NCBI GenBank assembly: GCA_013152275.1
Contig: JAADGS010000027.1
Location: forward strand, 178,336-198,335
Length of the DNA: 20,000 bases
Direction of reading: 5' to 3'
From: Actinomycetota bacterium
Lineage (GTDB): Bacteria > Actinomycetota > Acidimicrobiia > Spongiisociales > UBA4744
Shown: positions 1-20,000 of the stretch, piece by piece
Position numbering within the stretch: the first letter of the stretch is position 1
How the letters are laid out: every line of letters begins with the position of its first letter
The notes under the pieces: generated by a model
Seen by the model: the letters and a program-made list of their open reading frames with translations, nothing else
The model's database searches: none
What the model was told of the DNA's origin: nothing
Position numbers and translations under genes: made by a program

Positions 1-277
1 AGAGGGTGAACAGCAGAGCCGTCATTGCCAGCAGCGGGAGGGACAGCCCGTCGACGCCGACCTGATAGGTGACTCCGATCGAGGTGATCCATGGGGCCGA
101 TTCGACGAGTTCGAAGCCGGGGCCCCCCTTGAACATGGTCCATGCCGCGATGATGATGCCCAGTGGCACGAGGCTCACTGCCACAGCCGTCCAGCGGGCA
201 AGCTGGGGTCGGTCCTTCGGAAAACCGAGCAGCGCTGCTGCTGCGATCACGGGAAGGAAGATGGCGATACTGAGCAT
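1..277 (-). CDS. nuoM: NADH-quinone oxidoreductase subunit M-like antiporter subunit (N-terminal part; runs off the window)
   Basis: Manual translation from ATG at 277: MLSIAIFLPVIAAAALLGFPKD...WITSIGVTYQVGVDGLSLPLLAMTALLF, with the NuoM GVDGLS motif; GGAGG RBS upstream; directly follows nuoL. Confidence 0.9.
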   Translation of the reverse strand, partial: MLSIAIFLPVIAAAALLGFPKDRPQLARWTAVAVSLVPLGIIIAAWTMFKGGPGFELVESAPWITSIGVTYQVGVDGLSLPLLAMTALLFTL

Positions 278-281
278 TGGG

Positions 282-2198
282 CTACCTCCAGAGAACGGTC
301 ACGAAGATGATGAGGGCGGCGCCGATCACGAGGATCGTGTAGTAGTGGTAGGACATGCCGGTTTGGAGCTTTCGGCTCTGCTCGCCGGCGATGCCGATTC
401 CGAGGGCGATTCCTTCGACGGTCCCGTCGACGGCCTCGTCATCCACGGATCGTGATGTGTCCGCCGTGCGCAGCACGCCGCCGGCTATCACGTGCACGCC
501 TCCATCGATGACCCGTTCCGCGCTCCTGCGCAGAGAAGCCGACACACGAGTGGCTGTGCGAGCAGTGCCCAGCACGAGTGCGTCCACGACGGAGCGGTCC
601 GTGATCCTGAGGCCTTCGGACAGGCGCAGCACAGGGTCGACGATCACGACGCGTCCTGCCGTCGGCAAGCCCCACCAGTCGGCCACTGCGGCACGGAGAC
701 GGTCGGGAATCCCGAGATCGACGAGGCGGTGGCGTTTCCAGAGCGCGGCGATGATCGCCAACCCGAGAGCGATGACTCCCAGAGATACCCACAGTTCCCA
801 CGGCTCCCCCCCTGCGATCCGGCCCGATGCGACCGTCTCGAGAAGCTTCTCTCCTCCAGGGAGCCAGAGTGCACCGAGGAGCAACGTGATCGTGGCGAGT
901 GCGCCGATCGCGAGAAGCTCGCCGACCCCCGGACGTTCGCCACTGGTCTGTGTGGGGCCTGGCCCATAGCCGAGCAGGTGAAGGCGGCTTGCGTACAGGA
1001 CGGACAAGAGTCCGGCAACGACCGTTCCCGCCCCGACCCAGACGCCGGCGTCGAAGGCTGCGGCTAGGACGGCTTCCTTGGTGAAGGCGCCGCCCAGAGG
1101 AGGGATGGCAGCCAACGCAGCCGCACCGACACCGAACAGGAGCGCCACTTTCGGCAGGGCCGAGCCGAGACGGAGCGAGCCAAGATCCAGTGTGCCTCCC
1201 GTGTGGAGTGCCACGCCCGCACCGAGGAACAGGAGTGCTTTGAAGAAGGCGTGGGCGGTGAGCTGACCCATGCCGGCTGCGGTGAAACCGGCACCGATCG
1301 CTATCAGCATCAATCCGTACTGGGCGGACGTGGAGCCTGCCAGCGCTCTCTTGAAGTCGGTCTGGACGAGTGCCACCACACCGCCCGCCAGCGCGGTGAC
1401 GAGGCCAAGTCCGATGACGGTCGGTGGGAACCACGGAACCTGCGAGAAGATCGGCTCGAGCCGGATGAGTGCATAGGCGCCCGCGGCCACCATCGTCGCC
1501 GAATGGAGTAGCGCCGATACGGGGGAGGGGCCTGCCATCGCCGAGAACAACCAGGGAGAGAAGGGAACCTGGGCGGATTTCGCTGCGGCCGCCACGAGCA
1601 CCCCGCCGGCGGCGATGGCCAGCCAGCGGGGGTCGGATGAAGCGGCGAGGTCGCTGTACCGGAAGCTGCCTGTCGCTGCAAAGGCGGCGCCGGCGGCGAG
1701 GTACAGCCCCAGGTCTCCGAAGCGCGTCGTGATGAACGCCTCCTTCGCCGAACGGGGCCGGTTCGGGTCGCGCCACTCGTGACCGATGAGTGACCAGGAT
1801 GCCGCACCGACCAGTTCCCAGCCGATGAGCAACGTGAGGAAATCGGCGGCGACCACCAGCAGCTCCATGGCCCCGACAAAGGCGACCATGAGCCCAAGAA
1901 GGCGGGCGAGCGCCGGATCACGGCGGAGGCTTGCAGCGGTGAAACCCACGATCGGTAGCGCCACCAACGGTACGAGCACCACCATGGGACGGGCGGCACC
2001 CTCGACGGAGAGTTGGAGGGCGATACCTGCACCCCAGTCCCAGGATGCCGTCGAACCCGCGAACGCGGCGACGACGGCGACGGCGAGCGTCCCTGCGAGC
2101 GCGGCGACGGCGATGGGACCCAGAAGTCTGCGCCGACGCCGGAATAGGAGCACCATGGCGGTACCCGCTACCGGCACGAAAACTGGCAGCCAGGCCAT
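282..2198 (-). CDS. nuoL: NADH-quinone oxidoreductase subunit L / MrpA-like antiporter subunit
   Basis: Motifs GWELVG, AF.TTRFGD, AKSAQVPF..WL..AMAGPSPVSALLHS, KRALAGSTSAQYG, HAFFKALLFL, C-terminal QTG..Y.Y; start placed at MAWLPV, overlapping the nuoK stop (TGATG). Confidence 0.93.
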   Translation of the reverse strand: MAWLPVFVPVAGTAMVLLFRRRRRLLGPIAVAALAGTLAVAVVAAFAGSTASWDWGAGIALQLSVEGAARPMVVLVPLVALPIVGFTAASLRRDPALARLLGLMVAFVGAMELLVVAADFLTLLIGWELVGAASWSLIGHEWRDPNRPRSAKEAFITTRFGDLGLYLAAGAAFAATGSFRYSDLAASSDPRWLAIAAGGVLVAAAAKSAQVPFSPWLFSAMAGPSPVSALLHSATMVAAGAYALIRLEPIFSQVPWFPPTVIGLGLVTALAGGVVALVQTDFKRALAGSTSAQYGLMLIAIGAGFTAAGMGQLTAHAFFKALLFLGAGVALHTGGTLDLGSLRLGSALPKVALLFGVGAAALAAIPPLGGAFTKEAVLAAAFDAGVWVGAGTVVAGLLSVLYASRLHLLGYGPGPTQTSGERPGVGELLAIGALATITLLLGALWLPGGEKLLETVASGRIAGGEPWELWVSLGVIALGLAIIAALWKRHRLVDLGIPDRLRAAVADWWGLPTAGRVVIVDPVLRLSEGLRITDRSVVDALVLGTARTATRVSASLRRSAERVIDGGVHVIAGGVLRTADTSRSVDDEAVDGTVEGIALGIGIAGEQSRKLQTGMSYHYYTILVIGAALIIFVTVLWR

Positions 2199-2503
2199 CA
2201 GTTTCGGAGCCTCTTCAGCTTCTCGGTGATGTCGGCCTTTCGTGCCCGGTACACGTTCGCCACCAGCGCGAAACCGATCGCCGCCTCGATGGCCATGGCC
2301 GTCATGACCACGATCACGAGGAGTTGGCCTTCCGGGTTGCCGCCGGTGGAACCCCACCAGAAAGCGGCGACGGCCAGGATGGTGGCGTTCAGCATCAACT
2401 CGAGTCCCATCATGATCATGACGAAGGACTGCTGGCTGAGAGCACCGTAGATACCGACGCCGAAGATGGCGGCAGCCACGACAAGGAGTGCTTCAAGGCT
2501 CAC
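2198..2503 (-). CDS. nuoK: NADH-quinone oxidoreductase subunit K
   Basis: 101 aa, three hydrophobic segments, MGLELMLNA and AIEAAIG (both conserved Glu); GTG start overlaps the nuoJ stop. Confidence 0.92.
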   Translation of the reverse strand: MSLEALLVVAAAIFGVGIYGALSQQSFVMIMMGLELMLNATILAVAAFWWGSTGGNPEGQLLVIVVMTAMAIEAAIGFALVANVYRARKADITEKLKRLRN

Positions 2504-3063
2504 TGGCTCGTCTCCACTTCGAGTGGAGGTTCTTCGGAGCCCTGTTCGGCGTCCCCGTACCGTCCACGGTGAGAGACGAGCGCGATCGCTCCGATCATGA
2601 CGGCGAGGAGTGCCACGCCGGCAGATTCGAACACGAGCATCGACGTCCCGAGGAGTTCCTGGCCAAGGGGGACGATGGCCGGCCCGACGATGGCTGCCGG
2701 ACGATCCGGAAACTCGGCGAACAATCCGACGGTTGCCAGGGCCAGGAACGAACCGACGCCAGAGAGGATTGCCGTGCGATGTTGGTGCACCATGAGCATC
2801 GGGTTCAGACCGGCCGGGTTCATCATGAACATCACCATGAAGATCGCCATGATGGTCATTTCCCCGGCCATCATCAGGATGAGGATGAGGCCGAGAAACT
2901 GCGCGTTGAGCGTGACGAGAATGGCTCCGACCGCTACGAACGACGCCATCAACCAGTACGCCGCCCGCACCATCGAGTCGGTCACGAACACGAGGATCGC
3001 CGAGATCACGGCCATCGCCGAGAAGGCCCAGAAGAGCACGTCGGTCGGCCATCCGCCGCTCAC
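2500..3063 (-). CDS. nuoJ: NADH-quinone oxidoreductase subunit J
   Basis: Hydrophobic 187 aa; LNAQFLG, FMVMFM, LGQELL....LVFESAGVALLAVMIGAIAL; GTGA overlap with the nuoH stop. Confidence 0.88.
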   Translation of the reverse strand: MSGGWPTDVLFWAFSAMAVISAILVFVTDSMVRAAYWLMASFVAVGAILVTLNAQFLGLILILMMAGEMTIMAIFMVMFMMNPAGLNPMLMVHQHRTAILSGVGSFLALATVGLFAEFPDRPAAIVGPAIVPLGQELLGTSMLVFESAGVALLAVMIGAIALVSHRGRYGDAEQGSEEPPLEVETSQ

Positions 3064-3980
3064 AGTGTCAACGCTCCCGAGACGAAGACGTCTACGAGGG
3101 CAAGAGGGAGGAGCACCAGCCAGCCGAACTTCACGACATTCTCCATTCTCGGACGAGCGGTCCGATGACCGAACCAGATCATGACGGCCAGCAAGGCGAC
3201 CGTCTTGAGGATCGACCATGCCCAGCCGGGGAGCCAAGGGCCGAGAGGGCCACCCAGGAATGCGGCCGATCCCATGGCGGCGGCCGAGACGAGGAGTGCG
3301 GCTCTCGCCGTCCGCCACGCGAGCAGTGCCGTTCCCGACGTCTCGGTCTGTGAGCCACCTGCGAGGTCGGCGGCATCGGGATGCTGAAAGGGTCCCCAAA
3401 ACGCGAATCCGAGCGCCGTCAAGAGGTAGATGGGCAGGCCGAGCGGCTGGCGGAGCACGTTCCACAATTCCGCCTGGGAGCTGATGATGACTCCTACGGA
3501 CAGGGATTCGGCGGGTATGGCCGTTGTGATGAGCACCAGGGAGAACGGGATCCCCACGGAGAGGGCCAACGCTGCGAACCGGTATCCGCCGATCAGCGGA
3601 AAGATCGAGTTCGACGACCAACCGTGCAGGAAGACCGCCACCATCACCTGGACCAGGGCTGCACCGAAGAGAACGATGCCGACGGGCACGTCGGCGATGG
3701 CGAGCCCCGGGGTGAGTGGGATCGCGGTGAAGGCCACCGCCGCGAGGCCGGCGAGCAAAGCCGGTGCCAACGCCCAAGCCTCCCGGTCGGGCCGTTCGGT
3801 GACGGTCCTGCGTTGCGACATGAGGAGAGCAACGCTGCGGAAGGGGTCGAGAAGGAGCGCAGCGGTACCCTCGCGGTTCCCGGCCGCCGTGCCGGCCAAG
3901 AGTCGGTCGAGCACCGACACGATGTACACACCGGCGCCGAGGACCCCGCCCGTGAAGAGGATTGCAGTGGCCGGGTTCAC
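3060..3980 (-). CDS. nuoH: NADH-quinone oxidoreductase subunit H-like (divergent)
   Basis: GWSSNSIFPLIGGYR, SLSV..II.SQ, QPLG, PF..PDA.DLAGG..TETSG, FLGG, RPRMENVVKFGWLVLLPLAL match the NuoH pattern; N-terminal QxRxGP motif not seen. Confidence 0.87.
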   Translation of the reverse strand: MNPATAILFTGGVLGAGVYIVSVLDRLLAGTAAGNREGTAALLLDPFRSVALLMSQRRTVTERPDREAWALAPALLAGLAAVAFTAIPLTPGLAIADVPVGIVLFGAALVQVMVAVFLHGWSSNSIFPLIGGYRFAALALSVGIPFSLVLITTAIPAESLSVGVIISSQAELWNVLRQPLGLPIYLLTALGFAFWGPFQHPDAADLAGGSQTETSGTALLAWRTARAALLVSAAAMGSAAFLGGPLGPWLPGWAWSILKTVALLAVMIWFGHRTARPRMENVVKFGWLVLLPLALVDVFVSGALTL

Positions 3981-5269
3981 GCAGCTTCCCCTTCGCCGGC
4001 ACTCGGGGGAGCCGCGGCTGCCTCGGCAGGGTCCATGTCGATGCTCGCCAGGCAGGTCACCGCGTCCCCCCACTCGAGGCCGGTCAGGAGGGCAGGCAGG
4101 AGTTCGAGTAGCCGGCTCGAAGGGGTCGGTGCTCCTTGCTCCAGCCGTCCGTGGGGTCCTTCGACGACGCCGTCGCCGAATGCGGTTCGATCTGGAGCTT
4201 GCATGGCGAGATCGAGAGACTGGGTGATCTCAGCGAGCCGCTGTCTCCAGCGAGCGCGAGGGTCGCCGTCGGCGAACGTGATGGGTGTGAACCCGAGGCT
4301 GCGATAGGTGGGATCCTCCAATCTGGCGTCATCAGGAAGGCCACTCGCTCTGGCAACGGGGCCGAGACCCTCTGTCAACGAGGGATCGAGGCGACCGGCC
4401 GAACCGAGGCTCCAGGCGAAGGCGCCGCTTTTTCGGATGGCGCGAGCCAACGCGTCGACGGCGTCGTTGTCCTGGGGTGTCAACCGTGCGGCGAGCCGGA
4501 GCGCCCGAAGTCCCAGGGCTCCGAGTCCCACCAGACGCAGCGCTTCGGCCAGCCAGATCAGATGGTGTCGGGCTCGGGCCAGTTCCAGGTCGGCGAGAGG
4601 GACCGGACGGCGCAGAGCTTCTTTGAAAGGGGAGGCGATGGCGGCGGTCACGGCCGCCGGCCCGACAGAGGCTTCCTGGATGATGTCGCCCTGGAATGTC
4701 ACTCGAAGTGTCAATCCGGCGGGGAGGGCAGGAAGCCAGGGCCCCAGCGTCACCGGAAGGCGATCGAGCTGGATGCCGTCCCGGTCGGGTCCGCGTTCGG
4801 CCATCGGACGTCCGTAGGGGACACCTCCGGTCATGCCCTTGCCCCCCTGACCGTATGGCCCGACATTTCGCCATTCGGCCGGATCGATGTCCGGCAGCAG
4901 GGGTGCTTCCGAGGGAAGTGTGCCGTGGAGGAGAGCGCGGTGGAGATCCACGATGGCATCCACGAGTCCATCGACGTTCCCGGACACGACATGTTCCGCG
5001 GGAAGACCTTCGAGCGTGGTTGGCCCCCAGTGAACGGTCAGGCGAGGTGGCGACATCTGGTCGTGAACGCGACGGAGGGCGGCGATGCCGGCATCCGTGA
5101 ACGATCCCGCCACCAACAGGATGTTTGCAGGCCTGGGTGTGTCCAGCATGCTGATTTCGGTGCGCAGACGCAGATTCGCCAGGTCGTCGCGTGCACCGGC
5201 TCCCCCCACGGCGAATACCGGGACGCGAGCTCGGCCGGCGATGCCTGCCAGGAGGCCTTTCAGGCCCAT
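3977..5269 (-). CDS. Degenerate NuoB-NuoD-like fusion protein lacking Fe-S ligands
   Basis: N-terminal TPRPANILLVAG...ALRRVHDQMSPP resembles NuoB; C-terminal LGPWLP, GPVARASG..DAR, GD..AR...RLAEI.QSL, VEGPHG, PS, GDAV..LASID resemble NuoD; only one Cys in 430 aa. Confidence 0.75.
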   Translation of the reverse strand: MGLKGLLAGIAGRARVPVFAVGGAGARDDLANLRLRTEISMLDTPRPANILLVAGSFTDAGIAALRRVHDQMSPPRLTVHWGPTTLEGLPAEHVVSGNVDGLVDAIVDLHRALLHGTLPSEAPLLPDIDPAEWRNVGPYGQGGKGMTGGVPYGRPMAERGPDRDGIQLDRLPVTLGPWLPALPAGLTLRVTFQGDIIQEASVGPAAVTAAIASPFKEALRRPVPLADLELARARHHLIWLAEALRLVGLGALGLRALRLAARLTPQDNDAVDALARAIRKSGAFAWSLGSAGRLDPSLTEGLGPVARASGLPDDARLEDPTYRSLGFTPITFADGDPRARWRQRLAEITQSLDLAMQAPDRTAFGDGVVEGPHGRLEQGAPTPSSRLLELLPALLTGLEWGDAVTCLASIDMDPAEAAAAPPSAGEGEAA

Positions 5270-5613
5270 TCGAACCCTCGCTCACGCCAGGCGTACACGA
5301 TTCCTACGACCAGGATGAGGATGAACATCAGCATCTCGACCAGTGAGAGGAGTCCCTCCCGCACGAACACGACTGCCCACGGGTACATGAAGACCATCTC
5401 CATGTCGAAAGCCAGGAAGAGCAACGCCATCGCGTAGTAGCGGGTGTGGAACCGGTTCCATGCGTGGAAATCCGGTTCCACACCTCCGGCGGACGGAACG
5501 CGCTCGGGCGCGGTTGTCAGTACGGGGTTGAGCCGATCACCCACCCATCGGGTGCCGACGACTGCAAGCCCGGCTGCCAGGAACACTACGAGCGCAGCTC
5601 CGAGAGATGCCAT
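5260..5613 (-). CDS. nuoA: NADH-quinone oxidoreductase subunit A
   Basis: RYYAMALLFLAFDMEMVFMYPWAV and YAWRERGFEW motifs; 117 aa. Confidence 0.92.
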   Translation of the reverse strand: MASLGAALVVFLAAGLAVVGTRWVGDRLNPVLTTAPERVPSAGGVEPDFHAWNRFHTRYYAMALLFLAFDMEMVFMYPWAVVFVREGLLSLVEMLMFILILVVGIVYAWRERGFEWA

Positions 5614-5614
5614 G

Positions 5615-5761
5615 TCAGGCGACGTAGTCCTTCGGGTTCTCGTCGAACTCTTCTTTGCAGTCGTTCGAACAGAAGTAGTAGGTCGTCCCTTCGTACGCGC
5701 TCGTGCCGACGGCATCGTCCATCTCAATGGTCATGCCGCAGACCGGGTCTTTCATTTTCAT
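5615..5761 (-). CDS. YHS-domain small metal-binding protein
   Basis: 48 aa MKMKDPVCGM...YEGTTYYFCSNDCKEEFDENP; GAGGAG RBS upstream. Confidence 0.92.
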   Translation of the reverse strand: MKMKDPVCGMTIEMDDAVGTSAYEGTTYYFCSNDCKEEFDENPKDYVA

Positions 5762-5941
5762 CTCGCACTCCTCTTGTATTGCGCGGCCGCCGACCCAGCG
5801 ACGGCCATCCATTCGTTTCACTCTATCCGGTGAGGAGCCTCGTGGCTCTCCTTGATTCCTCGCTCGAACTCACCTCCTTGTGCCGACCCACCCATCTCCT
5901 TGTCGGAGTGGCCGCGTTGAGTCGGTGTTCAAGTCGTCATC

Positions 5942-5973
5942 TTTCTACACCTTCCATCCGCCTGGAATGTCAA
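5942..5973 (-). promoter_or_regulatory. MerR-type promoter/operator for the YHS-nuo operon
   Basis: Minus strand TTGACA-TTCCAGGCGGATGGAAGGTG(20 bp)-TAGAAA with TTCCA/TGGAA dyad. Confidence 0.8.
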
Positions 5974-6107
5974 GCGGACCGTGGGGAATCGTGATTTCGG
6001 ACTCGGCCCGCATCGATGTGTGGAGCGTGCCTGTGCTCTTTGACCTTGGTTGGCTCCATGGGTTCCGCGTGCGGGGGTGAAGTTCGCACCTGACCTGTAT
6101 TAGGCAC

Positions 6108-6139
6108 TTGACATTCCAGTTGCCTGGAAGGTGTAACTT
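6108..6139 (+). promoter_or_regulatory. MerR-type promoter/operator for the ABC transporter
   Basis: TTGACA-TTCCAGTTGCCTGGAAGGTG(20 bp)-TAACTT with TTCCAG/CTGGAA dyad; GAGGAGG RBS follows. Confidence 0.85.
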
Positions 6140-6162
6140 GCGAATATCGAGAGGAGGACCGA

Positions 6163-6855
6163 ATGAGTGACGACCCGAATGTGACGCTGGTGACGTCAGG
6201 CGGACCGGTCGATCGGCTGGTGGGCGCCCCGGTCGTACTCGAGGCGCGCTCGGTGATGAAGAGCTATGTCAGGGGATGGCGGAGGAGGCCGCTCAGGGTC
6301 CTTCGGGGCGCCGATCTGGAACTCCATGCGGGAGAGATCGTGGGTCTCGTGGGAGAGAACGGCTCCGGCAAGTCCACCTTCATGAAGATTCTCGTAGGCG
6401 CGCTCGATCGTGATGGCGGTGAACTCGTCCGAACGGGAACCTTTGGGTACTGCCCGCAAGAGCCTGTCTTGTATGAGCGACTCACCTGTGACGAGCATTT
6501 CGAGTTGTTCGGACACGCCTACGATCTCGATCCCGGAGTCAGCGATCGAAATCGTGACGAGATCTACGAACGGTTCGGATTCGAAGCGTACCGGGACGTT
6601 CTCGTGGAGGAGTTGTCCGGTGGCACCCGCGCCAAGCTGAATCTCGGCGTCGCGCTCCTGGCGGATCCGCAGATACTGTTGCTTGACGAGCCCTATGCGG
6701 GGTTCGACTGGGATACGTACCTGCGTTTCTGGGAGTTGACGGCGGAGCGGCGTGATGCCGGCCGTTCCGTGCTCATTATCAGTCATTTCGTCGCCGACGA
6801 GGGGCGATTCGACCGTATCGTGGAGCTGCGGGACGGTCGTGCGGTCGAGCGATGA
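6163..6855 (+). CDS. ABC transporter ATP-binding protein (exporter type)
   Basis: Walker A GENGSGKST, Q-loop CPQ, signature LSGG, Walker B LLLDEP, ISH. Confidence 0.95.
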   Translation: MSDDPNVTLVTSGGPVDRLVGAPVVLEARSVMKSYVRGWRRRPLRVLRGADLELHAGEIVGLVGENGSGKSTFMKILVGALDRDGGELVRTGTFGYCPQEPVLYERLTCDEHFELFGHAYDLDPGVSDRNRDEIYERFGFEAYRDVLVEELSGGTRAKLNLGVALLADPQILLLDEPYAGFDWDTYLRFWELTAERRDAGRSVLIISHFVADEGRFDRIVELRDGRAVER

Positions 6856-8351
6856 AGGCGACACTGCTTACCCGCCGGTATCTGCTCGAGTATGCGCGCA
6901 GACCGTTGAATCTCGTCCTGCTGCTTCTTGTTCCTCTCGTGTTCGTCGTGCTGGTCTCGGGTGCGCTCGGCGATTTCGCCAAGGTGATTGGTGGGGTTGG
7001 CGATCCTGGCCTGTTGGCAGCTCCGAGTGCCGGATGGGCGGCCGGGTTCCTTGCCGGCGTCGCCGGTTTCTTTCATGTGCTCGGCTCTCGAAATGCCGAC
7101 CGGCGGCTGGCTTCGGCGGGGTTCGGTCCTCGCCGTATCGTGACCGCTCGTCTCATCTCTGGTGTGATTCTGGCGCTCCTGGCTGCCGCATCGGCGCTCG
7201 TGGCGCTAGCGGCGCGTACCGGTCTGGCGGATCCGGTGCGAGCGATCGCGGGTTCGGTCATGTTCGCCGTCATCTACCTTGCCATCGGTGTGGCGGTCGG
7301 CTCGGTGATTCGCAACGAGGTCAACGGGTCGTTGGTCGTGATCTTCGTTTGGATGCTCGACGTGTTCCTCGGTCCGGCCATGGCCGGCGGCGACGTGTGG
7401 GTCACCCGTCTGTTCCCCACGCATTTCGTGACGTTGCTCATGCTCGACGCCCCATCCGGGCATGCGGGGTCGATCGGCGATGTGGGCTGGGCGTTGCTGT
7501 GGACTGTCGGCGCTCTGTTGCTGGCGGCCGTGTTGCTTGCATCCGCGACGAAGACACATCCTTTACACTGGTACCGTGGCGCACGTTGGGCGTCGGTCCG
7601 TCGGGCCTGGGAGGGTCTGCGCTACGGGATGCGCGAGTACCGACGCAACATCGCCATGTGGGTGCTGCTGGCGGTGCTGCCGGTCTTCTTCATCTCTCTC
7701 AGTTTCGTCATCACTCCCGATCAGCCTGCTCCTGTGGAGTTGTCCGAGGGAGGCGTGACCACGGCCCGGTTGATCTCCATGACGGACCTCCACGGCGCGA
7801 TCATGGTCCCGATCACCATCGCATTCTTGGCAGGGTTGGCCGGGCTGTTCGTGATACAGGCGTCTTCGGAGGCTGATCGCCGGCTGGTGATCGCCGGGTT
7901 CCGAACCCGCGAGATCTTGGTGGCGCGGCTCGGAGTCATCGGTCTCGCCGGTCTGATCGCGACCGGGGTGTCCCTGGCGATCACGGCGATCGACTTCACA
8001 CCAGGCTCCTGGATGGGGTTTACCGTCGGTAACGTGCTGGTAGCGGTGACGTACGGGCTGGTGGGGGTGTTGATCGGTTCACTGTTTGGGCGACTTGGAG
8101 GTCTCTATCTGATGTTCCTCCTGCCCTTCATCGATGTTGGCCTCGCACAGAACGTCATGTTCTCCGCCGTTCCTCCTGCCTGGGGTGCGTTCCTGCCGGC
8201 ACGGGGCGCGATGCGCGTGCTCGTCAACGCGGCATTTACGCCGAGCTTCGACCAGATCGGCAATCTGCTGCTCGCTCTCGGCTGGGTGGTAGCCCTCGGA
8301 TTGGTGGCTGCCCTGGTGTTGCGCCGCACGGCCGGGGTCCAGAGCACCTGA
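6852..8351 (+). CDS. ABC-2-type permease with two fused, duplicated membrane domains
   Basis: ATGA overlap with the ATPase; hydrophobic; internal repeat LAGVAGFFHVLGSRNADRRLASAGF / LAGLAGLFVIQASSEADRRLVIAGF. Confidence 0.88.
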   Translation: MKATLLTRRYLLEYARRPLNLVLLLLVPLVFVVLVSGALGDFAKVIGGVGDPGLLAAPSAGWAAGFLAGVAGFFHVLGSRNADRRLASAGFGPRRIVTARLISGVILALLAAASALVALAARTGLADPVRAIAGSVMFAVIYLAIGVAVGSVIRNEVNGSLVVIFVWMLDVFLGPAMAGGDVWVTRLFPTHFVTLLMLDAPSGHAGSIGDVGWALLWTVGALLLAAVLLASATKTHPLHWYRGARWASVRRAWEGLRYGMREYRRNIAMWVLLAVLPVFFISLSFVITPDQPAPVELSEGGVTTARLISMTDLHGAIMVPITIAFLAGLAGLFVIQASSEADRRLVIAGFRTREILVARLGVIGLAGLIATGVSLAITAIDFTPGSWMGFTVGNVLVAVTYGLVGVLIGSLFGRLGGLYLMFLLPFIDVGLAQNVMFSAVPPAWGAFLPARGAMRVLVNAAFTPSFDQIGNLLLALGWVVALGLVAALVLRRTAGVQST

Positions 8352-8609
8352 CCGGCTCCAAAGGCTGGATGAGCGATCCGCGAGGAACGCAGGGCCATAT
8401 CCGACGGTTACGCATTCCGGGCCGTCGGACAAGAGGGAAGCTTCGCGAGCACACTGCCACACGACCGCACCGGGAAGAACGCCGAGGTGGATGGGTGAAC
8501 GTGGAGGGACAAGTGTCGAGAGAAGGTGTGGTTGTCGCGCTTGCTACGGCCGATACCCTCAGACCCGCCGACTGTCATGAGTCCGCTCGCTTTCGGACTT
8601 CACGATTCC

Positions 8610-9113
8610 TCAAGCATTCTCCGTCCCCTCGCATTTCGGGCCTCGCAGTGGTTCATCGATCGTCTCTGGGCCATGAGGAGGCCCCGTGATCACGGACGCG
8701 GTGTCCACCACGACGGCCCCGTCGACGATCTCGACCGCGAAGCGATCCAGGCCTCGTGGGGCGGGGCCTTCTCGCCACTCTCCGACCCGGTTGAACTTCG
8801 AGCCATGACACGGGCATTCGAACTCACCCGAAGAATCACACCACGGCACCCTGCATCCAAGGTGCGGGCACTTCCACCAGAGTGCCACGGTCTCACCTTT
8901 GTCGGTGGTGAGGTATCCGCGCATGGCGTTCACTTCGGTGACGTTGTCCGTCGGCACGCCGTTGGCCGGCCCCGCATTCACTATCTCGCCGAACCCGCCG
9001 GTTTTCGACGGCTTGAAGATGTCCCAGGTCGTCCAGATGCCCGCAACACTCACCAGCCCGAATCCCCACTTCCAGGCCCTCGTCAGCAGCTCTCTCCGGT
9101 TGATCTTGCTCAT
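8610..9113 (-). CDS. Rieske [2Fe-2S] protein with twin-arginine signal/anchor (QcrA/PetC-like, stand-alone)
   Basis: INRRELL N-terminus, CPHLGC and CPCHGS boxes, GPAPRGL. Confidence 0.93.
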   Translation of the reverse strand: MSKINRRELLTRAWKWGFGLVSVAGIWTTWDIFKPSKTGGFGEIVNAGPANGVPTDNVTEVNAMRGYLTTDKGETVALWWKCPHLGCRVPWCDSSGEFECPCHGSKFNRVGEWREGPAPRGLDRFAVEIVDGAVVVDTASVITGPPHGPETIDEPLRGPKCEGTENA

Positions 9114-9372
9114 GATATTTCGTCCTGGTCTCTCCGCCGAGGAGAACCGGCGGTTCCGGGCCGGTGGTCGACAAATCGTAATGGCGTTCTTTTGCCTGCG
9201 CGGCTTCCTCCGCCATGACTGGAGACCGTGCGGTTGCCGGTTGGTCGTTCGATCTGCCCAATGGGGAGCCGGTCTCGGCGACCGGCTCGTGCACCATCTC
9301 CTCGCCTGTTCTTCCGGTTTCTTATCCGTCGGACTTGCTCGTCACCATATCGGTGAGCGGTCCTTACCGTCT

Positions 9373-9404
9373 TTTGTACACCCTCTACCCGAGGGGAATG
9401 TCAA
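9373..9404 (-). promoter_or_regulatory. MerR-type promoter upstream of the Rieske gene
   Basis: Minus strand TTGACA-TTCCCCTCGGGTAGAGGGTG(20 bp)-TACAAA; dyad more degenerate than in the other three. Confidence 0.65.
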
Positions 9405-9424
9405 GGGGTAGAGGGTTCTGATCG

Positions 9425-9456
9425 GTCGCCTACGTCGAGCGATCGGCGTAGGCGAC
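9425..9456. terminator. GC-rich hairpin downstream of the MerR-family gene, possible terminator
   Basis: GTCGCCTACGTCGA-GCGA-TCGGCGTAGGCGAC, 14-bp stem with one imperfect pair; no U-tract. Confidence 0.45.
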
Positions 9457-9584
9457 AGGCGGGGAGGCGGTCTCGTCAAGCGACCGGAGCTTGTTTCCGG
9501 TCGTGTCCAAACACCGTCGCCGGGCCTCGATCGACGTCCGCCGACCTGGGCCATGCCGGTCGTTCGAGTGACCCTCGACGTTGG

Positions 9585-10052
9585 TTACTTCCCGTGGGAG
9601 TGAGGGGTCGGCCGCTTGTGGACATGCCGGGCGGCCGCAGCACCTCTGACCGACTCGTGATGAATGATGGTCTGACAGCGATTGGGGTCGGTGCAGGTCG
9701 ACGGATCGAGGCTACGAGCCTGCTCCGCCAGAATGGCGAGTTGTCGTCGGGTCTTCTTCAAGGCTTTGATGTGCGCATCCAGGTCGTGCATGTGGCGCTC
9801 GAGCAGTTCGAGCACGTGGTGACAGGTCGTTTCACCTCTGTCACGAAGATCGAGAATCGAAGCGATCTCCGTGAGCGTCAGGCCGGTGGCCTGGGCATCC
9901 TTGATGAACAACAGTCGGTCGACGGAGCCTGTGTCGTACATACGGTATCCGTTGGGAGCCCGGTGAGGAGCCGGCAGGAGACCTATGTCTTCGTAGTACC
10001 GAACTGCCTTGGTCGAGACTCCGGCATGCCGGGCGAGTTCTCCGATGGTCAT
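9585..10052 (-). CDS. Heavy-metal-responsive MerR-family transcriptional regulator (CadR/ZntR/CueR-like)
   Basis: MTIGELARHAGVSTKAVRYYEDIGLL..P.R..NGYR.Y HTH; Cys in TCHHV and CTDPNRC; His-rich C-terminal tail. Confidence 0.95.
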   Translation of the reverse strand: MTIGELARHAGVSTKAVRYYEDIGLLPAPHRAPNGYRMYDTGSVDRLLFIKDAQATGLTLTEIASILDLRDRGETTCHHVLELLERHMHDLDAHIKALKKTRRQLAILAEQARSLDPSTCTDPNRCQTIIHHESVRGAAAARHVHKRPTPHSHGK

Positions 10053-10058
10053 GGCACC

Positions 10059-10092
10059 ATCATATCGTCGTGACCCTCCAGTGGGATGGAAG
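10059..10092 (-). promoter_or_regulatory. Probable leaderless promoter of the MerR-family gene with an autoregulatory operator
   Basis: TATGAT -10 lies 6 nt before the ATG with no RBS; operator-like ACCCTCCAGTGGGATGGAAG at about 10073-10092. Confidence 0.55.
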
Positions 10093-10128
10093 AAGCGGTT
10101 TGGGGTGGCCGAATTGGCCGGCGTCTTC

Positions 10129-10160
10129 TTGACATTCTAGTTGACTGGAAGGTGTACGTT
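10129..10160 (+). promoter_or_regulatory. MerR-type promoter divergent from the MerR-family gene
   Basis: TTGACA-TTCTAGTTGACTGGAAGGTG(20 bp)-TACGTT. Confidence 0.85.
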
Positions 10161-10189
10161 GGCGGAAGCAACAGGAAGGAGGTGAAGGG

Positions 10190-10252
10190 ATGAAGCGCTT
10201 CATCGTTCCACGCATCGCTCACTGTTCAGACGGCTGTACCGCCGGATCCTGA
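10190..10252 (+). CDS. 20-aa His/Cys peptide MKRFIVPRIAHCSDGCTAGS, putative metal-binding microprotein
   Basis: Near-perfect SD AAGGAGGTGA upstream; first ORF after the MerR-type promoter; followed by a strong hairpin. Confidence 0.6.
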   Translation: MKRFIVPRIAHCSDGCTAGS

Positions 10253-10271
10253 GCAGGATGTGAAACTGCTT

Positions 10272-10306
10272 GGCGTGGTCGGGGTCCTGCGAATCCCGAC
10301 CACGCC
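10272..10306 (+). terminator. Hairpin after the micropeptide ORF
   Basis: GGCGTGGTCGGG-N11-CCCGACCACGCC, perfect 12-bp stem. Confidence 0.6.
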
Positions 10307-10415
10307 GCCACCGAATCATCTCCTTGCACATGGGGCAGCTTGGCTGGATCTCGTCGGAGTGGCCGCCCTCGAAACCGGCCGGGCAGAGTAGGCCGGGAGA
10401 GCCTCGCGAGGTACG

Positions 10416-10430
10416 CTACGCAACGTAGTA
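10416..10430. promoter_or_regulatory. Putative BlaI/CopY-family operator
   Basis: Palindrome CTACG-CAA-CGTAG(TA) upstream of the blaI-like gene, resembling TAC...GTA operators of this family. Confidence 0.45.
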
Positions 10431-10510
10431 GTGCAGTGTCGAAGGTCCGGCCTCCTCGGGTTCTCGCGGGAGACCGGATGCATATCGGCGAAAAGGGAAG
10501 GAATGGCGGC

Positions 10511-10864
10511 ATGGCCAGAGAACCCATTCTCGAGAATGCCGTGATGCTGATGCTTTGGCGGGAGGAAGGTCCTCTGACGCCGCGTCAAGTGAAGGCTCGG
10601 CTCGATGAGACCCATCCGGTGGCATACACGACGGCGATGACTGTTCTGATGCGACTGTGGAAGAAGGGCCTTCTGCGGCGCTATCGCGTGGGTCGAGCGT
10701 ACGCGTACGCGCCGACCGTGGGACAGGCCCAGCATGCGGCTCAGCGTATGGAAGGGATCCTCAGAGGAGTGAACGAACGGGCGGTCGCGTTGGGCCGGTT
10801 CGTGGAGCAGCTTTCGGCGTCGGACCGGGAGGAGCTGATGCGGATCCTGAGCGCCGATGAGTGA
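10511..10864 (+). CDS. BlaI/MecI/CopY family transcriptional repressor
   Basis: LENAVMLMLW..GPLTPRQV...VAYTTAMTVLMRLWKKGLLRR..VGRAYAY.P winged HTH; start could be 10478. Confidence 0.92.
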   Translation: MAREPILENAVMLMLWREEGPLTPRQVKARLDETHPVAYTTAMTVLMRLWKKGLLRRYRVGRAYAYAPTVGQAQHAAQRMEGILRGVNERAVALGRFVEQLSASDREELMRILSADE

Positions 10865-11792
10865 GATCCTGTTGGTCGCTTCCCTCGTGCTGCTCGGCAC
10901 ACCGTTTCTGCTGAGCCGTTTCGGGCATCGTATCGCCGCAGCCGAGCGCACACGGCTGATGGCCGTATCGCTCGCCGGTGGACTGGTGTTCCTCGAGCTC
11001 GATCTCGTGTTGACGGCCTTGCCGACCGTCCTGCGCTCATTTCGCCTGACAGGTCTCGCCTCTGCGTGTGAACGACTTGTCGGACACGTGTTGGGTGGGG
11101 GGCCGATTGTGGGATGGGTCGTGTTCGCCATGGCTCTGCTCCTGCCGGTATCGGCAATCGTGACGAGCCTGAGATGTCGAACGCGGTATCGTCGTCTGCG
11201 TGCCGATCCGTGGGTCGGGACACATCGGCCATATGGCGAGCATGAGCTGGTCGTGCTGCCTTCGGCGGAGATGGTCGCGATCAGTGTTCCCGGCCGGCCC
11301 GGGCAGGTGATTCTCTCGGAAGGTCTGCTCGATACTCTGGCACCGGCAGAGCTGGATGCGGTGCTGCGGCACGAGGGGGCACACCTCGATCTTCGACACT
11401 CGAGGTATCTTCTGCTCGCCGCCGTCGTGCAGTGCGCCGTGGGATGGCTTCCGACGGTCCGGGGGAGCGTGGGCAGCCTCAGGCTGTCGGTGGAGGAGTG
11501 GGCCGATGCGGTCGCAGTTCGAGATCTGGGCACCAGCAGACCCGTCGCAGATGCTTTGCGCTCGTTGGTCTTTGCCTCGCTCTTTCCACACGCGGCTTCG
11601 TTCTCTGCCGCCGAGACGATTGGTGAACGTCTCGAGGCCCTCGAGCACGGTGAGCCTCGGAAGGCCCCCCTGGCTCGCCTGGCCGCCTATTCGCTGATAG
11701 CGCTGCTGTGGCTGGGGGCAGGCGGATCCGTAGCGACATGGTTGACACATGCCCGTGGATTGGTCGGCATGACGCCGTACTGTCCTCTTTGA
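10857..11792 (+). CDS. M56/M48 (BlaR1-like) membrane zinc metallopeptidase
   Basis: TM segments, ILSEGLL..L...ELDAVLRHEGAH (HExxH), EEWAD; coupled to the BlaI-like gene. Confidence 0.9.
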   Translation: MSEILLVASLVLLGTPFLLSRFGHRIAAAERTRLMAVSLAGGLVFLELDLVLTALPTVLRSFRLTGLASACERLVGHVLGGGPIVGWVVFAMALLLPVSAIVTSLRCRTRYRRLRADPWVGTHRPYGEHELVVLPSAEMVAISVPGRPGQVILSEGLLDTLAPAELDAVLRHEGAHLDLRHSRYLLLAAVVQCAVGWLPTVRGSVGSLRLSVEEWADAVAVRDLGTSRPVADALRSLVFASLFPHAASFSAAETIGERLEALEHGEPRKAPLARLAAYSLIALLWLGAGGSVATWLTHARGLVGMTPYCPL

Positions 11793-11879
11793 GGTTCGGT
11801 GCCGCAGCGGCCAGACGCATCCGCGAGGAGACCGGAAGCCGGACCGTGTTGACGCAACCGACCCGTGGACGGCAAGCCG

Positions 11880-12420
11880 ATTCGCCAAACGTCGATGACG
11901 ACTCGACTAGAGCCGAAGCTGCCGGTTTCGGGTTGGGCCGGCACGCTCCCGGCGGTGGCTGTCTTCGCCGGCCTTCGAATCGACGACCCGGCCCGTCTGG
12001 AGGGGGTGTCGGTGTGGATGAGAAACGCTTCCTCAACGCCCCGTCTACCTATTGCACAACGTCTACGACCCAGATCGTCGACCTGGTGGATCGTCACCGC
12101 CTGTTGGATGTGATCGAAGGCCGTTCCCGTGACGCACTGGACGCCGGGCTCACCGGACGGGGAGACTGCCAGTGTGGTCGTGTCCGCATCGCCACTTTGG
12201 ACCCGGCAGCCGGATACCGCAAAACCTGGTCGATTGCCTCGGCGTCGCCACCCTGATCGTGGATCGTTTCCATGCGATATGCCACTCGAATCGGGCGGGC
12301 GACGAGGTGTGTCATCGAGTCCGGTCACCAAACCTTGGGACATCGGGGTCGCAAGACCGACCCGGCGTATCGGTCGTGACGGGTCCTATCGAACGGAAAG
12401 ATAACGACTCACCGGAGGCC
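11880..12420 (+). pseudogene. ISL3-family transposase remnant (frameshifted, truncated)
   Basis: Motifs spread over several frames: VGVDE, TQIVDL...LLDVIEGRS, LDPAAGY, IVDRFH, LGHRGRKTDP; boundaries approximate. Confidence 0.8.
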
Positions 12421-12746
12421 ATTTCGGACAGATGCGCTCGTCATCCACCGCCAAAGATCCTGACGGCGAGGGTGTTGCCGCTCGGGACGGTCGAACTCGA
12501 AGCGGGTGTCCGCGATGCCGGTCCTCTCCCGGCGGGTCGGTGCTCGGCGGTGGCGATCGAGGACAGAGGCTGCCTGAGCTCATTACTGGGGGCACCGGGG
12601 AGAGGTGACGTCACCGTTCCGCCTGGGATTGGTGTTGCCGCAGGGTGCCGTGTCGCTGCGGTTGGTTCGAACAAACCAGTCGGTGTGGGCGCGGAGCGGT
12701 TCAATCTGCTGATAGTGTTGTTAGTTCCGCTAGCCCACGGGTGGTC

Positions 12747-14696
12747 GTGAGGGTTCGTGTTGCGCTGGTGTTGAGTCTGCTGGTGGCGGTGCAGCTGCTG
12801 CCGGTACCGGGAGGGGCTGCCGTTGAGAGCCCGGTTGTGTCGCGGGTTGGTGGTCGTGTCGATGGTGGTGGGGTTGTTGGTGTGTCGGCCGTGTCGATGC
12901 CCGGCGATCTTCCGGTCGAGGTTCAGGGTGATGCCGGTTCGGCTCCTGTGGATGCTTTCCGACCGAATCCTGAAAGCTTGAAGCCTGGCTGGCGGACCGG
13001 GGTGTTCGAGATTGCTGTCCCTGATGGTGGCGGCGAGGTGCGCGTGTCGGGGTCGCCTGTGCGTCTTGTGGCTCCGGCGGGGTTGGTCCCGAGCGGGTCT
13101 ACGGCTCGTGTCGAGGTCTTTGATCGTGGTGCGGTCGGGAGTGTTTCACCTTTCGGGGCTGCAGTCTCGGTGGGGTTTCGCGACGCTGCGACGCAGTTGT
13201 CGCCGACTGGGCGTTCGGGGTCCTACGGGTGGGCGATCTCGAATCTGGCCTACGGGTGGGAATCGGCCGAGCCGGTACCGGTCATCGCTGGGGCATCCTA
13301 TGAGGTTGGCGGATGGGTGCGTGGCGAGATCGACGCGGCCGAGTCGTTCGGGGCGTGGATCGTTCGTGCGTCGTTCCTCGATGCTGGCGGTGAAGTGACC
13401 GGCCACGTCGATGTGGCCAGAGGCGACCCGGGATCGTTGAGCGACCGGTGGGAACGGGTTGGCGACCAGGTCACAATCCCTGATGGTGTCGTGTCGGTAC
13501 GGGTCGAGTTGTTCAACTACCTCAACGGCGGGTGGGTCGCGTTCGATGACACGACCGTATCGGCGGTCTCGGACGCGTCGGTGTCGACCACCTACGGTTT
13601 CGGTTCCGGTGCGGTGGCCGTCGGTGTCGATGCAGATGTCTCCTACACGTTCGGGGATCATCTCGGGTCGGTGGTAGCCGCGTATCGTCGGTCGGATGGG
13701 CGAGTGTCGCGACGTTTCTTCCTCCCCTACGGGCAGGTCCGTGCGTCCGATACGATGCCGACCGACCGTAGCTTCACCGGTCAACACGCCGACGCTACCG
13801 GCCTGTTGTACCTGCATGCCCGCTACCTGGACCCGACGATCGGCCGGTTCATCCAGCCAGACGTCCTGATCCCGGACGTAGCCGCCCCCCAATCGTTGAA
13901 CCGTTACAGCTACGTACTCGACGACCCGATCAACCACACCGACCCGACCGGACGTCAGGGGTGGCCTGTGGGCGAGCGCGACCCGCAGATCGAGACTCGG
14001 GACTGTAGAGGGTCGGGGGGTTGCGGGTTGCTGGTGGTTGGTGTCCACGGCGGGTTCGGATGGGCCCGGGTGGCGTATATTGGTGCGCTTCGCCGTACCG
14101 CTGTGTCACGGGTAGCCGCCGCCGCCGGGGTGATGGTTGCCGGTGCGGTTGCTGTTGAGGTGGCTCCTGCGTTGGCTGCGCTCGTACCGGACGCGGCCGG
14201 GGCCGTCTCGGCTGCGGTCGATAACGCCCTGATCCGCATCCTTGCGAGGAGCACTGTCGCAACGGCGCAGGCCACAGGCTGGATACGACACCTCCTCGGA
14301 GCCGACACCACCACAATCGAAGAACAAACCCTCGCCACAAACACAGCAGACGACCTGCTGGCCTTGCCCGGCAGACAGGTGGATGCTACTTGGGGTGTGA
14401 ACACGTATCGGCATGGCGGCACGATGACGACGATCGAGCACATCAACTATCGGCATGCCTGGGACACCGGGTTTTCGAATGTGAGCCGTTTCGCCGAAGG
14501 GACTAGCGCTCGCCAGATTCAGGGTCTTGTCGACGACGCGCTGAAGTACGGCACGGTGAGTGGGAATGGGACCAGCGTCCTGTGGGACGCTGGTCGGGCA
14601 CTGGGGGTCGATGCTGCAGGCAACACCGCTACCGGTGTGCAGGTCTACATCCGAGACGGGATCATTCAGACTGCCTTTCCTGTGGGTGTGCCGTAA
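12747..14696 (+). CDS. Short Rhs-repeat-associated-core polymorphic toxin with signal peptide, CBM-like domain and EndoU-like C-terminal toxin
   Basis: Hydrophobic N-terminus (RVRVALVLSLLVAVQLL); DHLGS, PYG, FTGQ..D.TGL.YL.ARYLDPTIGRFIQPD, LNRYSYV.DDPINHTDPTG; tip with EHINYRH..SRF...IQTAFP; start uncertain (12741 or 12747). Confidence 0.88.
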   Translation: MRVRVALVLSLLVAVQLLPVPGGAAVESPVVSRVGGRVDGGGVVGVSAVSMPGDLPVEVQGDAGSAPVDAFRPNPESLKPGWRTGVFEIAVPDGGGEVRVSGSPVRLVAPAGLVPSGSTARVEVFDRGAVGSVSPFGAAVSVGFRDAATQLSPTGRSGSYGWAISNLAYGWESAEPVPVIAGASYEVGGWVRGEIDAAESFGAWIVRASFLDAGGEVTGHVDVARGDPGSLSDRWERVGDQVTIPDGVVSVRVELFNYLNGGWVAFDDTTVSAVSDASVSTTYGFGSGAVAVGVDADVSYTFGDHLGSVVAAYRRSDGRVSRRFFLPYGQVRASDTMPTDRSFTGQHADATGLLYLHARYLDPTIGRFIQPDVLIPDVAAPQSLNRYSYVLDDPINHTDPTGRQGWPVGERDPQIETRDCRGSGGCGLLVVGVHGGFGWARVAYIGALRRTAVSRVAAAAGVMVAGAVAVEVAPALAALVPDAAGAVSAAVDNALIRILARSTVATAQATGWIRHLLGADTTTIEEQTLATNTADDLLALPGRQVDATWGVNTYRHGGTMTTIEHINYRHAWDTGFSNVSRFAEGTSARQIQGLVDDALKYGTVSGNGTSVLWDAGRALGVDAAGNTATGVQVYIRDGIIQTAFPVGVP

Positions 14697-14929
14697 TGGG
14701 TGTCTGTCTGCTGGATCGGTTCTTCGACGAGGAGTGCACGTCATATGTGCGTGATCTGCTGCTGGAAGCAATGGGCCGTAGCTCCGGGACTGAGTACTTC
14801 ACCTTCAATGTGTTCAACGTCCTGATAGATGCTGACCGCGGCGTTGTCACCGTTGAGGACGAATTGGATCCGGCGGCGTCCTGCACTACCTCGCGTGGAT
14901 CCTTCGTGTCGCGTTTGCAGGCGGTCTGA
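14696..14929 (+). CDS. Putative immunity protein 1 (77 aa)
   Basis: TAATG overlap with the toxin stop; small and acidic: MGVCLLDRFFDEEC...FTFNVFNVLID...VEDELD. Confidence 0.75.
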   Translation: MGVCLLDRFFDEECTSYVRDLLLEAMGRSSGTEYFTFNVFNVLIDADRGVVTVEDELDPAASCTTSRGSFVSRLQAV

Positions 14930-14933
14930 GGAC

Positions 14934-15536
14934 ATGCATCGGTACGCCGGTGGAGGTTCGGTCCGGCTGCCTGAGTATGCAGGTCTCTTCCGAGTCCTGG
15001 CTATCTTCGTGTTCATTGCCATCTGGCTTGGCGCTCCTGTTCCGAGTTCCGCTGCTGGACGGGCCACCGATGTTTCGCCGGCGCCCACCTGTGCCTACGA
15101 CGACTGGGCGCCAACTTCCGCACCTACGACGAATGGCGTCGCCAGCCTCGCGGATCAAGTCGTTCGCGGCCCCAGCGAGGTCCAGGGACACCTCTACGAC
15201 GTCTCTGCTAACTCCGTTGCCACAAACGCGCTACTCACACCAGGCCGACTTGCGGATGATGTCGCGGAGGCTGTTGGGGGAGTTGCCAAGCCCGCAACGA
15301 GCGGCACCGGCCAGGTGATCACGATCCCTCAAGGGAACCGCCAGATTGTCATCCGCATCATGGAGGAGGGTGGCGGAAGAACGAACTACTACCGAGTCAG
15401 TGTTGCAGGCAAGGAGGCCCTAACCGTCATGGGCGAGGCTTCGGTGGACAGGGCTCTGACGCACATACCGATCGGTGAGAGCTCTCTCGACGACATTCTT
15501 CGGCTCGTCAACCAACTTGCCGGTGGTGGCGGATGA
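14934..15536 (+). CDS. Cassette toxin 2: signal-like segment + YD/ATN module + putative RNase tip (THIP motif, Ntox30-like)
   Basis: FRVLAIFVFIAIWLGAPVPSSAAG; GHLYD..ATN; tip VIRIM...YYRVS...THIP; start uncertain. Confidence 0.7.
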   Translation: MHRYAGGGSVRLPEYAGLFRVLAIFVFIAIWLGAPVPSSAAGRATDVSPAPTCAYDDWAPTSAPTTNGVASLADQVVRGPSEVQGHLYDVSANSVATNALLTPGRLADDVAEAVGGVAKPATSGTGQVITIPQGNRQIVIRIMEEGGGRTNYYRVSVAGKEALTVMGEASVDRALTHIPIGESSLDDILRLVNQLAGGGG

Positions 15537-15862
15537 CTGTGCTCAACCGGATCTGGGGAGGCCGCCTGACACAGCTACGCGTCGATGCTGCCGTTCACAG
15601 GGTGCGCCTGGTCATATCCACGGTCACTGGCGCTGTGGAGGACGTCTGCGAGATCGTCTGTTCCGAAGTCCGCGAGATGCGCCTGTTCGATGAGAGCATG
15701 TCGGTGTGGGATTATGTTGAGATCACGGCTGCCTCAGCTAGGCCAATGCCCGATGGCTCCATGGTGCTGGAGTTGACGATGTGGACTGAGGAGGCTGGGC
15801 TGATGATCCGATGCGGCGAGATCACAGTTGACGGGGAGGCACTGTCATTCAACGGCTGCTGA
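15533..15862 (+). CDS. Putative immunity protein 2 (109 aa)
   Basis: ATGA overlap with toxin 2; small, acidic, beta-rich pattern. Confidence 0.72.
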   Translation: MTVLNRIWGGRLTQLRVDAAVHRVRLVISTVTGAVEDVCEIVCSEVREMRLFDESMSVWDYVEITAASARPMPDGSMVLELTMWTEEAGLMIRCGEITVDGEALSFNGC

Positions 15863-15873
15863 CATGGCTCAGA

Positions 15874-16410
15874 GTGTTCTTGTTAGGCGTGGTCGCCGCA
15901 GGCATCCTCCTTTTCGACCCGTGGGCTACGGCTGCCGGCGCGAACCCGATCGTCTCTCAGTCACCGGCTCTGGATGCGTGTGGTTACGATGCCCTCACAC
16001 GTTGTGATGCATCTACGACGGTTTCAACGGCTGACCTTGCGGTTCAGCCTGCCACCTCACCCTCCGGTGAGGTGGGATACGTGTACGACTCTCCCCGTTT
16101 CTCCCATGCCACAAACGGGGCAGAGATCCCTGAGGTCATCTACCGAGGAGGAGGTAGGAGCCCCTCGAATCTGACGTTGCGTGAGGGCGAGGAGGCACTG
16201 TCATTCCGGAGCTCGTTGTCAAACCCCTACCCGTCTGGCCGGCAGCCGGTGTTCCGGCCGGGACGCGAGTACATCGGGATCGATACCTCTGGGCTTCCTC
16301 CGGGATCGGTTGTTGTGGACAACGTCCCGCAGGGGCATGTCTCAGTGTTCGTGGATGATGTCGACCTTCTTCGGTCGCTGATCGTTGAGAAGGGTCGGTT
16401 CCCGAAGTGA
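15874..16410 (+). CDS. Cassette toxin 3: signal-like segment + YD/ATN module + ADP-ribosyltransferase-like tip
   Basis: Hydrophobic N-terminus ending ATAAGA; GYVYD..ATN; tip IYRGG..SPSNLT.R...LSF...GHVS, resembling the R-S ART fold; start uncertain. Confidence 0.68.
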   Translation: MFLLGVVAAGILLFDPWATAAGANPIVSQSPALDACGYDALTRCDASTTVSTADLAVQPATSPSGEVGYVYDSPRFSHATNGAEIPEVIYRGGGRSPSNLTLREGEEALSFRSSLSNPYPSGRQPVFRPGREYIGIDTSGLPPGSVVVDNVPQGHVSVFVDDVDLLRSLIVEKGRFPK

Positions 16411-16859
16411 GCGATTCGTCAGACAGTGTTGTCGAGGCAATCCGATGTCTTGTCCGGGTCGCAGAGATCTTCGGCGACTTGGCCTCGTGGCTTCGACAGA
16501 TCGAGGGAGCGACTCGAGTGATGCAGCCGTGTTCCATGACCACGCTTAGGCGACGCGAAGACGAAGTGATCGAGTATGGCATCGGCGACGGGGTCGGGAT
16601 CGACTGGTACGCTGATGTGGAGTTTACCAATGGCAGAGCGCTGAGCTTCGGCCTGGAGCTGAGCTGGGACGGGGGCGAATGGCGGGTGGTGCCCGGGATC
16701 CGGATCACCCATCGAGCGGGCCAAGATGATCTGTTCGACCTTGCCGATCGCTACGCGGTTGACGATGTTGACATGTGCAACTCACTCCTGGGAGCTGCTC
16801 GCGAACTAGCCAGCTTGCGGGATGAAGCGTTGGAGTTGTTCCGGTCATGGTCCGGGTGA
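16407..16859 (+). CDS. Putative immunity protein 3 (150 aa)
   Basis: GTGA overlap with toxin 3; acidic. Confidence 0.72.
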   Translation: MSDSSDSVVEAIRCLVRVAEIFGDLASWLRQIEGATRVMQPCSMTTLRRREDEVIEYGIGDGVGIDWYADVEFTNGRALSFGLELSWDGGEWRVVPGIRITHRAGQDDLFDLADRYAVDDVDMCNSLLGAARELASLRDEALELFRSWSG

Positions 16860-17458
16860 TCCCCTCCCGGGCCTTTGCACACTCTGCCGGGCTCGTCGTT
16901 ATGGCTGCTGCGGTGCTGGGGCTCACGGCCCTTTCCGGATCGGCCTCCGCTGAGGCGCGGCTGGACGTTTGGACGGTTACTCATACGCACGACGACACAG
17001 CGACTGCACCTATGGCTATGACGACTCGCGGCGTCGACGTTGCAGAGCGGCCAGTTCCGTCCTCCTCAGGCGGTCTCGGATTCACCTACGACCCTTCCGG
17101 CCATTCCGATGCCACAAACACAGCAGGGGTGGTTGATGATGCGGCCAATGCTGCGCAAGGTGCTCGGCTGCGAGAGCACTTGAGGCTGTTGGAGCAGTAC
17201 GGTGCGGGTGGGGTACGCGAGTTGGCCGATGGCCGTATCCGCTACTACAGCGAGGTGACGATAGCATCGAAGCCAGGCGAGATGGCTGGTGCGCGTCTGG
17301 TACGGGAGTGGAATCCTGCGACCGGCAACTACCGAACGTGGTACGAGACGCTTGACCACGCCGGCCAGATACGCCAAGTCCATCCATATCAGCCGTACTC
17401 GTCGTACCACTACATGTTCATGTTCGATGAGTTCGGCAACTATGCGGGGCGCGGGTGA
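16847..17458 (+). CDS. Cassette toxin 4: signal-like segment + HD/YD/ATN module + unassigned (possibly nuclease) tip
   Basis: VVMAAAVLGLTALSGSASA; GFTYD..ATN; tip GRIRYY...GEMAG.R.VREWNP.TG..RTWYET.DH.G.IRQV.P; start 16847 or 16856. Confidence 0.72.
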   Translation: MVRVIPSRAFAHSAGLVVMAAAVLGLTALSGSASAEARLDVWTVTHTHDDTATAPMAMTTRGVDVAERPVPSSSGGLGFTYDPSGHSDATNTAGVVDDAANAAQGARLREHLRLLEQYGAGGVRELADGRIRYYSEVTIASKPGEMAGARLVREWNPATGNYRTWYETLDHAGQIRQVHPYQPYSSYHYMFMFDEFGNYAGRG

Positions 17459-17736
17459 TGCGCAACTTGGTACCGTCACCGCCGTCGCAGGCAGATATCC
17501 GGGACATGCTGCGGGGGCTCCTCGCTGGCAGTCTGTCGCGCGAGGAGGTTTCGAGATGGGCTCAGCGGTGGGTCGGGGCGGTAGATCCAGGGATCGACGA
17601 CCCTGTTGTGTGGCGTGCGCTGACACGGCTAGGCGGCGTCGACCTGCGCGCCAGCACTGACGAGTACCTGTACTACGACCCCGACTTTCACTCGTGGCTG
17701 GATGAGGTGGAGGATGCTATCGATCCTGGCGACTAG
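17455..17736 (+). CDS. Putative immunity protein 4 (93 aa)
   Basis: GTGA overlap with toxin 4; helical, acidic (SREEVSRWA...YLY...DF.SWL). Confidence 0.75.
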   Translation: MMRNLVPSPPSQADIRDMLRGLLAGSLSREEVSRWAQRWVGAVDPGIDDPVVWRALTRLGGVDLRASTDEYLYYDPDFHSWLDEVEDAIDPGD

Positions 17737-18331
17737 GAATCCGCGACCTGCAGGTGTTCTCAACCGCTTGATCGGGATCGCGCTTCTCGTCGTCCTTTTC
17801 TTGGTCGTAGCCCCACCTACGATGGCCGGACTCGACTACGACCTCACGGGTCCTGTTGATGGGACTGTGATGGTTTCGGCCACTGACCTGCCTGTTCAGT
17901 CGGTTCCCTTCCCGGGCAGTAATGCCGGACACGTCTACGACTCCCTCCACTATCGACATGCCACAAACGAGACAGCTGGCGTTGGGACAAGCATCGTCAA
18001 GTACGAACCGTATCCACCCGCCGCGACGAGTCCGGGAGGGTTCTGGGGAGCACCTGTTCGGAACAGGCTTCGCCCCGGAACGATCATTTCGCGCTACGGC
18101 GGGGAGGGCGGGACGTACGCCTCACCGGCGGGAACACCGTTCTCTGCCAGAGCGCTCCCGCCAGCGCAAGAAGCACTGGGTGAGAGCCTCTACACAGTCA
18201 CACAGCCGCTCGACGTCGATGCCGGCATCGCCGCCTGGTGGCAAGGAGGTGGCGGAGGGATCCAGTACAGACTTCCGGCCTCGGTGTCGGAACTCCTTGA
18301 GAGCGGATTCCTGAAGAGGCTGGATCTATGA
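17702..18331 (+). CDS. Cassette toxin 5: signal-like segment + YD/ATN module + TNT (tuberculosis necrotizing toxin-like NAD+ glycohydrolase) domain
   Basis: L.PGTIISRYGGEGGTYASPAGTPFSARALPP...Y.V..PL.V.AG..A.W..GGG.QY..P.SV.ELLE.GFL matches the TNT pattern; start uncertain (17702 or 17714). Confidence 0.88.
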   Translation: MRWRMLSILATRNPRPAGVLNRLIGIALLVVLFLVVAPPTMAGLDYDLTGPVDGTVMVSATDLPVQSVPFPGSNAGHVYDSLHYRHATNETAGVGTSIVKYEPYPPAATSPGGFWGAPVRNRLRPGTIISRYGGEGGTYASPAGTPFSARALPPAQEALGESLYTVTQPLDVDAGIAAWWQGGGGGIQYRLPASVSELLESGFLKRLDL

Positions 18332-18570
18332 ACCGCCGCGATCTTCGACGGTGCGCTGAGGCCGAGGGTATTCGAGAGACGGCCTACAGTCTTGAGGGAG
18401 GACTGCCACCCGAGACGTACGTGCTTGCGCTCGAGGAGGGCGGATGGTCCGTCTACTACTCCGAACGCGGCTCACGCGTTGATGAGCGCCACTTCGATAC
18501 AGAGGACGAGGCATGTTCGGACCTGCTGCTTCGACTCGTGGAGGACCCAACCACGCGTGAGCGGCGATGA
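18328..18570 (+). CDS. Putative TNT immunity protein (Imm59-like, 80 aa)
   Basis: ATGA overlap; WSVYYSERG....F.TEDEAC pattern of small proteins found next to TNT toxins. Confidence 0.8.
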   Translation: MNRRDLRRCAEAEGIRETAYSLEGGLPPETYVLALEEGGWSVYYSERGSRVDERHFDTEDEACSDLLLRLVEDPTTRERR

Positions 18571-18706
18571 CGTTCTCTGGTGCCGACAGCGAGCGCATGG
18601 CCACGCTCCGGTGGGTCGGAGCCGTGCCTGCTCCGATCTTCGTGATGAAGGATGACCCTACGCCCTTCTTTGGCCGTACCGATACCTCGGTCGAGGACCA
18701 GACCCC

Positions 18707-19324
18707 ATGATGGCGGCCGTGCGGTCGGGTCGGTCGAGGTGGCAGTCGTGGCCGCTGTTCGTGGCTGTTCTCGTGTTCTCTGTACTGGCTGGGCCGGTGG
18801 CGAATCCTCAGTGGGCGTACGGCTACGACGGGCCTTCCTCGATCTACGACGGCCTGGGCACCGTCGCGTCAGTCGATGGACCCATCGGCGGTAGCCCCGT
18901 GCTTTCGGCGACCGTGGACGCCGATCGGTACTCCGGGTTCATCCACGACTCCTCCGGCTACGCATCTGCCACAAACGGCGCAAGAGGTGTTCGTGGACTG
19001 TCTGGTGCTGGCGACGAATTGGCTCAGGGTGGCGTCTACGCGCTACGTGATCCCGTCACGGGGCAGGTCGTGCGAACGGGACGAACGAGCGATCTGATTC
19101 GGCGTGCAGGTGAGCACCTACGTGATCCGGCGCTGGCCGACTACGAGTTCGAGATCATTGCTCGAACTGACATCTATGCACAGCAGCGAGGGCTTGAACA
19201 GCTCATCCACGAGGCGTACTCGCCTCCTCTGAATCTGATCCGGCCAATCAACCCGACGAATCCGAGTGTGACTACCTACTTGGACGCGGCGGCTGAGTTC
19301 TTGTCGACATACGGAGGCGGCTAG
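18707..19324 (+). CDS. Cassette toxin 6: signal-like segment + YD/HD/ATN module + GIY-YIG (Tox-URI-like) nuclease tip
   Basis: WPLFVAVLVFSVLAG; GFIHD..ATN; tip GGVYALRD...VVRTGRT.DL.RR..EH...RGLEQ...LN.I.PI. Confidence 0.8.
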   Translation: MMAAVRSGRSRWQSWPLFVAVLVFSVLAGPVANPQWAYGYDGPSSIYDGLGTVASVDGPIGGSPVLSATVDADRYSGFIHDSSGYASATNGARGVRGLSGAGDELAQGGVYALRDPVTGQVVRTGRTSDLIRRAGEHLRDPALADYEFEIIARTDIYAQQRGLEQLIHEAYSPPLNLIRPINPTNPSVTTYLDAAAEFLSTYGGG

Positions 19325-19798
19325 ATGACGAAGAAGCTGCCCTATACCAATGGTGATCTTGTTGCCGTGCCGCTCCGCGAGGGGCTTGGATATGCAGTCG
19401 GTCTCATCGTGGCTCATGACGGTCTGGGTGGGGTGATCGGCTACTTCTTCAATCTGCGGTTTGATGCGATTCCGACCGTTGACGCGGCAGGGGCTTGGGG
19501 GCGCTCTGATGTACTGAGGGTGATGCGTTTCGGCGATCTGGGGTTGATCCGGGGCGATTGGGTGGTTCTCGGCGAGCATCCTGAGTGGCGACCTTGTGAT
19601 TGGCCGATTCCTGCCTTTGGGAGACGCGAGCCTACGGGTAGGGCATTCAGGGTCACTTACTCGGCCGAGGATCTTCGCGGGCCAGCCCGCGAGGAACTGA
19701 TCGACGACGATGAGTGCGACCGTCTGCCTCGAGACGCCCTCAGCGGCTCGGGTGCTGTCGAGCGAGTTCTGACCCATCTGCTATCCGTGGACACCTAG
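19325..19798 (+). CDS. Immunity protein, Imm26-like (157 aa)
   Basis: Abuts the toxin 6 stop; Y..GDLVAVPL..G.GYAVGLI, FGDLGLI.G.W.VLG. Confidence 0.8.
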   Translation: MTKKLPYTNGDLVAVPLREGLGYAVGLIVAHDGLGGVIGYFFNLRFDAIPTVDAAGAWGRSDVLRVMRFGDLGLIRGDWVVLGEHPEWRPCDWPIPAFGRREPTGRAFRVTYSAEDLRGPAREELIDDDECDRLPRDALSGSGAVERVLTHLLSVDT

Positions 19799-19800
19799 CC

Positions 19801-20000
19801 ATGACCCCGATTGTCGGAGCTGTCTCTCCAGTGCCACGTCGAGGTCAGAGCTGCGCGGCTTGGTGGACGGTGACGGTGATGCTGCTGAGTTTCGTTTCCC
19901 TGCTCGCAGTTTCTCCCGCGGCCCACGGGTCCAACCAGGCTGCACTTGGGTACTACTACAACGGCTCGATTCCAGACGCTGCGCCTACGACAGTTCCTGC
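19801..20000 (+). CDS. Cassette toxin 7, N-terminal part (runs off the window)
   Basis: Manual translation MTPIVG...WWTVTVMLLSFVSLLAVSPAAHGSNQAALGYYYNGSIPDAAPTTVP: signal-like segment, then YN-x8-TTV in register with cassettes 2 and 3. Confidence 0.72.
   Translation, partial: MTPIVGAVSPVPRRGQSCAAWWTVTVMLLSFVSLLAVSPAAHGSNQAALGYYYNGSIPDAAPTTVP

Follow-up and report, generated by a model that had tools for sequence, protein, structure and literature searches.

Organization of the toxin array

The window, the whole 20,000-nt stretch of DNA analyzed here, contains an array of toxin genes that starts with a short Rhs-core carrier and continues, in one orientation, with units ~0.85 to 1.2 kb long. 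The features are the following:

11708..12256, +, remnant of an ISL3-family transposase preceding the short Rhs gene (PF01610 DDE_Tnp_ISL3, E = 1.4e-5)
12645..14696, +, short Rhs-core carrier, 683 amino acids (TIGR03696 Rhs_assc_core at amino acids 360 to 436, E = 1e-19)
14333..14348, +, junction box 1 (C GCCACAAAC ACAGCA), where the Rhs linker meets the toxin tip
14696..14929, +, candidate immunity gene of the Rhs tip, 77 amino acids, by position only
14934..15536, +, cassette 1: signal peptide, YD pre-toxin domain, box (15219 to 15227), toxin
15533..15862, +, candidate immunity gene 1, 109 amino acids, by position; start and toxin stop overlap
15874..16410, +, cassette 2: signal peptide, YD pre-toxin domain, box (16108 to 16116), toxin
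16407..16859, +, candidate immunity gene 2, 150 amino acids, by position
16847..17458, +, cassette 3: signal peptide, YD pre-toxin domain, box (17111 to 17119), toxin
17455..17736, +, candidate immunity gene 3, 93 amino acids, by position
17702..18331, +, cassette 4: signal peptide, YD pre-toxin domain, box (17960 to 17968), TNT-family toxin domain
18328..18570, +, candidate immunity gene 4, 80 amino acids; similar ORFs lie beside toxins in G043 and L115
18707..19324, +, cassette 5: signal peptide, YD pre-toxin domain, box (18968 to 18976), toxin
19325..19798, +, immunity gene 5, Imm26 family (PF15428, E = 1.8e-6, 28.6 bits against a cut-off of 23.3)
19801..20000, +, beginning of cassette 6, with signal peptide and first YD-like motif, truncated where the contig ends

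In the Rhs carrier, a signal-peptide-like N terminus is followed by a further domain, the core (nt 13722 to 13952), a linker of ~130 amino acids, the box, and a tip of 117 amino acids after Ala-Thr-Asn (ATN). An Rhs-associated core, which ends in the DPxG motif, is the mark of a polymorphic-toxin carrier, and the TIGR03696 match assigns this protein to that class. Pfam RHS_repeat (PF05593) has no match in this carrier; the YD-repeat shell, which it does not have, is found in two other genomes, G033 (2180 amino acids) and G043. The start codon of the candidate immunity gene of the Rhs tip overlaps the Rhs stop codon (TAATG), and cassette 1 has a further open ATG upstream, at 14829. Since the contig stops at window base 20000, the array is cut there. 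The match to the ISL3 remnant spans only profile positions 1 to 69 of 240; this remnant is context and lies outside the mechanism considered below.

An immunity gene or a candidate for one lies directly downstream of each toxin; Imm26 in the window and SUFU (PF05076) in G033 are recognized by family, the others by position only. Candidate immunity gene 4 is 46% identical over 48 amino acids to the G043 ORF and 32% over 85 amino acids to the L115 ORF (BLASTP), while candidate immunity gene 1 has no Pfam family match. Known toxin families at the tips are TNT (PF14021) in L115 and in cassette 4 (E = 1.9e-24, amino acids 123 to 206) and colicin E5 (PF12106) in G043; in G033, an HNH toxin lies behind PT-TG and PT-HINT. 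Most tips match no family. The cassette 1 toxin has neither a Pfam nor an NCBIfam family, and the cassette 5 toxin shows a sub-threshold T5orf172 match (PF10544, 19 bits against a cut-off of 20). The six toxin parts in the window (100 to 123 amino acids) show no mutual BLASTP similarity below E = 0.3 and are unrelated, as the original prediction had it.

That prediction also held that one 9-mer marks the start of all six toxins. Indeed, GCCACAAAC occurs at 14334, 15219, 16108, 17111, 17960, and 18968, always on the + strand and always read in frame as A-T-N between carrier and toxin. The expected number of copies in the window is 0.10, and six were reached in 0 of 200 shuffles. The claim that shared sequence ends at the word is correct for cassettes 1 to 5, where the YD pre-toxin domain precedes it, but not for the Rhs gene, which has only the box in common with them. 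The copies at 14334 (Rhs) and 17111 are common over 16 nt, as had been noted; the latter is, however, the fourth copy and belongs to the third cassette, not to "cassette 4."

The box is the sole repeat family of the array, no other repeats being found there. In extended form, it reads Y-GCCACAAAC-R-S-N-N-Y-A (~15 to 16 nt), and its commonest form, GCCACAAACACAGCA, present at 6 of the 22 sites described below, gives 15 to 16 nt of identity. A count over the whole genome, which had been suggested, gave 22 copies of GCCACAAAC compared to ~21.6 expected from composition. Since the 16 copies beyond the array are scattered, mostly out of frame, and without exception lack the full extended motif (0/16), the enrichment is local to the array. 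No dyad symmetry, nearby inverted copy, or excess hairpin was detected at 20 sites, which sets the box apart from most core sites of recombinases, and an Rfam scan of the window returned no matches.

Constraint on the box at the DNA level

The word GCCACAAAC is present at 22 of 22 readable carrier-toxin junctions from eight sources: six Acidimicrobiia genomes of four families (f1, f2, f4, and f9), one further MAG contig, and one metagenome contig (G000, 6 junctions; G033, G343, and G380, 3 each; G043, L111, and L115, 2 each; G162, 1). Four of these junctions were found by protein profile alone and two by the Rhs-core family plus an in-frame ATN alone. When 401 genomes of the order were searched with the pre-toxin protein profile, four credible matches were obtained outside G000, and the word is present in all four (P ~1e-6 under codon usage). 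Three weaker profile places (G043:C1:713546 and two in G007) were read and proved to be no family members and to have no ATN. Among 76 newly parsed Rhs tails of the order, three have an in-frame ATN, written as GCCACAAAC in two and as GCTACCAAC in one, and 73 lack ATN altogether; within 158,820 nt of retrieved sequence, GCCACAAAC is confined to the two Rhs-tail ATN places. The box system is therefore rare in the order.

Three unrelated carriers precede the box: Rhs linkers, which do not align with each other; the signal-peptide YD pre-toxin domain, whose members share 20 to 35% identity with the sequence that heads alignments A3 and A4; and the PT-HINT domain, a self-cleaving domain directly followed by the box in G033. 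Modules of different genomes show no DNA homology to each other.

The spelling of A-T-N does not vary synonymously at any of the 22 junctions, a comparison that the original prediction had proposed as a check. Across 990 long ORFs of the genome, 8.9% of Thr residues are encoded by ACA, said there to be disfavored; for the array genes, the figure is 14%. Given A-T-N, the probability of the codons GCC, ACA, and AAC is 0.032 when genome codon usage is applied and 0.026 when that of the array is applied. Likewise rare at the genome's 64% GC are the codon at +12 to +14, which ends in A, and the one at −1, which ends in T; GCC and AAC are common codons and are equally invariant in the box.

Neighboring residues had been described as poorly conserved. 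The neighboring bases, however, are not uniformly free: −1, +9, +13, and +14 are constrained as well. Position −1 is T at 14 of 20 sites compared to a 21% background, and +9 is R at 21 of 22. Position +14 is A at 21 of 22 sites, compared to a background of 10.5% A at third positions (P ~5e-20). The codons ending there are GCA, CTA, ACA, ATA, CCA, or GAA; since A is near-invariant across six encoded amino acids, the constraint acts on DNA or RNA, not on protein. Positions +11 and +12, located between the near-invariant +9 and +14, are variable. Among 35 family representatives drawn from 1.84 billion proteins, protein residue +4 is T, G, A, or E in 33/33 (all RNN codons), and residue +5 is A, L, I, P, V, or T in 32/32 (all NYN codons); read at the protein level, three of the 35 have ATK or AAN, and one is without the motif. 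Overall, these results show that the box is invariant at the DNA level.

Reassortment and population joints at the box

The toxin of the window Rhs tip is 87% identical to the P0023 toxin over 101 amino acids from residue 1 after ATN, and the P0023 carrier is of the signal-peptide YD type. Likewise, the G033 Rhs tip is 60% identical to P0022 over 48 amino acids, and P0027 is 82% identical to P0031 over 40 amino acids, both from residue 1. The carrier parts of these three toxin-matched pairs show no similarity. Conversely, in all 26 non-self pairs whose pre-toxin parts are at least 45% identical, the toxins are unrelated.

To population data we applied the breakpoint check that had been proposed, using Logan contigs from four hydrothermal-vent metagenome runs (X1 to X4, two studies), which are assembled contigs, not raw reads. 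When placed on the window, 51 of 58 contigs are at least 99% alike to it. Contigs break or rejoin at the word. Contig ends fall at 14342, 15219, 16108, 16116, 17969, and 18976, and loose ends into unlike sequence at 14348, 15219, 15228, 15234, 16116, 17103, 17969, and 18976, so that each of the six boxes has, at or within 8 nt, a loose end leading to sequence unlike the window. Box 1 has contig ends and joints at 14333/14342/14346/14348; the cassette 2 box has joints at 16108 and 16119 and loose ends at 16116 and 16124; the loose end of cassette 3 lies before 17103; and the boxes of cassettes 4 and 5 each have both a contig end and a loose end, at 17969 and 18976, respectively.

Two joints connect parts of the window. 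In the joint 14333→16108, the Rhs carrier is fused to the cassette 2 toxin; 1774 nt are skipped, nine letters are common, and the depth is 16 in X1 and 15.5 in X2. In the joint 16119→14346, seen in X3 and matched by loose ends at 16124 in X1 and X2, the cassette 2 pre-toxin part leads back 1774 nt to the Rhs-tip toxin, with five letters in common. These two joints, between box 1 and the cassette 2 box (box 3), are not exact reciprocals, one crossover lying in the 9-mer and the other in GCAGA (+12 to +16). Further contigs join Rhs-carrier or cassette 2 flanks to toxins that are not in the window. Since overlaps between consecutive contigs are ~30 nt, identities of 9 and 5 nt were taken as too short for a false assembly join.

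Thus, modules are reassorted on both sides of the box, and natural populations contain alternative joints there. Coming from assembled contigs, the joints fit ongoing recombination and standing strain differences alike, and the back-join of 1774 nt fits an excised circle, a tandem duplication, or a reordered array equally well. With neither free synonymous variation nor a lack of breakpoints found, the earlier reading of the word as a crossover site is supported.

Exchange mechanism and known systems

The original prediction saw no recombinase in the window, and we found none: the only such feature is the ISL3 remnant at 11708 to 12256. The recombinase it proposed to look for beside the array was also absent from the 20-kb loci of G043 and G033, where Pfam was run on the longer ORFs (17 and 6, respectively). 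PF00589 has no match on the contig of the window, nor any closer than 100 kb to the arrays of G033 and G043, and no serine recombinases were found in G033, G043, and G343. Four arrays have a transposase beside them, with three different families represented (IS3 in two cases, IS256 in one, and the ISL3 remnant). A phage-type tyrosine integrase beside the G380 array was considered and rejected, its best counterpart being 29% identical in G043 and 50% in the box-less G001. None of the candidates examined is a consistent partner of the box across genomes.

The GCCACAAAC box looks like a built-in splice point for toxin swapping. That exchange happens at the box is, in our view, highly probable; whether the box is the crossover point for in-frame exchange of toxin modules between carriers we judge to be evenly balanced, and the chances that a sequence-specific enzyme performs the exchange stand at about half. 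The carriers would be Rhs proteins, Sec-secreted YD pre-toxin proteins, and PT-HINT proteins, and a module would comprise a toxin domain with its immunity gene; within an array, it would also include the pre-toxin domain that follows. The copies of an array are repeated directly and in one reading frame, and recombination of any two would therefore delete or excise the interval and fuse the upstream carrier to the downstream toxin; insertion or exchange at one copy would install a new toxin-immunity pair with the frame intact. The box would then cause the exchange and not merely mark it, and A-T-N would simply be its coding content. Most likely, it would be recognized by a sequence-specific enzyme encoded elsewhere in the genome, and strand exchange may be staggered, from the 3′ end of the 9-mer to about +14; we infer both a dedicated enzyme and this cleavage geometry. 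A more far-reaching reading, which we consider somewhat doubtful, is a dedicated, integron-like, in-frame site-specific system, in which a distant enzyme would act by staggered exchange on an asymmetric 16-nt box. Any toxin-immunity module with a box could in this way be cut out, taken up, and attached in frame to any carrier with a box (Rhs, Sec-secreted, or HINT-processed), within as well as between Acidimicrobiia lineages.

It is also possible, though somewhat doubtful, that the box serves as a universal adaptor of short homology and has no enzyme of its own, exchange being carried out by general short-homology recombination (RecA-independent or break-induced) or by replication template switching. 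Its identity would be kept since only box-keeping cassettes stay exchangeable, or via homogenizing exchange. The different common stretches at which the joints of boxes 1 and 3 cross (the 9-mer and GCAGA) are what homology-guided exchange predicts, the commonest box form offers 15 to 16 nt of identity, no recombinase was found beside any array, and the box has no symmetry or hairpin. Homology alone, however, does not explain why +11 and +12 vary between the near-invariant +9 and +14, nor does it account for the exact same word in four bacterial families. Efficient bacterial homologous recombination needs lengths far above 9 to 16 nt, and this stretch is short for homology, yet the deletion joint has a depth of 16 beside contigs of 28.5 to 37.

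Two further explanations, both very improbable in our estimation, place the constraint outside DNA exchange. ATN could be a processing or linker motif, with the fixed rare codons (ACA, NNA, and NNT) causing a translational pause at the domain boundary, and the mosaics could reflect ordinary recombination elsewhere plus selection for intact domains. The rarity of these codons at 64% GC and the location of the motif at a domain boundary, directly after PT-HINT in G033, agree with a pause, but a pause explains neither the equal invariance of the common GCC and AAC nor a single exact word at 22/22 sites. Moreover, since the Rhs carrier and cassette 2 have only the box in common and are joined there, recombination elsewhere cannot yield this joint. 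Alternatively, a small RNA or RNase could read the 15 nt in every toxin mRNA and so co-regulate the arsenal. Constraint on nucleotides and not on protein, the location of all copies on the transcribed strand, and the weaker structure of the box region compared to array controls (mean MFE from −40 to +40 of −9.05 versus −11.58, sd 3.46) are consistent with such a target. An RNA target, however, need not lie exactly at the carrier-toxin junction behind three unrelated carriers and does not predict DNA joints at the box; the Rfam scan of the window was empty, and no complementary copy with <1 mismatch is present within 150 nt of any site.

Polymorphic toxin loci are a textbook case of modular protein evolution. 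Here, a DNA word of ~16 nt is the sole common element of unrelated carriers and toxins, is letter-exact across families, and is the point at which populations are mosaic. If an enzyme reads the box, it would represent a new in-frame route of domain shuffling and a ready-made natural "linker" for domain swaps; if no enzyme does, selection would be keeping micro-homology purely for evolvability, which would be striking.

In known polymorphic toxin loci, exchange is explained by ordinary homologous recombination, for which conserved carrier sequence provides the homology. As in Rhs, CdiA, and MafB loci, a constant carrier gene is followed here by toxin-immunity cassettes, exchange swaps the 3′ tip together with its immunity gene, and the Rhs core and the TNT, HNH, colicin-E5-like, Imm26, and SUFU families are all found. 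Displacement by orphan cassettes at such loci is treated in Zhang et al. 2012 (PMC3482391), Koskiniemi et al. 2014 (PMC3967940), and Poole et al. 2011 (PMC3150448), and the general description in Zhang et al. has orphan-type cassettes recombine through conserved carrier coding sequence. Homologous cassette exchange of this type does not fit the window, where the Rhs gene and the cassettes are common over the 9- to 16-nt box only; in addition, the cassettes here are complete genes with their own signal peptides, and the same box is found on unrelated carriers. The same order also has box-less arrays that keep the Rhs core on every copy, such as G125, with seven core ends in 15 kb.

Shufflons and in-frame tip switches (R64 Rci/sfx, Mycoplasma vsa/vpma, and hsdS inversion) have inverted sites, work by DNA inversion, and come with an adjoining recombinase gene. 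They resemble the box in that a short asymmetric site in a coding region joins a constant 5′ part to alternative 3′ parts. An invertible switch was rejected since the copies lie on one strand within each array (six of six on + in the window); the joints observed here, one skipping forward and one leading back, stay on the same strand, and no recombinase adjoins. A diversity-generating retroelement was also rejected: Pfam matches in the window and the G043 and G033 loci include no RT family, and the sole repeat of the array is the box.

Integrons combine attI and attC, which carry a 7-nt core site, with the IntI integrase. They have in common with the array units in a single orientation whose boundaries carry a short invariant word and whose remaining content is unrelated. 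In contrast to an integron, the array has no adjacent intI-type tyrosine recombinase, the G380 integrase being phage-type and without a consistent counterpart, and the 20 sites show no attC-like imperfect palindrome, inverted copy, or excess folding. Read by eye, GCCACAAAC does not fit the core GTTRRRY or RYYYAAC. Finally, integron sites separate promoterless genes, whereas the box is internal to reading frames and joins protein domains to each other.

The word and its array in the window

As the original prediction had stated, the window contains six copies of the nine-letter word GCCACAAAC, at 14334, 15219, 16108, 17111, 17960, and 18968, always on the plus strand (0.10 by chance; 0 of 200 shuffles reached six). 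All six copies are in frame and read Ala-Thr-Asn (ATN). The ACA codon is indeed disfavored, making up 8.9% of Thr codons in 990 long open reading frames (ORFs) and 14% within the array genes; from codon usage, the probability of a single ATN being written GCC ACA AAC is ~0.03. When the whole genome was counted, 22 copies were found compared to 21.6 predicted from composition, and the 16 copies outside the array are dispersed and mostly out of frame, with none matching the extended motif of ~16 nt around the word (the box). The signal is thus confined to the array. No repeats other than the box were found within the window. Since the window is the final 20 kb of a 198-kb contig (assembly of 3.07 Mb, 64% GC, 100 contigs), the array is cut at base 20000.

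The array starts with an Rhs gene that follows a transposase remnant:

11708-12256: ISL3 transposase remnant, directly upstream of the Rhs carrier
12645-14696: Rhs carrier, 683 amino acids, with a signal-peptide-like start, an Rhs-associated core, a ~130-aa linker, ATN, and a 117-aa tip

The Rhs-associated core (TIGR03696) occupies residues 360 to 436 of this carrier, which has no match to a YD-repeat shell or RHS repeat and may be a truncated or minimal form. Homologous carriers in two other Acidimicrobiia genomes are open frames of 2180 aa (G033) and ~3300 aa (G043). Behind the Rhs gene lie five complete cassettes and the beginning of a sixth. Each cassette has its own start codon, a Sec-type signal peptide, a ~60-aa pre-toxin domain, whose best-conserved segment is G-x-x-[YH]-D-x6-A-T-N, a 97- to 120-aa toxin, and a small gene overlapping or abutting the toxin. 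A TNT domain is present in cassette 4, Imm26 is the last small gene, and the six toxins are mutually unrelated. The array genes overlap or are almost contiguous, with no terminator-like site in between, so the array looks like a single operon of expressed toxins and not like silent orphans; a promoter and terminator scan returned nothing. Elsewhere in the window are NADH-dehydrogenase/Mrp-like genes (282-5269, minus strand) and an ABC-2 transporter pair (6163-8351) upstream of a BlaI-type repressor (PF03965), which is followed by an M48-peptidase BlaR-like gene (10340-11792).

The word in other genomes and the constraint on its nucleotides

Two codon-blind tests were applied to 401 genomes from the window's own order. 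In the first, a pre-toxin protein profile matched 30 genomes at E ≤ 0.01; besides the window's genome (G000), the only credible ones were G033, G043, G343, and G380, whose loci contain two or three coding-strand copies of the word each. The word is absent from 24 of the remaining 25 loci, and the other has one copy on the opposite strand. Three weaker places that were inspected (G043:C1:713546 and two in G007) turned out to be unrelated proteins without ATN. The second test used all Rhs-core matches in the order (TIGR03696; ~100 matches in 50 of 401 genomes, a tally that includes G249). With G249 and one match running off its contig left out, there were 75 regions; 61 of these loci yielded 76 distinct parsed core ends, and 14 were not parsed by the regular expression. 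An in-frame ATN was found in 3 of the 76 tails. Two are GCCACAAAC, in G162 and at G343:C120 (a second tip beside C121), the only occurrences of the word in 158,820 nt of Rhs-tail regions; the third is GCTACCAAC, located at residue 77 of a 250-aa tail. Across the tails, chance would give about three ATNs. The two G343 contigs (C120 and C121; loci L197 and L047) are both 3136 nt long and have in common only the first 169 nt, the end of the Rhs core (97% identity), followed by different linkers and tips with one box each; they represent either a pair of tips or alternative versions of a single Rhs gene.

No junction-like variants with one or two mismatches were found inside the arrays of G000, G033, G043, G343, and G380. 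A non-junction ATN within the G033 Rhs repeats is GCCACCAAC. G043 has a second Rhs tail that lacks the box; the sequence TCGACAAAC ("STN") there was considered as a decayed box and set aside as too weak. In G033, the word is located behind three carrier types: the linker of the 2180-aa Rhs protein, a YD pre-toxin domain, and a PT-HINT domain, where the junction reads …VHNTC-ATN- and continues into an HNH toxin and a SUFU immunity gene. At G033 locus L015 (reverse strand, 9668-11389), one in-frame stop, which may reflect a pseudogene or an error in sequencing, parts the toxin start of the YD cassette from a long ORF with PT-TG, PT-HINT, and HNH domains. A single product could therefore carry two boxes. 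At the G380 locus (L048/L100; box sites at reverse-strand 5204, 6310, and 7316), two of the three cassettes have decayed, as stop codons up- or downstream show, but have kept the word. The array is separated from an Rhs fragment by a phage-type integrase and an IS3 transposase.

A DNA-pattern scan of the 401 genomes with GCCACAAACRNNNYA (G608 included; ten re-read) revealed no arrays beyond those of G000, G033, and G043, the other matches being scattered singles at about the rate of a reversed-pattern control. The unpublished genomes G608 and G249 enter no claim other than this tally and that of the Rhs-core matches. Scans of two large collections added L111, a contig of an Ilumatobacteraceae metagenome-assembled genome, and L115, a metagenome contig. 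The genome-contig collection gave 65 loci compared to ~69 by chance, with arrays only at L069, L083, L100, and L111, and the metagenome collection gave seven loci, one of them an array (L115); the collection arrays are recorded under class Acidimicrobiia. Loci L060, L088, and L090 were rejected as penicillin-binding-protein "IYDRNG..LATN" motifs, in which the word is present through pattern selection. In unrelated phyla (L060, L088, L090, L117, and L118), this motif ("RG.IYDRNG..LATN") can happen to be encoded as TACGAC…GCCACAAAC, and it is a trap when pattern-searching with the word.

In total, the same nine letters, without synonymous variation, were found at 22 of 22 carrier-toxin junctions from eight sources, the genomes among them spanning four family codes. 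Flanking positions, counted from the word start as 0, are also restricted: 20 of 22 sites have T or C at −1 (T in 14 of 20 tabulated, compared to 21% T at third positions), 21 of 22 have A or G at +9, 14 of 20 have C at +10, 20 of 22 have C or T at +13, and 21 of 22 have A at +14. This last position holds the wobble base of a GCA, CTA, ACA, ATA, CCA, or GAA codon, that is, six amino acids with one third base; against a third-position A background of 10.5% in box genes, its conservation has P ~5e-20. The sole exception is the second site of L111, where the downstream sequence is no longer toxin-like. When 1.84 billion representative proteins were searched with a profile, 35 of the 36 matches were family members, with ATN in 31, ATK in 2, AAN in 1, and no motif in 1. 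The residue directly past the motif is T, G, A, or E in 33 of 33 (all RNN codons), and the second is A, L, I, P, V, or T in 32 of 32 (all NYN codons). The DNA motif is thus mirrored in the protein data, also for members seen as protein alone. Judged from these alignments, the constraint on the box acts on nucleotides.

Reassortment at the box and alternative joints in vent metagenomes

The toxin of the window's Rhs tip is 87% identical over 101 residues to that of P0023, a representative protein with a carrier of the signal-peptide YD type, and the similarity starts at the first residue past ATN. Two other pairs show the same ATN-start pattern: the G033 Rhs tip with P0022 (60% over 48 aa) and P0027 with P0031 (82% over 40 aa). 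The carriers in all three pairs gave no match. Among non-self pairs with pre-toxin identity of at least 45% (up to 86%), toxins are unrelated in 26 of 26, and the pre-toxin alignments stop 0 to 6 residues ahead of ATN. No DNA similarity in modules was found among the first five genomes compared. Carriers and toxins, as far as can be read from these comparisons, both reassort at the box.

The window was found in four hydrothermal-vent metagenome runs (X1 to X4) from two studies, at 0.95, 0.72, 0.40, and 0.08 of sampled words; X1 may be its source sample. These data are assembled contigs, whose successive pieces overlap by ~30 nt. They were compared with positions 12600-20000, excluding from evidence the parts of the window uncovered in X2 to X4, and 51 of 58 population contigs were at least 99% alike to the window. 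The X1 pieces (13208-14342, 14346-15202, 15219-16116, 16108-17969, and 17940-18976) end at box edges, and X2 pieces end at 14342, 16116, and 17969. Because a 9-nt identity is far below the ~30-nt contig overlaps, we take these ends to reflect differing sequence before or after the box among molecules.

Two alternative joints were detected. The first (14333→16108) passes over 1774 nt, has the 9-mer as its sole common sequence, and yields a fusion of the Rhs carrier with the cassette-2 toxin; its depth is 16 in X1 and 15.5 in X2, and that of the contigs beside it is 28.5 to 37. The second (16119→14346) goes back 1774 nt in X3; in X1 and X2 it shows up at 16124 as loose ends of 25 letters. It connects the cassette-2 pre-toxin to the Rhs-tip toxin, with the crossover in the common GCAGA at +12 to +16, and a circle, a duplication, or a reordered array could each give it. 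Further loose ends run into unlike sequence at 14348 (X4, from the other study), 15228, 15234, 16116, 17969, and 18976, and just before 15219 and 17103. The one at 15234 continues as …RYGPTNPGPL, by eye the toxin type behind the G033 YD cassette. The breakpoints at the word that the original prediction had called for are thus found in metagenome contigs, which speak to presence and not to frequency or timing. Since the Rhs linker and the cassette-2 pre-toxin have only the box in common, the joints do not come from conserved-upstream recombination, and by this comparison the crossover must lie within the 9 to 17 common letters. Summed contig depth in X1, a poor measure, drops beyond cassette 4 (18034-20000), from ~35 first to 16.6 and later to 13.4, and the distal cassettes may be carried by only part of the population.

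Proposed mechanism of exchange and comparison with known systems

The initial observation holds and extends to further genomes, and its interpretation as a crossover site for toxin-immunity exchange is supported by the DNA-level box, the two-sided reassortment, and the natural joints. A box is present at every carrier-toxin junction of the family that was read. Exchange very probably takes place at the box, and we infer that the box is the exchange site and is kept for that reason. Because the copies are direct and in phase, recombination between two of them would delete the interval and put the downstream toxin on the upstream carrier, while capture of a foreign box-bounded unit would install a toxin along with its immunity gene. 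The invariant 9-mer, the variable four- to five-letter run, the Y-A, and the two crossover positions 9 to 12 nt apart could be read, as a reading and not a result, as staggered strand exchange across a short overlap, with a trace left after replication.

That a sequence-specific enzyme performs the exchange has about even chances. No recombinase gene was found adjoining any array, the array-adjacent transposases belong to three unrelated families, and the only flank genes common to arrays are Rhs parts, toxins, immunity genes, and IS3 transposases. Searches with PF00589 and PF00239 in five box genomes, and with the G380 integrase in five box genomes and five controls, revealed no consistent recombinase partner: serine recombinases were not found in three of these five box genomes, and the array-side integrase of G380 was rejected, as G043 lacks a close counterpart and a box-free relative has one. 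The box itself has no dyad symmetry, hairpin, or inverted copies, and an Rfam search returned nothing. These points against a dedicated enzyme therefore make general short-homology recombination at a conserved adaptor the main rival. Translation-based or RNA-based roles of the box would account for the nucleotide constraint but leave the joints unaccounted for.

A tyrosine integrase family of G000 (MKGYVARKGDRWYAVIYEGLDPVTGKERR…) has whole and broken copies on contigs C21 (1-2812 and 8952-9302), where they sit among unrelated genes, and C3 (83959-84777). It is 68 to 70% identical to the G380 array-side integrase and 87% to one in G343, and looks like a horizontally shared integrative element.

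By its content (Rhs core, PT-TG, PT-HINT, TNT, HNH, colicin E5, Imm26, and SUFU), this is a polymorphic toxin system. A literature search that left most subscription journals outside found no description of a conserved DNA word at toxin junctions and nothing linking Acidimicrobiia with a polymorphic toxin. Besides the Mycoplasma comparison, the known systems are integrons, with an adjacent integrase and the attC fold, and shufflons, with inverted sites. Like both, the box system works through a short word. It is a member of neither: the arrays lack an adjacent integrase, the box lacks an attC fold and inverted sites, and the word lies inside reading frames.

In classical orphan-cassette exchange, as outlined in PMC3482391, the defining feature is homology through conserved carrier sequence, which the box arrays do not have. 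Arrays of another type were observed in the same order, with Rhs-core sequence on every copy and no box: one (G125:C1:616600-631526; L161) has seven core ends within 15 kb, with short ORFs and differing tails, and the same type, with four short ORFs, is found in G108:C50 (L147) and G050:C59 (L174 and L175). Their short ORFs keep the core end YAWANP..WDP[DN]G and contain neither ATN nor the 9-mer. These Rhs-core arrays provide a natural contrast to the box arrays.

Follow-up and report, generated by a model that had tools for sequence, protein, structure and literature searches.

The swapping of toxin ends is held to diversify polymorphic toxin loci, and long homology is the usual ground for placing the crossover. 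Integron cassettes are units bounded by a short conserved core, and their order and partners vary between strains. For CdiA, recombination between VENN-encoding sequences was proposed by Poole et al. (2011, PMC3150448); in that paper a short conserved peptide with a conserved coding sequence starts the variable toxin end, homology between modules spans junction to junction, deletion between junctions loads an orphan cdiA-CT/cdiI onto the main gene, and silent fragments occur. Exchange via circular intermediates was proposed for Rhs C-terminal displacement (Jackson et al. 2009, PMC2935791). In that account an array made up of alternative toxin ends and immunity genes stands behind the Rhs gene, and the orphans carry Rhs core fragments as long homology handles, exchange being limited to closely related cores. 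The pre-toxin domains PT-TG, PT-HINT, PT-VENN and DUF637 (Zhang et al. 2012, PMC3482391) are presented as conserved segments that follow the trafficking part, precede the toxin domain and may be processing sites; 'ATN' is absent from the 300,000 characters of that paper that were searched.

The locus described here lies in the window (the whole stretch of DNA analysed, 20,000 nucleotides) from a poorly studied, uncultured actinobacterial lineage. We consider it likely to be a polymorphic-toxin locus in which a 44-residue module is a protein-level feature and a nine-base motif encoding ATN is the exchange junction for toxin ends. This junction is VENN-like: as in the CDI systems, a short conserved peptide with a conserved coding sequence starts the variable toxin end, homology spans junction to junction, and deletion between junctions would load an orphan onto the main gene. 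Unlike in CDI, the peptide is ATN, the host is actinobacterial and no CdiA/CdiB two-partner secretion family was found among the window's proteins, the shared DNA is only the nine-mer and two isolated positions, and three unrelated scaffolds (Rhs, Sec leader plus 44-residue module, HINT) share the junction. The downstream genes are complete, each with its own start codon, signal peptide and module, in contrast to the silent fragments of CDI and to promoterless, core-bearing fragments. A Rhs gene followed by alternative toxin ends and immunity genes recalls the Rhs displacement arrays, and one joint that goes back upstream is of the kind expected from a circle or a duplication; the orphans here, however, have no core fragment, and the junction motif is the only sequence that they have in common with the Rhs gene. 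Excision and re-insertion as of integron cassettes would explain the joints, but there is no integron integrase nearby and no attC-like hairpin, and the core here is an in-frame part of a coding sequence, where it joins one protein to another. The module resembles pre-toxin domains in its position and as a possible processing site, and matches none of those described. Our literature search found nothing on polymorphic toxins in Acidimicrobiia and no description of the ATN junction or the module, which is no proof of absence.

The exchange point is here narrowed to a nine-base in-frame motif whose synonymous sites do not vary across seven sources, and both directions of exchange are apparent at it in natural populations. 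With this locus one can ask directly if swapping is targeted or a by-product of homology. It also adds to the known toxin-delivery parts an undescribed 44-residue leader module and 'orphan' toxins that are fully equipped and probably expressed.

Organisation of the locus

The locus occupies window positions 12645-20000, and all features lie on the + strand. An ISL3-family transposase fragment (11708..12256; PF01610, E 1.4e-5) lies directly upstream and is given as context only. The ORF list and translations showed densely spaced genes whose stops overlap the next starts. The first is a Rhs-type toxin gene of 683 aa (12645..14696) comprising a signal-like N-terminus, an RHS core end with DPTGR, a hydrophobic stretch, the ATN junction (14334..14342, where contigs also end) and toxin 1. 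TIGR03696 (Rhs_assc_core) matched at aa 360-436 (E 1e-19), and the translation shows '...DDPINHTDPTGR', a DPxG-type core end. No Pfam family, RHS/YD repeats included, matched the protein, which thus looks truncated. Putative immunity gene 1 (14696..14929, 77 aa) overlaps the Rhs stop with its start and is without a family match; its role is taken from its position.

Downstream follow six small toxin genes (toxins 2-6, and toxin 7 cut at the contig end), the complete ones all on the plan of signal peptide, 44-residue module, ATN junction and variable toxin, with an immunity gene next. Toxin 2 (14934..15536; module 15096-15227, nine-mer 15219), toxin 3 (15874..16410; module 15985-16116, nine-mer 16108) and toxin 4 (16847..17458; module 16988-17119, nine-mer 17111) have unassigned toxin domains. 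Their putative immunity genes are gene 2 (15533..15862), whose start overlaps the toxin 2 stop and which has a YxiG-like match below the cut-off (E 0.021), gene 3 (16407..16859), without a family match, and gene 4 (17455..17736). Toxin 5 (17702..18331; module 17837-17968, nine-mer 17960) carries a TNT-type NAD+ glycohydrolase domain (PF14021, E 1.9e-24, aa 123-206) and is followed by putative immunity gene 5 (18328..18570). Toxin 6 (18707..19324; rearranged module 18845-18976, nine-mer 18968) has a weak GIY-YIG-like domain (T5orf172 E 0.0021, MUG113 E 0.038, both below cut-off), and immunity gene 6 (19325..19798) belongs to the Imm26 family (PF15428, E 1.8e-6, 28.6 bits, above cut-off). The start of toxin 7 (19801..20000) has a signal peptide, Y-N at 19957 and APTT at 19986. 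The pairing of toxin with cognate immunity is backed by the TNT domain and Imm26 in the window and, in relatives, by Colicin_E5 and by HNH with a SUFU-type immunity gene; the remaining pairs we infer from position alone. The window end is the contig end, and no overlapping contig was found elsewhere in the assembly, while one contig of metagenome run X1 extends 886 nt beyond it. The sequencing runs listed as containing the window's sequence included no RNA run.

The 44-residue module

The module follows the pattern [Y/H/C]D-x8-TT-x18-G-x2-[Y/H]D-x6 and then ATN. It had no match in Pfam, NCBIfam or the PDB (the best PDB profile hit, E 0.085, was unrelated), none of 14 module sequences matched a pre-toxin family (PT-TG, PT-HINT and others) at E<=5, and the full-length proteins matched none at E<=0.1. 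A module profile searched against 1.84 billion proteins gave 17 matches, all reading ATN: 11 were small secreted proteins, including the window's own toxin 6, and the other six were long repeat proteins that aligned only partly. Of ten database proteins from outside the window in which the module is complete, nine kept the x28 spacing and one has x29; genomes G026 and G042 also kept x28. These results favour the novel fixed-length domain that the first-pass annotation had offered as its alternative, and the module is best read as a fixed-length protein domain that is rare and whose TACGAC 'boxes' are protein features.

Its distribution is patchy. A module profile had no match in the 19 remaining genomes of the window's own family, and the module was present in 4/400 other genomes of an order sample, in 3/201 of the family of G026 and in 3/400 of a class sample, the last count including a weak match in G050; only 17-34 first-look candidates were scored per genome in these samples. 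The G050 match (E 6e-4, profile positions 4-36) was without the YD-x6-ATN motif and was dropped. A genome-contig search with the cassette 3 module found no related loci. AlphaFold2 with a 14-row alignment gave a pLDDT of 56.7, no secondary structure and no confident fold, and residues 25-85 of toxin 3 had no usable match in the ESM Atlas. Our guess is that the module may be a Sec-exported pro-region or tether ending in a processing site at ATN.

The module had been described as gapless. The fixed lengths hold in the five copies of the window, but in the MAFFT alignment a 6-aa deletion in cassette 6 is offset by a 6-aa insertion, and a second GYD stands 21 nt upstream, at 18824. Because of these, the fit of cassette 6 may be coincidental.

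From their fixed spacing in five copies, the TACGAC hexamers, one of them out of frame, had been proposed as protein-binding boxes of a 132-bp att-like site. The spacings themselves were reproduced. Box 1 lies 123 nt before the nine-mer (TACGAC at 15096, 17837 and 18845, TACGAT at 15985, CACGAC at 16988), box 3 lies 24 nt before it (TACGAC at 15195, 16084, 17087 and 17936, CACGAC at 18944) and the middle hexamer lies 29 nt after box 1 (TACGAC at 15125, 16014 and, in cassette 7, 19986; TATGAC at 17017; TGTGAT at 17866; none in cassette 6). The enrichment is also real, since 12 of the 15 TACGAC copies in the window lie after position 14900. However, TAC accounts for 76-79% of Tyr codons and GAC for 55-69% of Asp codons, and boxes 1 and 3 are two Tyr-Asp dipeptides written in their preferred codons. 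The middle hexamer is indeed offset from the codons, but only by its span xxT-ACG-ACx; in the ORF frame it reads [P/S/M]-T-T, a conserved Thr-Thr, and only one of six non-window copies extracted at that offset is TACGAC. Third positions are 55% identical over the module, not above the codon-bias expectation. Single-stranded folding gave no excess structure for four of the five modules on either strand (z +0.3 to +1.8), so that nothing there resembles attC; the z of -5.45 for cassette 3 is owed to a private palindrome. Somewhat above codon-usage expectation are box 3, TACGAC in 7/7 Y-D copies, and G33, GGA in 6/10. Moreover, the junctions of L022, L023 and the Rhs genes function without the module, the Rhs site at 14334 having the nine-mer and none of the boxes, as had been noted. 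The proposal of DNA boxes is already largely refuted and we regard it as most improbable.

A conserved nine-base junction

The nine-mer GCCACAAAC occurs on the + strand at 14334, 15219, 16108, 17111, 17960 and 18968. In all 11 junctions obtained by protein searches, nine by protein profile (five from the window, and G026, G042, G671 and G634) and two by toxin homology (L022 and L023), it encodes ATN with the rare ACA codon, which makes up 9% of Thr codons genome-wide. Among 78 in-frame ATN tripeptides in the genome's long ORFs only two are encoded by GCCACAAAC, and the nine-mer is not over-represented genome-wide. When 20 in-frame junctions from seven sources (five genomes over three families of one order and two metagenome contigs) were compared, the nine-mer was identical in 20/20, GCC and AAC being invariant in 20/20 each, although the copies are related by descent and their independence is thereby overstated. 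The base at +14 was A in 20/20, although the residue specified by its codon varies (A, I, L, T, P, E or R) and A-ending codons make up 10.5% in the array genes. The base at -1 was T in 14/20, whatever the residue, and the wobble position at +11 was not conserved. GCG is about as common as GCC in this genome. Other close pairs of nine-mers in G026, G671 and G634 were out of the ATN frame and were set aside as chance.

The constraint points to the nine-mer as a real DNA-level element and to T-GCCACAAAC-N5-A, encoding ATN, as the full junction motif. The Rhs gene and the small toxins all have it in frame, as does a toxin with HINT in a relative. What survives of the suggested att-like site, in spirit, is not the 132-bp arrangement of boxes but the nine-mer that had served only as its anchor: it behaves as an att-like crossover point, with its invariant codons and with contigs that change partner there.

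Alternative joints in metagenome contigs

Joints were compared in four runs, all stored as contigs and not as reads; X1-X3 come from one study, X4 comes from another, and X1 may be the source sample. Adjacency changes within 0-8 nt of the nine-mer at all six sites. Contigs end or start at 14342/14346, 15219, 16108/16116, 17969 and 18976, toxin 4 has a loose end at 17103, and the contig units run from nine-mer to nine-mer. The joint 14333->16108, which fuses Rhs to toxin 3 with nine shared letters, was present in X1 and X2, with only 21 letters on its shorter side. The joint 16119->14346, which fuses module 3 to toxin 1, was present in X3, where its shorter side is 122 letters long, and recurred in X1 as a loose end. 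Joints between toxin 3 and the Rhs gene were thus seen both ways. Another ten loose ends lie 0-8 nt from a nine-mer, some leading into toxins absent from the window, and in X4 the Rhs nine-mer continues into a different partner. The crossover lies within the nine-mer in one joint and 3-8 nt after it in the other, and for this reason the two cannot both be products of one precise event. The alternative joints could represent co-existing strains and not ongoing rearrangement.

As the data are metagenome contigs, and as one joint has so short a side, the joints might be artefacts, either chimeric contigs or unrelated organisms sharing short words, with no exchange at the nine-mer. A 9-base repeat alone cannot branch a 31-mer de Bruijn graph, however, and identical break points recur in X1, X2 and X3 while X4, from the other study, has a different Rhs partner. 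The depth of the joint contigs (6-16) compares with 6-39 for the reference pieces, and across genomes equal toxin types stand behind different scaffolds, always joined at ATN. An artefact is thus very unlikely, and in natural populations the nine-mer appears to be the place where genes swap their toxin ends.

How toxin ends may be exchanged

We infer that recombination acts on the motif itself and that selection for exchangeability maintains it. The unit exchanged between scaffolds would be a toxin end with its immunity gene and the leader of the next gene, the motif marking the boundary. Deletion between two motifs would load a downstream toxin onto the Rhs gene, and the reciprocal joint would place the Rhs toxin behind a small-toxin leader.

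The codon invariance could instead serve translation or the mRNA, through a rare-codon patch (NNT, ACA, NNA) or an RNA motif that slows or regulates translation before the toxin domain, the breakpoints lying there only because a domain boundary keeps chimeras functional. The site does lie at a protein domain boundary, and the often T-ending -1 codon, the Thr ACA and the always A-ending +2 codon are all minority codons. A pause, however, needs neither invariant GCC and AAC, with GCG so common, nor a specific A at +14 and T at -1 with +11 left free; in Rhs genes the start codon is hundreds to thousands of codons away from the site, which excludes export timing as the reason; and the contig breaks close to the nine-mer at all six sites also tell against it. 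We therefore hold a role in translation to be unlikely, and prefer exchange at the motif. Given exchange, a step in which an enzyme encoded elsewhere recognises the sequence has slightly better than an even chance, and plain short-homology recombination slightly less than one. Plain homology does not account for the position-specific invariance at +14 and -1 with +11 free. The more specific proposal is that T-GCCACAAAC-N5-A is read by a dedicated recombinase or nuclease, its gene lying elsewhere in the genome, which excises and inserts units of toxin end, immunity gene and next leader in an integron-like manner; we regard this as rather doubtful. The motif would then be an in-frame, protein-coding att site through which the Rhs, Sec leader plus module and HINT scaffolds share one toxin pool. 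No recombinase gene was found in the window or beside the G026 and G042 loci, only the ISL3 fragment and an IS256-type transposase, and the genome's 13 tyrosine-recombinase (PF00589) and five serine-recombinase matches all lie off the window's contig.

Related loci

A genome-contig search with the Rhs protein gave only two generic Rhs-core matches, and a viral-contig search with toxin 5 gave none. Genomes G026 and G042 have a full-length Rhs gene, an immunity gene and a module-bearing toxin in the same order, with toxin ends of the Colicin_E5 or PT-TG/PT-HINT/HNH types and a SUFU immunity gene. The Rhs relatives in G026 (2177 and 3037 aa) have RHS_repeat, the second Rhs gene of this genome being without the ATN junction. 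PT-TG and PT-HINT co-occur with the ATN junction in G026.

Organisation of the array

The array opens with an ORF of 683 aa (12645-14696) whose make-up suggests a truncated Rhs toxin gene. It contains an RHS core end (TIGR03696, E 1e-19; '...DPTGR'), no RHS repeats were detectable in it with Pfam, and a fragment of an ISL3 transposase lies upstream. Immunity gene 1 (14696-14929) follows, and then the toxin and immunity ORFs of pairs 2 (14934-15536 and 15533-15862), 3 (15874-16410 and 16407-16859), 4 (16847-17458 and 17455-17736), 5 (17702-18331 and 18328-18570) and 6 (18707-19324 and 19325-19798). Toxin 7 is represented only by its beginning (from 19801); the window runs to the end of the contig, and none of the other contigs in the 100-contig assembly overlaps that end. 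ORF analysis showed mostly overlapping stops and starts within the gene pairs. A single sizeable gap of about 136 nt (18570-18707) separates toxin 6 from immunity 5, the remaining boundaries overlapping or almost touching.

The small toxins run from a hydrophobic signal-like segment through the 44-aa module and ATN to a variable end. They are complete genes rather than silent fragments. A TNT NAD+-glycohydrolase domain was found at the end of toxin 5 (E 1.9e-24), immunity 6 matched the Imm26 family profile and toxin 6 gave weak GIY-YIG-type matches. The source genome contains six WhiB genes, which fits Actinomycetota.

A motif search of the window reproduced all of the coordinates in the first-pass annotation. 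The 9-mer encoding ATN, GCCACAAAC, occurs on the + strand at 14334, 15219, 16108, 17111, 17960 and 18968. Hexamers of the form [T/C]ACGA[C/T] lie exactly 123 nt and exactly 24 nt upstream of the last five copies, the middle hexamers were found in the positions claimed for them and the Rhs-gene copy at 14334 is without any box hexamer. Of the 15 TACGAC copies in the window, 12 lie beyond 14900.

The module is a protein feature and the boxes are codons

The TACGAC boxes had been proposed as protein-binding DNA sites. This was not borne out, as the hexamers are the preferred codons for Tyr-Asp: in the source genome and the array, 76-79% of Tyr residues are encoded by TAC and 55-69% of Asp residues by GAC. 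Nor does the middle box, supposed to be a DNA element in a separate frame, stand as one. It reads xxT-ACG-ACx, in-frame [P/S/M]-Thr-Thr, the Thr-Thr is conserved as a protein motif among relatives, and of 6 copies from outside the window only 1 has TACGAC at this place. Third-position identity over the module is 55%. GGA is mildly over-represented at the conserved Gly (6/10), as is TACGAC among the Y-D cases of box 3 (7 of 7); little weight is given to either because the copies are related and many columns were tested. Folding of the module as ssDNA, suggested as a check for attC-like hairpins, gave no structure in common. Cassette 3 alone has a perfect 10-bp palindrome, CCACCTCACC ... GGTGAGGTGG, at about 16052-16075 and a second stem of 8 bp, CCCCGTTT ... 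AAACGGGG, overlapping its 9-mer at about 16090-16125. Together these give a z of -5.45 on both strands, and the other cassettes have neither.

The alternative offered by the first-pass annotation, a fixed-length protein domain, is the one that held. A profile made from the five window copies of the module and searched against 1.84 billion representative proteins (E<=1e-3) gave 17 hits. Of these, eleven are small and carry a signal-like N-terminus, including toxin 6 of the window itself, and six are long repeat proteins in which only part of the profile matched. Ten proteins from outside the window have a complete module; 9 of them match [Y/H/C]D-x28-[G/A]-x2-[Y/H]D-x6-ATN exactly, the tenth (P0019) having x29. 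As x28 is also kept in the module copies of two relatives' genomes, G026 and G042, strict module length is a property of the family. Within the window the spacing claimed for the gapless fit of cassettes 2-6 stands, except that MAFFT placed compensating indels in cassette 6. One database protein, P0009, has a HINT domain after the module and ATN.

The module had no match in Pfam, NCBIfam or PDB sequences, and the search for an already described pre-toxin domain resembling it was likewise negative in Pfam and NCBIfam. Zhang et al. 2012 (PMC3482391) list known pre-toxin domains; in the accessible portion of that paper none matches the module and 'ATN' does not occur. AlphaFold2 gave no confident fold (pLDDT 56.7), and a role for the module within the protein is a guess. 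The module is rare and patchy, being found in 0 of the 19 other genomes of the family, 4 of 400 other genomes of the order sample and 3 of 201 within the family of G026.

The spacing of the final 14 module residues (G-x-L-Y-D-x6-A-x-N) recurs in a repeated hairpin motif (…GHLYDSxGxELAxN…) of two long repeat proteins, P0005 and P0015. This hairpin motif looks like the pre-peptidase C-terminal (PPC) domain; the module corresponds to it only in part and is without a Pfam hit. Among the 10 module-protein clusters, 8 derive from contigs of <=3.8 kb and several of the proteins are cut, which fits assemblies breaking at module loci, like the window's own contig.

Sequence constraint at the ATN junction

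ACA accounts for 9% of Thr codons genome-wide, and in long ORFs of the source genome only 2 of 78 in-frame ATN are written GCCACAAAC. This spelling was found at all nine junctions located with the profile (five in the window and one in each of the relatives G026, G042, G671 and G634) and at both loci located through toxin-end homology, L022 and L023. The 9-mer also stands in frame at the start of the toxin end in adjacent full-length Rhs genes of G026 and G042, between a PT-HINT domain and an HNH end in G026, behind a signal peptide alone in L022, where the module is missing, and behind unrelated leaders in L023 and G634. The second Rhs gene of G026 has no ATN junction.

Twenty junctions were aligned, from 7 sources only and related by descent. 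The nine bases are invariant across them while the flanks vary. Position +14, the third base of the second codon past ATN, is A in 20/20 although the residue there may be A, I, L, T, P, E or R, and is A again in the six loose ends of metagenome contigs which follow a 9-mer. Position -1 is T in 14/20 over seven different residues, and the wobble base at +11 is free. For comparison, 10.5% of array-gene codons end in A and 21% in T. The 9-mer is not commoner genome-wide than a control word in G026, G042, G671 or G634; the source genome has 22 copies against ~23 expected from length alone, and the remaining close pairs are out of frame. The 9-mer is a DNA element, constrained as nucleic acid.

A weak dyad, TGC-N10-GCA, in the junction logo was given no weight. 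Toxin ends past ATN often begin T-A-D-D or x(2-8)-D-D (ATNTADDLL, ATNTADDF, ATNTADDV, ATNTLSDDI, ATNAIDDA), and this loose protein-level linker motif could form part of a processing site.

Partner change in metagenome contigs

Contigs from four public metagenome runs labelled as hydrothermal vent (X1-X3 from one study, X4 from another, the source sample possibly being X1) were compared with 12400-20000. Pieces bounded by motifs were found at 13208-14342, 14346-15202, 15219-16116, 16108-17969 and 17940-18976. One joint, 14333->16108 with 9 letters shared, is present in X1 (depth 16) and X2 (depth 15.5), with only 21 letters on its shorter side, and reads from the Rhs gene directly into toxin 3. 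The other, 16119->14346, is present in X3, where its shorter side has 122 letters, and in X1 as a loose end; it takes module 3 into the Rhs toxin end, the crossover lying in a 5-base match 3-8 nt past the motif. More loose ends, 0-8 nt from motifs, occur at 14348, 15219, 15228, 15234, 16116, 17103, 17969 and 18976. Some enter toxin ends absent from the window, one of which resembles the toxin behind the G026 module. Thus, at the level of contigs, every junction is joined to alternative partners on its left or right side in these populations. This partner change in contigs may reflect either ongoing rearrangement or co-existing strains.

Beyond 17988 the X1 contig depth is about 17, compared with about 36 before. 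Sequence before 13530 in X1 and X4 differs from that of the window (a loose end), so other strains may have a longer, perhaps full-length, Rhs version, of which the window copy may be an internal deletion. In the G026 locus L012 (8509-10209, minus strand) the module ORF closes at an in-frame stop and a 442-aa PT-TG/PT-HINT/HNH frame follows directly, holding a stretch that is almost the same as part of the adjacent second Rhs gene (…FDDVTLVRSGTSTNL…). This arrangement suggests a gene that is broken or was pieced together by recombination.

Possible mechanisms and related systems

The motif is constrained as nucleic acid and partners change at it, from which we infer that recombination acts on the motif itself. 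Plain short-homology recombination would account for the nine invariant bases but leaves the fixed +14 beside a free +11 unexplained; a site-reading protein would account for both the nine bases and this contrast. A dedicated enzyme at the motif has against it that no recombinase gene accompanies the locus in the window, G026 or G042, that all tyrosine-recombinase (13) and serine-recombinase (5) matches in the source genome fall on other contigs and that the two joints cross at differing points. Translational or RNA reading, with the motif as a rare-codon patch, is possible, though it would explain neither the invariant GCC and AAC nor the Rhs copies far from the N-terminus.

The nearest described counterpart of the ATN junction, within the accessible text of the papers cited here, is the CdiA VENN junction. 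Poole et al. 2011 (PMC3150448) describe orphan-module homology spanning one VENN-encoding sequence to the next and loading of an orphan onto the main gene by deletion, and propose recombination between VENN-encoding sequences. For Rhs, tip displacement via circles, with retained core fragments as homology, was proposed by Jackson et al. 2009 (PMC2935791). Compared with those accounts, as far as their accessible text goes, the present junction is ATN and in a different phylum, one junction is common to unrelated scaffolds, and the window orphans are without a core fragment and are complete secreted-toxin genes.

Genomic surroundings

Genes at 9585-11792 separate an ABC transporter (6163-8351) from the toxin locus; they encode a MerR-family regulator (minus strand), a BlaI-type repressor and, with it, an M48 (BlaR-like) peptidase. 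NADH-dehydrogenase-type genes flank the toxin locus at 282-5727. Since Nuo genes also lie beside the G026 Rhs locus (L027, 10837-11999), the position of the toxin locus may be syntenic between the window and G026.

Follow-up and report, generated by a model that had tools for sequence, protein, structure and literature searches.

The stretch of DNA analyzed here, the window, comprises 20,000 nt and carries a short Rhs gene, downstream of which five leader-toxin/immunity pairs are complete and another one, the sixth, is truncated by the contig end. The window ends where contig C64 ends, at position 20000; a metagenome contig, X1, extends 886 nt past this point. The features are listed below, with the positions of the TACGAC-type boxes and of the core site for each leader.

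12645–14696, plus strand: short Rhs parent gene, 683 aa counted from the first GTG; the true start is probably later
14334–14348, plus strand: core site 1, GCCACAAAC-ACAGC-A, inside the Rhs gene; no boxes upstream; presumably attB-like
14696–14929, plus strand: putative immunity 1, 77 aa; start overlaps the stop of tip 1; no family match
14934–15536, plus strand: c2, leader and tip 2, 200 aa; boxes 15096, 15125 (out of frame) and 15195; core 15219–15233
15533–15862, plus strand: putative immunity 2, 109 aa; ATGA overlap; weak YxiG match under the cut-off
15874–16410, plus strand: c3, leader and tip 3, 178 aa; boxes 15985, 16014 and 16084; core 16108–16122
16407–16859, plus strand: putative immunity 3, 150 aa; GTGA overlap; modelled in complex with tip 3
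16847–17458, plus strand: c4, leader and tip 4, 203 aa; boxes 16988, 17017 and 17087; core 17111–17125
17458–17736, plus strand: putative immunity 4, 92 aa; TGATG overlap; no family match
17702–18331, plus strand: c5, leader and TNT-family tip, 209 aa; boxes 17837 and 17936; core 17960–17974
18328–18570, plus strand: putative immunity 5, 80 aa; ATGA overlap; no family match
18707–19324, plus strand: c6, leader and putative GIY-YIG-like nuclease tip, 205 aa; boxes 18845 and 18944; core 18968–18982
19325–19798, plus strand: immunity 6, Imm26 family, 157 aa; Pfam PF15428, E 1.8e-06, above the cut-off
19801–20000, plus strand: leader c7, truncated by the contig end; boxes 19957 and 19986 (29 nt apart); predicted core at 20080

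The Rhs parent gene encodes a signal-like N-terminus, an Rhs core and tip 1. TIGR03696 matches residues 360–436 of this ORF (E 1e-19, 70.8 bits against a cut-off of 32.5), and the Rhs-core motif found here is the only one genome-wide in a regex scan. None of the five cassettes matches the Rhs core, in agreement with the original observation. The layout that had been described beforehand, with complete toxins of about 180–210 aa that overlap or abut their immunity genes in cassettes mostly nearly abutting the previous one, is found as well. The complete toxins measure 178–209 aa, in all six cases the tip overlaps or abuts its immunity gene (TAATG, ATGA, GTGA, TGATG, ATGA, TAGATG), and the gaps from an immunity gene to the next leader are 4, 11, -13, -35, 136 and 2 nt. 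A search for a sigma-70-like promoter found none.

Family matches and gene content support the reading of the cassettes as putative polymorphic toxin/immunity pairs of an Rhs locus. The tip of c5 matches Pfam PF14021 (TNT; E 1.9e-24), and that of c6, which we take to be of the GIY-YIG type, has a T5orf172 match just under the cut-off. Tips 2, 4 and 6 match plasmid-borne Rhs proteins: tip 2 shows 34% identity to a Bacillus plasmid-encoded Rhs protein and tip 4 shows 40–53% identity to five plasmid records, one of them annotated as Rhs. Tips 1 and 3 match neither a family nor a plasmid. The complex model of tip 3 with immunity 3 scores 0.75, compared to 0.01 for the best control. The structure model of c3 is uninformative (pLDDT 33). 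A fold search with c2 reached a best Z of 7.9, and a search of the ESM Atlas gave no usable match. The window cassettes are members of a larger family (32 of 34 matches), whose tips include TNT, colicin E5, colicin D, REase-7 and WHH/colicin DNase domains, the majority of the 23 family proteins scanned being without a Pfam family above the cut-off.

Toxins 2–7 had been described as beginning with a hydrophobic stretch, and hydropathy confirms this for six of six leaders. Their best 11-residue Kyte–Doolittle mean is 2.6–3.7, compared to 0.75–1.96 in six immunity proteins (first 45 residues). A start codon followed by an in-frame hydrophobic helix is present in all six, and for each of the five complete leaders hydrophobicity peaks in the toxin frame. 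The basic residues said to precede it occur in five leaders; c3, read from the first start codon, lacks a basic n-region. Helices in the toxin frame are also present in 4/4 leaders found by DNA pattern alone and in 39/39 profile-selected proteins. Hydropathy and a single low-confidence AlphaFold model (helix 16–31) are the basis for the term signal peptide, and the linker after the helix is predicted, again with low confidence, to be disordered and has no obvious receptor-binding domain. The leaders may act as signal-peptide-like export signals, through which the tips would leave by Sec. They bear no resemblance to the Rhs N-terminus or core. The expected divergence among leaders is real, but they are not unrelated, as they share boxes at fixed spacing, an identical 9-nt junction that also occurs in the Rhs gene, and 25–35 of 60 nt near the core. 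Among the few leader variants seen, two changes are synonymous and five non-synonymous, and coding constraint is not favored.

The Rhs gene and all five complete cassettes join their tip at the identical sequence GCCACAAAC, read in frame as ATN. The complete site is GCCACAAAC-N5-A, i.e., a 9-nt core followed by five unconstrained bases and then by an invariant A that occupies the third position of a codon, and it is conserved at the DNA level. The A at +14 is present in 17/17 sites from six loci, beneath five different amino acids and within unrelated tips; A occupies 64 of 595 third positions in the tips, and stands at +14 in 20 of 120 chance pattern matches, among the matches listed. Residues that no A-ending codon can encode are found at the +14 position in 0/38 family proteins, compared to 6–10/38 at each of the next six positions. 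Genome-wide, the core occurs 22 times, and six of these copies lie within 4.6 kb, on one strand and in frame as ATN, where 0.012 would be expected. By a rough codon-usage estimate, the probability of identical core codons is 0.034 per site. The site has no clear inverted-repeat symmetry.

Upstream of the core, TACGAC-type boxes are located at exactly -123 and -24 in 5/5 window leaders as well as in G033 and G043, where the -123 box was no search criterion. An additional, out-of-frame box at -94 is present in four of these seven leaders. Rhs genes without any leader carry the same core. In the region upstream of it, the Rhs gene and the leaders are identical at 14–18 of 60 nt, with 9 consecutive matching nt (16 in one pair), which is too little for RecA. 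From core to core, a unit measures 849–1008 bp.

These observations bear on the original interpretation of the array as a polycistronic battery of Sec-exported mini-toxins, in which YD..YD..ATN would be a protein motif for processing or uptake and a dedicated DNA site would be absent. The in-frame helices of the profile-selected proteins and pattern-found leaders, the known toxin domains among the tips and a box spacing that equals a whole number of codons are all in its favor. However, it leaves unaccounted for the invariant synonymous positions, the +14 A under five amino acids, the out-of-frame box and the core in leaderless Rhs genes, and the linker, which is predicted with low confidence to be disordered, does not fit well either. 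As the sole explanation the battery is therefore unlikely, although export may be true as a second function.

The counts need to be read with the way in which relatives were collected. L198 and L213 came from a search that demanded both boxes, and a leader profile was used to select the 39 proteins, so that counts from them are partly circular. Left out of the 39 were P0022 and P0023 (unrelated), P0017 (no ATN), P0003 and P0035 (window duplicates), and P0039 and P0041 (variant junction). There are exceptions within the family: one L198 site lacks a leader and the G634 leader is frameshifted. G033 and G043 have Rhs frames of more than 2000 aa. A pattern scan of genome contigs returned at least 120 stretches, none real among the matches listed; 0/4 viral and 2/23 metagenome pattern matches are real. 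G929, the sole addition from a phylum-wide profile search, and G353 are chance matches, the core was absent from all three weak class-level matches in which it was sought, and a search with P0041 found no further leader relatives.

Exchange breakpoints fall at the site. A c6-type tip stands behind another leader in L213, and identity between the two is 71/150 nt upstream and 302/346 nt downstream of the pentamer. Tip alignments start at ATN, both for Rhs tip 1 with P0025 (87.5%) and for tip 2 with P0037 (91%) and P0038 (89%), where tip 2 follows other leaders. Shared leaders also precede different tips, as for c6 with P0018 (86%) and L198 with P0029 (98%). Alternative and reciprocal joints occur in metagenome contigs. 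X1 and X2 contain a joint of the Rhs gene with tip 3 (14333 to 16108; 21 nt on the short side), and X3 contains the reciprocal joint of leader 3 with tip 1 (16119 to 14346; 122 nt on the short side), which is also compatible with a 5-nt microhomology. Other tips follow leaders 2, 3, 5 and 6 (loose ends at 15228, 15234, 16116, 17969 and 18976), other left sides precede tips 2 and 4 (15219, 17103), and X1 has contig breaks at or adjoining cores. In a few contig cases, an identical leader, and likewise an identical tip, is found with different pentamers. All joints come from assembled vent metagenome contigs of one study, X1 possibly being the source sample, and they may reflect old strain differences instead of ongoing shuffling. 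Taken together, they suggest tip swapping at a fixed 9-base site, an integron-like reshuffling of toxins. Tips pass between the Rhs gene and the leaders at a common DNA site, which the earlier reading had missed. The array therefore represents the spare tips of an Rhs system that has an exchange mechanism of its own and not, as proposed, a distinct toxin class.

It is likely that Rhs tips are exchanged by CTnDOT-like site-specific recombination at the in-frame site GCCACAAAC-N5-A, with displaced tips keeping a start and an export signal. The mobile unit would run from core to core and comprise a tip, its immunity gene and the next leader. The Rhs gene would supply a bare attB-like core, and the leader the arm-like boxes at fixed -123, -94 and -24. 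Excision would generate a circle that fuses the leader to its own tip. Upon integration at the Rhs core, the Rhs protein would then acquire a new tip, and the tip that it had carried would come to lie behind the leader arriving with the circle. As with tyrosine integrases of the CTnDOT type, the pentamer past the core would act like a coupling sequence and could stem from either partner. The leader also encodes a start, a signal-peptide-like helix and a linker predicted to be disordered, so that a displaced tip would remain an open, translatable gene. Translation of the overlapping immunity gene would thereby be maintained, and the tip would be directed to export by Sec; the small forms may also kill.

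In the available text on IntDOT, a conserved dinucleotide is combined with a 5-bp variable coupling sequence (PMC2817482). The CTnDOT att sites of that account resemble the present site in having a short conserved core followed by five variable bp, and arm-type sites on the mobile partner only, an arm function that we infer for the boxes here. A coupling sequence from either partner agrees with the pentamer, which varies independently of leader and tip (few contig cases), but an element-encoded tyrosine integrase was found neither in the units nor nearby. Further differences are the non-autonomous units of about 0.9 kb, the in-frame, protein-fusing site, its other sequence and the lack of a clear inverted repeat.

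The search for an enzyme covered several classes. No recombinase is present in the window or within the units, and an inspection by eye of the long ORFs in about 35 kb surrounding the G033 and G043 loci revealed none. In G000, the best match to the integron integrase model TIGR02249 is 66 bits against a cut-off of 265; an unassembled IntI gene is possible, since the array is truncated by the contig end. XerC/D are the only tyrosine recombinases clearly common to G000, G033 and G043, none of the tyrosine recombinase clades in six genomes compared is confined to carriers, and the flanks of these genes contain no TACGAC cluster. Unlinked integrases exist, none of which could be tied to the site; the GCCACAAAC copy near the C83 integrase sits in ordinary coding sequence. 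Large serine recombinases occur in G000 and G001 only, of five genomes. IS110 matches are found in four of five (three of four carriers and the non-carrier G001), with no site motif at IS110 loci. Eight of nine leaders fold no better than shuffles (z -0.2 to +1.3) and one reaches -4.4, with no attC-like hairpin or other structure in common, and a comparison with Rfam gave no match.

The same site could be used by another enzyme in trans, i.e., host XerC/D, a single-strand recombinase (integron- or HUH-like) or an RNA-guided IS110-type enzyme. The shared XerC/D, the IS110 transposases in three of four carriers and the final AAC of the core, which presumably resembles an integron R box, speak for this. 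Against it, there is no conserved hairpin, no IntI, no Y1 HUH transposase in 5/5 genomes and no IS110 in G033, large serine recombinases are absent from G033, G043 and G634, and we take the site to differ from the dif layout. Such an enzyme is as improbable as the battery.

Site-specific exchange at the core differs from what is described for rhs arrays, where the gain or swap of tips is attributed to homologous recombination via a proposed circle and, as far as the available text goes, no integrase is known (PMC2935791). Classical displacement of C-termini by homologous or microhomology recombination, with inherited shared bases and leaders as decayed parent N-termini, is the accepted model there (in the available text of PMC2935791, PMC3967940) and could draw on the identity among leaders near the core, but it is very improbable here, given a Rhs-leader homology of 9 nt plus background identity upstream, a gapped conserved pattern reaching into unrelated tips, and leaders unlike the Rhs N-terminus or core. 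In those sources' available text, rhs/cdiA orphan arrays likewise have a parent gene followed by co-oriented tip/immunity pairs, tips moving between orphan and parent and a proposed circle. The present array differs in the 9-nt homology, the gapped DNA motif at the junction and the start plus signal-like leader on each spare tip. The original contrast with classical orphans thus holds, as these retain homology to the Rhs core (95% over 522 bp in Salmonella), usually without start and export signals (available text of PMC2935791, PMC3967940).

Other known systems share some traits with the array. The rAID arrays of Bacteroidales, as portrayed in the available part of PMC12247911, are arrays of short genes for interbacterial conflict with conserved repeated motifs, their assembly being thought due to a tyrosine recombinase. 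They hold orphan immunity genes, intergenic motifs and an adjacent recombinase, whereas the present array has toxin tips, a motif in coding sequence and no recombinase adjacent. MafB of Neisseria, in the available text, has a signal peptide, a constant N-terminal part, a variable tip, downstream immunity cassettes and an optional Hint/BIL domain (PMC4287609; PMC3482391). As far as that text describes, MafB has a conserved globular DUF1020 domain with mafA, and cassettes without that N-terminus (PMC4287609), whereas here each tip has its own divergent, apparently disordered leader. DUF1020 has no match in the window ORFs or in the 23 family proteins. The array shares with integrons a set of small, apparently reordered cassettes with one privileged first position. 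Integrons consist of IntI, attI and attC, place whole gene cassettes behind a promoter and have a palindromic attC hairpin; unlike these, the array has no IntI and no attC-like hairpin, and recombination creates in-frame fusions. The full-text literature searched, which excludes most subscription journals, contains no description of such a system.

An extended form of the exchange is tentative. A dedicated recombinase may run an integron-like carousel in which an att site in coding sequence lets tips be reshuffled onto the Rhs protein in living populations. The att arm would double as signal peptide and linker, so that each stored tip would also be secreted as a mini-toxin and its immunity gene would be expressed. 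If this is true, it would be a new kind of system, combining site-specific in-frame gene fusion with polymorphic toxins. For rhs tip exchange, a site of 15 nt has now been defined, together with candidate arm boxes and predicted junctions, which makes circle formation and the enzyme directly testable. The leader profile can serve as bait for new toxin/immunity pairs, and a recombinase that fuses reading frames via nine shared bases could be a useful tool. Two difficulties of orphan arrays, the expression of immunity and the usability of stored tips, would be resolved together by a DNA site that doubles as an export signal.

The array in the window starts with an Rhs-core ORF of 683 aa and runs through a 77-aa ORF and five cassette ORFs (c2-c6, each a leader followed by a toxin tip) to a sixth leader (c7), which is truncated at the contig end. 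The array's parent gene and its neighbours are:

282-5269 (-), membrane-bound complex I/hydrogenase-like subunits
6163-8351 (+), ABC-2 transporter
8610-9113 (-), Rieske protein
9585-10052 (-), MerR regulator
10340-11792 (+), BlaI/M48-M56 peptidase pair
12645-14696, Rhs parent ORF, 683 aa, TIGR03696 core

In the window annotation, no connection of the first five features to the array was seen. The window forms the final 20 kb of contig C64 in a genome of 3.07 Mb (64% GC), and its sequence is present in hydrothermal vent metagenome runs. WhiB is a marker for Actinomycetota; the six WhiB genes above cut-off in the genome point to this phylum, and among 14 controls a match was found in Corynebacterium only. 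With 683 aa and no more than the core, the Rhs parent is short beside the Rhs frames of >2000 aa in two other carrier genomes, G033 and G043. Contigs of metagenome runs X1 and X4 diverge from the window at 13530, with different DNA upstream, so longer or different versions of the parent exist; in run X3, a loose end of 10 nt at 13057 contains GCCACAA. IS remnants lie beside arrays: an ISL3 fragment is located upstream in the window (11708-12256), and transposase-like ORFs adjoin the arrays in G043 (L166), at L198 and in G634 (L269).

The five cassette ORFs are 178-209 aa long and, as originally noted for toxin and immunity genes, each of these complete cassettes overlaps or abuts its own downstream ORF (80-157 aa) according to the ORF calls. 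The proposal that these small toxins carry their own signal-like N-termini was borne out as well: 11-residue hydropathy is 2.6-3.7 in the leaders versus 0.75-1.96 in the immunity N-termini, and the hydrophobic segment lies in the toxin frame. The segment was said usually to follow basic residues; c3 is without a basic n-region. In an AlphaFold model of c2 (built from three sequences, mean pLDDT 55), residues 16-31 form a helix, 33-99 are of low confidence and 103-197 make up a folded tip. No evident delivery domain was seen in the small leader-tip forms. Tips 2, 4 and 6 match Rhs-annotated plasmid proteins (tip 6 via leader-family protein P0041); the same kind of comparison gave no plasmid matches for tip 1, i.e., the tip of the Rhs gene, and tip 3. 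The complex model of tip 3 with immunity 3 scores 0.75 (best control 0.01), with at least 70% of contacts agreeing between runs and a partner pLDDT of at least 73, a mark that 51/78 solved complexes attain, against 2/108 mismatched pairs. The model supports binding, short of demonstrating it.

The tip junction in the Rhs gene and in all five cassettes is the 9-nt core GCCACAAAC, which encodes ATN. A repeat finder returned a single family of five copies in the window. The core occurs 22 times genome-wide; six of these copies are at junctions within 4.6 kb, on one strand and in one frame, where 0.012 would be expected. Roughly 10% of Thr codons are ACA; an approximate estimate from long ORFs gives all three core codons a joint probability of 0.034 per site. 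At 17/17 sites from six loci the core is followed by five variable bases (the pentamer) and then an A at +14, which played no part in site selection. This A is the third position of Ala, Leu, Ile, Thr or Arg codons within unrelated tips; A occupies 64/595 of the remaining tip third positions and +14 in 20/120 of the chance pattern hits listed. TACGAC-type boxes are found exactly at -123 and -24 from the core in all five complete window leaders and in those of G033 and G043, and the Rhs genes are without them. An additional out-of-frame box at -94 is present in four of these seven leaders. In c7 the -123/-94 pair is spaced by 29 nt, which predicts a core at 20080. A genome-wide pattern scan yielded no further leader sites, and folding formed no common hairpin in the leader/site region.

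A profile from seven leaders, searched against 1.84 billion representative proteins, retrieved 34 proteins, of which 32 have the leader layout and two are unrelated. The first box encodes [YHFC]D, 41 residues ahead of ATN, in 33 of 39 proteins, and the second lies at -8 in 35 of 39, counts that are partly circular because the proteins were chosen by the leader profile. Of 23 family proteins scanned, five have a tip that exceeds its Pfam threshold (colicin E5, colicin D, REase-7, colicin DNase, PT-HINT). In DNA, the same arrangement of Rhs-core-tip, immunity and leader-core-tip is present at L198 and in three genomes of the source genome's order that belong to a different family, namely G033, G043 and G634; L213 is a leader cassette without an Rhs parent. 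The layout is rare, with 3/401 genomes of the order by strict pattern and 3/201 confirmed carriers within the family of G033, and was not found in two genomes of the source genus. P0039 and P0041 are divergent leaders with tip 6 and with VAPG and VAPQ replacing ATN, which suggests related site families in other lineages. In G033 the leader cassette (L167, reverse complement 6692-8392) has a frameshift, and behind it lies an Rhs remnant bearing a Hint domain that stops just ahead of a core; P0027 has a Hint domain after the core. A leaderless core (L198:2629, 36 nt past the preceding stop) and a frameshifted G634 leader with degenerate boxes (L269:1548) look like decayed older units.

Between loci, similarity changes at the core site. 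The window Rhs tip is 87.5% identical to that of P0025, and for tip 2 the identity is 91% with P0037 and 89% with P0038; all three alignments begin at ATN, and the leaders differ. Conversely, c6 and P0018 (86%), as well as L198 and P0029 (98%), have a leader in common and different tips. At the DNA level, c6 and L213 are identical at 71/150 nt upstream and 302/346 nt beyond the pentamer. The original interpretation stands for polymorphic toxin/immunity content (tip 5 is TNT-family, immunity 6 is Imm26), but not for a distinct class, since tips swap with Rhs genes at the common core.

Contigs of four runs, X1-X4, were compared with the window; X1-X3 are from one study and X1 may be the source. 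Rhs is joined to tip 3 (14333->16108) in X1 and X2, with 21 nt on the short side, which together with the 9-nt core would make up a 30-nt contig overlap. In X3, leader 3 is joined to tip 1 (16119->14346; short side 122 nt). Removal of a single 1774-bp stretch gives both joints as its reciprocal products. Among the loose ends listed, different tips stand behind leaders 2, 3, 5 and 6, and different left sides ahead of tips 2 and 4. New right-hand ends have the A at +14 in 5/5 cases; the pentamer matches the left partner at some joints and the right partner at others. In X1, contig breaks coincide with or adjoin cores, so that tip, immunity and next leader remain in one piece. Such joints fit circles or reordered strains alike. 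X1 depth is about 36 for units 1-4, 16 for the Rhs-tip 3 joint and 13-17 for units 5-6, a hint of reordering over loss, depth not being copy number. Taken as sequence comparisons, these data indicate that tip exchange takes place at the core site.

Recombination of rhs in Salmonella is described as using 522 bp of homology (PMC3967940). Homology between the window Rhs gene and leaders is far below that: upstream of the core they have 14-18/60 nt in common, with exact runs of 9 nt (16 in one pair). The window site, in which five free bases follow a conserved core, matches the IntDOT overlap region (PMC2817482), and the leader boxes resemble arm sites in being one-sided direct repeats at fixed distance. 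By this analogy, exchange would be a tyrosine-integrase-type reaction with a circle intermediate, for which the Rhs core would serve as the loading position for tips. No recombinase for the site was found in the window, among the long ORFs in about 35 kb around the G033 and G043 loci or among the tyrosine recombinases of six compared genomes. The enzyme may act in trans or be located past the contig end, where a metagenome contig extends the array by at least 886 nt.

Other integrases have repeats of their own. A clade of island integrases (L154 and L160 in the source genome, contigs C21 and C3; L284 in G634, contig C188; 77-83% identity between the genomes over the matched part) has flanking direct repeats of CTTCTACCG at spacings of 12 and 21 nt, which look like arm sites; a tRNA-like gene adjoins in two cases. 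These repeats have only CTAC in common with the leader boxes. Tandem TTCCTTGACA/TTCCTCGACA repeats near a tRNA-like gene and integrase (source genome, C83:49250) are probably arm sites of a different island.

The system is alike to rhs orphan arrays in content and to CTnDOT and integron cassettes in exchange, yet fails defining tests of each; full-text literature searches found no published account of such a system. Site-specific exchange at a coding-embedded site, by a CTnDOT-like reaction and with putatively translated leaders, is the reading we consider fairly likely; an active system that is wholly new, has a dedicated enzyme and secretes its small toxins is conceivable but rather doubtful. 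The signal-like segment is located upstream of the -123 box, its length is variable, and 4/4 leaders found via the DNA pattern have it in frame, so that it probably represents a second function of the leader, at the protein level. Population variants in the leaders are few (2/7 synonymous, no enrichment). The leader would maintain translation of displaced tips and the coupling of their immunity genes, and would hold these tips outside the cytoplasm.
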